DNA of 64,000 nucleotides from an uncultured Gemmataceae bacterium (GTDB taxonomy: Bacteria > Planctomycetota > Planctomycetia > Gemmatales > Gemmataceae). The stretch spans positions 1,568,001-1,632,000 of the forward strand of contig CAVVPN010000003.1 of the NCBI GenBank assembly GCA_963750165.1, read 5' to 3'. The notes below the pieces were generated by a model. It had not been told where the DNA came from, did no database searches, and saw only the letters and a list, made by a program, of their open reading frames with translations. Positions 1 to 64,000 of the stretch are shown here, one piece after another; within the stretch, counting starts at the first letter, position 1; the number at the start of each line of letters is the position of its first letter. The position numbers and the translations under genes are program-made.

Positions 1-16
1 AGAAATTGGGGCAAGC

Positions 17-280
17 ATGAAATGGACAGTCGTGTGGCAGCCGTCGGCGGAACGACGGTTGACTGAGCTCTGGAACAACGGGCCGGATCGCGCCGCGATC
101 ACCGTGGCTGCCAACGCAATCGACCAGATGCTGGCCAGTAATCCGCTGTCCGTCGGGGAAGCCCGGGACGGCAACAGGCGAATCGTCGTCGTGCCGCCCC
201 TGGCTGTTTATTACACGGTCAGCGAACCAGATCGTCTGGTGTCGGTATTTGATGTCTGGCGCTGGGGAAAGGCTCCCTGA
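17..280 (+). CDS. RelE/ParE-like type II toxin-family protein
   Basis: 87 aa with a RelE-like pattern (VVWQPSAERRL...RIVVVPPLAVYYTV...VSVFDVW). The ATGA at 17-20 suggests coupling to an upstream partner outside the window. Confidence 0.6.
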   Translation: MKWTVVWQPSAERRLTELWNNGPDRAAITVAANAIDQMLASNPLSVGEARDGNRRIVVVPPLAVYYTVSEPDRLVSVFDVWRWGKAP

Positions 281-308
281 CACAGGGCAGGAATGTCCCA
301 GACTGCGT

Positions 309-1498
309 TCACGCCGCCTGCCTGCGCCGCGTTGCCGCCTCGAAGACGCGCAGCAGTTCCCGATAATGATGCTCGAAGGTCCACTGCTGCCCGGTTCGCC
401 GCGCCGCCTGGCGCACGCCGCCCGCCGCGCCGGGTCCAGCAGCTGCCCCAGGCACCACGCCAGCCGCTCGTGGTCGTGCGGGTCATCGACGACATAGCCC
501 TCGCGTGGCGGCTGCAACAGTTCACTGGCGCCGTTGCGGCGCGTCGTCACCACCGGCAGGCCGCACGTCAGCGCCTCCAGCACCACCAGCGAGCACGGGT
601 CGTAGAACGTCGGATGCACCAGAAAATCCGCGGCGAAGTAGCTGTTGCGCATGTCCGGGCAGGGGCCGACGAAGTAGAACTTCTCGCTCACCCCGAGCCG
701 CTGCGCCAGCCGCTGATAGCGGCCGTAGTCGAGGCCGCCGGCCACCAGCACGCGGAACGTTTTGGCCGCCGCCGCGAAGTCCGGGTGGTCGCACAGCCGC
801 CGCACCGCGTGCAGCAACGGCACCAGTCCCTTCAGGCGGTAGTTCATGGCCGCGAACACCGCGATGGTCTCGTGCGCTCCGAAGCCCAGCACTTCACGCC
901 ATTCAGCGCGGCGGCGCGGCCGGTCGTGCTCCGCGAAGCGCTGCGGGTCGATGGCGCTGCGGACCACATGTACGTCGTCGGAGCCGTAGCCGAGGTACTG
1001 CATGAAGTGCCGCCGCACCATCTGGCTGTTGACGACCACCAGCGGCCGCCGCGGCCCCAGGTACTGGCGGCGCTCCAGGCAGCGGTACGACCAGTGAGCG
1101 AGGTCCAGCCCCTTGGCCACGCGCGCCAGACCGCGCTGCCAGACGGTCGCATGTTTGTCGATGTTGTGCTCCGCGGAGGCGCTGTGCAGGCCGCCCTGCG
1201 GGTACAGCACGTCCTGGCCCCACGTCTTGTCGAAGCCGACGGTCACGTCATGGCGGGCGCCGCGCAGCGCCTCGGCCACGCGCGTCCCGAAGCGCCACGG
1301 CCGCAGAAAACGCGGACCGCCCGGCGCCGGCAGCGCGTGGTAGTGCAGGCCCGGCGGCAGTGCGTCGGCGTCCCAGCGGCAGGCGTACAGGTGGACCTCG
1401 TGGCGATCCGCGACCAGGCGGCGGGCCAGGTCGGCGATGTAGGTTTCGCAGCCGCCGCGGCGCGGCAGCACGCTCTCGTAGCAGAACGCGATGTTCAT
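309..1498 (-). CDS. GT4 glycosyltransferase, WaaG/RfaG-like (1-nt frameshift near 410)
   Basis: Not in the ORF track. Manual translation gives MNIAFCYESVLPRRGGCETYIADLARRL...NYRLKGL...FLVHPTFYDPCSLVVLEALTCGLPVVTT. The natural C-terminus (WTFEHHYRELLRVFE...*) lies in another frame and stops at 309. Confidence 0.85.
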
Positions 1499-3912
1499 GC
1501 CCTGGCCCTCTTGCGATTATGCCGGCGATAACGGCCCCACTTGACGCGCACGCACCAGCGCAGCCAGCGGCCCGCGACCGTGCGCCGCCCCGCCCCCAGG
1601 TAGTGCCGCCAAAAACGCAGGCGGTCGCGGGCGTCAAGGCCCTCGACCTCGGAGGAGTACAACAGCTGCGCCAGATCCTTGACCTGCCACAGCGGCCACG
1701 TCCACAGGTGCCGGCTGAGCCGGTGCAGGTCGATCAGATGCACGCGGCCGTGCCAGTCCGCACCGCCGGCCAGCGCGTCGGCCCGCGGGATGTAGAAGTG
1801 GCACAGATACAGATCCTTGTGGAACCGGCGGCGGCCGTGCAGTTCGCGCGTCAGCCGGGCCAGCTCCGCGATCAGCGTGCGCTTCCAGCGAGCGAACGCG
1901 GCGGCATCGAGGCTTCGGGCCGCCAGCGGGATCGCCTCGTGCAGCGGCAGCATGTCCGTCAATTCCTCGACCGCGAGCACGCTCTGCAGCCGGCCCCAGG
2001 GACCGACGTATTGCCCCACCGCGACGGCACGCGGCACCGCCAGGCCCTGGCTCCGCGCCCATTCGAGGTGCCGCCACTCCTGCAGCGCGGGCGACCAGGC
2101 GGCGTCTGGCCACAGCGTCGCCAGCAGGCCCTGCCACCAGCCCAGGCGGTAATGCCGCTTCAGATAGACGCCCAGGCGCCGGCCGTCCGCATGCAGCACC
2201 CAGCGGCCGGTGGAGCGGCCCTGCTTGGCGTGGAAGCGGTCCGTCACGGCCACCTGCATGATGCGCTCAGGCCAGTCGGCGCCGGCGAACTGCGGCCAGT
2301 CGGGGCGGGCGCGGACGCGACGCACGCCACGCACCAGCCGCTGCCAGAAGGTTTCGCTCATCGCGTCACCCCCTGTCCCGCGCATGGCCCGGGCCAGCCG
2401 TCGCGCCTCCGCCGTTTTCCAGGGCACGCCGAGGTAGTCCAGCAGGAAGCGCAACCGCTCCGTGGAACTGCATATCAACATGTTTTGATCGATCAGGCGG
2501 CGCAGGTCGCGCGCGGCCAGTCGCGACCGTGGTTCGCGGGCGCGGCGCACGCCGTCCAGGTTGGCCAGCAGCACGGAGACGGTGCCACCAACGGCGCGGA
2601 CGGCCAGCCCCTCGGCGGCGGCCAGGGAACAGCCGGCGTCGTGCAGCCGGCGCAGCAGGCGGGCGGCCTGCGCCAGGGCCATCCGCCGGGCCGGACCGGA
2701 GGCGGCACGCAGCCAGTCCGCCAGGCTCACAAGGCCGACGGGCGTCTCGGTCAGCAAGAACGATTGCGCCCGCCACGGCCACAGGAGGCGCTGGCCGAAC
2801 GCCAGCAGCCGCGGCGCCGCGACGCCGTGCCGTTCCAGGCGAAACAGCAGCGCGGCCCGGGCCAGTTCGGGCGAGGTTGGCCTGCTGTGCCGCAACATCC
2901 CGCCCAGCGCCGCCAGTGGCCGGCGGCAGGAACGCCGCGTCAGGGTGCCGAGACGGCCGTGGCCCAGTGCGACGGCGGAGGTCCGCACGCCGTCGAGTCC
3001 CCAGCCGGCATCACCGAGCCGCAGCCAGTGCGGCACACGCCCCGCCAGCTCCGCGGCGAAGGCGGGCGTCACGCACAGCGCCTCACCGTCCAGCCACAGG
3101 ACGCCCGGCCGCTGCCGATCCGGCGTCGCCTCGCGCAGCTCGCGGAGGCGCCGCTTCGTCAGCAACCGATTTGCGTGCCGGCGCACATGCCCGGCGGCGC
3201 GGCGCAGCGGCGGCAGCCCGGGACTGGCACGCAGGTACGCGGCCAGGCAGCGCAGCCGTTCACGCGGCGACACCAGGCCATCCGCCAGCGTGGCGTCGAG
3301 CACGGCCAGGTCACGGCAGCGCCGCGCCCACGGCACCGTCGGCCGCCGCCGCGAGCGCTGCCAGTCGAGGAAGTGCAGGCGTGGCGCACCGTCGTCGTCA
3401 ACGGAGACCAGTACGTGCTTGGCGTACAGGTCGGGGTGGTCGAAGCCCGCGGCGTGGACGCGGGCCAGGGCGCGACCCAGCGCGGCGGCCAGGGCACGGC
3501 GGCGGGCCGGGTCGCGGCAGGCGGCCAGGTGGCGGCGCAGGTCCACGCCGTCGGGCACCTCGCGCAGCAGCAGGAAGGCGCGGCCACTGTGCTCGCCCAC
3601 GGCGACGGGCTCCGGACAGCCGACGCCGGCGGCCGCGAGTTGTTGCAACAGCCGATATTCGCGACGCGACTTGGTGACGAAACCGCAACCCGCCCAGGCG
3701 CTGGCCCAGCGGTCGCGCCAGGCGACGCGGTGTTCGCGCTTCAGGAAGACGGCGAGGCGCTGGCCCGGCGGCCCCAGTTCCAGGCGGGCGACGTGGCGAT
3801 CCGGATGGCCGCAGTGGATCAGGCCGCCGAGACGCAGGAAATCGCCCGCGGCGCTCAGCCCTTCGTGGGCCAGCGCGGCGTGGTGGCGCGGGTGGATTTC
3901 CAGGAACGCCAT
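1495..3912 (-). CDS. LPS kinase (Kdo/WaaP/InaA family) with three kinase-like modules; possibly two genes
   Basis: Start MAFLEIH overlaps the waaF stop. Motifs HPDLYAKHVL...FLDWQ and HKDLYLCHF...LIDLHR flank a degenerate middle module. Internal ATG at 2361 (MSETFWQ). Confidence 0.8.
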   Translation of the reverse strand: MAFLEIHPRHHAALAHEGLSAAGDFLRLGGLIHCGHPDRHVARLELGPPGQRLAVFLKREHRVAWRDRWASAWAGCGFVTKSRREYRLLQQLAAAGVGCPEPVAVGEHSGRAFLLLREVPDGVDLRRHLAACRDPARRRALAAALGRALARVHAAGFDHPDLYAKHVLVSVDDDGAPRLHFLDWQRSRRRPTVPWARRCRDLAVLDATLADGLVSPRERLRCLAAYLRASPGLPPLRRAAGHVRRHANRLLTKRRLRELREATPDRQRPGVLWLDGEALCVTPAFAAELAGRVPHWLRLGDAGWGLDGVRTSAVALGHGRLGTLTRRSCRRPLAALGGMLRHSRPTSPELARAALLFRLERHGVAAPRLLAFGQRLLWPWRAQSFLLTETPVGLVSLADWLRAASGPARRMALAQAARLLRRLHDAGCSLAAAEGLAVRAVGGTVSVLLANLDGVRRAREPRSRLAARDLRRLIDQNMLICSSTERLRFLLDYLGVPWKTAEARRLARAMRGTGGDAMSETFWQRLVRGVRRVRARPDWPQFAGADWPERIMQVAVTDRFHAKQGRSTGRWVLHADGRRLGVYLKRHYRLGWWQGLLATLWPDAAWSPALQEWRHLEWARSQGLAVPRAVAVGQYVGPWGRLQSVLAVEELTDMLPLHEAIPLAARSLDAAAFARWKRTLIAELARLTRELHGRRRFHKDLYLCHFYIPRADALAGGADWHGRVHLIDLHRLSRHLWTWPLWQVKDLAQLLYSSEVEGLDARDRLRFWRHYLGAGRRTVAGRWLRWCVRVKWGRYRRHNRKRARA

Positions 3913-4961
3913 CAGGACGCCTTTCTCTTCGGCCAGCGAGCGAGCAGTTCCACAGCGGCGGCGAACACCTCCGCCGTGCTCAGCGTCGTCATGCAGCGGT
4001 GGTCCAGCGGACACGTCCGCTGTTGACACGGGCCGCACTCGACCTGCTTTTGCAAATGCACCGCGGCGGGGTGGTACGTCTCCGTCCAGGCGATGTGCGT
4101 CGGCCCGAACAGCGTCACCTCCGGCCGGGCGAACGCGGCGGCGAAGTGCCGCGGGCCGCTGTCGGTCGTGATGAGCAGGTCGGCCCGGCGGACGCACGCC
4201 TTGGTCAGACCCAGCGACACCGCCTCGTCGGCCAGCGTGTAAACGCCGGACCGGTCGGCGTGGTGTTTGATGAGGCGGGCCAGGTCGCGCTCGGCCGGGC
4301 CACACAGCACCAGCACGCCGCAGCCGCGCTGGTCGATCAGCGTCCGCGCCAGGCGGCCGAACGACTCCGCCGGCCAGTGCTTTGCCGAGCCGAACGCGGC
4401 CCCGGGGTTCAGACAGATCACCTCGGTGTGGTGCGTGAAACCGGCGCGGCGCCAGACGGCGTCGGCGGTCTCCTCATCGGTGCGTGTCGTGAACAGCTCC
4501 AGGCGGTGACCCGGCCACGGACAGCCGGCTCGCTCCGCGAGCAGGTTGTAGGCGTCGATCACCGGGCTCGGTTTCAGCCGGCCGCGCTCGTCGCGATCCG
4601 GCGGCAGACGGTCGGTGAGCAGCCAGCCACGGCCGTAGCGGTCGTGGCCGATGCGGCGCCGGCAGCCGGCCAGCCACGCCACCAGCGCCGGTCGGAACGA
4701 GTTCGGAAAAAGCACCGCCAGGTCGGGGCGGTCGCAGCGCAGCTGCCAGGCGACGCCGGGCCAGCGCCGCGCCCACGGGCCGCGACGGTCGAGCACGAGC
4801 GTGTGGTCGAACCAGGGGCAGCCCTCGATGACGCCGGCGACGTGCGGCCGCAGCACCGCGGTCAGCCGGGCGTCGGCGAAGTGCCGCCGCAGCGCGCGCA
4901 GCGCGGGCGTCGCCATGACGGCGTCGCCCACCCAGTTCGGCAGAAAGACGGCGATGTGCAT
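3912..4961 (-). CDS. waaF: LPS heptosyltransferase II (GT9)
   Basis: PNWVGDAVMATPAL, LFPNSFRPAL, LNPGAAFGSAKHWP and TTDSGPRHFAAA motifs, in an LPS gene context. Confidence 0.9.
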   Translation of the reverse strand: MHIAVFLPNWVGDAVMATPALRALRRHFADARLTAVLRPHVAGVIEGCPWFDHTLVLDRRGPWARRWPGVAWQLRCDRPDLAVLFPNSFRPALVAWLAGCRRRIGHDRYGRGWLLTDRLPPDRDERGRLKPSPVIDAYNLLAERAGCPWPGHRLELFTTRTDEETADAVWRRAGFTHHTEVICLNPGAAFGSAKHWPAESFGRLARTLIDQRGCGVLVLCGPAERDLARLIKHHADRSGVYTLADEAVSLGLTKACVRRADLLITTDSGPRHFAAAFARPEVTLFGPTHIAWTETYHPAAVHLQKQVECGPCQQRTCPLDHRCMTTLSTAEVFAAAVELLARWPKRKAS

Positions 4962-4980
4962 GAGAATAAGGTTCAAGGAT

Positions 4981-5080
4981 TAGCCACAGAGGACACCGAG
5001 AACACAGAGAGAAAAACCCAGGTTATCCGACCACTTTTTCTCTGTTTTTCTCTCTGTGCTCTCGGTGTCCTCTGTGGCTA
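4981..5080. repeat. Long inverted repeat (REP-like)
   Basis: TAGCCACAGAGGACACCGAG...CTCGGTGTCCTCTGTGGCTA, with pairing extending inward; lies between hldE and waaF. Confidence 0.85.
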
Positions 5081-5092
5081 ATTGAGTTTCGT

Positions 5093-6588
5093 TCAGGCCG
5101 CCTTGAGTTTCGCCAGCACCGTCGTGGTCGAGAAGCCCGGCCGCAGCCGCGCCAGATGCACGCGGCCGCCGTAGGACTCTATAAACTCACTGCCCACCAC
5201 CTCGTCCGGCCGATAGTCCGCACCCTTGATGAGCACGTCCGGCCGCAGCGCCTGGATCAGCGCCAGCGGCGTCGCTTCCTCGAAGACGGTCACGAAGTCC
5301 ACCGCGTGCAGCCCGGCCAGCACCTGCGCCCGCGCCTCCACCGGGTTGACCGGCCGGCCATCGCCCTTGAGCCGCCGCACACTCGCGTCGCTGTTCAGGC
5401 CGACCACCAGCACATCGCCCTGCGCCCGCGCCTCCTGCAAATACTGCACATGGCCGGCGTGCAGGACGTCGAAGCAACCGTTGGTGAACGCCACGCGCTG
5501 GCCCAGCCGCCGCCGGCTCTCCAGCTCGCGGCGCAGCGGCTCCAGTGACAGCACCTTGTCACTGCCGGGTGACGCGCCGTTGTTCACCGTGCCGTTGTAG
5601 AGGATGTCGCGCAAAATCTCGTCGCGTGTCACCGTGGCGACGCCGATCTTCTCCACCTCCAGGCCGCCGGCGACGTTCGCCAAAGCAATGGCCACGTCGT
5701 AGTCGGCGCCCGCCGCCAGCGCCAGCGCCAGCACGCTCAGCACCATGTCGCCGGCACCCGTGATGTCGTACACCTGCCGCGGCCGCGTCGCGAACAGCTG
5801 CCGCCGGCCGTCGCGGTGTGCCAGCGCCATGCCGTCCTTGTCCAGCGTGATGACCGCCGCTTCCAGGTCCAGCTGCGTCTGCAACTGCACCGCTGCCTCG
5901 AACACCTCGGCGGCGCCCGTCAGCGGCGCCCGGCCGGTTGCCAGGCTCGCCTCCAGGCGGTTCGGCGTCAGCGCGGAGCAGCCGTGATATTTGCGGTAGT
6001 CGTGGCCGCGCACCGGGTCGGCGAGCACGCGCAGGCCCAGCGCCCGCGCCCCGGCGATGGTCGCGGCCAGCACGCCCGGCGTACACACGCCCTTGTCGTA
6101 GTCGCTGATGAGCACGATGTCGGTCTTGCGCAACTGCTGGCCGATGACCTGGCACAGGGCCGCCTCGGCGGGTGCCGGCACCGGGCGGCGCACTTCGTAA
6201 TCAACGCGAATCATCTGCTGCGGATGGCGGTGCTGGGCGCGGCCAATGTAGCGCTCCTTGACGGTGGTCGGCCGGTCGGCGTCGGTGACAACGCCCTCGT
6301 GATCGATGCCCAGGTCGGTCAGCGTCTGCCGCAGCCGGGCGGCGTCGGCGTCGGGGCCGACCACGCCGGCCACGGCCACGCGCGCCCCAGCGCTCGCAGC
6401 ATGGTTGCGACGCTGCTGGCGCCGCCGAGGCGCTCCTCGCGACGGTCGGCGTGCAGCAAAATGACGGGCGCTTCCTGGCTGATGCGCTCGGCGTCGCCCC
6501 AGACGTAGCGATCCAGCATCACGTCGCCCACGACCAGCACACGCGGTTGGCCCAGGTTCTGCACCAGTTCGATCAGGTCGGCGGACAT
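5093..6588 (-). CDS. hldE: Bifunctional heptose-7-phosphate kinase / heptose-1-phosphate adenylyltransferase (1-nt frameshift near 6385)
   Basis: N-terminus VLVVGDVMLDRY...RISQEAPV after a GGAGG RBS; SDYDKG and DITGAGD; C-terminal FTNGCFDVLHAGH, GLNSDASVRRLKG and KGADY. One extra G in the run at 6385-6388 joins the two frames. Confidence 0.92.
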
Positions 6589-6631
6589 GCGCACCTCCGT
6601 GTGCGTTGGGGCGGTCCTTCTTCGCTGCCGG

Positions 6632-6693
6632 CGAGCGGGGTCGCGTCAGCGCCCGTGCGCGGACGCGCACGGGCGCTGACGCGACCCCGCTCG
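6632..6693. repeat. Perfect 29-bp hairpin (REP-like)
   Basis: CGAGCGGGGTCGCGTCAGCGCCCGTGCGC-GGAC-reverse complement; resembles the hairpin at 34342. Confidence 0.9.
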
Positions 6694-6699
6694 TTTGAT

Positions 6700-7707
6700 T
6701 TACGCGGCGACGGCCACGTCCGGCGTCACCGCCGGCGCCGCCGCCAGTTCGCAGGCGACCGCAGCCTGCAACAGCGGCAGCAGCAATTCGTGATGGCCGA
6801 TCAACTCGATGCCCTCGCTGCTGGGCCGCTCCAGCACGTTGACGCGCGAACGGTACTGCACCTGCTTGTCGAAGTTGACCGTCACCAGGCCGTCGAGATT
6901 GTGGCCGAAGTTGTGAGCCACCGCCACCGCCTTGACGAACACCTCCGGCATCACCACGGCGCTGCCGAGGTTCAGCCAGACGCCGAACGCCATCCCCGCC
7001 ACGACGCTGCACAGACGGCGGAAGTCCGTCAGCGACGCCTCGCCCAGCGCCGCCCCGGAGACGTGCGGGTGCATATGCACAATGTCGGTGCCCAGCGCGA
7101 CGTGGATGGTGCAGGGGATGCCGGCCCGGTGGGCGGCCAGCACGAGACTGGTGTCGGCGTACGGCGGGTTCAGCGATTCCAGGTGGCGGCCCAGGCCGGC
7201 GCCCAGGCCGATGTCGTTCTCGGCGCCAACGCGGCCGGCAACCGCGAAGGCGTCGGCGGTCTCGCGGGCCATGCCGAACTGGCCGCTCGGCAGCTGGGCG
7301 GCCACGTCCTCACTGGTTTTACCGGCGACCGCCAGCTCGAAGTCGTGGATCGCCGCGGAGCCATTCATCGCCACCGCCCGGAGCACACCGCGGCGGATCA
7401 GGTCAATCAAATACGGGGCACAGCCGGTCTTGATGACGTGGCCGCCCAGCGCCGCGACAACGGTGCGACCGTCGGCCCTGGCCCGGCACAGGTGCTGGCA
7501 GACGCGGCGCAGCTGGTTGGCGGCCAGCTGCCGCGGCAGGCTGGCCAGCCAGTCCGCCAGCGCGACGCCGGCCTCGACGGGATGGCCCAGGTCGTCGTGA
7601 AAGACCTTCGACGGCCGCGACGCGAGTTCGTAGGTCTTCAGGCCGTGCAGATCAAACGGCGCCAGCGCGGTCTGATCGCACCCAGGCGGCAGGTTCCTTC
7701 CGTTCAC
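6700..7707 (-). CDS. Uncharacterised deoxyhypusine-synthase-like protein in the LPS operon
   Basis: GGHVIKTG, MNGSAAIHDFELA, IHVALGTDIVH and NLGSAVVMPEVFVKA motifs; start overlaps the lpxK stop. Confidence 0.6.
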   Translation of the reverse strand: MNGRNLPPGCDQTALAPFDLHGLKTYELASRPSKVFHDDLGHPVEAGVALADWLASLPRQLAANQLRRVCQHLCRARADGRTVVAALGGHVIKTGCAPYLIDLIRRGVLRAVAMNGSAAIHDFELAVAGKTSEDVAAQLPSGQFGMARETADAFAVAGRVGAENDIGLGAGLGRHLESLNPPYADTSLVLAAHRAGIPCTIHVALGTDIVHMHPHVSGAALGEASLTDFRRLCSVVAGMAFGVWLNLGSAVVMPEVFVKAVAVAHNFGHNLDGLVTVNFDKQVQYRSRVNVLERPSSEGIELIGHHELLLPLLQAAVACELAAAPAVTPDVAVAA

Positions 7708-8753
7708 CCGAGCACTTCTTTCAGTTTGTGGTCAAACCCGTCCTGCCCGGCCGTGACCGCGAGTTGAATGCGCAACGCCCACAACTCGCGGTCGCCCAGC
7801 CGGCTCAGCCGCAGTTTGACCAGGTCTTTCTGGGTCGTGACAACCACACACTCCGTTGCCTGTTGCCGTGCCCAGGACCGCAGCTCCTCCACGTCGGTCC
7901 GGGTGTATTGATGATGGTCGGGGTACGTCCGGAAGTCCGTCACCTCCCCCAACCCCGCCAGCGTGCGGCGAAACCCCTCCGGGTTGCCCAGGCCGCAAAA
8001 CGCCACCAGCGACCGCCCCGCCAGCCCCTTCACCGGCAGGGCCTGCCCGTCCGCATTCACCCACGCGGCCGGCTGATGCACCGATTCGGCCACCGTCAGC
8101 CCCGGGGCCACGCGCGCGACACGCTCCCGGATGGCGGCAACCGCCGCGGGCTCCACCTGGTCGCAGCGCGTCAGCAGCGCCACCTGCGCCCGTCGCAGAC
8201 CGCTGACCGGCTCACGCAACAGGCCGCGCGGGAACAGCTGGCCGTGGCCGAACGGGGCCGTCGCGTCGAGCAGCACGATGTCCAGCGCTCGCGCCAGCCG
8301 GCGGTGCTGGAAGCCGTCGTCGAGCACGAGCACTTCACTCTCCAGCTCCTCGACGGCCACCCGCGCCAGCGCCGCCCGGTCGGCCCCCTGCAGGTGCGGC
8401 ACGTCGGGCAGGTTCTCCTCCAGCACCAGCGCCTCATCGTTCACCCCCGCGCTGGCGCCGTAGCCGCGGCTCAGCACGGCGACCCGCAGGTCCAGGCCGC
8501 GGTAAAAGCGGGCGACGTACTCGACACACGGCGTCTTGCCGGTGCCGCCCAGCGTCAGGTTGCCGACGCTGACCACCGGCACCGCAGCCCGCTCGACACG
8601 CCGCCAGCCGCGGTCGTACAGGCCGTTGCGCAGGCGCACGCCGAGGCCGTAGGGAGCGCTCAGCAGCCGCAGCCCCAGGCGCTGCACGGCGGGCCAAATT
8701 CCGCGAGATTTACAGGCGATCAGGTCGTGATACTGTGTGTGCCAGGAACCCAC
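7704..8753 (-). CDS. lpxK: Tetraacyldisaccharide 4'-kinase
   Basis: VVSVGNLTLGGTGKTP, LSRGYG, LDDGFQHRRL, PRGLLREP, YPDHHQY and TTQKDLVKL. Confidence 0.95.
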   Translation of the reverse strand: MGSWHTQYHDLIACKSRGIWPAVQRLGLRLLSAPYGLGVRLRNGLYDRGWRRVERAAVPVVSVGNLTLGGTGKTPCVEYVARFYRGLDLRVAVLSRGYGASAGVNDEALVLEENLPDVPHLQGADRAALARVAVEELESEVLVLDDGFQHRRLARALDIVLLDATAPFGHGQLFPRGLLREPVSGLRRAQVALLTRCDQVEPAAVAAIRERVARVAPGLTVAESVHQPAAWVNADGQALPVKGLAGRSLVAFCGLGNPEGFRRTLAGLGEVTDFRTYPDHHQYTRTDVEELRSWARQQATECVVVTTQKDLVKLRLSRLGDRELWALRIQLAVTAGQDGFDHKLKEVLG

Positions 8754-8857
8754 GGTTGGCCCCGCCCGGTCGTGCTGGTTAGCAGGGGGCTGTGTTATAG
8801 CCCGAGTCGCGTTTGGCTGTCAACCGCGCCTTTTTTTAGCGCGCGTGGCGGTTGGGG

Positions 8858-8917
8858 GTAGCGGAAGTCGCCAGACTTCCGTCCAGCGCTACGCGGAAGT
8901 CTGGCGACTTCCACTAC
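8858..8917. repeat. REP-like inverted repeat
   Basis: GTAGCGGAAGTCGCCAGACTTCCG...CGGAAGTCTGGCGACTTCCACTAC. Confidence 0.85.
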
Positions 8918-8924
8918 AGACACA

Positions 8925-9042
8925 GGCCGTTCCCCGGAAGCGGGCTGGGCGGCATAATAGGGATAGTGCCAGGGAGGGCTTTCATCTCGTTTCATTTCAC
9001 AGACCCCCTGTCTGCCGCAGGGAACGCGTGGATTCCCTACCC
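8925..9042 (+). ncRNA. Candidate sRNA/leader with sigma70-like promoter, copy A
   Basis: About 84% identical by manual alignment to the reverse complement of 52741-52859. TTCCCC-17 nt-CATAAT is followed by two potential hairpins. Confidence 0.45.
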
Positions 9043-9105
9043 CCAGCCAGGCGCCGTTTACGTTTCGCGCTCGGTGCGCGCGAAACGTAAACGGCGCCTG
9101 GCTGG
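9043..9105. repeat. Perfect 28-bp hairpin, CGCGAAACGTAAACGG family
   Basis: CCAGCCAGGCGCCGTTTACGTTTCGCGC...GCGCGAAACGTAAACGGCGCCTGGCTGG; same core as 31790-31881. Confidence 0.9.
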
Positions 9106-9298
9106 CAGAACCAGCCGGACACCGATTCTTGGCCTTTCCCATCCTTCTTCCCCAGCCGCGCCATTTTGTCGTCACTTTCCTCATGGACATCTAATCATTG
9201 CCGGGTTACCTTTAATGAATTGCCGGGTTCAACGCCGGGACTGACTCCAACCCACGACTCACCTCCTCCCGCCTCGGAAGTGCAGAGGGCGACCGTCT

Positions 9299-11005
9299 AT
9301 GCCGCTGGTGCAACGTCTGGTTCAGAATGGCAAACTTCAGGAGAGCGATGTCGTCTCCCTCGACGAGCAGCGCGCCGCCAACCCTGACAAGCCCGTTCAC
9401 GAACTGCTCATCGAAAAGGGCTATGCCCGCGAGGAAGATGTCCTCACCGCCCTCGCGGAAGAGTTCGGCATGGACCTCGTCGATCTCTCCAAGGTCAGCG
9501 TGGACCCGAACACCTTGAAGGAAATGCCGTTGCGCATGGTCCACCGCCGCGCACTGATGCCGCTGTCGCGCGAGAACGGCACCCTGGTTGTCGCCACCGG
9601 CGACCCCTTCGACGTGTACTCCCTCGACGAACTGGCCACCCTCACGGGGCTGCACATCCATCCCGTGCTCGCCAGCCCGCGCAAGATTCAGCGCCTCATC
9701 AAGATGCACTTCGGCGTCGGTGGCGATACCGTCACCACCATGGCGCAGGAGCGCGAGGAGGAGCAGCTCGAACTCCTAGAGGACATCGAGGCCGACGACA
9801 GCGAGATGGCCAAGCAGGCGCAGGAAGCCTCGGTCGTCAAGCTGGTCAACGAAATCCTCATCGAGGCCGCCAACGAGCGCGCCAGCGACATCCACGTTGA
9901 GGTCGAGGACAAGGGCGCTCTGCGCATCCGCTACCGCGTTGACGGTCTGCTGCAAACGCAGCCGCTGCCGCCGGAGATCAACCGTTTCCAGGCCGCCATC
10001 ATCAGCCGCATCAAGATCATGTCGCGCCTGAACATCGCCGAGAAGCGGTTGCCGCAGGACGGCCGTATCAAGATGCGCGTGCAGAACCGCGAGATCGACG
10101 TCCGCGTTTCCATCATTCCGATGGTTCACGGTGAAGGCATCGTCATGCGTCTGCTCGACAAGGGCCGCATGGTCTTCAACCTCAAGAACGTCGGCATGCT
10201 CGATGACGTGTACACCGTCTTCAAGAAGCTGATCGACAAGCCGCACGGCATCGTCCTGGTCACCGGCCCGACCGGCTCCGGCAAATCGACCACGCTCTAT
10301 TCCGCCCTCAATGAGATCAAGGACGAATACACCAAGATCATCACGGTCGAGGACCCCGTTGAGTATCAGCAGCCGGGCATCAGTCAGATTCAGGTGCATC
10401 ACAAGATCGGCCTGACCTTCGCGGCCAGCCTGCGCAGCATCCTGCGTCACGACCCGGACGTGATCCTCATCGGCGAAATGCGCGATAAGGAGACGGCCGA
10501 CAGCGCCATCCAGGCGTCGCTGACCGGCCACATGGTCTTCAGCACCCTGCACACCAACGACGCGCCCAGCGCCTTCACCCGTATGATCGACATGGGCGTC
10601 GAGCCGTTCCTGGTCGGCAGCACGGTCGAAGGCGTCATGGCCCAGCGCCTGGTGCGCACCATCTGCCCGGAGTGCAAGGTCACCTACGAACACGACCCGC
10701 TCGACCTGCCCAGCGACTTCCCGATGCCGGAAGACGGCTCGCGGCCAGTGCTGTACAAGGGCGCCGGCTGCCGGGCCTGCCGCCAGACCGGCTACCGCGG
10801 CCGTACCGGCATTCACGAACTGATGGTCACCAACGAAGAGATCCGCGACCTGGTGGTGCAGCGCGTCAACGCCGGCCACATCCGCAACGTGGCGTCCAAG
10901 CACGGCATGATTACGCTGCGCAAGGACGGCTGGCGCAAGGTGCTCAAGGGCATGACCACCGTCGATGAGGTCGCCCGTGTCACCGCCGGCGACATTGTTA
11001 TGTAA
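9299..11005 (+). CDS. gspE: Type II secretion ATPase GspE/PulE
   Basis: ASDIHVE, RLPQDGR, Walker [41 protein letters not shown] and a CxxC...CxxC zinc site. Confidence 0.95.
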
Positions 11006-11075
11006 ACTCGGTTGTCTGCCGCAAGCGGCAGACAAGAAGTCTTCCCGCCCGGACATCGCCTCCAGGACCCCACCC

Positions 11076-12293
11076 ATGCCGGACTTCACCTACGAAGCCA
11101 TCGCCACCAGCGGCCAGCGCAGCCAGGGCACGCTGACCGCCAACAACGAGCGCGACGCCGCCGCCCAGCTCGACGCCCGCGGTCTCTATCCGCTGCGCAT
11201 CCACGCCCCGCGGCAGAGCGGCGCCACCGCCAACCTCCGCACCGGCGGCAAAAAAGTCGGCGCCCGCGTCATGGCCAACTTCTACTCGCAGCTGGCCGAC
11301 CTGCTGCACTCCGGCGTGCCGCTGCTGCGCAGCCTCGACATCCTCGAACGTCAGAGTTCCGCCCCGGCCCTGTCCGCCGTCCTCCGCGACATCCGCACCC
11401 GCGTCGCCGACGGCACCAGCATGGCCGACGCCATGGCGCTGCACCCACGCACCTTTAACGAACTCGCCATCAGCATGATTAAAGCCGGCCAGGAAGGCGG
11501 CTTCATGGAAGACGTGCTCAAGCGCATCGCCGACTTCACCGAACAGCAGGAGGACCTCAAGGGCAAGGTCGTCGGCTCCATGGCCTACCCGGTCTTTCTG
11601 GCCATCGCCGGCACCGCCATCCTGCTCATCCTGGTGATTTTCTTCGTTCCGCAATTCCGGCCCATCTTCGCCAAGCTCGAAGAAAAGGGCGAACTGCCGT
11701 TCGTCACCACCTTGTTGCTCAACTTCAGCGCTTTCCTGATCGGCTACTGGTGGATGATGCTCATTGGGCTCGTCGGCAGTATCATCGGCTTCAAGTCCTG
11801 GGCGGCCTCCGAGAGCGGCCGCTGGGCCATGGACCGCATCCGCCTGCGATTGCCGCAGGCCGGCACCATTTTCCTCAACCTGGCCCTGTCGCGCTTCACG
11901 CGCATCCTGGGTACGCTGATGCACAACGGCATCCCGATTTTGAACGCGCTGCGCATCGCCAAGGACTCGACCGGTAACCGGGTGCTCGCCGAGGCCATCG
12001 ACAAGGCCGCGGACAACGTCACCGGCGGCAAGTCCCTGGCGCAGCCGTTGGCTGCGTGCAAATTCTTCCCGCGCGACGTGGTCGAGATGGTGTCCGTCGG
12101 CGAGGAGAGCAACAGCCTGGAGACGGTGCTGCTCAACATCGCCAACGGCCTGGAAAAACGGACGATGCGGCAACTGGAGCTGTTTGTGCGCTTGTTGGAG
12201 CCGGTCATGCTGCTCGTCATGGCTGGCGTGACGCTGGTGATCGTGACCGGACTGCTGCTGCCGGTGTTCAAGATGAGCAGCACGGTGCAGTAA
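11076..12293 (+). CDS. gspF: Type II secretion inner-membrane platform protein GspF/PilC
   Basis: MPDFTYEA start, SGVPLLRSL, AGQEGG, MAYPVFL, VGEESNSLE and LLEPVMLL. Confidence 0.93.
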   Translation: MPDFTYEAIATSGQRSQGTLTANNERDAAAQLDARGLYPLRIHAPRQSGATANLRTGGKKVGARVMANFYSQLADLLHSGVPLLRSLDILERQSSAPALSAVLRDIRTRVADGTSMADAMALHPRTFNELAISMIKAGQEGGFMEDVLKRIADFTEQQEDLKGKVVGSMAYPVFLAIAGTAILLILVIFFVPQFRPIFAKLEEKGELPFVTTLLLNFSAFLIGYWWMMLIGLVGSIIGFKSWAASESGRWAMDRIRLRLPQAGTIFLNLALSRFTRILGTLMHNGIPILNALRIAKDSTGNRVLAEAIDKAADNVTGGKSLAQPLAACKFFPRDVVEMVSVGEESNSLETVLLNIANGLEKRTMRQLELFVRLLEPVMLLVMAGVTLVIVTGLLLPVFKMSSTVQ

Positions 12294-12312
12294 ACCAGCG
12301 AGTTCCTGGTCG

Positions 12313-12344
12313 GAGCCCGAGCGCCAGCGCTGGCGCTCAAGCTC
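12313..12344. repeat. Short REP-like palindrome
   Basis: GAGCCCGAGCGCCAG-CG-CTGGCGCTCAAGCTC; a shortened relative of 46510-46569. Confidence 0.65.
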
Positions 12345-12629
12345 GGACTCACACTGCCGACGTCATGAAAAAAATCGTCGCAAGTTGTGTCCGCTGTCGC
12401 GTTCGGGTGGTGCCGGGTGCCTCTCATAAACGGGAAGGCACGTTCCCGTCATGGATGAAGCAAGTTGTTTGCTATGCTGGCTTTACGCTTAGGAAAAAAT
12501 TTCCAATTTATTAATGGCAGTGGAACTTGAGCAAAGGTAGAAAACATTCATCAGTCTTTAATGGCGTGCCGTGGTAAGATTACCCCATCGAACAGGGAAT
12601 CTCGGCAATTGAGAGGGAGGAACGAGACC

Positions 12630-13055
12630 ATGCTGAAGCGCACGACCACAACGGTTGTGGTGGCCGCACGAGAAACGCGGAGCGGCTTCACCTTGATGGA
12701 AATGCTGGTGGTGGTGGCGATCATCGTCATCCTCGCCGGGGCGGCGACGCCGCTGGTGCTGAACTACCTGGCCCAGGCCCGCATGGACCGGGCCAAACTG
12801 GATATCAAGAAACTTGAGACGGCGGTCGGCGGTTTCTACGCCAAGCACGGTACATACCCGCAGACCCTGCCACAGCTGACCCAGCCGGATATCGACGGCA
12901 ATCCGCCCGTCCTGGGTATGCAGGATCTCCTGGACCCCTGGGGCAACCAGTACCAGTATAACCCTCAGCAGTTTACCAGCCGCGGCGTCCCGATGATCTC
13001 GTCCGGCGGCCCCAACGGGCAATCCCAGAATTTGAACAACAACAATATCAAATAG
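12630..13055 (+). CDS. gspG: Major pseudopilin GspG-like
   Basis: GGAGG RBS, prepilin site G|FTLMEMLVVVAII, and DPWGNQYQY...SSGGPNG. Confidence 0.88.
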   Translation: MLKRTTTTVVVAARETRSGFTLMEMLVVVAIIVILAGAATPLVLNYLAQARMDRAKLDIKKLETAVGGFYAKHGTYPQTLPQLTQPDIDGNPPVLGMQDLLDPWGNQYQYNPQQFTSRGVPMISSGGPNGQSQNLNNNNIK

Positions 13056-13107
13056 GGATCGTCGCCACGCCGTCCTTCCCGCCTGCCAAGGAACGAACCA
13101 GGAGAAT

Positions 13108-13605
13108 ATGGTGCGCACGCAACGCAAAGGAGCCTCGCTGTTCGAGATCATCGTGGTGATGGCCATCCTGGTCATCGCCGCGGGGCTCGCCGTGCCCTCT
13201 CTGAAATCCATGATGGGCAACACGCCCATGAAGGCGGCCGCGGATCAGGTCAAGTCGCGCTGGGCGGAGGCGCGGGCCAAGGCCATCGAGGAGGGCAAGC
13301 CCTATCGCTTCCAGATCAAGGACAGCACCAGTTACCGCATCGCCCCCGATGACGACTTCGACAGCTCCAGCGGTCTGGACGACACGCTGCCCAAGGACGT
13401 GACCTTCGGCAGCACCAGCAACACTGGCAACAACACTGGCAACAGCAACGGCAACAACACCAGCAGCACGAACGCCGACGGCAACGTCAGCATCATTTTC
13501 CTGCCGGACGGCACGACCACCTCGGACGTGGAACTGGGCCTGAAGGGCCAGGGCTATGCGCCCGTAACGCTGAAACTGAACAAGACCACCGGCGCCTCCC
13601 GCTGA
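13108..13605 (+). CDS. Minor pseudopilin (GspH/FimT-like)
   Basis: G|ASLFEIIVVMAIL, ARAKAI and IIFLPDGT. Confidence 0.8.
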   Translation: MVRTQRKGASLFEIIVVMAILVIAAGLAVPSLKSMMGNTPMKAAADQVKSRWAEARAKAIEEGKPYRFQIKDSTSYRIAPDDDFDSSSGLDDTLPKDVTFGSTSNTGNNTGNSNGNNTSSTNADGNVSIIFLPDGTTTSDVELGLKGQGYAPVTLKLNKTTGASR

Positions 13606-13632
13606 CGCTGGTGGCCGCCTGCGGGAAGGAAG

Positions 13633-14136
13633 ATGGCCATGCTCGCTCGCACTCGTCAGGGCTCGCCACGGCAGGCCCGGCGCTCCGGTCTGACACTCCT
13701 GGAAGTGCTGGTGTCCCTGGCCATCTTCCTGCTGTCCCTGGTGGCTCTCTCCCGCCTCATGGGCATGGGCACCGACTTTGCCCGCGACTCGCAGCAGCAG
13801 ACTGAATGCCTGCGCCTGGCCCAGTCCAAGTTGAACGAGGTCATGGCCGGCGTCATCAGCTGCAGCAGCGGCGGCAGTTCCGGCAGCTTCGACGAGAACC
13901 CCGACTTTCAGTACACGGTGGACATCGAGCCGAACGCCGATTTCTCTTCCTCTTCCAACCTGTACGACATCACCGTGACCGCGTTCCGCCAGCGGCCCGA
14001 CGGCACGAAAATGTCCGTCACCGTCAACCACACGCTCTTCGACCCCAGCCTGCGCGGCACCACCGTCAACACCAGTTCGTCCTCGTCGTCCTCGTCCTCG
14101 TCCTCATCCTCAACCACCAGCGGAGCCGGCCAGTGA
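13633..14136 (+). CDS. Minor pseudopilin (GspI-like) with poly-Ser tail
   Basis: G|LTLLEVLVSLAIF and LAQSKLNE; operon position. Confidence 0.8.
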   Translation: MAMLARTRQGSPRQARRSGLTLLEVLVSLAIFLLSLVALSRLMGMGTDFARDSQQQTECLRLAQSKLNEVMAGVISCSSGGSSGSFDENPDFQYTVDIEPNADFSSSSNLYDITVTAFRQRPDGTKMSVTVNHTLFDPSLRGTTVNTSSSSSSSSSSSSSTTSGAGQ

Positions 14137-15117
14137 TGACACACCCCCCCGCCGGCGCGCGGCGCGCGCGCCGCGTTTACACTGCTGGAAGTGATCCTGG
14201 CGCTGAGCATTTCGCTGCTCCTGCTGGGGGCGCTGTACGTCGCCCTGCAGATCCTCATGTCCAGCACGGACACTGGCCGCAGTCTGGTGACCGAGGCCAA
14301 CGTGTCGCGCGGCGTTTTTAACAAAATCACCAGCGACATCAACTCCAACCTGACGCCGCTCGACCCGCGCTTCAACAACGCCATCAACCTGCCCGACGGC
14401 ACCAACACGCCCATCGGCGCCGCCGCGGCCGCCGCCAACAGCAGCAGCAGCGGCACGACCAGTTCGGGCACCTCGGGCACCACGAGCGGCAGCGGTTCCG
14501 GTTCGGGCACCGGCGGTGGTTCCAGTTCGGGCACCGGCGGTGGTAGCGGCAGCAGTAGCGGCAGCAGCAACACGACGCCGCCCGCGCCCGCCGGCACGCC
14601 GGTGACCTTCAACCTCATGGTCCAGGGCGATTCCAGCTGCTTGACGCTGTATCTCGTCACGGTGCCGCGGGCGCCGTTGGACGCCCTCAAGGCCACCGCT
14701 GCTGCCGACGGGACGGACATGCCGTTGCCCGTGGCCGACCTGCGGCGCATCAGTTACTGCCTGATCGATGGCAAGGGCCTCGCTCGCCAGGAAATCAAGA
14801 TGGTGACGGATGTCAACTCGGTGGCCACCCTGCCGCCGAGCCTCTCCACCGACGACCCCGGCACCACAATCGTGGGCGAGGGCGTCACGTCCGTGCAGTT
14901 TCAATACTGGGACGGCATGGAATGGCAGGACAGCTGGGACGGCACCATGCTGAGTTCGATTGACATGGTGACGCCGCAGGGGCCGCCGATGGCCATTGCC
15001 GTCACCATCACCATGAAGCGCCCCGGCAACATGGGCGACCGTACTTACAAGCACGTCGTCGCCATCCCAACCGCCAACAACGGGATCGCCTCGGCCACCA
15101 CCACCAGCGGCTCCTAA
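14136..15117 (+). CDS. Minor pseudopilin (GspJ-like); 1-nt frameshift in the C7 run at 14144-14150
   Basis: The ATG overlapping the upstream stop is 1 nt out of frame with A|FTLLEVILAL. VQFQYWDGMEWQDSWD...PMAIAVTI at the C-terminus. Confidence 0.78.
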
Positions 15118-15130
15118 CCCGGGCAAAGCC

Positions 15131-16963
15131 ATGCTGCACCAACCGACTTCCCGTGCGACCGGCCACGACCGGCGGGCCTTCGTCATCCTGATGGTTCTCA
15201 TCGTCGTGGTCGTGCTGTCACTGGCCGCCTACCACTACGTCGATCTGACGCTGTCGGAATCCAAGGTGTCCGAGAAGACAGTGAAGCTGGCGCAGGCGCG
15301 GCTGGCCGCTGACGCCGCCGTCAACTGGGCGATGGCCGCCCTGGCGACGCCGACCGCGATCAGCGGTGATCCGCTCAACGGGGTGGTCTTCAGCAACCAG
15401 GCCGTGCTGCAGGGCAAGACCCTGGGCACCAGTTCGCAGGTCGTCTGGAGCATTATCACGCCCGCTTACCAGGACGACGGCGGCATCAGCCAGACCGGAG
15501 CCAGCACCGGCGTCGGTTCAGGCACCAACGGCAACTTCCGCTTTGGCTTCGGCGACGAGGGGGCCAAGATCAACCTCAACGGCGTCATGAAGCAGGATCC
15601 GACGGGCGTGACGCTGTACAACATGCTGATGCTGCTGCCCAACATGACCGACCCCATCGCCGCGTCCATCTGCGTCTGGCTGGGCGGCACGGACGACCCC
15701 AACAACCCCAACTACCCCGTACTGGTCAACGGGGCCACGGACGCTTATTACACCTCGCTCAACCCGTCCTACCAGGGCAAATACGGCCCCATCGACAGCC
15801 TGGAGGAATTGCTGCTGGTCCAGGGCGTGACGCCGCAACTGCTGTTCGGCAACGACCGCAACCGCAACGGCACCCTCGAACCGGACGAGGATCAGGGCAT
15901 TTACGGCTACCCGAGCATGGGCTGGTCGCTGTACCTGACGGTGTACACCCGTGACCGCAACGTGGACTACATGGGCAACCCGCGGGTTAACCTCAACGAC
16001 CCCAGCGTCACCGACGCGCCGACGTTGCTGCAAAACTTGACGACGGCCGGCGTGGACGAGAACCTGGCGGCGTTCATCGTGCTGTACCGCATGTTAGGGG
16101 CGTCATCGGCGCCGCCGGCCACGTCGTCCACGCCGGCCCCGACCACCAGCGGTTCCGGCGGCAAGGGGGGGACCAGCAAGAACACCAAGCCCGCGCCGGT
16201 GACGGGAACCGTGTCGGCTGGCGTGGTCGATCAGGCCGTCAGCGCTGCCGCCGCCAAAAGCAGCAGCAGTAGCAGCAGTAGCAGCAGCAGCAGCAGCGGC
16301 ACGACCAGCGCCTTCAAAGCGACGGTTTCGTCGCCGTACGATCTGATTGGCACGTGGGTAATGATCGCGGGCGCAACGCCCCAGGATCCGGACACGTATT
16401 ACCCCTGCCCGCTCAACGACTCGACGCAGCTGCCGACGCTGCTGCCGACGCTGCTGGATGAGACAACGACTTCCGCATCGACGGAGTTTTTCGGGCGCAT
16501 CAACATTAACACCGCGTCGCCGGCGGTGCTGGCGACGCTGCCAGCGGTGCTACCGGGCTATTCCGCGAGCAACAGTTCGTCCTCGAGCGGCAGCACGTCC
16601 TCGAGCGGCAGCTCGACCCCGAACCCGGCCCAGACGCTGACCAGCGACCAGATCACGGCGATCGTCAACGCCCAACCGCAGATGAACTCGGGCCAGCCGC
16701 TGGACCCGATGTACAACTCGCCAGCCTGGCTGATCTCGCAAGCCAATCTGCCGGTGGCGCTGGTCAAGAACCTGGACAAGTACATCACCACACGCTCGGA
16801 CGTGTATCGGATGCAGGCGCTCGGCTACTTCGGCGACGGCAGCAGCGGCCCGGTGGCGCGGATCGAGGCCGTCATCGACGCCAACGGCGGTCAGCCGCGC
16901 CTCCTGTACCGCCGTGACCTCACGGAACTGGGCAAGGGCTTTGACCTGCCGCCGTCGCAGTGA
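15131..16963 (+). CDS. gspK: Minor pseudopilin GspK-like
   Basis: A|FVILMVLIVVVVL, DEGAKINLN, SLEELLLVQGVT, GRININTAS and ITTRSDVY. Confidence 0.85.
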   Translation: MLHQPTSRATGHDRRAFVILMVLIVVVVLSLAAYHYVDLTLSESKVSEKTVKLAQARLAADAAVNWAMAALATPTAISGDPLNGVVFSNQAVLQGKTLGTSSQVVWSIITPAYQDDGGISQTGASTGVGSGTNGNFRFGFGDEGAKINLNGVMKQDPTGVTLYNMLMLLPNMTDPIAASICVWLGGTDDPNNPNYPVLVNGATDAYYTSLNPSYQGKYGPIDSLEELLLVQGVTPQLLFGNDRNRNGTLEPDEDQGIYGYPSMGWSLYLTVYTRDRNVDYMGNPRVNLNDPSVTDAPTLLQNLTTAGVDENLAAFIVLYRMLGASSAPPATSSTPAPTTSGSGGKGGTSKNTKPAPVTGTVSAGVVDQAVSAAAAKSSSSSSSSSSSSSGTTSAFKATVSSPYDLIGTWVMIAGATPQDPDTYYPCPLNDSTQLPTLLPTLLDETTTSASTEFFGRININTASPAVLATLPAVLPGYSASNSSSSSGSTSSSGSSTPNPAQTLTSDQITAIVNAQPQMNSGQPLDPMYNSPAWLISQANLPVALVKNLDKYITTRSDVYRMQALGYFGDGSSGPVARIEAVIDANGGQPRLLYRRDLTELGKGFDLPPSQ

Positions 16964-16969
16964 GCTGGC

Positions 16970-17002
16970 AGTCAGGGTCAGAAGTCAGAACTCAGAAGTC
17001 AG
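16970..17002 (+). repeat. Degenerate heptamer tandem repeat (AGTCAGA)n
   Basis: AGTCAGGGTCAGAAGTCAGAACTCAGAAGTCAG directly after gspK. Confidence 0.6.
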
Positions 17003-17081
17003 CAAGCAGGCTCGTACCTCATGCGTGTGCGCGTCCCCGACTTCCTCGCAACGGCCAACTAACATCAGGGAGACTTGCTTC

Positions 17082-18721
17082 GTGTCACGTTTTCTCGGCA
17101 TCGACTGGGACCAACACCAGTTGCACATACTCCAGGGCGGCGGTCGCGGCAGCGCTTGCCTCGAACGCGCGGCGCTGTCGCTGGACGGCGTCACCTTCAC
17201 CCCCGCGAACGCGGAGGCCGCCGGCAAGCTGCTCCGCCAGCGCCTCAAGGAGGCCGGCTTCGAGGCCGCGCCCGTGCTGGCCACCGTCAGCCGGGATCGG
17301 GTCGTTCTCAAGGAAGTCCGCATCCCGCCAGTCGCCGAGAACGAGGAACCGGCCCTCGTCCGCTTCCAGGCCGCCAAGGAACTTACCGAGGCGGACAACG
17401 TGGTCATTGACTACTGCTCCCGCCCCGGCAACGGCGACCGCCGCGCCTTCGTGGTGGCGCTCCGCAAGGATGTGGTCAATTTCTTCCAGTTAATGTGCAA
17501 GGCAGCTGGCCTGAAACTGCTGACGTTGACGCCGCGCGCCTTCGGCACCGCCATCGCTGTGCAGCACAGCCCCGTCAAGCCCGGCGCCGATTCGCCGGTG
17601 GCGGTCGTCTCGCTGGCGCCGCACTGGGCCGAGTTCTTCATCCTCCGCGGCGAACAGATCGTGTTCTCGCGGCCGTTGATGCCCGGCGCCGGCCTGCCCG
17701 GTGAGGTGCGCCGCAACCTGGCCGCCTTCGCCAATCAGGGGCCGCGCCAGAACGGCGCGGATCAGGTGCAGGGCCTGTACCTGGCCGGCAGCGAGGAGCA
17801 CCCCGACCTGCAACTGCAGCTGGAGCAGTCGCTCGGCCTGCCGGTCTATCCGCTGGATCCGTTCGCGGGCCAGGACAAGCTGCATTTCGCCGGCGGACCG
17901 CGCGGCGGCTTCACACCGCTGGCCGGCCTGTTGCTTGGCTGGTCCGCCCGCCAGCGCTGTGCCATCAACCTCGTCAAACCGCGCGAGCCCACCACCGCCG
18001 CTGACCCCAACCGCCGCAAGAAGGTGCTGGCGGCCCTGCTGGGTGTCGCCGCTTTGTTCCTGCTCGGCTCGCTGGCCCTCGCCTTCCAGGCGGGCGAGGC
18101 CCACAGGGAAGAGGAATTGCGGGATGTCGTCGGCAATCTCGACAACGAACTTCGCAAGCTGGACCCCGAGGCCAAACAGATCGAGGCCCTGAAAAACTGG
18201 ATGGGCAACTCCGTGTCGGTGATCGACGAACTGTACGACCTGACCGCCCTGTTCCCGCACAAGAAGGGGCTGCACCTCAAGGAAATCTCGTTCGCGTTAC
18301 GGGACGCGAAGGCCGCCGGAGGACCGGGCAAGGCGCCGCCACCAGCGCCGCCGCCGCCCGGAGCCAGGGACAGGAACGCGGTCCGGGAGAAGTATCACGC
18401 CGTCATGATTATCACTGGTGAGGTGCCCACCGGCGACGACCGCCTGGTGGAAAAGCTCAAGGACGACCTCAAGGAACGCGGCCGGCGGGCCAGAATCCTG
18501 TACCTGCCCGGCGCCAGCAAGAAGAACGCCAAGGAGTTCGCGCTGGAGATCGACCTGGGCCGAGCGCCCAGCGCCCCTACTCGCTGAAGCTGGTAGTGCC
18601 GCCGCCGATCTTTGATCGCAACGCCACGCCAGTGCCGCCGCCGAACCAGCAACTGCCGGCGACGGAGCAGTTGCAGCCGCCCGTCCGGGTGGAAGCGAAG
18701 GACGAGGAGGGCCAGCCATGA
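17082..18721 (+). CDS. PilM/GspL-like assembly protein fused to a PilN-like region (1-nt frameshift near 18558)
   Basis: FLGIDWD actin-like N-terminus, PALVRFQAAKEL, then INLVKPR followed by a TM helix and coiled coil. The alternative frame after 18558 ends in TGA overlapping the next ATG. Confidence 0.72.
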
Positions 18722-20403
18722 ACCCCAACGAACGTCGCAAGGCGATCCTGCTCGGCGCCCTGATCGCCACGATTCTTGTGGTCGGCGGTGGCTACTTGTT
18801 TGTGTGGCTGCCCTACCAGGAGACGCAGGCAAACATCGAACGGCTGGAGCAGGATCGGCTCGCCAAGCAGACGAAGCTCGCCCTGCTGAAGAAGGAGCAG
18901 AAGAAGCTGGAGCGCTGGCGGTTGTACAGCCTGCCGGGCGAGGTGGCCGCTCCGGTCAGGCAGCAACCCGGCCACCCGGTCGGGCCGGTCGGCAAGGACG
19001 ATCAGTATTTCTACCTGGAAGGCGAATACCTCAAATACCTGGATCACTCGCTGCTCAGGTACGACATCAGCCATGACTACCCGTCGCGCGACAAAAAGGC
19101 CGAGCCCCGGGCGGCCGGGCCGCAGGCGGCGCAGGTGCCGCCGTTCACGGCACTGACCTTCGATGTCAAGATTCAGAAGACCCGGCTGGGGAACCTGGTC
19201 AACTGGATGAACGACTTCCAGCGGACGCCGCTGCTGCAGCGCATCAAGAAGGTGACGATCAAGGTGCCGCCGGGCGCCAAGGATCCCGGCCTGCTCGACG
19301 CGGACCTCGTCGTCGAGGCGCTGATTGTGCAGGGGGCGTCGGCCAAACACGGCAAGACGCTGCTGGGCGTCGATGAGCGGCTGGTGGCGCTGAACACCTT
19401 TATCACGCTGCGCCGCGGCCCGGCCGGGCTGGCGCTGCTGCCGTACCTGGTCGGCCCCACCGGCCCCCGGGCGACGCCGCCGCTGCAGGACCAGCCGCCC
19501 GCGCGCGATTACCTGGCCCTGGCCAAGAAGGACATCTTCACCGGGCCGATTCCCGTTCGTCCGCCGAGGCCGCCGCAGCCGCCCACGGAAGAATATAAAC
19601 CGCCGCCGCCGCCGCAGTACACGGAGAACGTGGTCGCGTTCATGCGGCTGACGGACATCTCCGGGCCGGAGGCCGGGCCGCTGGAGGCGAATCTGTTTGA
19701 TCCGTCGCGCAAGGTCGCCATCCGCCTGCGGCAGCAGCGCGGCTACGACCGCTTTCCGCTGCTGGTCAATTACAAGAACGGCCCCGTCATCCTGGCTCAG
19801 CTGGCGTCCTTCGAGGGCACGCGCAGCCTGATCTTCCGCGCTGAACTGGCGGCGGTCGAGCCCTCGCCGAAATCGAGCAAGCCTTACGCCGAAACTCACG
19901 CCATTTACAAGTTGACCAAGACCGACCTGGCCGAACTGGTGGACGCCAAAAAGATCCAGTCCAAGGACATCGACCGCGTCTATCGGCTGCACACGTCGTA
20001 CTGGAACGAACTGGTGCGCGACCAGGTGCTGACGCTGGGCGGCAAGGGCGGCGGCGGGAACTTTGGCGGCGGCGGGAACTTTGGCGGCTTCCCCAAGGGG
20101 GGTGGCAAGGGCAAGGGCAAAGGTAAGGGCAGCGCGGCGCCCAAGGCCGGCAGCGAGTACGTCTCCAAGCTGGGCCTGGTGCGCGGCAAGGTGCTCACGG
20201 CGGACAGCACGCATGTGGTGTTCCTGCTCGACGAGCGCTACTGCACCACGACGGACGCGAAGGGCAATGCGGTGCGGCACTACGGCTTCTTCCGCCTGTC
20301 CGGCAAGGTGGGCGACGCCCTGCACCATCCGGTCGTGGAGGAACGGGTTGCGCGCGAGCTGCTGACCGCGCTGCGCGCACCGGACGAGGATGACGAGCCG
20401 TGA
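18718..20403 (+). CDS. T2SS assembly protein, PilO/GspM-like N-terminus with a long unknown C-terminus
   Basis: MNPNERR + TM helix + coiled coil, and LVNWMNDFQRTPLLQRIKKVTI; operon position. Confidence 0.55.
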   Translation: MNPNERRKAILLGALIATILVVGGGYLFVWLPYQETQANIERLEQDRLAKQTKLALLKKEQKKLERWRLYSLPGEVAAPVRQQPGHPVGPVGKDDQYFYLEGEYLKYLDHSLLRYDISHDYPSRDKKAEPRAAGPQAAQVPPFTALTFDVKIQKTRLGNLVNWMNDFQRTPLLQRIKKVTIKVPPGAKDPGLLDADLVVEALIVQGASAKHGKTLLGVDERLVALNTFITLRRGPAGLALLPYLVGPTGPRATPPLQDQPPARDYLALAKKDIFTGPIPVRPPRPPQPPTEEYKPPPPPQYTENVVAFMRLTDISGPEAGPLEANLFDPSRKVAIRLRQQRGYDRFPLLVNYKNGPVILAQLASFEGTRSLIFRAELAAVEPSPKSSKPYAETHAIYKLTKTDLAELVDAKKIQSKDIDRVYRLHTSYWNELVRDQVLTLGGKGGGGNFGGGGNFGGFPKGGGKGKGKGKGSAAPKAGSEYVSKLGLVRGKVLTADSTHVVFLLDERYCTTTDAKGNAVRHYGFFRLSGKVGDALHHPVVEERVARELLTALRAPDEDDEP

Positions 20404-20730
20404 GACTGAGCGCCAAAAATAATTGCCCTTCCCTTTTCCTGCGCTCCGGCGTATAGGCCCTCCACGACACATTGCCAACCGAGGGGGCCACAGGTTCATG
20501 GAGGTGGCAGCCCGTCCGCGCCCGGGGAAGCGCGGAGCCTGCGTCCGAACCGCGGCCGGGAAATCTCGCTCAATAACATGGGCGGACCCTGCCGATGGTA
20601 ACGATAATACGGAAGCAGCAGATTTTGCTGTCGCAGGCAGGAGTGATTGGCTATCATGAACAATTGGTTTGGTTGGCATAACGTCGGTAATCAGGGGTGC
20701 CGTTCTTTGGGGACCCGACAGGGGAATACC

Positions 20731-23700
20731 ATGACAAACGTGCGACGCTGCTGGCGGTGGGGAATGCTCCTTGCCGTCCTGGTGTGCAGCCAGGCGGGGC
20801 CGGCCCGTGCTCTTGCGCAGGGCCCGGTCAAGAAGGACCAGGAGACGGGCATCAAGCCGAAGGTGCTGCCGACCTACGTCTTTGAGATGAAGGACAAGCC
20901 CTGGCACGGGCCGGGCGGCGTGCTCGAGTGGCTGGTCGATAAGACCAAGATGCCCGTCATCTCCACGCACAAGCCGACGGGCTCCATGAATTTCATCTCG
21001 CCCGACAAAGTGAAGTACACCATCCCCCAGATCATCGACATCCTCAACGAGGCGCTGGCGCAGCAGCAGCTGATCCTCATCCGCAAGGTCGCCTCGATCA
21101 CACTGCTGGCCACGGACCAGCCGATCCCCGAGACGGACATCCCACGCCTGACCGAGGCGGAACTGTACGAGCGCGGCAAGACCGAACTGGCGTCGGTCGC
21201 CATCCGGCTCAAGTCGCTGGACGCCGAGACGTTCCAGAAGGAAGCAAAGGACATGCTCGGCACCTTTGGCAAGGTGACGGCCCTGCCAACCGCCAACATG
21301 CTCATCCTGCGCGACCAGGCCGGCACGCTGCGCCAGGCCATCAAAATGATCAGGGAGATGGATACTGACACTCCGGAAGGGGTCGGCAAAACCACCATCA
21401 CCTACCAATGTAAGTTCATCAAGGCGGCCGACGCCGCCGAGACCGTGACCAAGTTCCTGGGCACCGACAAGGAAGAGATTCAGGTCAAGGACAAGGCGGG
21501 CAACGTGCGGACGCGCATCCGCACTCACACCATCACCGTCGATGAAGGGCTGAACACGGTCATCATCAGCGGCCCGACCGACAAGATCGCCAAGGCCAAG
21601 GAGATCCTCGCCCAGATCGACAAGGGCGAGATCCGGTATCAGTACGGCTATCCGATCCTGCAGCGCATCGAGATCCCCAGCGGCAACGCCGAGGCCATTG
21701 CCAAGGCGGCGCAGATGGCGTTCAAGCAGTCGCAAACGCTGAACATCTCGAACATTGGCGGCACCGCCCTGCTGGTCTACGCCCGGCCGGGCGATCAGGT
21801 GAAAATTTCCCAGTTCGTCGAGGCTGCCCAGAAAGCGGCGGCGCCGGTTACGGTACTGGTGCCGTTGACCACCGCGGACGCGACCAAGCTGGCCGATACG
21901 CTCAACAAGATGCACGGTGATGCTGGCAAGGGTGGGCCGTTCATCGAGGCCGACACGGGCCGCAACGCGATCATCATCCGCGGCACTGCCCAGCAGGTCA
22001 AGGGTGTCAAGGAAGACATTGATCGCCTGCAGCAAAACACCATCGACGGCAAGAACGGCGGCCCTGCCAGTTCCACGCGCATCATCAATGTGGAGAAGGC
22101 CAGCGCCACCACCCTGGCCCGGGCCCTGCAGCGCATGATTCCGGAAATGCGGCCGGACACACACGTCAAGGTGATCCTGCCCGGCAGCGATCTGTTCAAC
22201 AAGAAGAATCTGAAGAAAAGCCTGGACGAGATGAAGAATCTGCCTCCTCTGGAGGAGCCGAAGAAGAAGATCAAGAATGACACTGGCCTGAAGACCTTCG
22301 AGGACATCCGTTACGAGGAGGCCGCCCAGGAGAAGAAGGGCGGGCTGGTCGATCCGCGCGACAGCAAACCGCTGACGCTGACGGCGTTCGGCACCAAGAT
22401 GATCGTCAACTGTGATGACCCGGCCGTCCTGAACCTGGTGCAGGACCTGGTGCGGCTGCTGACGCAGACCGACCCGGGCCCCGGCGATTTCCAGGTGGTC
22501 CGCCTGAAGTACGCCAGCGCCGTCGAGACCGCCAAGGTGCTCGACGATGCGTTCAACGGCCAGCAACAGCGCGGTGGCGGCGGCGGCGGCTTCGGCGGTG
22601 GCAAGGGCGGCGGCAAGGGTGGCGGCAAGGGCGGCGGCAAGGGCGGCGGCGGCTTCGGCGGCGGCGACCCGAGCGGCGGTATGGGGGGGGGCATGGGCGG
22701 CATGTTCATGCAGATGATGGGCGGCGGCGGTGGCCAGCGGCAGCAGAGCGTGGAGCGCGTCCGTGTCGTGGCCGACCCGTCCATTAATGCCCTGCTCATC
22801 AAGGCCAACGCCCTGGACATGCTGACGATTCGTGACCTGCTTGACATGGAACTGGACACCAACATCAACGACTCCACCGTCAAGATTCAGATGCGCTTTA
22901 TCGGCCCGCTCAAGGCGGCCAACGCCTCCGAGGTGGCCTATGTCATCCAGCGCGTCTACGCCGAGAGCATGAGCCAGGCCAACATCCAGCGGGCGGCCAT
23001 CGCAAACCTGGGAGGCTTATCGGTCGGCCAGTTCCGCGGGCCCAGCGACGGCGCCACCCACAACGTACAACTGACCCTGGGCGTGGATGACCGCTCCAAC
23101 AGCATCATCGTGGCCTGTCCCAAGGGCCTGTTCGATGAGATCAAAACCCTGGTCGATCACCTGGAGGATGGGGCGGCGAACAACACTTCGCAGGTCAAGG
23201 TCGTGTCCATCCGTAACGTGGACCCGTTGCTGGTGCAGCAGGCCGTGGACGCCATCCAGGGCCGGCGCTTGAACACGGGCCGCGGCACTGGCGGCACTGG
23301 TGGCTTCGGCGGCTTCGGCGGCGGTGGCACCGGCGGCTTCGGCGGCGGCGGCATGGGCGGCGGCCGCGGCGGCGGCGGCATGGGCGGCTTCGGCGGCGGC
23401 ACTGGCGGCTTCGGTGGCTTCGGCGGCGGCGGCACCGGTGGCTTCGGCGGCTTCGGCGGCGGCGGCCTCGGTGGCTTCGGCGGCGGCGGCATGGGCGGCG
23501 GCCGCGGCGGCATGGGCGGCGGCGGCATGGGTGGCGGCGGCATGGGTGGCGGCGGCGGCGCCCGCGGCGGCGTGGGCGGCGGCGCCCGCGGCAGCACACG
23601 CGGCTTCCTGGAGCCACAACCGGGAGGGTCGGATTTTTTCGCCTGCGGGGTCAAGGATGACCCGAAGTTCCTCGTCCTCTACGATCCGCAACAAGATCGC

Positions 23701-26700
23701 ACTTCGAGTCCTGAACCAGTAGCCTTTGCGGTGCCCCGCCAGGATGGCGGGGCGCCCACCCTCCCCCTGGACCGGGTTCCGCAGGCTGCCATCGAATTCA
23801 TGCAGATCAGCTACGAAGAAGAGCAGCAAGTCCCCGTGGTCGGCGGCGAGTCTGTCACCGGGCCGCGCCTCGGCGTCACCGCCGAGGCCCTGGAGGCGCT
23901 CGGCATCCTGGTGCTGCGGGCCAACAATCAGCAGGACCTGGAGGCGGCGCTCAAGATCATCGAGTACATCCAGAAGCTGGGCGCCCAGGCGGAAATCCAG
24001 ATTAAACTGGTGCCGCTGCAGTACGCGGATGCCGTCAGCCTGGCCAACCAGCTGGCGTTCTTCCTGCAGCGCGTCATCATCGGACCGCAGGCGGTCACGC
24101 TGTCGCCGTTCGGGCGCGGCCGGGCGGCTTCGGTCAGCAGCCCGGCGGCTTCGGTCAGCAGGGCGGCGGCTTCGGTGGTGGCTTCGGCGGTCAGCAAGGC
24201 GGTGGCTTCGGTGGCCAGCAAGGCGGTGGCTTCGGCGGTCAGCAAGGCGGTGGCTTCGGTGGCCAGCAGGGCGCCGTGAGCCTCAACCTGAGCCAGCCGG
24301 CCGGCTCGGTGGTGTTTTACCCTGTCGTCCGGCTCAACGCCCTGCTGGTGGCGGCGCCCAAGTCGCGCATGGGCGATCTGTTGCGGCGCATCGAGGACCT
24401 CGACCGGCCGCCCACCACGAAGGCGGTGTCGTTCCCGCTCAAGCGGGCCTCGGCGACCGTCGTGGCCACGCAACTGCAACAGTTCTACGCCACGCGCAAC
24501 CGCGAGTTGCAGACCCAGAACGAGATCAGCTTCGCGTCGGACCCCAACAACAACACGGTGATCGTGCAGGCCGCGCCCGGCGACCTGGCCGAGATTCGCG
24601 ATCTGATCGAGCGCTTCGACAGCGTCGCCAACAACGCCCTCAGCGACCTGAAGATCATCCCGTTGCGCAACGCCATCTCAGACGTCCTGGCGGGCATCGT
24701 GCAGAAGGCCATCTCCGATGGTTACGTGCAGCCGAGCCTGGTCGGCTCAGGCGGCCTGCTCGGGGCGACCGGCGGCGGCGTCGGCGGCGTCGCCGGTGGC
24801 GGCCTGGGCGGCGGCGGCGGCCTGGGCGGCGGCGCTGGCGGCGGCCTGGGTGGCGTGGGCGGCCTGACAGGCGGTGTCCAGACGACGCCGGGCTACAAGT
24901 ATCCCACCAAGACCAACAACCTGCGGTTCGTCAGCAACCGCAAGGACCTTGGCGGCCAGGAGGAGTCGAGCATTCTGGAGGACGTGCGCATCATCTCGGA
25001 CGCGCGCATCAACAGCCTGATCGTCGCGGCCCCGGAGCGGACCATGAAGCTGATCGAGCTGCTGGTGCGCGACCTGGACGTGCCGCCGGCCGCCCGGGCC
25101 GAGATCAACATCTTCACGCTGAAGAAGGCGGACGCGGCGTCGCTGGCCAACTCGCTGCAGCAGCTGTTCCTGGGCACCGGTGCCGCTGGCGTCGGCGGCG
25201 CCGCCGGCGGCTTCGGCGGCGGTGCCGCGGGCGGCTTCGGCGGTGCCGGCGGCGGCTTCGGCGGTGCCGGCGGTGCCGCCGGCGGTGCGGGCACCGTCCC
25301 CCTGCTGCAGCTCACGCTGGGCGGCTTCACGCCGCAAGGGGCGCCGCTGATCCAGTTGCGCATCACCGTCGATGACCGCACCAACAGCCTCATCGTCGCC
25401 GGCAGCCGCAATGACCTCGATGTCATTGAGGCCATCGTCAGCCGGCTGGAGGACAGCGACGTGGCCCAGCGGCGCGTCACGGCCATCAAGCTCAAGAACG
25501 CCCAGGCGGCCGACGTGGCCAACGCCCTGACCACGTTCGTGGCCGGCATGATCTCGGTCTGGACCAAGGGCAACCAGCTGCAGCCCTTCCAGGAAATCCA
25601 GCGCGACGTGGTCGTCGTCGCCGAGCCGATCACCAACACGGTCATCTTCAGCGCCACGGATCGCTACTTCAACGAGCTGCTGCAGATCGTGATGCGCATC
25701 GACATGCTGCCGCCGCAGGTGGTCATCCAGGCAATCATCGCCGAGGTGGACCTGACGGGCACGGAGGAGTTCGGCGTGGAAATCGCGCTGCAGTCGCCGG
25801 TGATCTTCTCCCGCGGCGTGGACAGTACAGGCACGGTGCTGAACGCCTCGTCGCCGGGCTTCAACTTCAACAACACAGCGCTGCTGCCCACGTCCAGCCC
25901 TGGAGCCGGTCCGAGCACGGTCGGTTTCCAGGGGCTGGGCAACCTGGGCACGGGCCGGGTGTCGCCCAACAGCGGCATCGGCGGCTTCGTGTTCACGGCC
26001 TCCAGCAACGCGGTCAACGTGCTGGTGCGGGCCCTGAAGACGCAGAACCGCATCGACATCCTCAGCCGGCCGCAGTTGATGACCACCGACAACCAGGCGG
26101 CCCGCCTGCTGGTCGGCCAGCAGTACCCGACCATCTCCGGGTCGGTGGCGACCACGGCCACGACCGGCATTCCGACGGTGACCAACACCATCGTCTACAA
26201 GGATGTCGGCATCTCGCTGCAGGTGACGCCAAAGGTCAACCCCGATGGCACGGTGGTGATGCGCGTCATCCCCGAGGTCTCGACCGTCCAGCCGACGATG
26301 GTGATGATTAACACCGGCACGTTCGCCACGGCCTTCAACGTGCAGACGGTCGAGACGACGGTGATCGCCCAGGACGGCGAGACGGTGGTGATCGGCGGCC
26401 TGATCCAGAAGACGGACAACAAGACGGAAAACGCGGTGCCGGTCCTGAGTAACCTGCCGATAGTCGGGGCGCTGTTCCGCTACCGCCAGCAGCTCAAGCA
26501 CAAGCAGGAGCTGATCGTCATCCTGACGCCGCACATCGTCCGCTCGCCGCTGGACGCGGATCGGGCGCTGTACGACGAGGCGCGGCGCATGGACTGGGTG
26601 CTGGGCGACGTGATGAAGATGCACGGCCCGCGCGGCATCGACGTGCTCTCGAAGGTGCCGACGTCGCACCTGAACAACCCGTTGTACAAGGGTGGGCCTG

Positions 26701-27209
26701 GCGGCCCTGGCGGCCCCGGCGGCCCCGGCGGCCCGAACGCTGGCTGCAACAGCCCCGACTGCCTGATGGGCAAGAGCGGCTCGGACCTGGGCCCGGGGAT
26801 GACGCCACCGCCGCTGGTGCCCGGCGTGGGACCGTGGGATCCCGGCTACAAGCCGGAGTACGGCCCGACGCCGCGGCCATTCGTGCCGCAGCAGCCGACG
26901 CTGCCGGCCACCCCGGCGCCGATGCCGAAAACGGTCCCGCCAGCGGCGCCGACCACCGCCCCGCCGCCGATGCCGGCCGCTCCGCTGTCGTTCGCGCCGG
27001 TGGCACCGCAGACGCACGTGACGCTGACCGGCCAACCGCAGGGGACGCCGGTGCTGCCGGTGCTGCCGGCGCTGCCGGCCCAACCGCAGATCGTGCTGCA
27101 ACCGCCGGCCTCGGTGCCGCCTGGCCATACGGTGATGCCAGTGAACATCGTCCCCATGAACATGAACATGGGTCCCATTTCGGACACTCAGGGAAGGGAG
27201 TCCCGGTAA
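20731..27209 (+). CDS. gspD: Giant type II secretin, about 2,159 aa after repairing a 1-nt frameshift at 24112-24114
   Basis: Signal peptide, repeated secretin N-domains and a C-terminal secretin domain (QVVIQAIIAEV, ILSRPQLMTTDNQAA, DVGISLQVTPKV, DGETVVIGGLI, PVLSNLPIVGALFR, ELIVILTPHIV). One added G joins the two track ORFs through GGFGQQ repeats. Confidence 0.9.
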
Positions 27210-27279
27210 TGGTCGCGGTCTCGTTCGCACAGGGTTCGGAGACGGCGACGCCGCGCCCGCGCCCCGACAGGGGGCGCGG

Positions 27280-28665
27280 GTGGGGTGGGTCGCGCGTCTG
27301 GGATTGTGGCTGGGGCTGGCCGTGGCGCCGCTGACCGGTTGTACCACCGGTGACAAGCTGTTCTGCTGCCCGGACTGGCTGCACGGGTCGCCGTTGGTCA
27401 ACGACAACGCGGTGTGCCAGGTCGTGGCGACCTGGCAGAGTGAAGTGCAGTGGACGATTGATCCGGTCAACTACGGATCGACGCTGCCGGGCCTGGCGGG
27501 CAAGGTGTACCTGTTCGGTCAGGAGGCTAATCAACCGCTGGTGGGTGGCGGTGAGCTGGAGGTGGAGGTGTTCGACGAAAGCCGGCCGAACGCCCCGCCG
27601 CAGCGCCTGGAGAAATACAAGTTCGACAGGAAGTCGCTCCGGGAACTCATGCGTCAGGATCCGATTGGTTGCGGCTACACGGTGTTCCTGCCGTTGACCG
27701 CGTACCGGCCGGACATCACCCAGGTCCGGTTCAAGGTCTGTTACAAGACGGAGCGCGGCAACCCGCTGTACACGATCAGCAACACGACGGCGATCGTGCA
27801 TGGCGACCGGTCGAACCAGAGCCTGGGGCCGGTACTGGCGAAGGCGGTGGGAATGCCGCTGTCGCCGGCTGGCGGCCCGCAGCAGCAGGTGTACCAGCAA
27901 CAGCCGTACCAGCAACAGCCGTACCAGCAGCAGGTCCAGGCATCGTTCTACCAGCAGCAACAACAGCAGCAGTATCAGCAACAACAGCAACAGCAGTGGC
28001 AACAACAGCAACCGCAGTGGCAGCAACCGCCGCCGGCGAACATGCAGCGGTTCGCGATACCAACGGGGCCAACGCTGCCCAACCCGGGGTTGCAGCAGGG
28101 GCAATACCCACCGCAGCAGGGGCAATACCCACCGCAGCAGGGGCAATACCCACCGCAGCAGTCGGCGTTCGCGTCGGCGACCACGGGCGTTCCAGGTTAC
28201 CAGCCCACGCAGCCGCCGGCCGCGACGATGCAACCGATGCCACCGGTCGCGCGGAAGCCCGAGGCGATTCAGACGGGGCCGCCGGCGGATCTGCTGCCCC
28301 ACCTGCGACCGGAGCCTGGGACGGCGCCGCCGTACACACCGCCGAACCAGACGGGCGGACGAGTGCTGCAGTCGGTGTTCCCGGCGGTGCCGCCGATGCC
28401 GCCGCCGGACAACGGCCGGCCGGGGCAGCCGGTGACGACGGGTCTGCTGGTGGTGCCGCCGCCGCAACCCGGCGCGCTGGAGCCGGCGATCCCGCAAGCC
28501 AAGCCTGGGCGGGCGGGACTGGAGATGTCGTCGGGACTGCCGCCGACGGCGCCGGCCGTGGCGCCGGTGGGCCAGATCCAGCTGCTGCCACCGATTGCGA
28601 CACAGCCGTCTGCGGCCGAGTCCGGCGAGTCGTCGGGACTGCGGGTGCTGTACTCGAACCACTGA
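27280..28665 (+). CDS. Lipoprotein with Gln/Pro-rich tail (true start may be 27209 via a frameshift)
   Basis: Lipobox LTGC, a globular region (GLAGKVYLF...GCGYTVFLP), then QQQPY and QQGQYPP repeats. Confidence 0.7.
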   Translation: MGWVARLGLWLGLAVAPLTGCTTGDKLFCCPDWLHGSPLVNDNAVCQVVATWQSEVQWTIDPVNYGSTLPGLAGKVYLFGQEANQPLVGGGELEVEVFDESRPNAPPQRLEKYKFDRKSLRELMRQDPIGCGYTVFLPLTAYRPDITQVRFKVCYKTERGNPLYTISNTTAIVHGDRSNQSLGPVLAKAVGMPLSPAGGPQQQVYQQQPYQQQPYQQQVQASFYQQQQQQQYQQQQQQQWQQQQPQWQQPPPANMQRFAIPTGPTLPNPGLQQGQYPPQQGQYPPQQGQYPPQQSAFASATTGVPGYQPTQPPAATMQPMPPVARKPEAIQTGPPADLLPHLRPEPGTAPPYTPPNQTGGRVLQSVFPAVPPMPPPDNGRPGQPVTTGLLVVPPPQPGALEPAIPQAKPGRAGLEMSSGLPPTAPAVAPVGQIQLLPPIATQPSAAESGESSGLRVLYSNH

Positions 28666-28693
28666 CGGTCGCGGGCGGTGCAGGATCAACCTG

Positions 28694-28734
28694 GAGAGCG
28701 GCCCTTCGTTATGGGAGGGCCGCTCTCTGTTTTT
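28694..28734 (+). terminator. Intrinsic terminator of the T2SS operon
   Basis: GAGAGCGGCCCTTC...GGAGGGCCGCTCTC followed by a T-tract. Confidence 0.75.
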
Positions 28735-28751
28735 CGGCGCAGGAAGGAGTC

Positions 28752-29180
28752 ATGCCTTCGTCTTCATACCGGCAGTGGCGGACGGTGCGCGCCGCGGCGT
28801 TGGATGAAATCGCCCACGCCCATGTCGCCGTCGATGGAACCGCGCCTGGCCGCCGCTACACGACCCAGCAGATCAATCGTGCTTACCCCACATTGATTGC
28901 TTCGCAGTTCCAAGGATTCTGTCGTGATCGGACCAACCTCGGCGACGACAAGAAGCCGGCGCCGCGGGTCTGGCTGACCTACACGCCCGTGGGCCGCCTC
29001 ACGCACACCCTCCACCACTATCTCGGAGTGGCCGGCGGCGCCGCCGTACCCTGCTTCGCCCTCTTCGAGCGGAAGGTGTTCGCCGGCAAGCAGGAAGCGG
29101 TCATCGACTTTCTCAAGCAATTCGGCCTCAGCCGCGCGGAAGCGGAGGAGGTCATCGCGGCCGTGGGCACTGGGCCGTGA
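28752..29180 (+). pseudogene. Probable chimeric remnant: HEPN-like N-terminus joined to an unrelated C-terminus
   Basis: AGGAG RBS; MPSSSYRQWRTVRAAALDEI...QQINRAYPTLIASQFQGFCRD changes character abruptly near 28930. Confidence 0.4.
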
Positions 29181-29297
29181 CCGAACCGGAGCCGATCCCA
29201 CAGATTTTCCCGGCTTTTCTGGCGAACCCGCCGCATTTGTGTTACAACAAATTCCTCCGTGGCATGAAACCCCCTTGAGTCTCAGCGAGAGTAACCC

Positions 29298-31777
29298 ATG
29301 TGGAAACGCCTGACCGTTCTGAGCGCGTTCCTCGTGATCGCGACCGTGCCGCTCCTGCCCCTGCAGGCACAGAAGAAGAAAATCGACCAGCCCCCCTCGG
29401 AAACCAAGAAGTCCGGCCCGACCAAGCCCGGGGAGCCAAAGAAGTACGACGAGGTCATCACCAAGGACGCCAAGACCTACCCCGGCGTCTTCACCGTCCA
29501 TCGCGTGGATGAGAAGGTCTACTTCGAGATTCCGCACGACGGTTTCAACAAGCTGATGCTCTGGCAGGCCGAGGTCGTCAAGGGCCCGGCCGGCGTCACC
29601 TGGGGCGGCTTCTCGCTGGGCAACCGCGTCCTGCGCTGGGACCGCCGCGGCAACAAGGTCTATCTCTGGCAGGCGTCCTTCGGCAAGCGCGCCGACGGCA
29701 AATCGATCCAGCTGGCCGTCGATTCCGCGAACATGGACTCCATCATCTACGCCTTCAACGTCGAGGCTGAAGGCAAGGACCGCTCGACCGTCATCAACGC
29801 CACGCCGCTGTACCTGACCGACGTGACCGACCTGTCCGTGAAGCGGGCCGTCGGCTCCGGCGGCGCCATCGACGCCAACCGCTCGTACCTGGAGGAGGTC
29901 AAGGCGTTTCCGACCAACATCGAGGCGCGTTCGCTGCTGACGTTCACCGGCGGCGGGGGTGGCTTCGGCCCCATCGGCAAGGGCCCGCCGGGGATGGCCG
30001 GCGGCGCAAGCGCAGCTTCACGGCGGTGGTGCATTACAGCCTGGTCATGCTGCCCGAGCGGCCGATGACCGGCCGCTTCTTCGATCCGCGCGTCGGCTAC
30101 TTCACGCGCAGTTTCGAGAACTACTCCGCGGGCAAGCCGTGGATGGAGAAACAGCAGTTCATCGCCCGCTTCCGCCTGGAAAAGAAGGACCCCAAGGCCG
30201 CGGTCTCCGAGCCGGTCAAGCCGATCGTCTTCTACATCAGCCGTGAGGTGCCCGAGAAGTGGCAACCGTACCTGCTCAAGGGCGTTGAGGACTGGAAGCC
30301 GGCGTTTGAGAAGGCTGGCTTCAAGAACGCGATCATCGCCAAGCTGGCGCCAGACGCGCGCACCGATCCGAACTGGGATCCGGAGGACGCCCGGCACTCG
30401 GTCATCCGCTGGGTTGCCGATCCGGTGCAGAACGCGATGGGGCCGCACGTCCACGACCCGCGTTCCGGCGAGATCATCTCGGCACACATCATCTTCTGGC
30501 ACGACATCGTCAAGCTGACGCAGCAATGGTACTTCGTGCAGTGCTCCGCCGTGGACGAGCGCGCCCGCAAGCTGCCGCTGCCGGACGACCTGACCGGCGA
30601 GCTGCTGCGTTACGTCTGCGCTCATGAGGTCGGCCACACGCTCGGCCTGCGACACAACCACCGCGCCAGCGGCGCCTACACCATCGAGCAGCTGCGCGAC
30701 CCAAAGTTCACGGAGAAGCACGGCAGCGTCGCGTCGATCATGTCCTACGGCCGCTACAACTACGTCGCCCAGCCGGAGGACAAGGTCAAGCACCTGATTC
30801 CGGTGATCGGGCCGTATGACTACTTCGCCATCGAGTGGGGTTACAAACCGATCGCCGGCAGCAAGCGGCCGGAAGGCGAACGCGCCACCCTGGACAAATG
30901 GGCGGCCCGTCAGCTCGACGAACCGTGGCTGCGCTTCGGCGGCGAGGACGGCCCGGCGTCGGTCGATCCGACCGTCAAGACCGAGAACATCGGCACCGAC
31001 ACGCTGCGGGCGACCGAACTCGGCCTGAAGAACCTCGACCGCGTGCTCGACCACCTGCTGTCGGCGACCACGGAACTGGGCGAGGACTATTCGCTGCTGG
31101 AGGAGACGTACAAGACGATGCTGAGCCATCGCCGCAACTGGTTCAACGCGGTGGCGCTCAACGTCGGCGGTGTCGTCGAGAACCGCACTCTGGGCGGCCG
31201 CGGCAGCGAAACCTTCAGCCGTGTCTCGAAGGAGAAGCAGAAGCAGGCCGTCAAGTTCCTCAACGAGCACGCCTTCACGACGCCGAAGCGGTTGCTCAAC
31301 CCGGCCATCCTGAATCGCTTCAAATACACCGGCGTGTCGAGTGAGATCGCCGGTCAGCAGCAGTTCCTGATGCGCAGCCTGCTGAACAACGCCCGCCTCC
31401 ACCGCCTCATGGACGACGAATTGCTCAACCCGGAGAAGGCGTACACCGTCATGGAACTGCTCAACGACGTGCAGAACGGCATTTTCAGCGAGCTGAACGC
31501 GACGAAGCCGAAGATCGACGTGCTGCGGCGCGGCCTGCAGCGTGCGTACCTCGACCACCTGCGCGGCGAACTGAACCCGAAGGAGGACGGCGGCAAGGTG
31601 CCGTTCGGCCTCGGTGGCGGCGACAGCACCGACTTCCGCGCCGTGGCCCGGAATGCCCTGAAGGGCCTGCGCGGGCAGGTCAACGCCGCGCTCGGCCGCG
31701 CGCAGGACGCCATCACCATCGCCCACTTGCAGGACTGCGAGCGCGAGATTGACGCAATGCTGGAGCGCAAGAAATAA
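29298..31777 (+). CDS. Secreted zinc metalloprotease (DUF5117/DUF4953, EcxA-like); 1-nt frameshift near 30007
   Basis: Signal peptide, DPRVGYF, DPRSGEII, zinc motif HEVGHTLGLRHN, Met-turn SIMSY and GPYDYFAIEWGY. Confidence 0.9.
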
Positions 31778-31789
31778 GCGCGAGTAGCC

Positions 31790-31881
31790 CGCGAAACGTA
31801 AACGGGGTCAGCGAGGCGCCCGCGCTTCACTGACCCCGTTTACGTTTCGCGCGGGCAGAGTCCGCGCGAAACGTAAACGGG
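31790..31881. repeat. Three alternating copies of CGCGAAACGTAAACGG
   Basis: Forward at 31790, reverse at about 31836, forward at about 31865. Confidence 0.85.
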
Positions 31882-32020
31882 TGGCATATGCCGCCTTGCC
31901 GTGGTACAATCCCCTCACTGCCTGGTTCGGCGATTGGTTGGAACCTACCCGGCGCTTGACCGCCGCTCTCCCCGACCGCGCTCGCGATACCCCCAAACCC
32001 CTGCTTGAGGTCCTGCATCG

Positions 32021-34330
32021 ATGAGACCACTGTTTGCCGCCAGCCTGCTATTCGTGTTGCTGGCCGCGCCCCCTGCCGAGGCGCAGAAGAAAAAGGGCAA
32101 GTCCAACACGATGGACTATGGCCCCTTCCTGTCCGCCACCTACCGCCTGCAGTGGCCGCAGAAAAACCTCGCCCTGCGCGGCGTCGCGGTGCCGTTCGCG
32201 GATGGTGGCGTCATCTTCGACACCGAGCTGCTGCGCTACGCCGGCGCCTGGACCGGCGGCTTCATCAAGATGGAAGGCGTCGTCTTCAACGGCGCTCACG
32301 GCACCAACCCCAGCCCGGCCGGCACGCAAGTCCTCGGCACCAAGCCGACGCCCGGCTGGGCGAAGGGCGGCGATTGGAAGGACCCGCGGCCGATCCCGCA
32401 CGGCCCGCTGCCGCGCAACTGGGCGCGCTTCAAGGGCATGTATCGCACGGACGACGGCGTCATCTTCAGCTATACCGTCGGCGACTGCCAGGTGCTCGAC
32501 ATGCCCACCCACGAAACTCACGGCGCCGTGAAGTTGTTCTGCCGCACCTTGAACCTGAAGGCTTCGGCCCAAGCGCTCACGATGGTCGTCGCCGACGTGG
32601 ACGGGGCCAAGGACAGTATCGGGGGTGGTGACCGCATCGTCCTCGTCGGCCCGAAAGGCTTGACCGGTGCCCGTGTCGTGGGCGGACCAAAGGGCACCAA
32701 ACTGGAATCGGTAGACAAGGGCACTCGTATCGTCCTCCGGTTGCCTGCGCTTAAGGAAGATGCCCGCATCAAGGTGTACACGTACCCCATTACCGGGACT
32801 GGCGACGATCTTGCTGCCGTCATCGAGAAACTTCCCGGCCCGGCCAACCTGGCGCCGCTGACCCGCGGCGGCAAGGCGCGCTGGACCGAATCCGTCGTCA
32901 CCAAGGGCAAGCGCAGCGACGACAGCAAGGGCGCTTACGTCATCGACGACATCACGGTGCCGTTCAACAACCCGTACAAGTCGTGGATGCGCGTCGGCGG
33001 CTTCGACTTCTTCAGCGACGGCCGCGCCGCGGTCTGCACCTGGAGCGGCGACGTCTGGATCGTCTCCGGCATCGACGACAAGCTCGACAAGATCACCTGG
33101 AAGCGCTTCGCCACGGGCCTGTTTCAGCCGCTGGGCCTGAAGATCGTCAAGGACCAGGTGTACACGCTGGGCCGCGATGGCGTGACGCGGCTGCACGACC
33201 TGAACGGCGACGGCGAGGCCGATTTCTACGAGTGCTTCAACAACGACTTTTACGTGACGCAGAATTTTCACGAGTTCATTTTTGATCTGCACACGGACCC
33301 GGAGGGCAACTTCTACTTCGTCAAGGGCGGCCCGGTGCGGCCGGGCGGTCGCGGCTGGGACCCGATCACGCCGCACCACGGCAGCATGTTCAAGCTGTAC
33401 AAGGACGGCAGCAGGCTGGAGGTGATCGCTCGCGGCTTCCGGGCGCCGAACGGCATGTGCGTCGGCCCGAACGGCGAACTGACCTGCGGCGACAACGAGG
33501 GCACCTGGACGCCGATGTGCCCGATCAACTGGGTGCGGCCCGGCGGCTTCTACGGCGTGCCCGATTTCAGCGACCGCAAGCCGAAGCCGACCGTCCGCGA
33601 CAACCCGCTGTGCTGGCTGCCCAAGGAGGTCGATAACTCCAACGGCGGTCAGGTGTGGATCACCGGCAAACGCTTCGGCCCGCTGTCCGGCCAGTTGCTG
33701 CACACGTCCTACGGCACCTCGACGCTGTTCCTGGTGCTGAAGGAGGAGGTCCGCGGCCAGATGCAGGGCGGCGTGGTGCCGCTGCTGAAGTTCGACAGCG
33801 GCGTCTGCCGGGTGCGCTTCTACGAGGATAAAAACGCCTTGTTCCTGACGGGCATCCGCGGCTGGCAGACCAACGCCGCCCGGGACGCTGGCTTCTACCG
33901 CGTCCGCTACACCGGCAAGAAGGCGAACCTCCCGGTCGGCCTGAACGTGCGGCCGGACGGCATCAAGATCACCTTCAGCGACCCGCTCGACCGCAAGGCG
34001 GCGACCGACGTGGACAATTACAACGTGCAGCAGTGGAATTACCGCTGGCTGGAGAATTACGGTTCGCCGCACTTCAAGGTGTCCGATCCGAAGAAGCAGG
34101 GCCACGACGACGTGGAGGTCGAGTCGGCGGCGCTGTCGCCGGATGGCAAGACGGTGACGTTGAAGATCGACAAGCTGCGGCCGGTGATGCAGATGAAGAT
34201 CGCGTACACACTGAAGATGGCGGACGGCACGGCGGTGCGCAGTGCCATCCACCACACGATCAACGCGGTCGGCAACCTGCGCGGCGAACTGCACCCTGGT
34301 GAGTTGCGCATGATTCGCGTCAAGGAGTGA
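32021..34330 (+). CDS. Secreted DUF6797-type / sugar-dehydrogenase-like beta-propeller protein
   Basis: Signal peptide, MDYGPFL, FATGLFQPLGL, LHDLNGDGEADFYE and GFRAPNG. Confidence 0.65.
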   Translation: MRPLFAASLLFVLLAAPPAEAQKKKGKSNTMDYGPFLSATYRLQWPQKNLALRGVAVPFADGGVIFDTELLRYAGAWTGGFIKMEGVVFNGAHGTNPSPAGTQVLGTKPTPGWAKGGDWKDPRPIPHGPLPRNWARFKGMYRTDDGVIFSYTVGDCQVLDMPTHETHGAVKLFCRTLNLKASAQALTMVVADVDGAKDSIGGGDRIVLVGPKGLTGARVVGGPKGTKLESVDKGTRIVLRLPALKEDARIKVYTYPITGTGDDLAAVIEKLPGPANLAPLTRGGKARWTESVVTKGKRSDDSKGAYVIDDITVPFNNPYKSWMRVGGFDFFSDGRAAVCTWSGDVWIVSGIDDKLDKITWKRFATGLFQPLGLKIVKDQVYTLGRDGVTRLHDLNGDGEADFYECFNNDFYVTQNFHEFIFDLHTDPEGNFYFVKGGPVRPGGRGWDPITPHHGSMFKLYKDGSRLEVIARGFRAPNGMCVGPNGELTCGDNEGTWTPMCPINWVRPGGFYGVPDFSDRKPKPTVRDNPLCWLPKEVDNSNGGQVWITGKRFGPLSGQLLHTSYGTSTLFLVLKEEVRGQMQGGVVPLLKFDSGVCRVRFYEDKNALFLTGIRGWQTNAARDAGFYRVRYTGKKANLPVGLNVRPDGIKITFSDPLDRKAATDVDNYNVQQWNYRWLENYGSPHFKVSDPKKQGHDDVEVESAALSPDGKTVTLKIDKLRPVMQMKIAYTLKMADGTAVRSAIHHTINAVGNLRGELHPGELRMIRVKE

Positions 34331-34341
34331 TCGAAATCCAT

Positions 34342-34409
34342 GGCGAGCGGCGCGGCGTCAGCCCGCCGGTGTTTCGCAGCACCGGCGGGCTGACGCCGCG
34401 CCGCTCGCC
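34342..34409. repeat. 30-bp hairpin between convergent genes (REP-like)
   Basis: GGCGAGCGGCGCGGCGTCAGCCCGCCGGTG...CACCGGCGGGCTGACGCCGCGCCGCTCGCC. Confidence 0.9.
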
Positions 34410-34416
34410 GGCTGAA

Positions 34417-36164
34417 TTAGTCCTTGAACAACCCCGCCGGCGTCTTCACCCCACCAATCCCTTTGGGCATCTCCACGCCCAGCGCCCGCGCAGGATCGGC
34501 GCCACCTGCAGTGGCGTCACCCGTTCCTGCCGCACCCCCGGCGCCACTCCCGACCCGTACACCAGCAGCGGCACGTGTGTGTCGTACCAGTACGGCGTGC
34601 CGTGCGTCGTCGTGTACGCCTGGCTCCGTTTCGACGTGAGCGGGTCCATGAACAGCGTGTACGGTTCCTGCAGCACATACACGTCGCCGCTCCGCTCCCG
34701 GTGGAAGGACATCAGCACCTTCAATAAAACCGCGTCATCCTGCACGAACTTGCCCGACAGCTGCGAACGCGTGTACGCCGCCTGCACGCCCGGCTGCTTG
34801 ACCAGCCAGTCGGCCAGGGCCTTTTCGACCGCGGCGGATTTCAGGCCCTGTTCTTTCAACAGGGCCTGATTGAGATACAGCCACGGCGGCTGCGGCTCCT
34901 TGCTCTCGAACCACGGCTGCGGCTTGCCGTTGCCCAGGTAGTCGTCCAGGAACGCCGCCGCGGCCTTCACCAACGTCTTCGGCGCCACCCGCAGCGCCTT
35001 CTTGCCCGCGGCGCTTGTCAACTCTGGCGACGGGCAGACGCCGTGGTCGGCGCACAGCACCACCACGTACTTGCCGCGGCCCACCTTCGCGTCCAGCGTG
35101 TCCAGCAAATCCTTGACGATCAGGTCCGAGCGCAGCGTCGTGTCAAGCACTTCCTGCGAATCCGGGCCCCAGCAATGGCCGACCAGATCGTTGCTGGAAA
35201 AACTCAGGCACAGCAGGTCCGGCGCGTCACGCTGGCCGAGCTTTTCGGCGTCGATGGCTCGCTTCGCCAGGGCCAGCAACAGCTCGTTGCCCATCGGCGA
35301 GTTGGTCATTGCCTCGTAGTACAACCGGCCCGGCTGCTTCAGGCCGGCGTCCAGCGGGTGCGGGAACGTGCGGCCCTGCTTGAAGCCGATGCCCTCGCTA
35401 GGCACGTCGTCGGGGCCGCTGTGCTTGACGTAATCGAGGCTCGGCCGCAGCCGCTGCCACGGCTTGCCGAACCACTGGTCCTGATGCTTTTCCTTGTTGA
35501 ATTGATCCACCCACTTGTGCGGCGCGTCGGCGTAAAACGTCGAGGTGACAAACGCCCCGACGGTCGTGCTGAACCAGTAGCAGCAGGAACAGACGCCGCG
35601 CTGCAGCGCCGCCAGCAGCACGGCGGCACGGTCCTTGAGCGACAGCGACACCACCTTGCCCTTGCCGTTGGTGCCCTTGTGCAGCGCGTCGCCGACGGTC
35701 GGCCGCAGCAGACGGGTCGGGGCGGCGCCGAGGATTTTGTCGGCGTCCTTGCCGGTGGGCGCCGGCACGGGGCGGAACTGCTTGACTTGGACGGCGGCGA
35801 TCAACGCGCCGCTACCGCGGTCGTACCAGCCGTTTTCGATGATGCCGTGCGTCCGCGGCAGGCAGCCGGTGGACATGGACGCATGGCCGGCGGCGGTCAC
35901 GGTGCCGGCGTAGGGGTAATGGCAGTTCTGATACCACGCCCCCTCGTCCAGGAGCCGGCGGAAGCCGCCCTTGACGAACAGCGGCCGCCAGCGCTCCAGG
36001 TAGTCGGCCCGCAGCTGGTCGAAGACAACGAGCACGACCAGTTTCGGCGGCTCCTGCTGGGCGGGCGGCGGCGCGTCCGTCTCGTCGGCGAGCGCGGCCA
36101 GCACGGCCACGAGGACGCCGAGCAGGGCCGCGGGAGCCCACGTCCAGGTGCGATGCGATTTCAT
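34417..36164 (-). CDS. Alkaline phosphatase superfamily enzyme, PafA-like (frameshift near 34490)
   Basis: VVFDQLRADY, TVTAAGHAS, SLSLKDRAA, DLVGHCWGPDSQE, ADHG and HGTPYWYDTHVPL. The repaired C-terminus ends at TAA 34417. Confidence 0.9.
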
Positions 36165-36314
36165 GCGGCGGATACTCCGGGGGATGGCGGACTCGGGTGG
36201 GTGATACGGGATCGAGCGGGTTTTCCTTCAGCGTACTCACGCTAACTGGGGACGGCAATCCGTCGGGCAACGCGCCCCTACCATATCCCCGCTGGCCGAT
36301 GGGAGGAAAGTCAA

Positions 36315-36461
36315 ATGACCGACGAGCAACCCCGCCGTTACGAGGCGGCGCTGCGCCGCCGCGGTGAGCAGCCCGCGGCGGCGCTGGAGTTGTTGCGCTT
36401 CCTCACCGGCGCCGCCGCGGCCCAACGCTTCCGGCGCTGCGGCTTCACTGCTTCTCGATGA
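36315..36461 (+). pseudogene. 48-aa ORF resembling the C-terminal helices of ModA-type substrate-binding proteins
   Basis: GGAGG RBS; ...YEAALRRRGEQPAAALELLRFLTGAAAAQRFRRCGF. Confidence 0.3.
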
Positions 36462-38097
36462 CGCGGATTTGCTTCGGGTCGCTGACGACCAGCCGCGGCC
36501 GGTTTTCCTCCACGGTGATGGTGCCCGTCACGCGGATGGTCTTGTTGAGGAAGTGGCCCGCCGGGTCGGCAATGCCGGCCTCCTTGAACTTCGCCGCGCC
36601 GGCCACGTTGATGACGACACCCAGGTTCTTTTCGTCGCGGAAGTCCTTTTCGGAGTCGAGGTAGATTTCCTTGCGTTTCTCCAGGCGATCCTTGCTCGCC
36701 TGGACAGTCATTGCGACGGTGACGTGCTCGTTAACCCGCTTGATCGCCTCCACCGGCGTTAGCGGTTTGCCGGCCGCCTGCGGCGCCGACAGCACGCGAA
36801 TTTGCGTTGAGAGCGGATGGCGCACGCCGTCGATGGCGAACTCCAGTTCCGCGTAGAAGGCGGTGTAGCCGGTCTGCGGCAGCGCCACCGTGCCGACAAC
36901 GCGGCCTTCCTTCACCGGCAGTTCCTGCTCCTTCCAGGTCGATTGGCGGAAGTCGCGCGTCGGCGCCTGCGCCACCCAGAGCCGAACCGCCAGCGGTTTC
37001 GTGTCGCTGGTCACGCTCAGCCGCGCCTGGCCGTTCTGGTCGTCGTGCTTCCATTGCAGCTTCGGCATCGGGTTGTCCTTCAGGACGTGCTTGTAGAACG
37101 CGACCAGCGTGTTGAGAGCGCGGTCGGCGTTGGCCTTGCCGTCTGCCGATTTCTGCTGCAAATTGTGGCCGGCGTTGGGCACGTACAGCACCCATTTGTC
37201 CTGCTTCAGGTCGCCCCAGTACAGGTTGAGCGAATCGACGGTCCAGTACGGGTCATTGGCGCCATTGATAATCATGGTTGGCACCTTGATCTTGTCGCGG
37301 TAGTTCCACGGGTCCACCCAGCCCCATAAGCGTTTCGCGTCCGCAGTGTCCGGCAGCGGCACCAGGCCGCGCCTGGTGTAGTCGCCGATCATGGCGCTGT
37401 ATTTGCCGTAGGACTTCAGCTGGTGCGCCAGCTGGGCGGGCATGTTCAGCGTGTCGATGACCAGCGGCGCGATGGCCACGACGCGCGCATCCGCGGCGGC
37501 GGTCAACCAGGTCGTCCAGCCGCGCTTCGACGCCCCGGACACGACGAACGCTTCGACGCGCACGCCCCACTCCTGCTGCGAAAACTCCTGCAGCGCGTCC
37601 ATCGCGCGCACCAGGCTCTTGACCATCGGGAACAGCAGCGGCCATGAGGAATCCTTGGTTTCGAGGTAGCGCACGAAGGTTTCCGCGATCAGGGCGTCCT
37701 CCTTTTTGCCGCCGAGCAGCGGTTGGTTGGGGATGCCGAACAGAAACGCGACCGGGGCGCCGCTCTTTTTTGCCAGGCCCATGCCGAAGGCCGTGGTGCC
37801 CGCGTTCGGGACGCCGCCCTGGTTCCACAACAGCATTTTCTTGCCCGGCTTGACCCCTTTGGGCAAATACACCTGCATCTTGTGCTCCCACTTGATGCCC
37901 TGCCAGGTCTGCGACACCATCTGCAGGTCGTAGATGGTGCCGTCGGGTGTCTCGGTTTTCTTCAGCAGTTTCCAGGAGAAACTGTCGTCCTTCTTGTTGA
38001 TGTAGGTGAACAGGTCGGCCCCCGCGGTCGAGGCGCCGATGGCGAGCAGGAGCAGCGCGGCGAGGAGCCAGCACACGGGGCGGCGCAAGAGCAGCAT
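36445..38097 (-). CDS. PqaA-family (PhoPQ-activated) alpha/beta hydrolase with C-terminal OB-fold-like domain
   Basis: SQTWQG, PNQPL, EDALIA, WPLLFPMVKS, GASKRGWTTW and PNAGH. Confidence 0.85.
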   Translation of the reverse strand: MLLLRRPVCWLLAALLLLAIGASTAGADLFTYINKKDDSFSWKLLKKTETPDGTIYDLQMVSQTWQGIKWEHKMQVYLPKGVKPGKKMLLWNQGGVPNAGTTAFGMGLAKKSGAPVAFLFGIPNQPLLGGKKEDALIAETFVRYLETKDSSWPLLFPMVKSLVRAMDALQEFSQQEWGVRVEAFVVSGASKRGWTTWLTAAADARVVAIAPLVIDTLNMPAQLAHQLKSYGKYSAMIGDYTRRGLVPLPDTADAKRLWGWVDPWNYRDKIKVPTMIINGANDPYWTVDSLNLYWGDLKQDKWVLYVPNAGHNLQQKSADGKANADRALNTLVAFYKHVLKDNPMPKLQWKHDDQNGQARLSVTSDTKPLAVRLWVAQAPTRDFRQSTWKEQELPVKEGRVVGTVALPQTGYTAFYAELEFAIDGVRHPLSTQIRVLSAPQAAGKPLTPVEAIKRVNEHVTVAMTVQASKDRLEKRKEIYLDSEKDFRDEKNLGVVINVAGAAKFKEAGIADPAGHFLNKTIRVTGTITVEENRPRLVVSDPKQIRVIEKQ

Positions 38098-38223
38098 GGC
38101 GGAAACCCTCCGGGAATGGTTGACGCAAGCGGGCGCAGGTGACGTGCAGGATAGGCGGCGGCCAGGGGGTTGTCAAACGGGAAAGCGGGTGCCGTTGGCC
38201 CGCCGCCATGCCGGGGCCCTCCG

Positions 38224-39126
38224 TCACTTGCCGGCGTCCGCAGTGAGCCAGCGGACCAGCGTGCGCGTCACCAGTTCGGGCGCGTCGCGGTGGACGAAGT
38301 GTCCCGCCTGCGGCACCGTCACCAGGGTGAACTCCTTCTCGATCCATTTCCAGGTGTCGTTGAGCGCCCCCGGCAGCAGGTACGGATCCTTCAGCCCGTG
38401 AATCATCAGCACCGGGCACTTGACCGGCGGATAGGTCTTCTCATCCTTGTACGGCGGCCGCGGATAGTTGGCCTTGTAGTAGTTGAGCATGCCCTCCAGC
38501 GATGACCGCTTGAACGCCTCGATGTATTCCTTTTTCGCCTCGGGCTCCTTGACCCAGAAGGCCAGGGCGGTGGGCGTCAGGAGAACTTTCAGGTCTTTAA
38601 CATCCTTATTCTGGAAATTGCGGGCGTATTCGCTGGCCTTCTGCTGGGCGGGGTTGTTGGCCAGCTCGCGCTGCATGCCCCTGGGGTGCGGCAGGTTCAA
38701 CAGCACCAGGCGCTCGGTCTTGTCGGGGTGCGTCATGGCGAACGCCCACGCCACCAGGCCGCCCCAGTCGTGGCCGACGATCACCGCCCGGTCGCGCTTG
38801 AAGTGCCGCAGCACCGCGTCCACGTCCGCCACGAGTTTTTCGACGGTGTAGTTCTTGACGCCTTTGGGTTGGTCGCTCTTGTTGTAGCCGCGCTGGTCGA
38901 TGGCCACAACCTGGAAGTGCTTGGCCAGAGCCGGCATCTGGTCGCGCCAGGAGTACCAGAAATCGGGGAAGCCGTGGATCAGCACGACCAGCGACCCCTT
39001 GCCCTGTGTGACATAATGAATTTTGACGCCACCCGAGTCGGCGTAACCCTCGGTGCGTTTTTCCTGCGCCGACGCCGGCACCGCGGCGCCGAGCAGGAGC
39101 AGGGTGAGTGTGAGATGAGTGCGCAT
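38224..39126 (-). CDS. Secreted alpha/beta hydrolase, epoxide-hydrolase-like
   Basis: [25 protein letters not shown] and AGHFVH. Confidence 0.9.
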
Positions 39127-39203
39127 GGAAGCCTCCTGAAGTGCAACAGGCCTTTGGGGAGAACATACGGGCGACGCAAGGCAGATGGTAGAGGCCGACC
39201 TTA

Positions 39204-39261
39204 CCGTGGTGCAGGCGTCGCGCCTGCTTTCGGTTCCGCAGGCGCGACGCCTGCACCACGG
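39204..39261. repeat. REP-like inverted repeat
   Basis: CCGTGGTGCAGGCGTCGCGCCTGC...GCAGGCGCGACGCCTGCACCACGG. Confidence 0.9.
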
Positions 39262-39517
39262 CTGGCCCAGACGCCGAGCTATTTTTCTGTTCCCCTCGGC
39301 CGGTGAACAGGCGAAAATGGACTCATGAAGTCAAACAGACCCCGGTGATTCGGGTTATGCCCGATGCATCGGGTCAGGCGCCGAAAAGCTTCGTTGGCAG
39401 CTACCTGCGGGGCGGGGGGATTTCCGGGGCAATGGTAAGATAAAATGATGGTGAAGCGCAAACAGCGCGGGACGATGTTGTTCCCGCGATCAACTGGTCG
39501 CCCGGGGAGACATTGAC

Positions 39518-40288
39518 ATGGCATCTCGACTTGCTTCCAGCTCTGGAGTGGCGTTGCTGGCGGGCGCCCTGGTGTTCCTTACCCCGCTGCCGAGTCCGGC
39601 GCAGCACGGCGGTGGTCATGGCGGCGGCCACGGCGGCGGCATGGCGCACGGCGGCATGGCGCACGGCGGCATGGCGCACGGCGGCATGATGCACGGCGGC
39701 ATGGTGCACCCCGGGATCTACCGGGGTGGCTACGGCTACGGCGGCTACGGCCTGGGCTACGGCGGCCTCTACGGGTTGGGTTATGGCTACGGCCTGGGGG
39801 GCTACGGTTACGGCCTGGGGGGCTACGGTTACGGCCTGGGAGGCTACGGTGGCTACGGCGGTTATGGTGGCTACGGTTACGGCGGCCTCGGTTATGGCGG
39901 CTACGGCGGCTATGGCTATCCTACGGGGGGCTACGGCTACGCTCCGAGCTACGGTCTCGGCTACACCACCCCGGGCTACGGTTACGCTCCGGCGACGGTG
40001 CCGGCCCAGCCCAACGTCCCGCCCAACGGCCAGGCAGCCCTGAATGGCGGCGCCGGCATCCAGGTGATCGTGCCGGGGAACGCGGAACTCTGGTTCGACG
40101 GCAACCCGACCACGCAGCGTGGCCCGGTGCGGGAGTTCCAGACACCGCCATTGGACCCCAACCAGACCTTCACCTACAAGGTGCGCGTCCGCTATAACCA
40201 AGACGGCAACGTGGTGGATCAGGAGCGCACGGTGCAGGTGCGCTCCGGTCGGCAAGCTTTCATGGACTTCACGGTGCCGCAGAAGTGA
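39518..40288 (+). CDS. TIGR03000-type planctomycete protein with Gly/His/Met and Gly/Tyr low-complexity regions
   Basis: Signal peptide, (GGMAH)n, (GYG)n, then VPGNAELWFDG...REFQTPPL...FTYKVRVR. Confidence 0.85.
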   Translation: MASRLASSSGVALLAGALVFLTPLPSPAQHGGGHGGGHGGGMAHGGMAHGGMAHGGMMHGGMVHPGIYRGGYGYGGYGLGYGGLYGLGYGYGLGGYGYGLGGYGYGLGGYGGYGGYGGYGYGGLGYGGYGGYGYPTGGYGYAPSYGLGYTTPGYGYAPATVPAQPNVPPNGQAALNGGAGIQVIVPGNAELWFDGNPTTQRGPVREFQTPPLDPNQTFTYKVRVRYNQDGNVVDQERTVQVRSGRQAFMDFTVPQK

Positions 40289-40328
40289 ATCGCAGTTGAG
40301 ATCGCGCAGCGCGGCTGACTCGACAAAC

Positions 40329-40366
40329 TGCCCCGGAACGCCACAGCGGCCCGGGGCATTGGTTTT
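40329..40366 (+). terminator. Putative intrinsic terminator
   Basis: TGCCCCGG...CCGGGGCA followed by TTGGTTTT. Confidence 0.55.
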
Positions 40367-40437
40367 CCCAGCGCCCCGCTCGCCTACGACCAGGAAGCCC
40401 CCTACCTCATCACCGTCGCCCCGACGCGCTCCTGATC

Positions 40438-40740
40438 GTGCCGCCCGACAAGTTGCAGAGCCACAAGGCGCTGCTGAAGCTGTGGGTCGGCACGCTGCTC
40501 AAGGCGATCACGCTGGAAGACTTGCTCGGCTTGTTGCGGCCACACCACCCCAGCCTGTTCGCCCTGCGGCGGGGCCTGCTGTTTCTGTCGCGTTTTGCCG
40601 TGGACACCCGTTATCCCGGTTTCCACGCCCGCCGCAGCCAGGCCGACGCCTCGCGGCGCGGGGCAGGCCAAGTCCGAAGCGCTGCCCGCACCATCCTGGG
40701 TTTGCGTCCACCTCGTCCGAAGCGGAAAAAGCCGCCCTGA
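40438..40740 (+). pseudogene. C-terminal remnant of a HEPN-domain protein
   Basis: LEDLLGLL...LSRFAVDTRYPG matches the C-terminal half of HEPN proteins; the N-terminal half is absent. Confidence 0.5.
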
Positions 40741-40793
40741 TGCGGTGTCCAGGTGAGGGTGTCCGGTTCGTAGTACCGCGTGTCAACGCACTG

Positions 40794-41086
40794 TCAACCG
40801 TTGCGCGGTGGCACGATGTTATAGCCCAGCGCCAGGATCAGTTTGAGCGTCTCCAGCGCCGCGTCGCGGTCGTATTCCTTCTTGTCCTCCGGCAGCTGGT
40901 CGTACGCCACCAGGTCCGGATGCCGCTTGGCGGCGGCGTCCGTCGTCGGGCCATACGTCCAGCCGTCGGCGAGCTTCGCCGCGCCGAGACATCGTGCGTG
41001 TTCTCGGCCAGGCGCTCCGTCAGGTCGCGCAGGGCTTCCGGCAACTGCACCGCGGACGTGTCCACGGGTTTCGGTTCGTAACGCAT
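40794..41086 (-). pseudogene. Stand-alone RyR (ryanodine receptor repeat) domain protein, frameshifted near 40985
   Basis: YEPKPVDTSAVQLP...ERLAENTHDV / DGWTYGP...KRHPDLVAYDQLPEDKKEYDR...LKLILALGY. The usual Trp after H-D-V reads TCG, next to the indel. Confidence 0.85.
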
Positions 41087-41192
41087 CGTTCCCTCCCTCG
41101 TTGAAATGCCACGGGCGATATTCTTGCCTCACGCCGCCGGTCCGAACAGGGCGTCGGCGTCGAACTCCGGCCCGACTCACCTCCAGTCGCCA

Positions 41193-42090
41193 TCAGGCGT
41201 CCAGGATGCGGCGGGCCTGCTTGCCCATGCTGTCGCGATGGAACGGCTGCACGTTCGCCTCGGCCGCCGTCGCCGGGTGCCAGATGTTGTCGTCCGGCAA
41301 CGCCACCGGCCGCCGGGCTAACAGCTCGTCCGCGGCCGCCCCCCCTTCTGCAAATACACATCGCAACGGACGTCCTGCCGCCGCTGCCACCCCAGCGCCG
41401 CCAGCAGCAACAGCAGCGTCGCCTTGTTGATGCCCGGATAGTGGCCGTTGCGCAGGCCATAACCCAGGTCGTACTGCCGCAGCGCTTCCAGGTAGTGCTG
41501 CTCCGCACGGTCGAGATCCTCGTCCTGCCAGGAGATAGCCGATGCGTTCGTAGAGCTGGGCGAAGACATCGGTCACGGATGCTGGCGACGGGGTGCCGTG
41601 ACAGACGGCGCCGAGGAAGGCGTGTTCGAGGTGGACGGCAGGGATGCCGCCCAAAAACTGCTGGGCGTCGCCGTAGACCAGGCCGATCAGGCTGCCGTCG
41701 CCGGCGTGCCGCGGTTCGAGCGTCATGAACACGGGATCGTGGCGGAGGCCGTGTGGCTTGCAGGTGTGCCAGGCGGGTCACCTCGGCGGCGAGGCGGTCG
41801 GGGCCGGCGAGCTTGACGACGTGACGGCCAGGCTGGTCGGTGCCGTCCACCTCGACGAGGAGGATGAACTCGCGGTCGCGGCGGCGGTAGCCGAGGTACT
41901 GGTCCTGCACGGCGACAGCGCGGGCGCCGGGGAAGAGGCGTTCCAGGCGGCGGGTGAGGTCGGTCATGGTGTCGTCCTGGGCGTTGGGCTGGTGGCGGCC
42001 GATGGCCGCGGCGAGGGCCTGGCGCAGACGGCGCTGGGCGGTGACGGTCCAGAACACGAGCGGCGGTTGCTCGGGCGGGGGCGGTCGCAT
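41193..42090 (-). pseudogene. Internally deleted paralog of the kinase-like + TPR-S gene at 47831-50092
   Basis: Colinear motifs HVVKLA, AWHTC, LVYGDAQQFLGG and PSPASV; a jump near 41530 to HYPGINKATL and DNIWHPATAAEA; several frameshifts. Confidence 0.78.
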
Positions 42091-42246
42091 GGGGGCGACT
42101 CCTGCGCTGGGGGCCGGGCGGCCCGGTCAGAGGATGGGGCAAAGCACGCCGATTACATGATATGGAATAAAAGGAATTTATTCAATGATAAATTCACAAA
42201 TACATTGATAAGACCCGCGCTGATTTAGAGCGGTTCGCATCAAACG

Positions 42247-42446
42247 GTAGCGGTTTCTTCGCCCCGAAGGGGCGGGACAACATAGCCCAGGGCATCGCCC
42301 TGGGGGCTCCGATTCGACCCTCTCCCTTTTTTCTTCCGTGCCCTGAAGGGGCACGGAAGAGAGGAGAGTGTCAGTCTTCTCCATGGTTCCCAGGGCGATG
42401 CCCTGGGCCAAGTTGTCTCGCCCCTTCGGGGCGAAGAAACCGCTAC
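42247..42446. mobile_element. 200-bp MITE/REP-like element with long imperfect terminal inverted repeats
   Basis: GTAGCGGTTTCTTCGCCCCGAAGGGGCG...GCCCAGGGCATCGCCCTGGG is mirrored at the other end; internal GCCCTGAAGGGGC hairpin. Confidence 0.7.
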
Positions 42447-42475
42447 ACCCAACCGCAACATGCGCCAGGAGTCGC

Positions 42476-45400
42476 TCAACCCCGCTGCAACATCTGCCGC
42501 ACCCCCGCGAAGTCGCCATCGACGATCTGCTCGAATCCGATGGGGTGCAGCACGTCGGCGATATGCGCCAGCATGTCGCCCACATCCACGATCCACCGGC
42601 TCATCTTCACCAGCAGCATGCCGTCCTGCATGCCCAGCAGGTTGTCGTTGCGCAGCTGCAGCAGGGCGTCCAGTTCGCCCTTCCAGTGCCGCGTGTGGGC
42701 GGCCCGCTCGCGGATGCTGCCGATGCGGGCGTCCTCCAGCGTCAGCGGCAGGATGCGCCGCAAGAACTCCTCCGCCTGACTGCGGCTGTACTGGTAGATG
42801 CCGTGCAGTTCACTCATGCAGAACACCGACCGCAGATATTTTTCGCTCAGCACCACGACTACCCGGTCACCGCGCGTGAGCGCGTGCATGAATTTCGAGA
42901 TGCGCTCGCCGCGGCGCATGGCGTCCTTGTCGCGGATGACCTCGTAGTCCCACGACCGCAGCCGTGCGCACAGGCGCTCAACCACCTCCTCGCGCTGCCG
43001 GCCCGCCGCGGTCGTGTCCTCACCCCAGGCGTAGGAAATGAACACCTGCGGTTTGCCGGCCCGCACGACCACCGATGGTTCGACGATCTCCAGGTCCTCG
43101 ATGCCGCCCCGCGCCGCGTCCGGCGCGGGCTGCTGCCGCTCCGGCGTGCGCGTCACCTCCGGCGGTTGGCCGACGGCCACCTCGAGCAGCGTCTTGAGCA
43201 CGCTCTCCACCAGGTCCGCCGCCTGCTCGCCCCACGCGGACAGGGTGACCTCCCCGGCCCACGGCTGCTCCGGCCCCAGCCCCTGCCGGCTCTGGATCAG
43301 CAGTTTGCAGCGGGTCTTCTGCTCCCAGAAGCGGCAGCCGTACTTCCAGTACACCGCGGCGTCGCGCCCCTGTTCGCCGACCCTCGACAGGAACGTGCGC
43401 AGGATGCCCTCGTGCAGGAAGCCGAAGCGGGCCGTCGCCGCGGCCGTCGGCGGCGTCTCCGGCACCCAGCCGGCCAGCTGGTCCTGCACGCCGCGATCCG
43501 CGAAGTCCGGCAGCAGGTCCGGGGCGGCGTAGTCCCACACCGCATCACGCCCCGGCGCGGCCAGGTTGCGGACCCGGAAGCAGATGCCGCAGCTTAGCAT
43601 CATGCCGAGGAAGGTTTCCTGCTCGGCGTCGCTGTAGTCCTGCCAGACGAGCTGGGCCAGTGTCTGGCGGACGAAGCGGCCGTCGCGGAACAGGTACGGC
43701 AGGGTGCGCTGGCGGTCGAACAGCGTGTAGATCGCCTGCAGTGCCCAGCTCTGATCCAGGATGATGCGGTCCTCGAACAGGCCGCGGCGGTAGAACACCA
43801 CGCCGCTGCGGTGCAGGAACTCCAGCAGCGCCGCCGGGTCGCTGACCTTGCCCGTCTCCTGGCACAGGGCCTGGAACTCGTCCTGGGTGAGGGTGCGGTG
43901 TCGGCGCTGGGCGGGCGGCCGGACCTGGTCCTCCTCCAGCATGGCCCGCAGCCGCTCGCGCACCTCCGCCCGCCCCGCCCCGATCTGCCGCAGCGGCCGC
44001 CGGTGCAACAGGTGCTGCACCGCTTGCTTGAGGTGGCCCACCAGGGCGTCCAGCCCGTAGTCGGTTTTGGCGCTGAACTCCAGGAACTTGCGAGAGCGGA
44101 AATCCTTCACGGGTACATCGGGCTGCGGCCGGCATTGTTCGGGGCCGTCGCACTGGCTCTGGACGACCAGGACCGGGCTGACGGTGCCGGCCAGGCGGCG
44201 GACGTAATCGAGCCAGTAGGCCAGGGGGTGATGGCGCATCTCCACGCCCTTCTCGACCGTGCCGCCCGTCTCGTGGTCCGGCGTCCACAGGAGGACGAAG
44301 ACCGCGTGCCCCTGCAGGAAGAGGGCGTGCGTGCCGTGGTAGACGTCCTGGCCGCCGAAGTCCCAGAAGCGGACATGCACGGGGCGGTCGCGCCCGGTCA
44401 GGGTTAGCTCGAAGTCGTGGAGTTCCACGCCGTGCGTGGTGGGGACGTTGTTGGGGTCGGGGTCGTACGGCAGCCCGCGCAGGCGGCGGCACAGCTGCGT
44501 CTTGCCGACGCCGCCGTTACCCAGGACGAAGAGTTTGACTTCCGCGTCCTCGGCGGCACCGTGTTCCAGGTCGGCGTAATGGGCTTTCACCTGGTCGAGG
44601 ACATTCTCGTGTGATGCTTGGCCACAGACTTCTTCCGGCAAGTCGTTGAAATGACAATCGAAGAGACGCAGTTCCTGGAGTTTGGGGAACAATTGATGGA
44701 ACCTGTCAAAGACGCGAAGTTTGTCACACCGGCACAGGTCGAGGGACTGGAGGTTGACCAGGGCCGCCAGCGGGGCCACGTCGGCCACGCCGGTGCTCTC
44801 CAGGTCGAGGGATTGGAGGTTGGTCAGGGCCGCCAGCGGGGCCACGTCGGCCACGCCGGTGCTCTCCAGGTCGAGGGACTGGAGGTTGGTCAGGGCCGCC
44901 AGCGGGGCCACGTCGGTCACGCCGGTGCTGGCCAGGTCGAGGGACTGGAGGTTGGCCAGGGCCGCCAGCGGCGCCACGTCGGTCACGCCGCGGCAGTTGC
45001 TGAGGTCGAGGGACTGGAGGTTGGCCAGGGCCGCCAGCGGCGCCACGTCGGTCACGCCGCGGCAATAGCTGAGGTCGAGGGACTGGAGGTTGGCCAGGGC
45101 CGCCAGCGGCGCCACGTCGGTCACGCCGGTGCTGGCCAGGTAGAGGGACTGGAGGTTGGCCAGGGCCGCCAGCGGCGCCACGTCGGTCACGCCGGTGCTG
45201 GCCAGGTAGAGGGACTGGAGGTTGGCCAGGGCCGCCAGCGGCGCCACGTCGGCCACGCCGGTGCTCTCCAGGTCGAGGGACTGGAGGTTGGCCAGGGCCG
45301 CCAGCGGCGCCACGTCGGCCACGCCGCGGCAGAAGCTGAGGTCGAGGGACTGGAGGTTGGCCAGGGCCGCCAGCGGCGCCACGTCGGTCACGCCGGTGCT

Positions 45401-46228
45401 GGCCAGGTAGAGGGACTGGAGGTTGGCCAGGGCCGCCAGCGGCGCCACGTCGGTCACGCCGCGGCAATAGCTGAGGTTGAGGGACTGGAGGTTGGCCAGG
45501 GCCGCCAGCGGCGCCACATCGGCCACCCCGGTGCTGTCCAGGTCGAGGGACTGGAGGTTGGCCAGGGCCGCCAGCGGCGCCACGTCGCTCACGCCGCGGC
45601 AGTAGCCGAGGTTGAGGGACTGGAGGTTGGCCAGGGCCGCCAGCGGCGCCACGTCGCTCACGCCGCGGCAGTAGCCGAGGTTGAGGGACTGGAGGTTGGC
45701 CAGGGCCGCCAGCGGCGCCACGTCGGTCACGCCGGTGTCGGTCAGGTCGAGGGACTGGAGGTTGGCCAGGGCCGCCAGCGGCGCCACATCGGCCACCCCG
45801 GTGCTGTTCAAGAAGAGGGACTGGAGGTTAGTGAGGGCCGCCAGCGGCACCACGTCTTTAATTTCCGTGCAGCCAGTCAGACTGATTCGCTCAAGCTGCG
45901 TTAGGGTTCCAAGAATGCTCAGGTCGGAGATGCCTTGCGCTTCCAAGTACCAGCAATGGCCCTGGGCGTCACCCGGTTGGGTTCCAAGAATGCTCAGGTC
46001 GGAGATGCCTTGCGCTGGTCGATTCGGATCCCATTCCCAATCAACACCGTCCTTGCCAATGCGAGGCGACCATTGCCCCAGCGCCAACACTCTCAGTTCC
46101 GTGAGGCTCCCCAACTCCTCGGGCAACGCATCGAGCGGCAAATCGCCAAGGTCGAGAACCTGGGCATGTTCCGCACGCGCCGCGGCGATGCGGCGCACGG
46201 CTTCCCGGTGGGCTTCTTCAGGCGACAT
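42476..46228 (-). CDS. Roco protein: LRR - Roc GTPase - COR - TIR
   Basis: LRR array; GNGGVGKT, TTHG, WDFGGQDVYHGTH and FSAK; COR (FLHRSGVVFY); TIR (VFISYAW...VVVVLSEKYLRSVFCMSEL). Confidence 0.93.
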   Translation of the reverse strand: MSPEEAHREAVRRIAAARAEHAQVLDLGDLPLDALPEELGSLTELRVLALGQWSPRIGKDGVDWEWDPNRPAQGISDLSILGTQPGDAQGHCWYLEAQGISDLSILGTLTQLERISLTGCTEIKDVVPLAALTNLQSLFLNSTGVADVAPLAALANLQSLDLTDTGVTDVAPLAALANLQSLNLGYCRGVSDVAPLAALANLQSLNLGYCRGVSDVAPLAALANLQSLDLDSTGVADVAPLAALANLQSLNLSYCRGVTDVAPLAALANLQSLYLASTGVTDVAPLAALANLQSLDLSFCRGVADVAPLAALANLQSLDLESTGVADVAPLAALANLQSLYLASTGVTDVAPLAALANLQSLYLASTGVTDVAPLAALANLQSLDLSYCRGVTDVAPLAALANLQSLDLSNCRGVTDVAPLAALANLQSLDLASTGVTDVAPLAALTNLQSLDLESTGVADVAPLAALTNLQSLDLESTGVADVAPLAALVNLQSLDLCRCDKLRVFDRFHQLFPKLQELRLFDCHFNDLPEEVCGQASHENVLDQVKAHYADLEHGAAEDAEVKLFVLGNGGVGKTQLCRRLRGLPYDPDPNNVPTTHGVELHDFELTLTGRDRPVHVRFWDFGGQDVYHGTHALFLQGHAVFVLLWTPDHETGGTVEKGVEMRHHPLAYWLDYVRRLAGTVSPVLVVQSQCDGPEQCRPQPDVPVKDFRSRKFLEFSAKTDYGLDALVGHLKQAVQHLLHRRPLRQIGAGRAEVRERLRAMLEEDQVRPPAQRRHRTLTQDEFQALCQETGKVSDPAALLEFLHRSGVVFYRRGLFEDRIILDQSWALQAIYTLFDRQRTLPYLFRDGRFVRQTLAQLVWQDYSDAEQETFLGMMLSCGICFRVRNLAAPGRDAVWDYAAPDLLPDFADRGVQDQLAGWVPETPPTAAATARFGFLHEGILRTFLSRVGEQGRDAAVYWKYGCRFWEQKTRCKLLIQSRQGLGPEQPWAGEVTLSAWGEQAADLVESVLKTLLEVAVGQPPEVTRTPERQQPAPDAARGGIEDLEIVEPSVVVRAGKPQVFISYAWGEDTTAAGRQREEVVERLCARLRSWDYEVIRDKDAMRRGERISKFMHALTRGDRVVVVLSEKYLRSVFCMSELHGIYQYSRSQAEEFLRRILPLTLEDARIGSIRERAAHTRHWKGELDALLQLRNDNLLGMQDGMLLVKMSRWIVDVGDMLAHIADVLHPIGFEQIVDGDFAGVRQMLQRG
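44735..45856 (-). repeat. Tandem array of 66/69-bp LRR-coding units
   Basis: 16 complete units (ten of 22 aa, six of 23 aa) plus partial ends, with consensus LQSLxLxx(T/CR)GVxDVAPLAALAN. Confidence 0.95.
45904..46016. repeat. Exact 38-bp direct repeat around a 37-bp insert
   Basis: GGGTTCCAAGAATGCTCAGGTCGGAGATGCCTTGCGCT at 45904-45941 and 45979-46016. Confidence 0.9.
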
Positions 46229-46262
46229 GCGGTTTTCTCCGATTCATGGTTCGGTTGCTGCT

Positions 46263-46624
46263 GTCCGGTTCGTAGTACCGGCTTTAGAGCAGTTTGCGGC
46301 TGGGTGTAGCGGTGGAGTGTGGTGGCCCTGTTACTCGGGCTGGCAGCGTGGGGCACGGGACGGCACTGGTTTCCGACACAGTGGCCCGGTGGCCCGGTGG
46401 CCCGGTGACTCTTCCGACGACCCGCTACACCCGTCCGCTCACTGCTCTAGCCGGAACCGACGCTCAGATTCCGGCTAATACGGGAGCGCCTGGAGAGTTC
46501 ATGTTCCCTGTCCGAGCCCGAGCGCCAGCGAGGTGGCAGCTGGCCCCTCGCTGGCGCTCGGGCTCGGACCCCAGACAAGAACGATCCAGGCGCTCCCGTA
46601 TAAAGCCGGCACTACGAACCGGAC
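46263..46624. repeat. 24-bp inverted repeats enclosing a (GTGGCCCG)-type tandem and a hairpin at 46510-46569
   Basis: GTCCGGTTCGTAGTACCGGCTTTA (46263-46286) pairs with 46601-46624, one mismatch. An 18-nt direct copy lies at 40761. Confidence 0.8.
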
Positions 46625-47732
46625 GCCAGCATCCGGACTCTGTACGAGATGACGCGATGCGGTCCAGCCGTGGACACCTCATGGTACTGGCTCGCCACCC
46701 CGCCCGACAACGCCCCGGGCGCTGCTTCTTCCGCCCCGCCGGCAGCGGCTCCTCGGGGCACCAGCGCCGCGCCTCGGTGCGCAGCAGCCCTAGAAACACC
46801 TGCGCCGGCTCGGACAGGTCCAGCTCGCCCTCCGCGGTGGGGTGCTGGCGACAGATGAGCCGGACCACGTTCGGCGGCGCGAGGTCCGGGTGCAGGTCGC
46901 GCACCAGCAGCCCGCCGCGGTGCCGCGCCACCAGCGACCGCGGCAACAGCGCCACCCCCAGCTCCTTGCGCACGTAGCGGTCCACCGTCGGCCAGCCGCC
47001 CAGCTCCAGCACCACCCGCACCTTCTCCAGCACGCCCGCCGCCCGCAGCCTGCCGTTGAACGCCTGGCGCAGACTCGACTGGGCGTCCGGCAGGATCAGC
47101 GGGAACCCGAGCAGGTGCTCGGCCGTCACGGCGGGGCCTTTCGGCAGTCGCTCGAACGCCGCCGCGCTCGGCCCCCGGTCGGCGCACACCAGCTGCAGCG
47201 GGTCCGAGAACAGTTGCTCCACGTGCAGCTCGCGGCGGGCCAGCCGGTGGATGCGCGCCTCGTCGTCGGTGACCGCGGCGAGGTCGAGCACGCCGAGGGC
47301 CACCCGGCGGATGCGCGACTTGCCGCGCAGCACCGACACGCGCAGCGGTGCCGTCGGGCGCTCGCGGACGAAGGCGGTGACGGCCTCCAGGACGAAGCCG
47401 CCGACCGCCTCGTGACCGCAGGCGAAGCGCACCGCCGCGGGCCGGCCGCTGTGGACGTAGCCGGTGAAGTCCTGCCACCAGCGGACGGCTTCCTCGATGG
47501 CGGGCAGCAGGTCGCGGCCCTCCTGCGTGAGGACGAAGCGTTTGCCTTTTTTTTCGAGCCAGGGCCGCGGCAATTCCGTGCTGGCGTGCTGCAGCGGCTT
47601 GAGCCGCTTCGACATGCTGGCCTGGTTGATGTTGAGGTCTCTGGCCGCGACCGTGGCGTTGCCGTGGGCCGCCAGCAGCGCCAGGAGCGTGCGGCAACTT
47701 TCGGGGCTGAGCGGGATGGACGTGCGTGGCAT
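46464..47732 (-). CDS. LysR-family regulator (C-terminus probably extended by read-through into repeats)
   Basis: HTH AARDLNINQASMSKRL, LTQEGRDL, FPLILPDAQSSLRQ and LGVALLP. Similarity ends near 46760. Confidence 0.85.
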   Translation of the reverse strand: MPRTSIPLSPESCRTLLALLAAHGNATVAARDLNINQASMSKRLKPLQHASTELPRPWLEKKGKRFVLTQEGRDLLPAIEEAVRWWQDFTGYVHSGRPAAVRFACGHEAVGGFVLEAVTAFVRERPTAPLRVSVLRGKSRIRRVALGVLDLAAVTDDEARIHRLARRELHVEQLFSDPLQLVCADRGPSAAAFERLPKGPAVTAEHLLGFPLILPDAQSSLRQAFNGRLRAAGVLEKVRVVLELGGWPTVDRYVRKELGVALLPRSLVARHRGGLLVRDLHPDLAPPNVVRLICRQHPTAEGELDLSEPAQVFLGLLRTEARRWCPEEPLPAGRKKQRPGRCRAGWRASTMRCPRLDRIASSRTESGCWRPVRSAGFIRERLDRSCLGSEPERQRGASCHLAGARARTGNMNSPGAPVLAGI

Positions 47733-47830
47733 GGTCACCCATCCGTATCATGAACAATGGCGAACGTTATGGATTTTCATTCTTCATGCCATATTACACC
47801 CCACCGCCGCCGCAGACAACGCCGCCCGCG

Positions 47831-50092
47831 TCATTTCCGCCCGCCGCACCCCCCGACCGGCCCCGGTTGGATGCTCTCCCAGGTCGCATGGCCGGCGAAC
47901 AACACGTCCACCAGCCGGCCCAGTTCCTTCTGATCGAGCACGTGCCACAGCCGGCAAAGTTGGTGGTACGCGGCCTGCACGGGTTGCACAGTCGCGCCGG
48001 AGTGGTCCAGGGCGTTCTGATAAAACTCAAACGCTTCCGCATACTTGCCCAGAACCAGGGCCGCCTCGCCTTCGGTCGCGAACACCCAGAACGTGTCCTC
48101 GCGTTTCAGAATGTCCGGTCGCCAGCACAACTCGGCCACGCGCCTGGCGAGTCGGGTCGCCCGCGGCGCCTCACCGAGCAGCAGCGCCAGTGACGCCGCG
48201 TTGACCCCGGGGTAGTAATCGTCGGTCAGCTCGAACGCCTCCTCATAGACCAGCAGGGCCATGTGATACTGCTGCCATGCCGGCGAGCCCTGCGGCACTC
48301 CGCCACTCTCCTTATCCACCCGATACCACTTCCCCCACGCCGCGTCCCCCGCGTTCTTGTAGGTGCGTCCCAGCCGGCTCAGCGTCTCATGGTCGCCGAA
48401 GACCTTGCACCCTTCCTGGAAGCCAAGGACCAGCTTCTGGGCTTCCGCGCCTTTGCCCACCTCGGAGAGTAACAGGGCGTATTCCTGCTCCAGCGGCACC
48501 GCATGGCTGAACAACGGCCGGTACACTTCGAGCAACTTCAGCCCCTGCGCGGCCTTGCCCTCCTGCCAGAGACGATGGGCCTGGAACAGCGGCACACGGT
48601 AGCAGGGGCAGAGAACCGCCTCGTCCTGCGGCGGCTGCGCCATCAGATCGCGGAGGCTCTGCTGCGTCGTGGTGAGTCGGGCCGCCGCCACCCCGGCCGC
48701 GACCAGCGCACACTCGGCCGCCTGCGGTTCGTAGTCCCACTTCACGCTCATCAACCCGTAGACGGTCAGGGCGAAGTAATACTCCTCGCGCCAGTCGTAC
48801 ATCCGGCTGCGGTCGTGTCCCAGGACCAGGGCTGCCTCCTGCCGGATGCGCAGCAGGATTTCCAGCAACCGATCCAGCGTCTGCTCGTTCAGCACGCCAC
48901 GGCCGCCCGGCGGTTCGCGGCGTGCGGCGTCATCGCGGCTCAGGATCTGCTCGGTGCGCTCCGCCAGCTGTCGCTCGAAGAAGTACGCGAACTCCAGCCG
49001 ATCCGCCCGCCGCCCCCGGTCGGTATTGCTGGCCGGCCCGGTTCGCTTCCGCGCCGAGTCGTGTAGCAGCCGGTCGCGGATTTTCGGCTCGCGGTACAGT
49101 TTCGTCAGCATCCGGACCTTCAGCTCGGTCTCCAGTTTGACGAAATCCCAGACGATGACGTTATCCGGCCGCATCGTGCCATAGTCGATGATGACCGGGT
49201 ACTGTGCCTCCTCGCGTTCGACGCCGAGCAGGATGTTGCGGCCGTGCAGGTCGCCGTGCGACCGGCCGACCAGCGTCTCGGGCAGGGTGTTGGTGTCCAG
49301 GGCCCAGCGCACGTAGCTCACCGGGTCCAGGTAGGTCGGCACCAGGTCGGCGAGGTTTTCGGGCCGCTCCTTGCCGCACAGCAGCCAGATGGCGTCGCGG
49401 CGCAGTGCCACCGGGTCCGGCCGCCGCGCCCCGCCGGTGCAGCACCATTTCGTCAGCACCCGGTCCACTTCCGCCTTCGCCCCGGTCAAGAGTTTGCCTT
49501 CGTAGAACGCCCGGCCGCGATCGTCGGTCAGTCTGCCGTCGGCGTAGAACCAGCGGCCGAGGTCGGTGAAAAGATGGCAGATCACCCGCTCCACCGACAC
49601 CGGATCGGGGTTGTCTTTCACGGCCCATTCGACCACGGTTTCCAGGGTTTCGACGCGAGTTTTTTCGCCGTAGCCGCCGAACAGCATGTAGGCGTCCCGG
49701 TAGATCACTGCGAACCGGTCGGTTTTGGGCAACCGGTCGTCTTTGGACAAATCGTAGGGCCGCGGCGCATGAAGGATGCGGCTGGCCACGTCGCGGCCGG
49801 CGGTGCAGGCGTTCCAGCCGGTCCAGTCCGATTCGACCTTCTCCTTGCGGCCGATCTTGACGATGTGCGACTCGAAGCCGTCGTCGAAGCGCACGCCGAC
49901 GCCGAGCACCACCGACTTGCTGATGTCGGGCGCATAGCCGGTGAAGGAGCGCGACACGGTGATGGCCCGGGCGGGGCGCTGCTCGTCCCGGGTGAAAATG
50001 GCGGCCAGTTCGGGCCGCAGCACGTCCTTGAAGGCGTCGGGGATCTCCCGCGCGGCCGGTTCCACGAATTCGACCAGGTGACGTTCGGCCAT
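47831..50092 (-). CDS. APH/protein-kinase-like domain fused to TPR-S (DUF4071 / MAP3K TRAF-binding-like) domain, 753 aa
   Basis: AAGGAGG RBS; HIVKIG, HGDLHGRNILL, IIDYG and DFVKLETE; C-terminal ETLSRLGRTYK, YYPGVNAASL and FWVFATEGEA. Confidence 0.8.
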   Translation of the reverse strand: MAERHLVEFVEPAAREIPDAFKDVLRPELAAIFTRDEQRPARAITVSRSFTGYAPDISKSVVLGVGVRFDDGFESHIVKIGRKEKVESDWTGWNACTAGRDVASRILHAPRPYDLSKDDRLPKTDRFAVIYRDAYMLFGGYGEKTRVETLETVVEWAVKDNPDPVSVERVICHLFTDLGRWFYADGRLTDDRGRAFYEGKLLTGAKAEVDRVLTKWCCTGGARRPDPVALRRDAIWLLCGKERPENLADLVPTYLDPVSYVRWALDTNTLPETLVGRSHGDLHGRNILLGVEREEAQYPVIIDYGTMRPDNVIVWDFVKLETELKVRMLTKLYREPKIRDRLLHDSARKRTGPASNTDRGRRADRLEFAYFFERQLAERTEQILSRDDAARREPPGGRGVLNEQTLDRLLEILLRIRQEAALVLGHDRSRMYDWREEYYFALTVYGLMSVKWDYEPQAAECALVAAGVAAARLTTTQQSLRDLMAQPPQDEAVLCPCYRVPLFQAHRLWQEGKAAQGLKLLEVYRPLFSHAVPLEQEYALLLSEVGKGAEAQKLVLGFQEGCKVFGDHETLSRLGRTYKNAGDAAWGKWYRVDKESGGVPQGSPAWQQYHMALLVYEEAFELTDDYYPGVNAASLALLLGEAPRATRLARRVAELCWRPDILKREDTFWVFATEGEAALVLGKYAEAFEFYQNALDHSGATVQPVQAAYHQLCRLWHVLDQKELGRLVDVLFAGHATWESIQPGPVGGCGGRK

Positions 50093-50394
50093 TGGCGAAA
50101 CCTCCTTTGAGGTGAGAGGCGAGGCGCACATCACGATGATGGGGCGCGCCGGGCACTGGGGTTTCCCACCGCCGGGGTGGGCGATCTTGATTCCCCCATG
50201 TCGCAGCCCGATTGTACCCTGGCGAACCTCCGTGCAAACACAATTCGGCGTTCCTGTCAGGCACCACGGCCAGGAACCTGGAGAGATTGCCGATACGCGA
50301 CCGGCGCGAGTCATCGACCGCAGAACCTTCCCGTCGTGGGTTCATGCCCTCTACAATGGCGAGAGTCTCGTCGCCATGAATCCCTCGGTGCCCC

Positions 50395-51321
50395 ATGACG
50401 AACTCTGTTTCGCCGGAAGTGCTGCGCAAGGTCCGCAAGCTGGCCCAGCTGCCCGAGGAGGCGCGGCAGTGTCACTTCGCCGTGTCCATCACCCGTCTCA
50501 CCGTCCTCAAGAGCCTGTGCGCACAGCCCGACACGGCCAACCGCTTCGTGACGTACCTGGCGCGGGCCACCCGGCGGCGGGTGGAGGAAACGCCCAAACG
50601 TCCGCGGAGCCTCTCGGAGCAGGAGTGGGCGGCCCACCGCGACCTGCTCGGCCGGGCCGTCGTGGCGCTGGAGCGGTACCTGGAGCGGCCCACGGAGGAG
50701 GGTCGCGACCGGCTGCGGACGCTCTTGCGGGAGTTGATCGACGCGCAGAACGAGCACCGTCGGGTATACGGCGGGCCGGTGCGGATCATCAAGGACATGA
50801 ACCTGCTCGTGGTCGAGTACGCCGTGCGCACCGTCGTGGCCAACGCGGCCAGTGCCCCGTTCTGGGTCTACCATACGGCCCGCTGTTACGCAGAACGCTA
50901 CGACGCCCGCCACGGCACCGGCCTGACGCCGGAGTCGGCGCCGCTGGTACAGGACATCGCGGACTTCTGGCTGCAGGAGTACGGCCTCACCGCCGAGACG
51001 CTCACCGCGCCGGCGCGGTCGCGCAAGCCGCGGAAGGCAGCGGCGACGGGTGCGGCCGAGGAGCGGGTGCGGTTCACGCCGCGGCAGGGGCAGTTTTTGG
51101 CGTTCATTCACCTGTACCGCACGCTGCACCGCCGCGGACCGGCCGAGACGGACATGATGAAGTATTTTCGCGTGACGCCGCCCGCGGTCCACGACATGGT
51201 CGTCAAGCTGGAGCAACTGGGGCTGGTGACGCGCGAACCCGGGGTGGCGCGCTCCGTGCGCGTGGTGGTACCCGCCGCGGAACTGCCCGCGCTGGAGGCG
51301 GTCGAGGGGCCGGCGTGGTGA
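50395..51321 (+). CDS. Unknown helical domain fused to a LexA/MarR-like winged HTH
   Basis: C-terminal FTPRQGQFLAFI...FRVTPPAVHDMVVKLEQLGLVTREPGVARSV. Confidence 0.7.
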   Translation: MTNSVSPEVLRKVRKLAQLPEEARQCHFAVSITRLTVLKSLCAQPDTANRFVTYLARATRRRVEETPKRPRSLSEQEWAAHRDLLGRAVVALERYLERPTEEGRDRLRTLLRELIDAQNEHRRVYGGPVRIIKDMNLLVVEYAVRTVVANAASAPFWVYHTARCYAERYDARHGTGLTPESAPLVQDIADFWLQEYGLTAETLTAPARSRKPRKAAATGAAEERVRFTPRQGQFLAFIHLYRTLHRRGPAETDMMKYFRVTPPAVHDMVVKLEQLGLVTREPGVARSVRVVVPAAELPALEAVEGPAW

Positions 51322-51342
51322 TGGACCCGCCGCGGCGCTACG

Positions 51343-51401
51343 GTAGGTCCGGCGAGCCGAGCCGGACCCGCAGCGGTTGCCGCTCGGCTCGCGGCACCTA
51401 C
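51343..51401. repeat. REP-like inverted repeat at the NB-ARC truncation point
   Basis: GTAGGTCCGGCGAGCCGAGC...GCTCGGCTCGCGGCACCTAC. Confidence 0.75.
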
Positions 51402-52382
51402 GGCGGCGGCCGGCGGCAGGGCGTCGAGGTCCACGGCCGCCAACCCCGGCAGCGTGAAGCGCCGCCGCGATGTGACCAGCAACAGGCAGCCCTGCGACGG
51501 CGTCAGCCCCTCCAACTGCTCCGGGCCGGCGGCGATGTCCAGCAGCAGCAGCAGCACGCGCTTGCCCGCCAGTACACTATGGTACATGCCCTCCAGCGCC
51601 GCGTCGTCGTCCGGCAGGCGCTGCTCCAGCCCCAGGAACGAGCGGATCACGTGGCCGAGGATGTCGCGGCGCGGCAGCGGCGGCAAGCCGGCGTGGAAGC
51701 CGCTGAGGTCGAGCGCCACGTGGCCATCGCGGTAGCGCTCGCCGACCAGCGCCGCCAGCTTGCGGGCCAGCTCCGTCTTGCCGATGTCCCCCTGGCCGCG
51801 CACGCCGCTGATCGTCGCCCCGTGGTCGCAGTGCGCCAGCAGCGTTTGCAACTGCTCCGTGCGGCCGATGAAGTCCGGCACCGGCGCCGGCACCTGCCGC
51901 GGCCCCAGCAGCCCGCGCCGCCGCATCCAGCCCTGCAGCGCCAGGTACACGGCATGGCGCAGGTTGTCCGGCGTGGTGAATGTGGCGGCGACCAGGCCGG
52001 CGTTGCGAATCTTGTCGTGCAGGGCCTTGATGCGGTCGCGGTGCTCGGGCTGCTTGCGCTCCTCCGGCCAGGCGTACTGCGGATCGACGAGGAAGCACAG
52101 CCGTTCGAGGCCGCGCCGCGTGGCGTGGTCGAACTCGTGCTCGGTGACGGAGCGCTGGTCGCCGGGCAGGGGGTGGCCGAAGCGGTAGGCGAAGACGCCG
52201 ACGTAAACAGCCGCCCCCTCGAGCTTGAGCAGCGAGGCGCGGACGGCGTCGAGGTCGGCGGCCTCGAAGTCCTTCATATCGACGACGCCCAGGCCGAGCT
52301 CGTCGCAGGCGCGGCGGACGGCGGCGCGGTAGTCGGCCAGGTCGAGACTGGTGCTGCTGATGAAGACCGTGGCGAGGGGCAT
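51402..52382 (-). pseudogene. Truncated DUF4062 (TIR-like) + NB-ARC/STAND NTPase gene
   Basis: VFISSTSLDLADYR...SVTEHEF; DFIGR; Walker A GQGDIGKTELA; LLLLLDIA; LLVTSRR. Homology stops at LDALPPAAA, and the rest of the track ORF is repeat and antisense sequence. Confidence 0.8.
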
Positions 52383-52740
52383 GGCGATTACCTCGGAGAA
52401 TCAATGGTGCCCGTATTATGGCGCGTCGCCGCTGCCATCGCCAGGGCGCCAGCGCGGCGTCACGGAATCCAGTTGCCTCACCCCCGCGGCGGCGAGACCA
52501 TTGGGCCGCGTCGTCCCACAATCCCTGCGCCCACCCGAGAGTCCCGGTGATGAGTGCCCCGTCTCCCAGCCTGTTGGACCGCCTGGCCCCGGAGCTCGTC
52601 GCCTTCGAGCGCCGCTCCTTCGCCCTGCGCGACGACCTCGAACGCCTCGACGTGGTTGCTCAAGCGCCTTGACCGCTCCTTCCAGGGTCGTTCGCTTCTG
52701 GCTCCGCGCCTGCTGGGAGTTGACTGGGGGAGTGGGGTAA

Positions 52741-52859
52741 GGGTAGGGAATGGGCGCCGCCCCTGGGGCAGTCAGGGGGGTGCGTGAAATGAAATGAAAC
52801 GCAAGCCCTCCCTGGCACGATTTCTATTATACCGCCCAGCCCGCTTCCGGGGAACGGCC
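52741..52859 (-). ncRNA. Candidate sRNA/leader with sigma70-like promoter, copy B
   Basis: TTCCCC-17 nt-TATAAT; homologous to 8925-9042. Confidence 0.45.
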
Positions 52860-53025
52860 CTGCGCCCGCGGCCAGGGCCGTTCGGGGGCTCCTCCCACCG
52901 GGGGAGGCGGAAGCGAACGGCCCTGCCGTTCCTTCCTACCGACCTCGACCAGAAAACCCATCCACGGTAACATCCTCCCATCCATACTGACCGTGTACCA
53001 TTCCACAATCTTTAAGGAGGGAGCG

Positions 53026-54138
53026 ATGAGCAGCGTCCGGGTTCTGGTGGGCACGCGCAAGGGCGCGTTCGTCCTGACATCCGACGGCAAGCGCCAGCGG
53101 TGGGAGGTCAGCGGCCCCCACTTCGGCGGCTGGGAAATCTACCACGTAAAGGGTTCGCCCGTCGATCCGAACCGGCTGTATGCGTCGCAGTCCAACGGCT
53201 GGTTCGGGCAAAAAATTCAGCGCTCCGACGACGGCGGCCAGACGTGGGAGCCGGTCGGCGACCAGTTCGCCTACGACGGCACACCCGGCACGCACCTGTG
53301 GTACGACGGCACGCCGCACCCCTGGGCGTTCAAGCGCGTCTGGCACCTGGAGCCGTCGCTGACCGACCCGGACACCGTCTACGCCGGCGTGGAGGACGCC
53401 GCCCTGTTCCGCTCGGCCGACGGCGGCAAGACATGGCAGGAACTGCCCAGCCTGCGCGATCAGCAAGGCGCGTACTGGGTGCCCGGCGCCGGCGGCATGG
53501 GCCTGCACACCATCCTGCTCGACCCGGGCAACCCCGGCCGCATTTACATCGCGATCTCCGCGGCGGGCGCTTTCCGCAGTGACGACGCGGGCCAGACGTG
53601 GAAGCCGATCAACCGCGGCCTGTATTCGAAGTACATGCCCAACCCGACGGCCGAGGTCGGCCACTGCGTCCACCGCATCGCCATGCACCGGTCGCGCCCG
53701 GGGACGCTGTTCATGCAGAAGCACTGGGATGTTCTGCGCACCGACGACGCCGGCGAGTCGTGGCACAAGGTCAGCGGCAACCTACCAACCGACTTCGGCT
53801 TCGTGATCGACGTGCATGCGCACGAGCCGGAGACGGTCTACGTCGTGCCGATCAAGAGCGACAGCGAGCACTACCCGCCGGAGGGCAAGTTGCGCGTCTA
53901 CCGCAGCCGCGCGGGCGGCCACGAGTGGGAGCCGCTCACCAACGGCCTGCCGCAGCGCGACTGCTACGTCAACGTGCTGCGCGACGCAATGGCCGTGGAC
54001 GCGCTCGACGAGTGCGGCGTGTACTTCGGCACCACCGGCGGCCAGGTGTATGCGTCGGCCGACGGCGGCGACCGTTGGGCGCCAGTCGTCCGCGACCTGC
54101 CCGCGGTGCTGTCCGTGGAGGTGCAGACCCTGCCATGA
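53026..54138 (+). CDS. BNR/Asp-box beta-propeller protein (sialidase-like fold)
   Basis: AAGGAGG RBS, VGTRKG and repeated RSxDGGxTW Asp boxes. Confidence 0.85.
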
Positions 54139-54434
54139 TCCGTGTCATTCTACCGTATCATCTGCGGACGCTGGCGCGCGTTAGCGGCGGCGAGGTGCAA
54201 CTCGACGTGGCGGGCGCCGCCACGCAACGCGCGGTGCTGGACGCGCTGGAGGCGCGCTTCCCGGTGTTGCGCGGGACCATCCGCGACCACGGCTCGCTGC
54301 GGCGCCGGCCGCTGCTGCGCTTCTTCGCCTGCGAGCGCGACCTGTCGGATGAGGAACCGGATGCGCCGCTGCCCGAGGCGGTCGCGTCGGGGGCGGAGCC
54401 GTTCTGGGTCGTCGGAGCCATCGCCGGTGGCTGA
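54135..54434 (+). CDS. MoaD/ThiS-family ubiquitin-like protein
   Basis: [14 protein letters not shown]...[13 protein letters not shown]...GAIAGG; ATGA overlap with the upstream gene. Confidence 0.88.
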
Positions 54435-54443
54435 GCGCCATTC

Positions 54444-54503
54444 TCGTGGGGCAGGCTTTCCAGGCTGCCGAGGGACCGGCAGCCTGGAAAGCCTGCCCCA
54501 CGA
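54444..54503. repeat. REP-like inverted repeat
   Basis: TCGTGGGGCAGGCTTTCCAGGCTGCCG...CGGCAGCCTGGAAAGCCTGCCCCACGA. Confidence 0.9.
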
Positions 54504-54695
54504 CAGGAGCAAGTCCGCCCGCCAGAATTGCCCGAACGATTCTTGCGACGAAAGGCGGCCAATCACGTGGGATACCGAACCGCAATCCTGGCGCGGCCGC
54601 CGGCGACCCAGGCCCACCGCCGCAGCCTTGATGCCCCGCCGCGCGCCAACCGCTATCATGGCAGCAACGTCAGCCCCGACCCGGAGCCCGCCGCC

Positions 54696-55832
54696 ATGAG
54701 CGACCCCGTTGCCGTCCGCCGCGCCGCCCTGCTGCCGACCTTCCGCCGCGCCCTCGACCTGGCCGCGGACCGGGCGCGGCGCGTCGTCGAGCAGTACCCC
54801 AATTACGCTCCGATGTACACCGTCGGCGGCCGCTGGCGACAGGAGCCGGAGCACTGGACGCACTGGTGCGAAGGGTTTTACCCCGGCATCTACTGGCTGC
54901 TGCACCGGCACACCGGCGACGCGCTGTGGCGGCACGTCGCCGAGCAAGCCAGCCGCGCCCTGAAGCCGCGCCGCTTCGACCGAGCCGTCCACGACCTGGG
55001 CTTTTTGTTCTTCTCGACGTACCTGCGCTGGTTCCGGCAAACGGGTGAACCGGCACTGCGGCAGGTGCTGATCGAGGCGGGCCGAACGCTGGCGCTGCGG
55101 CGGCAGGTCGGCGGTTACCTGGCGTCGTTCATCGGCCCGGAGTCGCTGTTCATCGACATCATGATGAACGTCGGCCTCATCCTCTGGGCCGCCAACGCCA
55201 CCGACGACGCGACGCTGCGGGCCATCGCCCTGGAGCATTGCCGCACCACGCAGCGTTACCTCGTGCGCGGCGACGGTGGCACCGCCCATGAGGGCATCTT
55301 CGACGTGCAGACCGGGCAGTTCCTGCGTGAGAGCACGCACCAGGGCTATCGGCCTGAGAGCACCTGGACGCGCGGCCTGGCCTGGGCGATCTACGGCTTC
55401 ACAGCGGTGCATCGGCTGAGCGGCGCGGCGGAGTTTCTGGACACGGGCCGCCGCTGCGCCGAGTGTTACCTGCGCCGCGCCCCGCAGGGGCTGGTGCCGC
55501 CGTGGGACTTCGACGCACCGGCGGCCGGCCGGCAGCCGTGGGACAGTTCCGCGGCGGCGATCACCGCGAGCGGCCTGTGGGACCTGGCCGAACAGACGGC
55601 CGACACCGCCGAGCAGCAACGCTACCGCCTGACGGCGCTGACGGCACTGGAGACGTTGTGTTCGGAGCAATTTCTGCCGTGGGACCGACCGGAATGGGAG
55701 GGGATTTTGCTGCACGGCGTTTATCATTACCACAAGGGGCTGGGCGTCGATGAGTCGGTGGCCTGGGGGGACCACTTCTTCGTCGAGGCTCTGGTGAAGG
55801 TGGTCCACAACTGCTCCGACGCGGGATGGTGA
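54696..55832 (+). CDS. GH88 unsaturated glucuronyl hydrolase
   Basis: WCEGFYPG, HDLGF, FIDIMMN, THQG, WTRGLAWAIYGF, DSSAAAI and WGDHFFVEAL. Confidence 0.9.
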   Translation: MSDPVAVRRAALLPTFRRALDLAADRARRVVEQYPNYAPMYTVGGRWRQEPEHWTHWCEGFYPGIYWLLHRHTGDALWRHVAEQASRALKPRRFDRAVHDLGFLFFSTYLRWFRQTGEPALRQVLIEAGRTLALRRQVGGYLASFIGPESLFIDIMMNVGLILWAANATDDATLRAIALEHCRTTQRYLVRGDGGTAHEGIFDVQTGQFLRESTHQGYRPESTWTRGLAWAIYGFTAVHRLSGAAEFLDTGRRCAECYLRRAPQGLVPPWDFDAPAAGRQPWDSSAAAITASGLWDLAEQTADTAEQQRYRLTALTALETLCSEQFLPWDRPEWEGILLHGVYHYHKGLGVDESVAWGDHFFVEALVKVVHNCSDAGW

Positions 55833-55835
55833 ATC

Positions 55836-56315
55836 ATGAAGATCGCGATTGTCAGCGACACGCACAGCCGCTACCACACCGTCGAGGCGGCACTGCAGTT
55901 GATCGGCGAGCGCGGCGTGGAGTTGATCCTGCACTGCGGCGACATCGAGGACGCGGACACAGTCTGGTTGTTTCCGGGCACGACGCACTTCGTCTTCGGC
56001 AACTGTGACACGGAGCGCGCGAGCGTGCGCCAGGCGGTCTACGGCATCGGCGCGACGCTGCACGAGCCTTTCGGCCGGCTGGAACTGGAGGATGTCAAGC
56101 TGGCGTTCCTGCACGGCGACGACCACGCGCTGCTGCGGCAGCTGATCGACAGCGGCGAATATGCTTATCTGTTCCACGGCCACACGCACCAGCGCCGCGA
56201 CGAGCAAATCGGCCCGACGCGCGTCATCAATCCGGGGGCGCTGCACCGCGCCGCGGTCAAGACGTTCGCGGTGCTCGACCTGGCCAGCGGCGACCTCGAA
56301 ACGGTGGCCGTGTGA
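55836..56315 (+). CDS. YfcE/MJ0936-family metallophosphoesterase
   Basis: SDTH, HCGD, GNCD, HG, HGHTH and INPG. Confidence 0.9.
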   Translation: MKIAIVSDTHSRYHTVEAALQLIGERGVELILHCGDIEDADTVWLFPGTTHFVFGNCDTERASVRQAVYGIGATLHEPFGRLELEDVKLAFLHGDDHALLRQLIDSGEYAYLFHGHTHQRRDEQIGPTRVINPGALHRAAVKTFAVLDLASGDLETVAV

Positions 56316-56328
56316 CCGCGAGGGCAGC

Positions 56329-57243
56329 ATGCGTGACGTGGACGACGACCCCTTGCCGAGCCGCAACGCCGCCGCGATCGCCGGTGTGCGCCGCCGTTAC
56401 CGCAATTTTCGCCTGCTGTTCCTGGGCTTCCTGCTCACGATCCCCTTGAGCTGCGTCGGTTCGACCTTGGTCGTCAGCATCGGGCACCACTTGCCCACTT
56501 TCTTCGCAATCGTTTTCGTGTTCCTGCTGATTCTGCCGTTCGTCGGCGCCGTTGGTGCGGCGCTGACGGTGCGGCGGTGGCGCCGCGCCGCCCGCGCCGT
56601 GGCCGTGGCGGAGCAGGCGGAAAACATGGGTCTGTTCTACTCCCACCGGCCCGGCCCGTCGGAAATCGCGTGGCTGCAAGGGCTGCGCATGTACCGCGAC
56701 GCCGCACGCGCCCCAAGGGCGAACAACCTGGTCACGGGCGTCTTCGACGGCGTTTCCGTCCTGCTGATGGATTACATCCTGTCCACCGGCTCCAGGGAGA
56801 ACCGCATCGACTACCGTCAAACGCTGGTCGTGTGCCGTCGGATCGTCAAGGGCGTGCCCGATTTCCTGGTCCAGCCGAAGCGCCTGCGCGACCGGCTCGC
56901 GGAGTGGTGGCTCGGCGGCCGCATTTTCGACGTGCCGGACGCGCCGGAGTTCAACCAGCAGTACGTGCTGCACGGCCGGCCCGAGGACGGTGTGCAGGAG
57001 TGCTTCACGCCGGAGGTGGTGGCGCTGCTGCTGGCCGAGAAGGACTGGACCGTGGAGGTGTGGGGCGGCCTGCTGGCGGTGCAGCGCTTCCGCAAGCACC
57101 TGGTCCCCGACCGCTACCCCGCCTTCGTGCTGCGGACGCTCCGCCTCGCCAGTCTGCTGCGGCGGGCGCTCAGCGAACCTGAACCGCCGCGGCCGCCTCT
57201 TCCTCCTCAGGAGGGCATCGTGCCCGCCGACCCGAATTCTTGA
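56329..57243 (+). CDS. Hypothetical membrane protein
   Basis: Two N-terminal hydrophobic helices followed by a soluble domain; operon spacing. Confidence 0.65.
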   Translation: MRDVDDDPLPSRNAAAIAGVRRRYRNFRLLFLGFLLTIPLSCVGSTLVVSIGHHLPTFFAIVFVFLLILPFVGAVGAALTVRRWRRAARAVAVAEQAENMGLFYSHRPGPSEIAWLQGLRMYRDAARAPRANNLVTGVFDGVSVLLMDYILSTGSRENRIDYRQTLVVCRRIVKGVPDFLVQPKRLRDRLAEWWLGGRIFDVPDAPEFNQQYVLHGRPEDGVQECFTPEVVALLLAEKDWTVEVWGGLLAVQRFRKHLVPDRYPAFVLRTLRLASLLRRALSEPEPPRPPLPPQEGIVPADPNS

Positions 57244-57255
57244 GGAGGATACTGT

Positions 57256-57897
57256 ATGGCCACCGTCTGGTTCACCGCCGACCTGCACCTGGGGCACGGC
57301 AACATCATCAAATACTGTCTGCGGCCGCACCTGTCCGCCGAGGAACGCCGGCTGGCGCAGCGCGACGCGCGCGGCCACTGGCGCGTCTCGGACGAGACGG
57401 TCGAGCGCCACGACACCGCACTGCTCGACGCCATCAACGGCATGGTGGACAAGGGCGATACGCTCTGGATTCTGGGTGACTTCTGCCGCGGCGGCTTCGA
57501 CGAGGCTCGCGGCTACCGCGACCGCATCCTGTGTCAGCACGTCCATCTGGTGTGGGGCAACCACGATCACCGGTCGATCCGGCCGCTGTTCGGCCAGGCC
57601 ATCGAGCAGGGCATGGTCCACGCGGAGGGCCAGGAAATCTGGCTCAACCATTACCCGATGCGCAGCTGGAACAAGAGCTTTCACGGCAGCTGGCACCTGT
57701 ACGGCCACGTCCACGGCCGGCTGGCCGCGGAGGACGCCGCCCGTCCCCACATGCTGACGCGCGACGTGGGTGTCGATGCCTGCGACTTTCAGCCCGTAAG
57801 CTTCGCGGCGCTGCGCACCTACATGGCCCCGCGCGTCGAAGCGTTCCGACAGCGCCAGGCTCAGTTCGCGCTGGGGGAAGGGCCCGCGATGGAGTGA
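57256..57897 (+). CDS. Calcineurin-like metallophosphoesterase
   Basis: ADLHLGHGNII, LGDF, GNHD, HYP, GHVH and DVGVD. Confidence 0.9.
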   Translation: MATVWFTADLHLGHGNIIKYCLRPHLSAEERRLAQRDARGHWRVSDETVERHDTALLDAINGMVDKGDTLWILGDFCRGGFDEARGYRDRILCQHVHLVWGNHDHRSIRPLFGQAIEQGMVHAEGQEIWLNHYPMRSWNKSFHGSWHLYGHVHGRLAAEDAARPHMLTRDVGVDACDFQPVSFAALRTYMAPRVEAFRQRQAQFALGEGPAME

Positions 57898-58134
57898 CGT
57901 GGGCGGCGCCCTGTGCCGATGCGGTACACTCCTGGTCCGGAGCCGCCCGCCGCCCACCGATGGCCCGCACCTCTGCCTCAGCCCCGGCCAGCGTTGCAAG
58001 TGGTTCCCCGCCAGATTCTTGAGTACGCTCTCTCCCATCCGGCCCACTTCACCCCGGTTCGCGGAATGGCGTTTGCGATAGCGCCACCTGGTAAATCTCC
58101 GATCATCGCCCGGGTGAACATAAGGAGGGTCGCC

Positions 58135-58566
58135 ATGAACGTCCGATGCCATGCGAGACTCGCGCTGGTAGCCTTCGCCCTGCTCCTGACGCTGGCCGCA
58201 CCGGGTCGCCCCGAGGAGTTCAAGTTTACCAGCCACGTCACGGTGCCGAACCTTGCCCCGAACGTGGCCGTGAAGTACGAGTGCTGGATGGCCATGAACG
58301 GCGAGCTGACCATGACCTACCTGGGCGAGCAGTGGGCCACGCCGAATGGCGAAGTCACCTTCGTCATGCCGGGTTCGCCGACGTTCCTGGCGAGCAGGCA
58401 TTGCCTGGTCGAACTGCGTACCACCACCGAACTCGGCAAGGTCACGCACTACCGTCCCGGCGACCTGGACTGGAACGTGGAGGTCGTGACCACCGGCGGC
58501 CACCAGGACATTTTCCTGTCGCTGCGGTCGCTGCCCATTCCGGTGCTGTCGCCGACGCCGCGGTAA
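58135..58566 (+). CDS. Hypothetical secreted protein
   Basis: TAAGGAGG RBS, signal-peptide-like N-terminus and a beta-rich body. Confidence 0.6.
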   Translation: MNVRCHARLALVAFALLLTLAAPGRPEEFKFTSHVTVPNLAPNVAVKYECWMAMNGELTMTYLGEQWATPNGEVTFVMPGSPTFLASRHCLVELRTTTELGKVTHYRPGDLDWNVEVVTTGGHQDIFLSLRSLPIPVLSPTPR

Positions 58567-58658
58567 GAAGCCCACGGAGATGGCCGCGGTCCCGCTCTCT
58601 GCGTGCGTAGAATGGTAACAGAGAGTTGGGATAACGGCCGCCCCCGGAGGGACAGATC

Positions 58659-58862
58659 ATGTTGGAGCGCGTCAAGGTGTTCTCATTCGCCAGCGGCCAC
58701 GGCGAGACGTTGGTGGAACCACCGCACGAGGAGCACATCAACCAGTGGCTCGCGGCCGTCAAGGGTCAGATCGTGGACATCACCCAGTCCGAGAGCGAAC
58801 GCGCCGGCGCCGGCCATCACGTCACGGTCTGCATCTGGTACGTGCCCAGCGAGTCCACGTAG
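58659..58862 (+). CDS. Small hypothetical protein (67 aa)
   Basis: GGAGG RBS and protein-like composition (ITQSES...VTVCIWY). Confidence 0.65.
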   Translation: MLERVKVFSFASGHGETLVEPPHEEHINQWLAAVKGQIVDITQSESERAGAGHHVTVCIWYVPSEST

Positions 58863-58882
58863 CGGGGCGGCACGAGGCAACG

Positions 58883-60106
58883 TCATACGCTGCCGCCCGC
58901 CAGCCAACCCGTGCTCCACGCCGCCTGGAAGTTGTAGCCGCCAATCGGGCCGTCCAGGTCCAGCACCTCGCCCGCCAGGAACAGCCCCGGCGCCAGCTTG
59001 CTCTCCATCGTCCGCGAATCCACTTCGCCGAGCGCGACGCCGCCCGCCGTCACCTCCGCTTTCTTGAAGCCGAGGGTGCCGGTCAGCGGGATCGGTAGTC
59101 GCTTCATCAGCCCCGCCAATCGGGCGCGATCCGCCTTGCTCAGCGCCGCTGCGGTGCGGTCGGTCGGCAGCCCCGCCAGTGACAGCAGGCTGTCACACAA
59201 CCGCCGCGGAATCTGCTGCGCCAACACGCCCGCCAGCTGCCGCTTGCCCGCCGCCGCGGACTCGCGTTGCAGGAACTCCGCAACCTCCGCTTCCTTCATC
59301 CCCGGCACCAGGTCCACCTCCAACGTCAGCGTCCTGGGCTGGGCGTGACCGCTCACGACCCGGCTCACGTCGAGGGCTACCGGCCCGGACAGGCCGAAGT
59401 GCGCGAACAGCAGCGAACCGCGCCGCGCCGCCAGGCATCGGCCCGCTTCCATGACGCGCACCGCCACGTCCGGCAGGGTCAGGCCGGTCATGCCGGTGAC
59501 CCACGCCGCCTCGACGGTGAGCGGCACCAGGGCGGGCCGCGGCGGCACAATGGTGTGGCCGAACTGCGCCGCCAGGCGGTAGCCGTCGCCGGTGGTGCCG
59601 CTGCCGGGATACGACTGGCCGCCCGTGGTCAAAATCACCTTCGCGGAGGGGAGCACGCGCTGCGGGGTGGTGACGGCCCAGCCGTCGGCAGTGCGGGCCA
59701 GGGCAGTGACGGGCTCGGCCAGGGCCAGGGTGGCGCCGGCGCGCTCCAGGCGGCGCAGCAGGGCGGCGAGCACGTCGGCGGCCCGGTTGCTGACGGGGAA
59801 GACCTTGCCGGTCTCCTCGACCTTGGTGGCGACGCCCTCGGCCTCGAAGAAGGCGACAGTGGCCTCGACGCTCAGGGCCGCCAGCGCTGAAAACAAGAAG
59901 CGCCCTGGCGGCCCGTATTCGGCGACAATGCCGCGGTTGTCGGTGGCATGAGTAAGGTTGCAGCGTGTGCCGCCGGACATCAGAATCTTGACGCCCGGCT
60001 TGCGGTTCTTCTCCAGCACCAGCGTGCGCCGGCCGCGCTCCGCCGCGGCGCTGGCCGCCATCAGCCCGGCGGCGCCGGCGCCGATCACGATCACGTCCTG
60101 GGTCAT
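58883..60106 (-). CDS. HI0933/YhiN/BaiN-family flavoprotein
   Basis: GAGAAGLMAA, KILMSGGTRCN, GGQSYPGSGTTGDG, VTAGGV and GGYNFQAAWSTG. Confidence 0.93.
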   Translation of the reverse strand: MTQDVIVIGAGAAGLMAASAAAERGRRTLVLEKNRKPGVKILMSGGTRCNLTHATDNRGIVAEYGPPGRFLFSALAALSVEATVAFFEAEGVATKVEETGKVFPVSNRAADVLAALLRRLERAGATLALAEPVTALARTADGWAVTTPQRVLPSAKVILTTGGQSYPGSGTTGDGYRLAAQFGHTIVPPRPALVPLTVEAAWVTGMTGLTLPDVAVRVMEAGRCLAARRGSLLFAHFGLSGPVALDVSRVVSGHAQPRTLTLEVDLVPGMKEAEVAEFLQRESAAAGKRQLAGVLAQQIPRRLCDSLLSLAGLPTDRTAAALSKADRARLAGLMKRLPIPLTGTLGFKKAEVTAGGVALGEVDSRTMESKLAPGLFLAGEVLDLDGPIGGYNFQAAWSTGWLAGGSV

Positions 60107-60118
60107 CGGCCGCGGCCC

Positions 60119-60478
60119 TTACTTTTCGACCCAGGTCACGGGCTGCGGCTGGATGTCCGGCGTGGGCCGGCCGCCGGCGTCCTGGCGACCGCTGCCGGCC
60201 AGGCGGCTGATGGCGCGCACGCTCATGTCGTGGTCGCAGAGAATCTGGCAACTGAGACGCACGCCGGTCAGGCCGCGCGCCGCCAGCACCTGTTTCTCGG
60301 CGGCGGTCATCTTCTGCGGCTCGCCCTCGACGAACTCGACGCGGCATGTGGTGCAGCGGGCGTTGCCACCGCAGGCGTGCAGTTGGTCGATCTTCGCCTC
60401 GTCCTCCAGGGCCAGGACGAGCCGCTTGTTGTCCGGCACGTCAAACGTCCCGGCGCCCTCGACGGTTAACTTCGGCAT
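60119..60478 (-). CDS. 2Fe-2S ferredoxin
   Basis: HACGGNARCTTCRV...RLSCQI; AAGGAGG RBS. Confidence 0.92.
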   Translation of the reverse strand: MPKLTVEGAGTFDVPDNKRLVLALEDEAKIDQLHACGGNARCTTCRVEFVEGEPQKMTAAEKQVLAARGLTGVRLSCQILCDHDMSVRAISRLAGSGRQDAGGRPTPDIQPQPVTWVEK

Positions 60479-60535
60479 GACGCCCTCCTTTCGCGGAAGC
60501 GGGTTCCAGGCCGTCATTGTAGCGATTTGTCGTTT

Positions 60536-60585
60536 TTCTGCCGCTTGCGGCTTAGCGCTCTTGCGCTAAGCCGCAAGCGGCAGAA
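60536..60585. repeat. REP-like inverted repeat
   Basis: TTCTGCCGCTTGCGGCTTAGCGC-TCTT-GCGCTAAGCCGCAAGCGGCAGAA; a partial relative lies at about 11016-11031. Confidence 0.9.
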
Positions 60586-60624
60586 TAGCAGAAGGGAAGC
60601 GCCGGGATGGACGCGCGGCCGCGG

Positions 60625-61077
60625 TCAGGTTTTGCCGCGCTGCTGGCGGCAGGCCTGTTCGTAGAATTGCTCGAACTGATGGCCGCTCATCCGGGCGAGC
60701 TTGCGAGCCAGCTCCGGCCACGATTCCTCGAACAGGTCCACGAGGACCGCCTTGAAGGGGCGGACGAACCGGACGAGCGACGGCGGCGCGGCGCAGGCTT
60801 CGATCAGCGCCCGCAGTTCCTCGTCGGTGAAATCGTGGCGGGCGCGCGGCGGTGATGGGCGGTCGCGGAAGTGCTGATACAGCAGCAGGAAGGTGCCGCG
60901 GCGCAGGCGAACAAGCCGTCTGGCCAGGGTCGGGGCCGTTTCCGCCAGCGCCTTGTTGAGCAGCCGCTTGAAGGCGGGCAGATGGCACCCGCCCAGATCG
61001 AGCTGCCGGTACTGGCGACAGAGGATGCGGTACTCTTCGGGAGTGAAGCGCAGATAGCTCAAAAGGCTTCCTTTCAC
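60625..61077 (-). CDS. Hypothetical protein with two internal repeats
   Basis: FTPEEYR...FKRLL...LARRLVRL is paralleled by FTDEELR...FKAVL...LARKLARM. Confidence 0.6.
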   Translation of the reverse strand: MKGSLLSYLRFTPEEYRILCRQYRQLDLGGCHLPAFKRLLNKALAETAPTLARRLVRLRRGTFLLLYQHFRDRPSPPRARHDFTDEELRALIEACAAPPSLVRFVRPFKAVLVDLFEESWPELARKLARMSGHQFEQFYEQACRQQRGKT

Positions 61078-61173
61078 GTTCCGGGAAGGGCGACGTTAAG
61101 GCAAGCGCGTGAGTTTGAGGAAGATACTTATAACAACCCTCCCGCCCGGCCGCAACCCTTCCCCGCCGGAAAA

Positions 61174-61284
61174 GTGAGGGGTGCCGGGGTGAGGGGGTGA
61201 CGGGGTGAGAGGGTGAGGGGGTGACGGGGTGAAAGACGGACTGCCTGGTCACCCCCTCACCCCCTCACCCTCTCACCCCGTCAC
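61174..61284. repeat. Inverted arrays of octamer repeats (GGGTGAnn)n / (TCACCCnn)n
   Basis: A run of GGGGTGA-type units followed by complementary TCACCCC units. Confidence 0.85.
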
Positions 61285-62540
61285 CGTTTGAGGTGCCGAT
61301 CCGCAAACTCCACATAGCGCAGCCAGTCGTAGCGCGTGATGTCGTGCGTGCCGGCGCGACGGTGGTAGCCGATGGCGCCCATCACCGGGGTGTCGTCCGC
61401 GGGCGGTTCGTCCGCGGCCAACCCTTGCTTGCCGAACAGCGCGTACACCGGCCCCGCCAGCTTCGCCGACAGAAATTCGCCGCGCGGGTCCGCCCACAGG
61501 TCCTTCGAGGCGCTGGCCACGTACAGCGGCCTTGGCGCCACCAGTGCCATCAACATCTGTTGATCCACCGGCAGGTCGTCCTCCTTGTTGTTGTACTTGC
61601 GGAAGTTGGCGCAGAACCAGTGCGGGAACGACGTGTTGATGCGGGCCACGGTTTCGCCGAAGCGGCGCCGGAACAGCGACGCGCCACCGCAACCGGAGTC
61701 GTTGCTAATGACGATGGCGAACCGCCGATCCGTCGCCCCCGCCCACAGCGCCGTCTTGCCGAGCCGTGAGTGGCCCAGCACGATGACGCGCGTGGCGTCA
61801 ATGTCGGGGTCCGTTTCAAAGTAGTCCAGCGCCCGGCTCAGGCCCCACGCCCAGGCGGCGATGGTGCCCCAGTCGTCGCCTTTGCGCTGCGCGCCCGGTT
61901 TGCCGTAGAGCGCATGCACGCCCTTCTCGAACGCGATCCTGGCGTTATCGGGTTCGATGTCGCCGCAGTAGATGGTGGCAACACCGTAGCCCTTCGCCAG
62001 GATGTCCTCGATAGGCCAGCGGCTCGCGGCCTTGCCGCGGTCCGTTTCCGCCGGCGGTTTGGCCGTCCAGCCGGTCGGCAAGCTGATGCCGGGGTCGCTG
62101 TGGACGGTGTGGTTGCCGCCGAAGTTCAGACCGACGAACAGCGGCACCTTGCCCTTCGCCCCGGCCGGCAGGTAAATGAGGATGTCCATCTTCGGCCCCT
62201 GCTTGTCGGCGCTGAAGTAGACCCGCACCTCCTTGCGCACCGCCTTGCCGCCAAGCGCTTTCCGGTCGATGGAGCGCACCTCGAACGTCATGCCTTTCGG
62301 GCGCCCCGGGGCCTTGCCGTAGACGTGCGTCTCGTACAGCTTGAGGATTTCCGGCCGGCGCTTCGCCTCCCAGGTGTTGGCGTCGGACACCTTACGGCCG
62401 TCGAGGCAGGTGAGCAGGTCGGGCAGGGTGTATTTCGGCACCTTGCTCTCGTCGTAGTTCGGCTTGAAGGGCTGCTGGCCGTGGACGGTGCAGGCGGCCA
62501 GCAGGACGAGAGCGGCGAGTAGCAGCGCAAGGCGGTACAT
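61281..62540 (-). CDS. CE15 glucuronoyl-esterase-like secreted esterase
   Basis: NYDESKVPKYTLPD, WGTIAAWAWGLSRALDY, GHSRLGKTALWAGA, SGCGG and LPVDQ...APRP. Confidence 0.88.
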   Translation of the reverse strand: MYRLALLLAALVLLAACTVHGQQPFKPNYDESKVPKYTLPDLLTCLDGRKVSDANTWEAKRRPEILKLYETHVYGKAPGRPKGMTFEVRSIDRKALGGKAVRKEVRVYFSADKQGPKMDILIYLPAGAKGKVPLFVGLNFGGNHTVHSDPGISLPTGWTAKPPAETDRGKAASRWPIEDILAKGYGVATIYCGDIEPDNARIAFEKGVHALYGKPGAQRKGDDWGTIAAWAWGLSRALDYFETDPDIDATRVIVLGHSRLGKTALWAGATDRRFAIVISNDSGCGGASLFRRRFGETVARINTSFPHWFCANFRKYNNKEDDLPVDQQMLMALVAPRPLYVASASKDLWADPRGEFLSAKLAGPVYALFGKQGLAADEPPADDTPVMGAIGYHRRAGTHDITRYDWLRYVEFADRHLKR

Positions 62541-62746
62541 GGTGGCGGTCTCCGGGTTGGACGGGCGACGCGATTATCATGGGCGGCGGCAGGGCGGCGT
62601 GCAAGGGGGCACTGTGATTGTCGGGGTATGGACAGATTCCTGGCGGATGGCCCGTTGACACAACTGGCCCGGTCGCTTAGGCTTTCCGCTTTAGGCGATA
62701 ACCGGGGACGGCCTCTCCCCCAAACCCTTCACCCCAAAACGGCACC

Positions 62747-64000
62747 ATGAGTCAAACGCTTTCCGTCAGCACACCGGGCCCGTACCCCACGGCGCCGAAT
62801 GCTTACCGGCTGTTGTGGGCCGGTTTCTTTGCCATCTTCGCCTCGGGCGTCGGCTTCTCCGTCCGCGGCGGCATTCTGCTGGACTGGGCCAACCAGTACG
62901 GCTTCACCATGTCGGAGTTGGGCGGCATCACCGGCGGTGGCCTGACTGGCTTCGGCATCATCATCATCCTCGGCTCCTTCATCGCCGACCGCGTCGGTCA
63001 CGGCCGGCTCATGGTGCTCGCGTTCATCCTGCACCTGCTGTCGGCGGCCCTGCAGCTGGCCACCGCCCCGATTTACGAACAGTTCGGCCGCGACGCCACC
63101 TACTGGTCGCTGTATGTCGCCATGTTCATGTTCTCGATCGCCAACGGCACCTGCGAGGCGGTGGTCAACCCGATGGTGGCGACGCTGTTCCCCAAGAAAA
63201 AAACGCATTACCTCAACATCCTGCACGCCGGCTGGCCGGGCGGCCTGATCGCGGGCGGCCTGGTGGCCTACTTCATGAACGGCGGCAGCATCGGCGACTG
63301 GGTGCCGCTCGGCAAGGTGCCGTGGCTCATCCAGATGTCAATGTTCCTGGTGCCGACCGCGATTTACGGCCTGCTCATGCTCGGCCAGAAGTTTCCGAAG
63401 TCCGAGGCCGGCGAGGCGGGCGTCAGTTACGGCACCATGCTGGCGCAGTTTCTGGCGCCGGTGCTGCTGGTGTTGCTGCTGCTGCACGCCCTGGTCGGCT
63501 ACGTCGAGCTGGGCACCGACAGCTGGATCAGCAAGATCACCGGCAGCATCCTGGGCGACCCCAAGAACGGCCTGCTGCTGTTCGTCTACACTTCGGGGTT
63601 GATGTTCGCGCTGCGGTTCTTCGGCGGCCCGATCGAGCAGCGGCTGTCGCCGCTGGGACTGCTGTGCCTGAGTGGTGTGTTCGGCTGCATCGGCCTGACG
63701 CTGCTGGGCAACGCCACGGGCGTGGTGTTGTGCGTGCTGGCGGCCACGGTGTACGCGCTGGGCAAGACGTTCCTGTGGCCGACGATGCTGGCGGTGGCGT
63801 CGGAGCGCTTCCCGCGCGGCGGGGCGCTCGTCATCGGCATGATGGGGGGCGTCGGCATGTTGTCGGCCGGCGAGCTGGGGGCGCGGGGTATCGGCTTCAA
63901 GCAGGACTACTACTCCACGCAGCAGTTGCAGACCGAAGGGCAGAAGGCCAAGGCGGCCTACGAGCGCTACCAGGCGCCGGAGACGAACACGTTCCTGTTC
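62747..64000 (+). CDS. MFS transporter (runs off the window end)
   Basis: Manual translation MSQTLS...LLWAGFFAIFASGVGFSVRG...IADRVGHGRLM...EAVVNPMVATLFP...LNILHAGWPGG, with many TM helices. Confidence 0.88.
   Translation, partial: MSQTLSVSTPGPYPTAPNAYRLLWAGFFAIFASGVGFSVRGGILLDWANQYGFTMSELGGITGGGLTGFGIIIILGSFIADRVGHGRLMVLAFILHLLSAALQLATAPIYEQFGRDATYWSLYVAMFMFSIANGTCEAVVNPMVATLFPKKKTHYLNILHAGWPGGLIAGGLVAYFMNGGSIGDWVPLGKVPWLIQMSMFLVPTAIYGLLMLGQKFPKSEAGEAGVSYGTMLAQFLAPVLLVLLLLHALVGYVELGTDSWISKITGSILGDPKNGLLLFVYTSGLMFALRFFGGPIEQRLSPLGLLCLSGVFGCIGLTLLGNATGVVLCVLAATVYALGKTFLWPTMLAVASERFPRGGALVIGMMGGVGMLSAGELGARGIGFKQDYYSTQQLQTEGQKAKAAYERYQAPETNTFLF

Follow-up and report, generated by a model that had tools for sequence, protein, structure and literature searches.

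A GspD-like secretin with thirteen N domains and variable glycine-rich loops in an uncultured Gemmataceae bacterium

Introduction

Secretins of the GspD type (GspD, PulD and XcpQ; PDB 6hcg, 5wq7, 5wln, 5zdh; TIGR02517) are chains of approximately 650 aa that combine an N0 domain and three KH-like N domains with a pore domain. In the last N domain, helix 1 is followed by a variable loop, and the proteins are encoded in gspE-K operons. Extra N rings are known from PilQ of Thermus thermophilus, a 757-aa protein of type IV pili and DNA uptake, in which six rings (N0-N5) extend over 35 nm and cross a wide periplasm, with Gly-containing loops forming a second gate in N1 (PMC5745081). Six is the largest number of N rings among the solved secretins that we compared. 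Disordered or low-complexity sequences in N3 can form a periplasmic constriction or curtain: the variable N3 loop of InvG constricts the periplasmic lumen and, in the needle-filled channel, passes outward between the N domains (PMC6155069), and BfpB has a Ser-rich N3 extension (PMC12114550), each with a single Ser-rich or mixed loop per chain. The rhizobial secretin RhcC1/RhcC2 is split into a pore-less N-domain protein and a separate pore protein; its halves are of separate origin and contain one N domain (PMC3459982).

Here we describe a locus in a window of 64,000 nucleotides from an uncultured Gemmataceae bacterium (all coordinates refer to this window). It shares with GspD, PulD and XcpQ the domain types, the loop site and the operon, but differs in having 13 N domains in approximately 2,160 aa, long inserts in many of them, a PilM-like gene and no identified GspC. 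Whereas T. thermophilus PilQ belongs to a pilus system, the 14 domains found here are encoded in a T2SS-like operon, and in place of the single loop of InvG or BfpB there are five Gly-rich loops of 60-200 aa. Relatives in Pirellulales and Planctomycetales are split like RhcC1/RhcC2; unlike the rhizobial proteins, the two planctomycete chains are each collinear with part of a single long protein, and in the window both parts are fused in one gene. Within the literature covered, largely open-access main texts, we found no account of these long secretins.

Results and discussion

A GspD-like secretin in a gspE-K operon

The locus contains the following features:

9299..16963, + strand: gspE, gspF, gspG, gspH, gspI, gspJ and gspK (Pfam, family models, synteny)
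16914..20403, + strand: PilM/GspL-like gene and gene for a 561-aa single-pass membrane protein
20731..27209, + strand: GspD-like secretin gene (2,159 aa once a one-base indel is read through)
27280..28665, + strand: conserved lipoprotein-like gene (LTGC), candidate pilotin
28692-28729: terminator-like hairpin after the lipoprotein-like gene

Judged from its sequence, the protein is a predicted GspD-like outer-membrane secretin of a T2SS, with a PF00263 domain, an N0 domain after a Sec signal and an operon that also encodes GspE, GspF and the pseudopilins G-K; it departs from the GspD definition in having 13 KH-like domains instead of exactly three (N1-N3). Its first and second halves, scored separately, reached 146.9 and 349.7 bits with TIGR02517 (GspD; cut-off 351.35), the best-matching model. 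The PilQ model TIGR02515 reached 184 bits, compared to 350 for GspD, and Pfam gave no match to the AMIN domain that defines PilQ. The gspE-K operon is conserved around the Gemmatales orthologs, and T2SS models are the best matches of GspE, GspF and GspG-K, most of them just under or below the curated cut-offs. Among the operon genes, GspC, GspM and a pilotin were not identified, and for the lipoprotein encoded downstream all matches were to unnamed clusters of Planctomycetota. No Rfam match was obtained in 18000-30000 and no sigma-70 promoter was found on the + strand in 20300-28900.

One gene with a probable assembly error

At the secretin locus, an ORF at 20731-24279 is followed by a second frame that is open at 24006-27209. 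The preliminary description had joined them by a one-base repair into a chain of about 2,159 aa, and the comparison with orthologs bears this out: the frame was unbroken at the corresponding site in all 29 fetched Gemmatales orthologs. We built the chain with X at 24112-24113. Complete single-ORF orthologs (n=23) have 1,835-2,304 codons, and among the 120 homologs listed the median length was 2,024 aa, with most around 2,000 aa. The overlap of the ORFs at GTGA (24276-24279) and the occurrence of split secretins in the phylum might suggest that the source organism has two genes or uses a programmed frameshift. However, natural splits lie in N8 and the break here lies in N9, the second ORF has no signal peptide of its own, neither a slippery heptamer nor a run of at least 4 bases was found at the break, and 44 other out-of-frame ORF pairs across the genome each match one intact paralog. 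A genuine break is therefore highly improbable; the frameshift is most probably an assembly error. In Gemmatales, N domains and pore are encoded by a single gene, which sets them apart from secretins split in the manner of RhcC1/RhcC2.

Domain architecture and a putative long periplasmic tube

The gene can be divided as follows:

20731..20817, + strand: Sec-type signal peptide ending ALA|Q (by eye from sequence)
20875..21114, + strand: N0 domain (AlphaFold2, Foldseek, conserved block)
21184..22464, + strand: N1-N5 (alignment, own half-domain HMMs, AlphaFold2)
22486..22851, + strand: N6, with Gly-rich insert 22558-22755 (GGKG/GGMG) (alignment, AlphaFold2)
22888..23166, + strand: N7 (alignment, AlphaFold2)
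23191..23982, + strand: N8, with 203-aa insert 23263-23871 (GGFGG/RGG tract, motif, Pro/Gln linker)
23620..23688, + strand: conserved GG(P)DFFxxxVKDDP..L(Y/F)DP motif within the N8 insert
23995..24404, + strand: N9, with GGFGGQQ insert 24073-24305 and the indel inside (alignment, AlphaFold2 of ortholog G012)
24112..24114, + strand: GGG run, probable site of a one-base assembly deletion (orthologs continuous)
24420..25703, + strand: N10-N13, with Gly-rich inserts in N11 (24720-24980) and N12 (25173-25352)
25710..26546, + strand: secretin pore domain (PF00263, E 1.1e-46; Foldseek/VIA top matches GspD)
26547..27206, + strand: conserved helical S-domain-like segment, then variable Pro-rich tail

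A Sec/SPI signal peptide was also assigned to the ortholog of Tuwongella immobilis (PMC8567305 supplement). The best Foldseek matches of N0 were the N-terminal domains of XcpQ and GspD, and N13 is the counterpart of GspD N3. Alignment gave N0 plus 13 N domains, in agreement with the approximately 13 repeats counted by eye before, and AlphaFold2 reproduced the beta-alpha-beta-beta-alpha pattern in N1-N8 of the window's own sequence and in N9-N13 modelled on G012. Profile searches detected the repeats but fell short of this number, as Pfam reported Secretin_N in 5+4 stretches and Secretin once on the two ORFs and our custom half-domain HMMs picked up 11 and 10 of the 13. The median identity of the N-domain cores is 24%, indicating that the repeats are old, and N6 and N12 gave no BLAST alignment with each other. 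Two of N2-N4 are missing in eight of the 25 orthologs, and the number of N domains in Gemmatales is 11-13.

The protein is a real secretin, stretched to 13 ring-forming domains compared to three to five in studied channels. The data show a single exported chain, encoded in a conserved gspE-K operon, in which N0 and 13 KH-like N domains precede a pore domain. We favor, with a probability of about 0.6, the interpretation that this T2SS-like (type IV filament) outer-membrane secretin forms, with its soft loops, a long conduit or tether in the periplasm. With approximately 15 chains and an assumed rise per ring, stacking of the N domains would give a tube of about 47-55 nm; the extra-long periplasmic tube proposed earlier is the likely product. 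Such a tube would run from the platform in the inner membrane to the pore in the outer membrane and guide the endopilus and its cargo, and it may tether both membranes. If confirmed, 14 domains here and up to approximately 50 in relatives (in one chain or two) would redefine the reach of secretion channels and the evolution of their length.

The N array could instead coil, splay or act as a binding platform. Low pTM values of the models (0.32 and 0.35) permit other arrangements of the domains, although low values would be expected whenever a ring-forming protein is modelled as a monomer, and in relatives with 28-49 N domains, as in Phycisphaerae, complete stacking would result in a length of approximately 90-180 nm. 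Moreover, pore-less N-domain proteins with signal peptides occur in genome G000 and relatives, and N-domain pieces are inserted in one DUF2330 protein and one VIT/VWA protein, which might be among the partners if the N array captures cargo or other proteins as a flexible arm or docking platform in the periplasm. In the solved secretins compared, however, N domains form stacked rings, and we consider such an arm unlikely.

Glycine-rich inserts and the nucleoporin analogy

Five Gly-rich inserts, in N6, N8, N9, N11 and N12, are all located between helix 1 and strand 2 and have lengths of 66, 203, 78, 87 and 60 aa with 38-58% Gly; N5 carries a 76-aa insert that is not Gly-rich. The common position after the first helix had been noted before and was confirmed, but the description of the inserts needs qualification: the N8 insert is Gly-rich over only approximately its first 115 aa and continues with the conserved motif DFF..VKDDP..LYDP and a linker of Pro and Gln, and the N11 insert contains no FG dipeptide. 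The proposed equivalence to the disordered N3 loop of GspD holds, since the insert site aligns to residues 288-303 of PulD, which are unresolved in cryo-EM, and pLDDT was below 50 in the modelled inserts (N6 and N8 of the window; N9, N11 and N12 of G012). XcpQ has a Gly-rich loop at the same site.

FG nucleoporins and RGG/GAR domains are disordered and low in charge, and the former carry Phe-Gly motifs. The preliminary description had suggested, as a speculation, that the loops line the tube and could form a nucleoporin-like selective mesh. On this reading, a cohesive gel of lumen-filling Phe/Gly/Arg loops would sort macromolecules that enter or leave. The loops of the window fit the description of an FG barrier in so far as they are predicted to be disordered, are nearly neutral in charge and contain 21 FG dipeptides, and they lie at a site that is able to face the lumen in InvG and BfpB. 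With a median of 11 FG per chain, 15 chains and a volume of 1,670 nm3, the FG concentration would be approximately 0.16 M. Phe was indeed the main hydrophobic residue of the Gly segment of N8 (F 6.8%, L 1.8%, Y 0.1%), and all 25 orthologs have at least 4 Phe in N8 and at least 1 in N6. Uptake of GFP and dextran into the periplasm of Gemmata, the route of which is unexplained, would suit such a mesh as well.

The distribution of the loops argues against it. The FG count of the window exceeds that of every ortholog (0-19, n=25), and the extent of its Gly tracts exceeds that of all 108 full-length homologs. FG dipeptides are missing from N9, N11 and N12 in 14, 11 and 13 of the 25 orthologs, so that the expected conservation of FG was not found, and at least 25% Gly together with at least 2 FG occurred in only 10, 16, 4, 6 and 7 orthologs for the five loops in turn. 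Of 120 longer relatives (3,564-4,978 aa, 28-49 N domains), 97 lack Gly tracts, as do most pore chains of Pirellulales and Planctomycetales. Similar tracts are present in 70 of the 6,482 ORFs of the source genome, GGFGG tracts being frequent in its proteome, and they are found in many unrelated proteins. The spacers are nearly pure Gly with RGG, in contrast to those of FG nucleoporins, the location is periplasmic, and an operon-encoded endopilus of 60 Å or wider must occupy the lumen. At the assumed ring rise, the inserts of 15 chains together would take up about 65% of a 7.5-nm lumen. We know of no transport-receptor analogue. Accordingly, the inserts appear too variable, besides being absent from much longer relatives, for the nuclear-pore-like filter to be more than weakly supported, and we regard it as quite improbable. 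The analogy also needs correction in that the long tube can be separated from the Gly/Phe loops.

For the favored long tube with soft loops, the inserts would represent low-complexity expansions at a site, the helix 1-strand 2 loop, that varies in all secretins. They would be placed partly in the lumen and partly threaded out between rings, probably as soft, displaceable plugs or linkers rather than as a receptor-gated sieve.

The N8 insert marks the split site of relatives

N8 is the only loop that retains both Phe and RGG, near-constantly across orthologs. It contains RGG as well as FGG and appears closer to RGG/FGG sequences, such as those of RGG/GAR domains, than to FG nucleoporins. The remaining Gly tracts of the source genome favor Met and Tyr, and pure drift does not explain the selective Phe and Arg composition of N8.

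This largest loop coincides with the point at which the secretin gene of Pirellulales, Planctomycetales and some Phycisphaerae is divided, one chain being pore-less and the other containing the pore. The pore-less chains of Planctomycetia end with N7 in 17 of 18 cases (the 18th scored best as N13), followed by an unpaired half domain and a tail of 26-115 aa, and three split Phycisphaerae loci break at the equivalent half domain. The N8 insert is therefore best read as a fusion or fission linker, and it may have originated from the Gly/Arg/Phe tail of a pore-less chain fused to the start of a pore chain; our quick tree did not give the direction.

Trans-complementation of N8 between the two chains was considered as a general principle. 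It is weakened by the observation that most Pirellulales pore chains retain their own first N8 half, so that two-chain complementation is not general.

Distribution, expression and crateriform structures

The T. immobilis ortholog (GMBLW1_47910) has been detected by proteomics and also in a cell-wall preparation, and we regard the secretin as a candidate component of crateriform structures. A fibre-extruding or uptake system that corresponds to the large crateriform structures, in which the secretin acts on polysaccharide or anchors pili assembled from pilin families that are expanded in planctomycetes, with cationic-aromatic loops binding polyanions, could draw on several observations. Large crateriform structures join both membranes and bear 12-nm dextran-binding fibres, T. 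immobilis has 100 N_methyl proteins, the operon includes a PilM-like gene, and the slime nozzles of myxobacteria and cyanobacteria are made of GspD or PilQ. In the giant relatives the loops are Arg-rich (10% R compared to 5% in the cores), but those of the window are close to neutral. The operon contains no retraction ATPase, and its best matches are to T2SS models as described above. Furthermore, the genomes encode other secretins (six in G000), one of which is approximately tenfold more abundant than the ortholog in T. immobilis. With this query, the module was found in none of the 29 genomes of another family (f5) and was missing in five of the 25 genomes of the window's own family. Altogether, we consider this explanation rather unlikely. 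Crateriform complexes keep the inner membrane near the wall (PMC5394234), so that a span of 50 nm may be unneeded there.

A combined model, in which the secretin is the crateriform core, a modular tube of 50-180 nm made of one chain, or of two via a split N8, with a Gemmatales-specific RGG/FG gel that gates uptake, seems very improbable; if true, an RGG/FG-lined secretin would be a bacterial counterpart, in function, to the barrier of the nuclear pore. As the ortholog is expressed in cultured T. immobilis and genetic tools are reported for the phylum, it is directly testable which molecules make up the crateriform structures and how GFP and dextran cross the planctomycete outer membrane.

A 'cationic lumen' as a phylum-wide feature was likewise considered and is weakened by the loops of split-form pore chains, which carry a net negative charge.

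A long secretin at the end of a type II secretion-like operon

The GspD-like secretin is a real, conserved long variant of the T2SS secretin, and apparently one that is undescribed to date. Its gene lies among the following features of the window:

1495-8753, - strand: LPS genes (RfaP-like kinase, HldE, LpxK), divergent, just upstream of the operon
20731-27209, + strand: secretin gene (N0, N1-N13 and pore domain)
20731-24279, + strand: first long ORF of the secretin region
24006-27209, + strand: second long frame, open throughout
27280-28665: lipoprotein-like gene
29298-31777: DUF5117/DUF4953 zinc metalloprotease gene with another frameshift near 30020-30060

Translated across the break, with X at 24112-24113, the two frames yield a product of 2,159 aa, as the preliminary description had estimated after a one-base repair. 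The GC3 signal passes from the first to the second frame at about 24100-24300, the break site is a GGG run without a slippery heptamer, and a signal peptide is lacking from the second ORF. Among 35 regions retrieved from the stronger matches in 61 genomes, 29 belong to the window's family or order, and in all 29 the N9 loop is uninterrupted; 23 are intact, with one complete open frame of 1,835-2,304 codons each, three are cut by contig ends and three are broken elsewhere. Across the assembly, 1,642 adjacent ORF pairs were candidates, of which 44 correspond to successive parts, in different frames, of a single intact paralog; real pseudogenes may be among them. Judged from these sequence comparisons, the frame break is an artefact.

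The operon starts with gspE-F-G-H-I-J-K and continues with a PilM/GspL-like gene and an unassigned gene for 561 aa; the secretin gene closes it, with a lipoprotein-like gene and then a hairpin resembling a terminator downstream. Orthologs in Gemmatales are found in the same arrangement. The named close homologs are from Gemmataceae, which makes the host a probable member of this family. The ortholog from Tuwongella immobilis (P0098, VTS06166.1; name taken from the source) is expressed according to the supplement of PMC8567305, which lists it as a protein of 220 kDa but gives no peptide coverage, so that the product detected may be full-length or shorter, and in which its three nearest neighbours are undetected. 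A 2,076-codon Gemmatales-type secretin with adjoining operon genes (L073) also occurs on a contig labelled Alcaligenaceae, which is probably mis-binned.

In an alignment with 25 orthologs, N0 and 13 N domains could be marked off, the latter with 55-61 core residues each, in agreement with the number previously counted by eye. Pfam recognizes the repeats but fewer of them, with five Secretin_N stretches before the break and, after it, four more and the Secretin domain. AlphaFold2 modelling of residues 46-1127 produced N0 and the beta-alpha-beta-beta-alpha pattern in N1-N8 (mean pLDDT 66, pTM 0.32), and an AlphaFold2 model of the ortholog from the related genome G012 has the same pattern in N9-N13, together with the pore domain (pLDDT 63, pTM 0.35). 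The top fold matches of the models were T2SS secretins. Five Gly-rich inserts (38-58% Gly in the window), in N6, N8, N9, N11 and N12, all lie between helix 1 and strand 2, in keeping with the position after the first helix described before, and are disordered, with pLDDT <50 in the models.

Databases annotate the long secretins simply as GspD. No description of them was found in the literature searched, although a mention may exist in supplements or in subscription papers; the passages of PMC5287468 mention neither secretin nor FG repeat, and the main text of PMC6668835 does not mention planctomycetes.

Fused, split and super-giant forms

Long secretins occur in three states in the phylum. The fused form has about 2,000 aa, with all 13 N domains in 17 of the 25 aligned orthologs and without two of N2-N4 in the other eight. 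In the split form, present in six of six class-level genomes that were examined, one chain of 997-1,515 aa runs from N0 to N7 and has no pore, and the pore lies on another chain of 929-1,452 aa that starts with the second half of N8. Of 18 pore-less chains, 17 have a last full domain whose best score is as N7; by alignment and eye, it is followed by an unpaired strand-helix half and a mostly Gly/Arg-rich tail of 26-115 aa. Rhizobial RhcC1/RhcC2 (PMC3459982) are a precedent for a secretin divided between two proteins. The window's largest loop, in N8, falls at this break point. Three Phycisphaerae-type loci are also split mid-domain, the pore chain beginning at the unpaired second half, whereas most Pirellulales pore chains retain their own first half. 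Of 121 genomes in the class, 84 gave a match to the N7-N8 module (20/25 in the window's family; 18/18, 28/28 and 5/5 in three others), and with this query none of the 29 genomes of family f5 did. In a quick tree built from the pore and the N domain next to it, both sides contain fused as well as split forms; based on 54 rows selected by us, it does not fix the direction, fusion or fission.

The super-giant form is represented by 369 proteins of 3,563-5,000 aa (the latter being the upper bound of the search) that match the C-terminal part, and open frames of 3,655-4,852 codons were present in 10/10 genomes checked. In the 120 proteins listed, 28-49 N domains were detected, which is a lower bound, as the same HMM (0 matches in 20 shuffled sequences) sees 10 of 13 in the window secretin and Pfam gives 54 for the super-giant P0155. 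Because 97 of these 120 are devoid of a Gly tract, Gly/Phe loops are not needed for a long tube. The helix 1-strand 2 loops of super-giants P0151-P0270 are Arg-rich (SRRGRR-like; 10% Arg vs 5% in the cores), not Gly/Phe-rich.

Position and composition of the Gly-rich loops

The insert site aligns with PulD residues 288-303, a known variable loop unresolved in cryo-EM, in line with the earlier statement that the equivalent GspD N3 loop is disordered; XcpQ has a short Gly-rich loop at the same site. InvG, compared here by description, has a single N3 variable loop that accounts for a periplasmic constriction but passes outward through the gap between N domains when the lumen is occupied by the needle (PMC6155069). 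The N3 extension of BfpB is Ser-rich and lies beneath the gate (PMC12114550), and in Thermus PilQ a second gate is formed by Gly-containing loops (PMC5745081).

Across the 25 orthologs, the composition of the loops is kept but their sequence is not. The N8 insert has at least four Phe in 25/25 and RGG in 21/25, whereas FG is absent from N6 in nine, N9 in 14, N11 in 11 and N12 in 13, and the total per chain is 0-19 (median 11; 21 in the window). Hence, conservation held for the Phe residues of N8 and not for FG in the other four inserts. With 48% G, 9% R, 7% P, 7% F and scarcely any Y, W, I or V, the make-up of the N8 Gly segment speaks for a degree of selection on Arg and Phe. In view of the general properties of both domain types, the segment is closer in appearance to RGG/GAR domains than to FG nucleoporins.

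The window's secretin stands apart, as none of 108 full-length homologs matches its amount of Gly tract; six reach its number of Phe in tracts and 81 have at least five. Tracts of this kind are common in the proteome: among 6,482 called ORFs, 70 have one and 32 contain GGFGG, and by eye another secretin of the genome has one at seemingly the same loop position. This second, short secretin (L183, G000:C11:733505-735720), frameshifted too, carries a GGLGG/GGFGG insert in an N domain.

The preliminary description proposed that the Phe-Gly loops could form a nucleoporin-like selective mesh. If all loops were in the lumen, FG would reach about 0.16 M by our arithmetic, and the constancy of Phe in N8 would suit such a filter. 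However, the dry volume of the nine longer inserts, at 15 copies each, comes to about 1,086 nm3 vs about 1,670 nm3 of lumen (assuming 14 rings, 7.5 nm bore and 2.7 nm rise), and 15 N8 inserts alone 328 nm3 vs 119 nm3 per ring; since the endopilus must pass the same lumen, the inserts cannot all sit there. With FG numbers unsteady between orthologs, Gly tracts not tied to long tubes and similar tracts widespread in the proteome, we consider a selective mesh possible but unlikely.

A GG(P)DFFxxxVKDDP..L(Y/F)DP motif (window 23620-23688) is conserved in the Gemmatales N8 insert, was not found in the 120 super-giants listed, and could be a docking strand or processing site. Many homologs have a short hydrophobic-(S/A)-(Y/A)-(E/Q) motif in the N5 and N8 inserts (window ~22300-22340 and ~23790-23830, respectively; by eye also in the downstream lipoprotein, 27280-28665), and some copies resemble a signal-peptide end.

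Possible function

The N domains would stack as rings into a tube of 47-55 nm, scaled from PulD (20 nm), that may act as conduit and tether, with the Gly-rich loops as soft plugs or linkers. The long secretin is a candidate for the crateriform structures, because these connect the outer membrane with the inner one and carry 12-nm dextran-binding fibres (PMC5394234). On the other hand, crateriform structures hold the membranes close (PMC5394234), other secretins coexist (six secretin genes in the window's genome), and family f5 yielded no N7-N8 module with this query.

N domains outside secretins

At G000:C4:554126-557354 (L181) and G000:C11:767587-768648 (L182), the window's genome has four genes that encode N domains without a pore and whose starts resemble signal peptides. 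Three are tandem copies (N0-N2, N0-N4 and N2-N4) with 55-62% protein and 71-80% DNA identity to the window secretin; the fourth is an N4-N6 copy whose N6 has no Gly loop. Similar genes occur in several relatives, and several Pirellulales-type genomes (L158, L159 and others) have, at other loci, at least two paralogous pore-less N-domain chains, each about 1,000 aa long. N-domain pieces are also inserted in otherwise unrelated exported proteins, namely the second half of N8 in a DUF2330 protein (L180, G000:C3:2258690-2260276) and N0-N4 with N7/N8-like pieces in a 2,590-aa FecR/VIT/VWA protein (L160:8124-15893).

Follow-up and report, generated by a model that had tools for sequence, protein, structure and literature searches.

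The DNA analysed here, a 64-kb window of contig CAVVPN010000003.1 from an uncultured Gemmataceae bacterium, carries an island of six minus-strand loci within positions 40794–52382. Profile searches agree with the domains first called in a preliminary description: DUF4062 with NB-ARC, kinase-like with TPR-S, LysR, LRR-Roc-COR-TIR, a decayed kinase/TPR-S and RyR. The wHTH gene placed inside the island and the HEPN remnant at its edge are also present, the latter with a weak Pfam match. The features are as follows.

40438..40740, plus strand: HEPN-like remnant (weak, Pfam E 0.048)
40794..41086, minus strand: stand-alone RyR (Repeat12; PF02026, E 4e-16), interrupted near 40976
41190..42090, minus strand: kinase 2/TPR-S remnant, recognized by comparison with L058 (66–74% at the amino acid level)
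42157..42185, minus strand: sigma70-like promoter site, AT-rich, preceding kinase 2
42247..42446, no strand: 58-nt inverted repeat element with about 55 genome matches
42476..46228, minus strand: LRR(17)-Roc-COR-TIR, intact, 1250 aa, P-loop at 570, TIR Glu1140
46249..46640, no strand: nested palindromic repeats between LysR and Roc-COR-TIR, one with >300 genome matches
46464..47732, minus strand: member of the cassette-linked LysR subfamily that has lost its native stop; the domain is complete as far as about 46750
47831..50092, minus strand: kinase 1, intact, 753 aa, TCAD9 and TPR-S domains with invariant motifs
50211..50238, minus strand: sigma70-like promoter site, a consensus match only, preceding kinase 1
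50395..51321, plus strand: gene with an N-terminal domain without assignment and a LexA-like wHTH (weak LexA/MarR-like match)
51336..51408, no strand: REP-like palindrome at the DUF4062-STAND truncation point, about 40 genome copies
51402..52382, minus strand: DUF4062 (TIR-like) with NB-ARC/STAND, from domain profiles, truncated near residue 326

Four of the six minus-strand loci are damaged, and the only undamaged genes of the island are kinase 1, the LRR-Roc-COR-TIR gene and the wHTH gene. The DUF4062-STAND protein (DUF4062 E 5e-15; NB-ARC remnant Pfam E 0.044; NCBIfam STAND-TPR models E 2e-21) has degenerate Walker A and Walker B regions, and its open frame continues into the wHTH gene to 51108. 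Close orthologs (50–64%) have open frames of 692–951 aa; those inspected in G120, the one genome of four in which they adjoin kinase and TPR-S, mostly end in TPR-like repeats. The LysR domain is as described, but the gene is not intact: loss of the native stop adds 100 residues, compared with 0–15 in 35 other entries, some of them counted twice. Similarly, the RyR domain is confirmed but its gene has a frame change, and the conserved W34 is read as S while H31, H56 and D73 are kept. Taken alone, the RyR break may be an assembly error, since frame changes are seen in about 4 of 38 ordinary genes tested in the same assembly. Kinase 2, described as a second, decayed paralog, is indeed decayed: the frame of its N-lobe changes near 41777, some 1.2 kb including the catalytic loop and the start of TPR-S has been deleted, and the TPR-S tail is frameshifted. 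Such a deletion is no small indel. Kinase 2 is not a local duplicate of kinase 1; the two share 21% identity over 147 residues and fall in different clades of the tree. Mostly decayed, the island is a poor test object, and intact relatives at L037, L046, L047 and L056 are better suited.

Kinase 1 combines a TCAD9 kinase-like domain (residues ~19–478, E 3e-24) with TPR-S (~476–741, E 1e-11). The fold of the kinase domain is of the APH/choline-kinase type (Z 12–14 to APH, choline, MTR and sugar kinases), and fold together with the Lys, HxDxxxxN and DxG motifs places it in this class. K79, D281, N286, D303 and D316 are invariant in 103 of 103 aligned sequences. A single-sequence model of the domain reached a pLDDT of 38 and was set aside, a sequence search of the PDB gave nothing significant, and a Foldseek search returned TPR matches only. 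TPR-S, reportedly defined by Burroughs and Aravind (2015, 2020), has invariant polar residues at R573, D583, Y616, N631, Q711 and R714. The link to ASK1 drawn in the preliminary description is borne out: the top structural match of residues 476–741 is the ASK1 central regulatory region (5ULM, Z 14.5, rmsd 4.1 over 245 residues; 8QGY, Z 11.1), although helical repeats can reach about Z 13 through common shape. PF13281 (DUF4071) is matched in many homologs and falls below threshold in kinase 1 itself. The ASK1/MAP3K5 region regulates a kinase in cis, as TPR-S probably does in the island protein, whereas the island kinase is N-terminal and of the APH type, with 13% identity. Elsewhere, TPR-S occurs as a fusion partner of class III cyclases in 17 of 23 cases scanned, of caspases in two and of a Crp HTH in one, and such varied partners fit a plug-in sensor.

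Kinase, TPR-S, RyR and the cassette LysR subfamily are found only at the island in this 9.6-Mb genome, which argues that their clustering is not due to chance. The chance accumulation of unrelated mobile genes at a site rich in repeats would fit the REP-like palindromes at most junctions and the wHTH and HEPN genes, which are unlinked elsewhere, yet as an account of the island it is extremely improbable, given that four families unique in the genome all lie within 11.6 kb and that they also occur together and form fusions across genomes. For these four it is refuted, and for wHTH and HEPN it holds. The wHTH family is present in 12 of 150 genomes, with no cassette genes near its homologs in seven short non-self loci checked, and the HEPN remnant family is common (45 of 100 genomes). 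Neither gene is part of the cassette.

The comparison of kinase loci defines the cassette as LysR, Nudix, a TIR/DUF4062-STAND sensor, the APH-type kinase with ASK1-like TPR-S, and RyR. Among 48 kinase loci, RyR is found in 23, Nudix in 28, the cassette LysR in 15 and TIR/DUF4062 in 23; in well-flanked loci the figures are 13/23, 17/23, 13/23 and 14/24, respectively, the Nudix, LysR and TIR profiles having been trained on the same loci that were counted. TIR/DUF4062 was not seen in the available DNA of 25 of the 48 loci, or of 10 of the 24 well-flanked ones; its counts are lower bounds, since the DUF4062 profile missed the island's own DUF4062. In 12 control TPR-S loci without the kinase there were no LysR or Nudix genes and four RyR genes. 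Kinase presence is patchy (11/150 and 3/300 genomes). RyR occurs in 11/11 kinase genomes vs 18/139 others in a 150-genome sample and in 3/3 vs 10/297 in a phylum sample, or 14/14 vs 28/436 combined, the genomes being related and the samples partly overlapping. In only 6 of the 11 are RyR and kinase genes less than 15 kb apart. The LysR subfamily is present in 9/11 kinase genomes vs 9/139 others, and in the family sample 12 of its 19 members lack cassette genes in their surroundings. LysR is divergent in 14 of 15 kinase loci and co-oriented in the island; a search for a shared operator motif found none, the sampler returning only the LysR coding start.

Fusions tie the same families together. 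Among the 120 kinase homologs listed, six are fused to RyR and one to DUF4062, and Nudix is fused to the kinase, to TIR-STAND and to DUF4062-STAND. The cassette Nudix comes in two types, with an intact and a degenerate box. Some loci also encode TrkA-RyR membrane proteins (L032, L037, L039, L047), RyR/TPR-S-cyclase proteins (L049, L058) or SLATT proteins (L043, L045, L046, L051). In L023, L046 and L051 the kinase has phosphofructokinase genes nearby. At L021, which holds the closest relative of kinase 1, RyR, Nudix and LysR were not seen in the available DNA, and the contig ends 260 bases downstream. The cassette Nudix was not found in the Gemmataceae genome and escaped the preliminary description because it is absent from the island. 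The buffering arm (RyR/Nudix) looks lost in this genome.

The preliminary description treated the six loci as one unit. The core is instead kinase-TPR-S, RyR, Nudix, divergent LysR and the TIR/DUF4062 sensor; Roc-COR-TIR, like wHTH and HEPN, is mostly unlinked to it elsewhere. The Roc-COR-TIR protein has a Roc GTPase followed by COR with intact motifs, as in ROCO proteins, and Glu1140 at the catalytic position of its TIR is shared by all 31 homologs aligned. Roc-COR is the LRRK2/DAPK1 (ROCO) module, here in an LRR protein with a C-terminal TIR. The family is common (422 matches at E<=1e-20). A single integrated six-locus system would agree with close Roc-COR-TIR orthologs beside cassette genes for two of the four nearest in the family sample, G012 (Nudix) and G112 (RyR, Nudix, TIR, LysR), and with a distant one in L066. 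It is nevertheless very unlikely, and largely refuted as a fixed operon: Roc-COR is found at 1 of 48 kinase loci, none of 80 metagenome Roc-COR loci has cassette genes (nor does any of the 35 that span at least 9 kb), the two kinases belong to different clades, repeats part the blocks, and damage affects four of the six loci. Roc-COR was rejected as a core gene and is an occasional cassette partner. We conclude that the island is a turnover site, a mosaic in which remnants of two copies of a conserved Planctomycetota/PVC cassette, each acquired independently, lie with an LRR-Roc-COR-TIR receptor of a kind sometimes recruited to the cassette.

No named system matches the island, as first noted; PADLOC gave generic TIR-domain matches only. 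The TIR has the catalytic glutamate (E1140) of Thoeris TIRs, but the pairing of a ThsB-type TIR with an effector in a compact operon is absent: ThsB_TIR/Thoeris models gave no match, and the TIR is the C-terminus of the Roc-COR protein. The window contains none of the Thoeris effectors (SIR2-SLOG, Macro, SLATT, CMP hydrolase-TPR, others), and SLATT/SLOG proteins occur only in some relatives, where they recall type VII (TIR and SLATT). A catalytic-Glu TIR near a TPR-sensor enzyme recalls Thoeris, above all type VIII (TIR and ThsI, a CMP hydrolase with TPR); the type VIII effector is activated by cyclic ADP-ribose (cADPR), and its repeat is named only ‘TPR’ in the source (10.64898/2025.12.03.692087). 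The cassette differs in placing TIR inside a large STAND or Roc-COR receptor, in using an APH-type kinase as the enzyme, and in adding RyR, two Nudix types and LysR. The vWA-MoxR-VMAP ternary systems, from which Pfam takes the name TCAD9, share an active APH-like kinase domain and a planctomycete conflict context, according to the available part of PMC7159879, whereas no MoxR, vWA or VMAP genes were found among the island genes and near flanks scanned. Relatives show the TIR or DUF4062, STAND and TPR layout of Avs and bacterial NLR-like proteins; the island copy, truncated and with degenerate Walker regions, lacks the full set of effector, active STAND and C-terminal sensor repeats, and the relatives' STAND proteins are part of a cassette of several genes and do not act alone.

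Phage RyR domains bind or cut TIR-made cADPR, as two 2026 preprints show (RyDEP, PMC13232231; RyR Tad, 10.64898/2026.06.04.730250), and the cADPR-binding residues of RyDEP and RyR Tad have the same +3/+25/+42 spacing as the H/W/H/D residues of cassette RyRs, a correspondence mapped by spacing only. Relatives (L021–L098) keep these in 29, 28, 26 and 29 of 29 domains; the island RyR, a PF02026 domain in a broken gene, lacks the full set. The residues are conserved throughout the RyR family and are therefore not proof of cADPR as the cassette ligand. The cassette RyR differs from its phage counterparts in being chromosomal, within a TIR-linked cassette, and in its fusions to kinases, cyclases and TrkA membrane proteins. 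The available parts of the two preprints describe no host cassette with RyR.

Sensors of the immune type that cut NAD occur together with a small-molecule kinase and with bacterial counterparts of regulatory modules from two human proteins, the ryanodine receptor (RyR) and ASK1, which makes signalling via cADPR probable. The genes present, how far they are conserved, their fusions and catalytic motifs, and their decay are observed; to these we fit the following circuit. A STAND-TPR or LRR-Roc-COR sensor would detect infection or damage and switch on TIR/DUF4062, which would cut NAD+ to yield a cADPR isomer. The conserved polar groove of TPR-S is predicted to bind this signal and release the APH-type kinase, which would phosphorylate a small molecule and slow or kill the cell. 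A host stand-alone RyR dimer may set the threshold by binding or opening the signal, the intact-box Nudix may degrade ADP-ribose with the degenerate-box type as a binder, and the divergent LysR would provide transcriptional control. For the mosaic of two cassette copies together with this circuit, ending in a kinase effector, with RyR/Nudix buffering and LysR control, we estimate from sequence a probability of about 0.5.

We more tentatively suggest, as a possibility, a tunable host cADPR immune circuit, with RyR Repeat12 as buffer or glycosidase, the ASK1-like TPR as nucleotide sensor gating a new kinase effector and the LRRK2-like LRR-Roc-COR-TIR as plug-in receptor; on that reading, the cassette RyR is the likely source of phage RyDEP/Tad. 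If so, the ASK1 TPR region and RyR Repeat12 are predicted to descend from readers of ADP-ribose signals. The cassette bears on whether both sense ADP-ribose metabolites, and supplies a host context whose candidate parts are an off-switch for the signal, a new effector class (APH-type kinase) and, within the ASK1-like TPR, a pocket for the ligand. It is apparently unstudied; a literature search that did not include the two TPR-S papers named above found no description of it.

With the same cassette and signal class, the kinase could instead process the signal, phosphorylating ADP-ribose or its cyclic form and thereby making or cancelling the true messenger, with an RyR-bearing channel, RyR-TPR-S-cyclase or SLOG/SLATT proteins as effectors. 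APH-fold kinases act on small molecules (fold match; available part of PMC7159879), the kinase is often fused to Nudix, and such effectors are encoded in some loci. We consider this rather unlikely: they are not seen in many kinase loci, and the kinase has its own sensor domain, as effectors do. Turning to function, comparison of neighbourhoods, proposed at the outset as the refuting test of a defence hotspot, gave a divided result. Core genes co-occur strongly, but defence genes seldom adjoin them (0 of 18 window flanks; 14 of 132 sampled from 190 flanking genes at 24 loci, only three clearly of defence type). Few defence neighbours, the phosphofructokinase genes, and a LysR with signal-clearing enzymes suggestive of a reversible response could all reflect a LysR-controlled stress or metabolic circuit responding to NAD/ADP-ribose or energy status, not antiviral defence. 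The patchy presence of the kinase, the swapping of TIR/DUF4062-STAND sensors and of Roc-COR effectors (TIR, EAD1-trypsin, SIR2, kinase), and repeated gain and decay at one site make such a circuit distinctly unlikely. The nucleotide-signalling conflict flavour and rapid turnover first proposed are supported.

Some further observations concern the sequence context. No tRNA is present in the window, and no kinase relatives were found in the viral contigs searched. GC3 of six island genes (0.86–0.95) resembles that of four flanking genes (0.87–0.91) and thus gives no sign of a recent foreign island. An Rfam Acido-Lenti-1 match (42260–42304) lies inside the 58-nt inverted repeat element. Two sigma70-like sites occur in 12.9 kb, one ahead of each kinase (shuffle mean 0.7).

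The stretch is real and non-random: it is a decayed mosaic of a conserved, TIR-linked cassette that apparently has so far gone uncharacterised. The ORF listing and Pfam uphold the anatomy given in the preliminary description, six minus-strand loci with a wHTH gene and a HEPN remnant, and the genes on either side are ordinary.

from 52382, minus strand, DUF4062 with NB-ARC remnant
50395-51321, plus strand, LexA-like wHTH gene
50092-47831, minus strand, TCAD9-TPR-S (kinase 1), 753 aa
from 47732, minus strand, LysR
46228-42476, minus strand, LRR-Roc-COR-TIR, 1250 aa
~42090-41190, minus strand, broken kinase/TPR-S (kinase 2)
41086-40794, minus strand, RyR
40438-40740, plus strand, HEPN-like remnant

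Just beyond the island edge (39518-40288) lies a repeat protein rich in Gly and Tyr that carries the planctomycete domain TIGR03000.

Kinase 1 and Roc-COR-TIR are both intact, and the TIR keeps Glu1140. From about residue 326 onwards, DUF4062-STAND no longer matches its orthologs (frames of 692-951 aa); a palindrome present in ~40 copies in the genome lies at this point, and both Walker regions (A and B) of the gene have degenerated. LysR is complete, yet runs 100 residues past the usual end. Kinase 2 is decayed, as had been claimed: it matches the related locus L058 at 66-74%, has lost ~1.2 kb and with it the catalytic loop, and contains frame changes. In RyR the reading frame shifts and Ser replaces the conserved Trp; because 4 of 38 ordinary genes tested in the assembly likewise carry a frame change, this single lesion may have arisen during assembly.

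The two kinases share 21% identity and belong to separate, well-supported clades of a tree of 43 locus rows and both window copies, a promoter-like site precedes each separately, and repeat elements separate the blocks of the island; the stretch is therefore a mosaic. An Rfam Acido-Lenti-1 match (42260-42304) sits within a repeated palindromic element (~55 genome hits), which suggests an overlap between this RNA family and REP-like repeats. By profiles from relatives, the island is the sole site of the kinase, TPR-S, RyR and LysR subfamily in the 9.6-Mb, 93% complete genome, one weak 24-bit kinase hit excepted, and no cassette-type Nudix was found there. Among the matches listed, the closest named relatives of the island proteins are Planctomycetota, mainly Gemmataceae.

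A query alignment of 103 kinase homologs led to 78 genome loci, from the best 80 of 131 confirmed matches, on which all kinase and control locus counts rest. The catalytic region is present in 48 of the 78; many contigs are short. The expectation that the core genes recur together is borne out: RyR accompanies the kinase in 23/48 loci, Nudix in 28/48, a TIR or DUF4062 domain in 23/48 and the LysR subfamily in 15/48 (upstream and divergent in 14/15), with partner profiles trained on the same loci that were counted. Among loci flanked by ≥5 kb upstream and ≥3 kb downstream, the figures are RyR 13/23, LysR 13/23, Nudix 17/23 and TIR/DUF4062 14/24. Control loci having TPR-S without the kinase core gave RyR 4/30, LysR 1/30 and Nudix 1/30 (well flanked: 4/12, 0/12 and 0/12). 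Searches with the window's own proteins nevertheless recovered RyR and LysR too, and Pfam recovered many of the domains. RyR occurs in 11/11 kinase genomes versus 18/139 others in the family sample and the LysR subfamily in 9/11 versus 9/139, three of the eleven being one genus and related genomes not independent; in the phylum sample RyR occurs in 3/3 versus 10/297. Chance assembly, which repeats in the window might suggest, is highly improbable beside these counts.

Fusions reproduce the links between neighbouring cassette genes. Among 120 homologs listed, six join kinase to RyR and one is a DUF4062-protein kinase-TCAD9-TPR-S fusion; Nudix-kinase fusions make up 7 of 21 long homologs (chosen by length), and Nudix-TIR-STAND and Nudix-DUF4062-STAND were also seen.

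The six loci had been read as a single unit, and this is not supported: Roc-COR occurs in 1/48 kinase loci (best 80 of 131), and the kinases come from different clades. A single fixed six-gene system is accordingly very doubtful. Cassette genes adjoin metagenome Roc-COR, mostly <45% identical, in 0/80 loci (0/35 of at least 9 kb). In the family sample, however, cassette genes do adjoin two of the four nearest orthologs (Nudix in genome G012; RyR, Nudix, TIR and LysR in G112); the other two lie on contigs <7 kb. Roc-COR is a common, effector-swapping family occasionally recruited by the cassette, not core. In the close LRR-Roc-COR homologs P0183, P0136 and P0223, EAD1-trypsin, SIR2 or protein kinase replaces or accompanies TIR. 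The window gene carries 17 near-identical 22/23-aa LRR units with a few variable positions (44669-45866), like a diversifying receptor. The DUF4062-STAND family adjoins kinase and TPR-S in one of four genomes with close orthologs. LysR-subfamily genes in the family sample (n=19) lie near the kinase (5), near TPR-S or TIR/DUF4062 (2) or alone (12); the window copy shares a clade (support 94/95) with three others, two of them in cassettes and one standing alone. wHTH and HEPN had no link to cassette genes in the other genomes checked.

The confident structure model of kinase 1 (pLDDT 94.6) matches APH, choline, methylthioribose and sugar kinases over residues 19-478 (Z 12-14). For its TPR-S half (476-741) the best match, at Z 14.5, is the central regulatory region of ASK1, a link already proposed from the sequence. 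The kinase catalytic residues and six polar TPR-S residues are invariant in 103/103 homologs; some of the six are common to cyclase-borne and caspase-borne TPR-S domains. Classed by the Nudix box motif, the aligned cassette Nudix proteins are of two types, one intact and one degenerate. The type without catalytic glutamates (L043:4538-5008 and relatives) is still conserved alongside the intact type, and some loci fuse the two. RyR domains in loci L021-L098 (n=29) keep H in 29, W in 28, H in 26 and D in 29, at the spacing, by which alone they were mapped, of RyDEP H75/W78/H100/D117 and RyR Tad H129/W132/H154/D171. RyDEP cleaves 2'/3'-cADPR and 6/8 phage homologs bind it without cleavage (PMC13232231), and W132A abolishes RyR Tad activity (10.64898/2026.06.04.730250).

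The gene set, linkage, fusions, motifs and decay are established; from them we infer a mechanism, to which we give a probability of about one half. The sensor-TIR would convert NAD+ to cyclic ADP-ribose, TPR-S would bind it and so activate the kinase, RyR would buffer or open it, Nudix would clear ADP-ribose, and LysR would set expression. Optional partners in the loci include TrkA-RyR membrane proteins, RyR/TPR-S-cyclase, SLOG/SLATT proteins, TIR-trypsin, TIR-caspase and phosphofructokinase. The first two would suit a rather unlikely alternative, in which the kinase edits the signal and the effector role falls to RyR-bearing channels and cyclases; against it, the kinase bears a sensor domain of its own, which is typical of effectors.

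PADLOC gave generic TIR, TPR and Nudix similarity only for 16 window and cassette proteins, in keeping with the preliminary description, which recognised no named system, and no match for 18 window flank genes. The further expectation of defence neighbours is not borne out: of the 190 genes flanking 24 loci, 132 were sampled and gave 14 matches, 3 clearly defence-type. This scarcity counts against a defence role. A non-immune stress circuit would fit it, but is improbable. The cassette would work in the manner of Thoeris-type signalling, but the window locus itself departs from Thoeris in layout and effector.

Within the portions available, 10.64898/2025.12.03.692087 leaves Nudix, kinase and LysR unmentioned, PMC7159879 reports active APH-like kinases in ternary systems and has neither RyR nor TPR-S under those words, and PMC8195603, PMC9503650, PMC10910872 and 10.64898/2026.09.18.752743 lack the cassette. 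No description of the cassette was found in the literature searched. Papers by Burroughs and Aravind, which reportedly defined TPR-S, may already depict this neighbourhood.

Four loci encode TrkA-N (RCK) proteins with a predicted membrane N-terminus and C-terminal RyR (L032:3853-6087, L037:18180-21041, L039:15980-17800, L047:11771-13560), candidates for a bacterial RyR-gated channel. RyR-TPR-S-class III cyclase fusions (L049:11367-13655, L073, L077, L084), seen also beyond Planctomycetota, possibly relay an ADP-ribose signal to cNMP. Phosphofructokinase genes co-oriented near the kinase in L023, L046 and L051 are a possible target or product sink. In a proteobacterial MAG (L050:6186-7672), dual-specificity phosphatase and ADP-ribosylglycohydrolase genes lie upstream of the kinase cassette, and a reverse transcriptase matching PADLOC UG29/DRT models (L029:1-1203) lies ~9 kb from another.

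Follow-up and report, generated by a model that had tools for sequence, protein, structure and literature searches.

A planctomycete LRR-Roc-COR-TIR protein with a strongly homogenised repeat array as a candidate one-gene anti-invader receptor

The stretch of planctomycete DNA analysed here (64,000 nucleotides, the window) contains a Roco-TIR gene that clearly exemplifies, in strongly homogenised form, a kind of receptor for which a role as bacterial immune sensor has been predicted. The protein, probably cytoplasmic since no hydrophobic leader is seen on inspection by eye, is proposed to be a stand-alone, one-gene anti-invader receptor, a reading that, together with the mechanism outlined below, is considered reasonably probable, the anti-invader role taken by itself being slightly more so. 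The locus is a tidy example and brings no new principle, its architecture having been published and the behaviour of its repeats having been seen before in fungi, algae and Flavobacterium. It is, however, a stand-alone gene with a measurable predicted output (loss of NAD+) and with naturally occurring alleles whose differences lie almost entirely in the LRR arm, so that the immune prediction made in 2021 becomes directly testable. Furthermore, bacterial Roco proteins serve as a structural model for human LRRK2, and no paper giving a ligand or a physiological role for a bacterial Roco was found.

Architecture of the Roco-TIR protein

The sensor-switch-effector architecture (table 1) is virtually certain. 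The reading frame is intact and forms a single gene encoding, in this order, an N-cap, the LRR array, a C-cap, the Roc GTPase, COR and TIR; Pfam places Roc (residues 565-694) directly ahead of COR-A, both above cut-off, and the top fold match is the Chlorobium tepidum Roco 6hlu (E 2e-36). In the alignment to 4wnr the Roc motifs are kept (the P-loop GNGGVGKT, T598, DFGGQ and SAK), and SQCD, which is conserved across the family, sits where 4wnr has NKID (NKxD motif). The union of a GTPase switch with a TIR effector and an LRR sensor, proposed when the DNA was first read without database searches (the sequence-only reading), is thus borne out by Pfam, this alignment and the fold match. The N-terminal start resembles that of homologues (MSPEEA...RRI...LDLGDL), and an exact 38-bp direct repeat yields an in-frame 25-aa insertion immediately ahead of the LRR array, in the region where the fold model has pLDDT <50 (residues 75-97). 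Many homologues carry the label internalin, which was rejected here: the NCBIfam InlA match scores 217 bits against a cut-off of 1600 and concerns the LRR part only, and Roc-COR-TIR is present.

Table 1. Features of the Roco-TIR gene, in positions of the window
Feature	Position	Strand	Residues, basis and composition
Whole Roco-TIR gene	42476..46228	minus	1250 aa; ORF and Pfam LRR_4, Roc, COR-A, TIR_2
N-terminal cap and first degenerate LRRs	45827..46228	minus	aa 1-134; GC3 0.66
38-bp exact direct repeat (copies 45904-45941 and 45979-46016)	45904..46016	minus	period 75 bp
16 homogenised LRR units	44753..45826	minus	aa 135-492; 22-aa T type and 23-aa C-R type; GC3 0.99
Last degenerate LRRs, C-cap and LRR-Roc linker	44540..44752	minus	aa 493-563; GC3 0.66
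Roc GTPase	44024..44536	minus	aa 565-735; Pfam Roc and Ras; alignment to 4wnr; conserved columns
COR domain	43148..43933	minus	COR-A aa 766-904; COR-B about aa 929-1027 (predicted secondary structure)
TIR domain	42479..43045	minus	from aa 1062; Pfam TIR_2 E 5e-14; Glu1140 codon 42809-42811

The TIR domain keeps, as had been pointed out from the sequence, the Glu of the CMSEL motif (E1140), whose counterpart in the plant TIRs L6, RUN1 and RPV1 is the CLxEL Glu and which we take to be the catalytic residue of NADase TIRs. Of 113 homologous TIRs, 111 have it and the other two have gaps, with no substitution. The domain is considered likely to be an active NADase. The effector is swapped on similar cores, a trypsin-like domain being found in P0070 and a different TIR in P0094 and P0113, and the second Roco gene of the same genome has no TIR-like or comparable exchangeable C-terminal effector.

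Make-up and turnover of the LRR array

The array is detected by TRF at 44735-45856 (period 66, 16.7 copies, score 1620). Splitting at LQSL delimits, as assembled, 16 complete units, of which 10 measure 66 bp and 6 measure 69 bp; 13 of the 16 are distinct, and the two types are interleaved in the order AABBABABAAABBAAA. Across the units, framework codons 15-23 and 1-4 show a pS of 0.036 and a pN of 0.013, the pS expected when codons are drawn from the gene's own core usage being 0.42 (300 draws, minimum 0.31); the array framework is strongly homogenised. Variation is found at unit positions 5, 7 and 8, which hold 4-7 codon alleles each, at position 13 (A/T/S) and at position 22 (A/T/V, in the last three units), while the switch between the T and C-R types is located at positions 9-10. 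Positions 2 and 3, on the same face as 5, 7 and 8, are invariant, and the helix side is fixed too, except for position 22.

The sequence-only reading had described units near-identical even at synonymous sites, interleaved 22-aa and 23-aa types, an A/T/S position and a series of triplets at positions 5, 7 and 8 (FNS, DTD, NGY, NGY, DDS, NSY, YAS, DSF, DES, YAS, YAS, DSY, DSN, DAS, DES, DES), all of which stand, the triplets exactly. Three further statements need some qualification. Variation was said to concentrate at three positions, and 13 of the 17 amino-acid-changing steps (22/23-aa type switch left out) indeed fall on those codons, but position 22 and the switch also vary. Identical units were said to recur non-adjacently; whole-unit nucleotide identity is limited to 3=4, which are adjacent, and 7=10=11, so that non-adjacent identity concerns one unit type. 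Finally, the variable positions were assigned to the concave face, and in the fold model, which misbuilt the array ends (pLDDT <50 at 127-166 and 439-477) and served for strand positions of the middle units only, position 5 alone lies within the beta-strand, with 7 and 8 just past it.

Whether the exposed codons are under selection depends on how composition is treated. With type-switch codons excluded, codons 5, 7 and 8 account for a minimum of 13 nonsynonymous changes and 1 synonymous change, and the remaining codons for 4 and 6 (Fisher p 0.009). The selection ratio at a-priori face positions is 2.9 (p 0.018) but 1.1 (p 0.52) with G/C-ending codons only, and spans 1.1-4.6 according to site choice and GC3 treatment; in the six 23-aa units, the face codons have a pN (0.23) below pS (0.44). 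Of 22 homogenised arrays in the family, 21 have a face N rate above the overall S rate, including some with a core GC3 of 0.5-0.7. When the arrays are pooled, codons 5, 7 and 8 have elevated synonymous counts as well (1.1-1.4 per site), and across 70 homologues within-gene variation is highest at these positions (0.70, 0.64 and 0.81, respectively). Positive selection on the variable face codons is judged fairly likely, with a signal that, in this array, is lost under strict GC3 correction. A non-Roco LRR protein of the same genome (C11:656904, one of seven scored) has the same face-variable pattern and a non-adjacent duplicate, so that the pattern does not diagnose immunity.

Recombination between units had also been anticipated and finds support in four-gamete patterns: 27 of 136 informative site pairs are incompatible, with all four gametes found at, e.g., nt 21 x nt 48 (synonymous) and unit type x codon 13, which points to recombination within units and to mosaic units. 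Of the seven extra tree steps, four concern variable codons and could plausibly reflect recurrent mutation. Units farther apart in the array are no less similar to one another (rho 0.10, p 0.11), and incompatibility does not rise significantly with distance (p 0.20).

The genus search covered this genome alone. Within the family, presence is patchy (any match in 44 of 251 genomes), and a quick tree groups the gene among planctomycete sequences of the same family. The array is not invariant among relatives. L134 and L139, which share flanking genes, have 96.8% identity in their Roc-COR DNA, yet their arrays number 11 and 14 units, of which 1 of 10 compared is identical; L138 and L139 (core 95.3%) have 16 and 14 units, none identical; and P0018 and P0019 are 96.9% identical in the core versus 65% in the array. 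In each of 12 hand-picked pairs (cores 84-97%) the arrays are less alike than the cores. Unit number is unchanged in three of eight near-identical clusters and in L036/L038. The nearest match of a unit lies strictly in its own gene for 301 of 686 units, with 134 ties and 251 elsewhere. Taken together, recombinational turnover of the array is highly probable.

Proposed mechanism and alternative explanations

In the proposed mechanism, unequal crossover and gene conversion would duplicate, delete and splice the near-identical units, and point mutation, probably with selection, would renew the exposed residues; through this reshuffling and mutation each lineage would therefore have a different binding surface. 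A foreign protein from a phage or other invader would bind the LRR arm and shift the nucleotide and dimer state of Roc-COR, upon which the TIR domains would self-associate and hydrolyse NAD+, so that the infected cell would be stopped or killed. Direct NAD+ depletion appears likelier than a signal to a dedicated effector, because no recurring partner gene was found among 95 related loci (71 of which have 3 kb or more of flanking sequence). The coupling step meets a difficulty: the C. tepidum Roco hydrolyses GTP in a nucleotide-dependent dimer-monomer cycle and is a monomer on GTP, according to PMC11052575, and such monomerisation would not obviously drive TIR assembly, which counts against the mechanism.

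The main alternative is neutral repeat instability, in which the array would be a recent expansion from one or two GC-rich units by ordinary tandem-repeat recombination, varying only where positions are free, and the LRR arm would serve as a brace, regulatory or auto-inhibitory, rather than as a variable sensor of ligands. It would account for the loss of the selection signal under GC3 correction and for the similar pattern of the non-Roco LRR protein; moreover, young repeat copies are generally under relaxed selection (PMC5120217) and the LRR of LRRK2 is auto-inhibitory (PMC11052575). That other exposed sites (2 and 3, and all of the helix side save 22) stay fixed while 5, 7 and 8 vary, and that the excess of face changes recurs in nearly all the arrays compared, some of moderate core GC3, makes this alternative unlikely. 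A guard or self/non-self receptor, whose LRR would monitor a host protein or kin-specific product, in the manner of fungal HET-D/E, and trigger NAD+ loss on modification or mismatch with no direct binding of a phage protein, would suit repeat dynamics that fit HNWD proteins (>80% internal identity, unit gain and loss, few diversifying codons; PMC12222747), but related loci lack a co-varying partner gene, and it is considered quite improbable.

Explanations for the array that invoke the assembly or a dedicated machinery fare worse. Arrays of this kind are unreliable in short-read assemblies (PMC12222747), and the frameshifts of a neighbouring gene would fit a unit number or order made or scrambled by the assembler; such an artefact is nevertheless very improbable for a 3.56 Mb contig in a 12-contig genome, with mostly distinct units (13 of 16), a longest internal exact repeat of 128 bp, an intact frame and, on other large contigs (e.g. 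L209), arrays of similar make-up in which T and C units are mixed in the same way. The sequence-only reading had spoken of cassettes, loosely as in lamprey and hagfish VLRs, receptors whose LRR units vary at the concave face and whose somatic assembly draws on numerous flanking donor cassettes. The array shares with VLRs the variation on the predicted concave face, but no donors were found: the genome, 93% complete, holds no second unit copy (weak 27-bp and 50-bp matches only), and the VLR-like part of that reading is not supported. Mutagenesis by a diversity-generating retroelement (DGR) could seem suggested by the variable codons, nearly all of the form NNC and superficially like mutated AAC codons, and by seven reverse transcriptase matches in this incomplete genome. 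However, a third-position C is expected at the GC3 of the array; 12 distinct 48-nt windows gave 0 template matches in the genome with 6 non-A mismatches allowed; and of five reverse transcriptases scanned, four match best group II intron or retron types and the fifth is unclassified and weakly matched, none being named DGR by a profile library that may lack such a model (the fragment L169 lay outside the scan). Programmed diversification from silent cassettes or by a DGR is thus the least probable explanation of all, and, with neither donors nor template found, the variation more likely arose by ordinary unequal crossover or gene conversion within the gene, as has been proposed for fungal HET-D/E.

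A bolder extension of the anti-invader reading, advanced only tentatively and itself rather unlikely, is that the array is a fast contingency locus in which, within one population, recombination of LRR units keeps making receptors of new phage specificity wired to an NAD+-destroying switch. It would fit P0027 and P0129-P0133 (one 90% cluster, near-identical cores), which differ in unit number and face residues, part of which may stem from short-read assembly. Were it true, bacteria would possess a heritable, recombination-built receptor repertoire, a bacterial LRRK2-type GTPase would for the first time have a class of physiological ligands, and the sensor would be modular, its specificity changeable by reordering units.

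Relation to known systems and genomic context

Prokaryotic AP-GTPase (Roc)-COR proteins with 'rapidly evolving' LRRs and TIR effectors have been predicted to form a counter-invader system (eLife 2021, section 15 and Fig. 6D; PMC8195603), with at least 24 C-terminal effectors, TIR and trypsin being named. The protein shares with them, as that section presents them, the rapidly evolving N-terminal LRRs, AP-GTPase, COR and exchangeable effector. Its source data may list close relatives; section 15 itself contains no experiment and does not analyse homogenisation, mosaic units or allele turnover at the level of units. A literature search outside which most subscription journals lay found neither an experiment on a bacterial Roco-TIR nor an account of unit-level recombination in bacterial Roco arrays. 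The LRR-Roc-COR fold and GTPase motifs are those of the C. tepidum Roco (6hlu, 8r4b) and Methanosarcina Roco2 (4wnr), which PMC11052575 describes as LRR-Roc-COR only; the present protein adds the TIR and the near-identical array.

Brown algal ROCO genes, proposed immune receptors with four positively selected concave-side sites, likewise combine LRR-ROC-COR with shuffled LRR units and concave-side variation, but each algal LRR is an exon, subject to shuffling and alternative splicing (PMC11378527), whereas the Roco-TIR gene has no introns and its breakpoints lie inside units. The best mechanistic analogue of the array is found in the fungal HNWD NLRs HET-D and HET-E, which, according to PMC12222747, have intragenic repeats 80-100% identical, concerted evolution by unequal crossover, few diversifying codons and a cell-death output; high (>80%) repeat identity, unit-number polymorphism and few variable codons are shared. 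HET-D/HET-E are, however, STAND-type NLRs with a WD40 propeller acting in eukaryotic allorecognition, as that text has them, and the LRR, Roc-COR and TIR protein is not an HNWD member. The LRR loci of Flavobacterium psychrophilum, for which the VLR comparison has already been drawn, are also bacterial and have LRR units some 22 residues long that are hypervariable on one face and bear signatures of recombination, but they encode secreted surface proteins in tandem multi-gene arrays without GTPase or TIR (Roc, TIR and GTPase: 0 mentions in the main text of PMC10392669).

Around the related loci, neighbours were clustered after removal of alternative frames of the Roco gene, and no conserved operon or Thoeris-like partner emerged; the largest recurring families are an ABC ATPase-like ORF (8 loci) and a LysR-like ORF (5 loci). 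PADLOC gave only partial, TIR-level matches. Conflict-type neighbours in the window include TPR-S, DUF4062 and RyR, and among the seven window neighbours the RyR fragment alone recurs, at L087 and L212, apparently one contig. A neighbouring gene carries several frameshifts.

Architecture and homogenization of the array

The LRR array (window 44735-45856) is enclosed by a single open frame, the Roco gene, which also encodes a TIR domain and a Roc-COR part matched by the solved Roco structures 4wnr, 3dpu and 6hlu. The structure predicted for residues 1-1200 (mean pLDDT 83, pTM 0.72) has 6hlu as its top fold match (E 2e-36), and in this model the LRR strand spans unit positions 3-5, counted from the LQSL motif, with position 5 on the strand and positions 7 and 8 directly past it. 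The host genome comprises 9.6 Mb in 12 contigs (~66% GC, 93% completeness), and in a quick tree the gene clusters with same-family genomes, which makes the host a planctomycete.

Features of the Roco gene and its surroundings
Feature	Position	Strand	Remark
Roco gene	window 42476-46228	-	1250 aa
LRRs	N-terminal to Roc, in 42476-46228	-	Pfam, above cut-off
Roc	aa 565-694	-	Pfam, above cut-off
COR-A	aa 766-904	-	Pfam, above cut-off
TIR_2	aa 1062-1167	-	Pfam, above cut-off
TCAD9 + TPR-S gene	window 47831-50314	-	intact; single copy in genome
DUF4062, then STAND-like NTPase	window 51108-52382	-	NTPase apparently truncated
Gene with RyR domain at its end	window about 40790-41970	-	in several frames

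On re-splitting the array, the 16 complete units (ten 22-codon and six 23-codon units) and all the variable face triplets of the sequence-only reading proved correct. Thirteen of the 16 units are distinct, unit 3 being identical to 4, and 7 to both 10 and 11, and 23 of the 69 columns of the unit alignment are variable. The near-identity claimed for synonymous sites was also borne out: in the framework (codons 15-23 and 1-4) pS is 0.036, against 0.42 expected from the gene's own codon usage (minimum 0.31 in 300 random draws), a shortfall large enough for the likeness of the units to reflect recent common ancestry, and not codon bias. The array has a GC3 of 0.99 and Roc-COR-TIR one of 0.90-0.96, compared with 0.66 in the caps (44540-44752 and 45827-46228); in several homologues GC3 of the LRR region is likewise below that of the core. 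Immediately ahead of the array, an exact 38-bp direct repeat (45904-46016, 75-bp spacing) adds 25 in-frame residues, and for the 37 bp separating the two copies the rest of the host genome offers no good match.

Origin and turnover of unit variation

Conflict with a single tree is found for 27 of the 136 informative site pairs, most clearly at codon 16, since a synonymous site is used there: units with a DES core and units with an xAS core are each found with either form of codon 16 (units 9, 15/16, 7/10/11 and 14). Furthermore, A and T at codon 13 are both found in each unit type. Simple tandem duplication would predict a decay of unit similarity with distance along the array, and none is seen (p 0.11); counting against recombination, however, incompatibility does not rise with distance (p 0.20), and some conflicts involve variable codons that could have mutated more than once. 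As to the source of the variants, a search of the host genome (93% complete) for donor arrays gave no second copy of the LRR unit, 12 windows gave no match to a DGR-type template in the same genome, and four of the five reverse transcriptases scanned resemble group II intron or retron enzymes, the fifth being unclassified. From these results, the exchange of units would be intragenic, via unequal crossover or conversion. Of the initial proposal, recombination among units is supported, and cassettes in the VLR sense are not. An 858-aa frame (L170:403-2979, near 1628500 of contig C11) carries a weak, unclassified reverse transcriptase domain, with an LRR gene ~6 kb away; two retron-like reverse transcriptases (loci L166 and L167) have long N-terminal extensions and scores under the NCBIfam cut-offs.

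The array also varies among relatives. In all of 12 pairs chosen by hand for 84-97% identical cores, array identity is lower (59-85%), and unit number differs in 11, some sequences being partial. Loci L134, L138 and L139, which have flanking genes in common and are 95-97% identical in Roc-COR DNA, contain 11, 16 and 14 units, respectively, no compared pair sharing more than one identical unit. Among nine multi-member clusters examined, eight had comparable members, unit number differing in five and being constant in three. According to PMC12222747, short-read assembly can distort repeat number, and on that basis the differences in unit number may be artefacts, although such errors would less readily account for face residues that differ altogether. 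The L138 record is titled Chitinophaga, with Roco gene and flanks ~95% identical to cyanobacterial records, and is probably a mis-binned contig.

Face codons, family and TIR glutamate

The face positions are predicted to bind ligand from what is known of LRRs in general and from PMC11378527 and PMC10392669. Minimum change counts, which omit the type-switch codons 9-10, give 13 nonsynonymous and one synonymous change at codons 5, 7 and 8, and four and six elsewhere (Fisher p 0.009). The a priori face positions (2, 3, 5, 7 and 8) have an N/S ratio of 2.9 (p 0.018), but of only 1.1 (p 0.52) when G/C-ending codons alone are allowed, a restriction which is conservative, yet relevant with such a GC3 in the array. 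The face ratio exceeds 1 in 21 of 22 homogenized arrays (framework identity at least 85%, at least seven units), among which kin are not independent, and in which synonymous counts at codons 5, 7 and 8 are also high; in an earlier pass over 44 arrays, the 13 with the greatest homogeneity included 12 whose face pN exceeded the framework pS. These comparisons suggest that old face variants have been retained within a younger framework, and positive selection on the face codons is likely.

A Roc-COR-TIR query matched 565 of 8000 candidate proteins scored, and also loci spread over several phyla (e.g. Planctomycetota, Acidobacteriota, Pseudomonadota, Cyanobacteriota and Verrucomicrobiota); family counts rest on 120 proteins among the matches listed. 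Seventy of these carry at least seven chained units, with within-gene variation highest at positions 5, 7 and 8, mixed unit lengths in 39 and non-adjacent identical windows in 11. With a framework uniformity of 0.94 (median 0.72) the array ranks fifth of the 70, and is thus extreme, yet not unique, within the family. The TIR glutamate noticed at the outset holds as a matter of conservation, Glu1140 being present in 111 of 113 proteins bearing such a TIR, with gaps in the other two; the TIR is absent in six of 119, three with other effectors and three apparently truncated. In the cluster of homologue P0120, several members (P0158-P0171) are separate proteins 329 aa and 455 aa long. The names of one 329-aa member and of a 479-aa member mention TIR and COR, respectively, which suggests that a split or broken gene form is common in that population.

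The host has a second Roco gene (G000:C1:313963-316233), LRR-Roc-COR without TIR, with its own homogenized 23-aa units (face pN 0.43, framework pS 0.05). The genome contains a dozen or more further LRR genes, including that of a non-Roco protein (G000:C11:656904-658571) with 16 scored units, one duplicated non-adjacently, a face pN of 0.57 and a pS of 0.045. One of the seven non-Roco arrays scored has the face-variable pattern, which alone is thus no proof of immunity.

Proposed function and genomic setting

The LRR arm would most likely bind an invader product, upon which the Roc-COR state would shift, the TIR domains assemble, NAD+ be cleaved and the cell halt. TIR must oligomerize to act. 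The C. tepidum Roco is dimeric in the nucleotide-free state and monomeric when GTP is bound (PMC11052575), a change that would not obviously drive TIR assembly. AP-GTPase-COR proteins with rapidly evolving LRRs are a predicted counter-invader system in PMC8195603, where TIR is named among at least 24 effectors, and PMC7159879 mentions AP-GTPases within ternary systems.

The array is real and well-formed and belongs to a known predicted family, and its diversification follows a known repeat mechanism. VLR assembly is known from lymphocyte receptors. PMC10392669 describes hypervariable bacterial LRRs and already draws the VLR comparison, PMC11378527 reports that exons encoding LRRs are shuffled in algal ROCOs, PMC12222747 describes in fungal NLRs the same repeat dynamics as here, and PMC5120217 presents fast divergence among repeat copies as general. 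The literature search found neither an experimental test of a bacterial Roco-TIR nor a unit-level study of bacterial Roco arrays; the gene offers a testable case of the predicted counter-invader family.

Only 44 of 251 same-family genomes contain any match to the gene, and among 95 related loci no partner gene recurs, the conflict-system type TCAD9 + TPR-S gene being absent beside all of them. Together with the latter, the DUF4062 and LysR genes upstream and the frameshifted RyR gene downstream make the surroundings look like a decaying conflict island; the broken frames may reflect either decay or sequencing error. One stretch of the RyR gene resembles, by eye, the TPR-S part of the TCAD9 + TPR-S gene, and at L087/L212 the Roco gene likewise has an RyR domain nearby. 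The end of the DUF4062 gene is overlapped by an opposite-strand ORF (50395-51321, +) with a weak LexA-like match. Palindromic repeated elements flank the Roco gene (about 46490-46600 and 42240-42470) and recur across the genome, BLAST giving up to about 320 and 55 matches. Large open frames at window 18577-28200 contain long tandem repeats of low complexity, rich in glycine and in glutamine.
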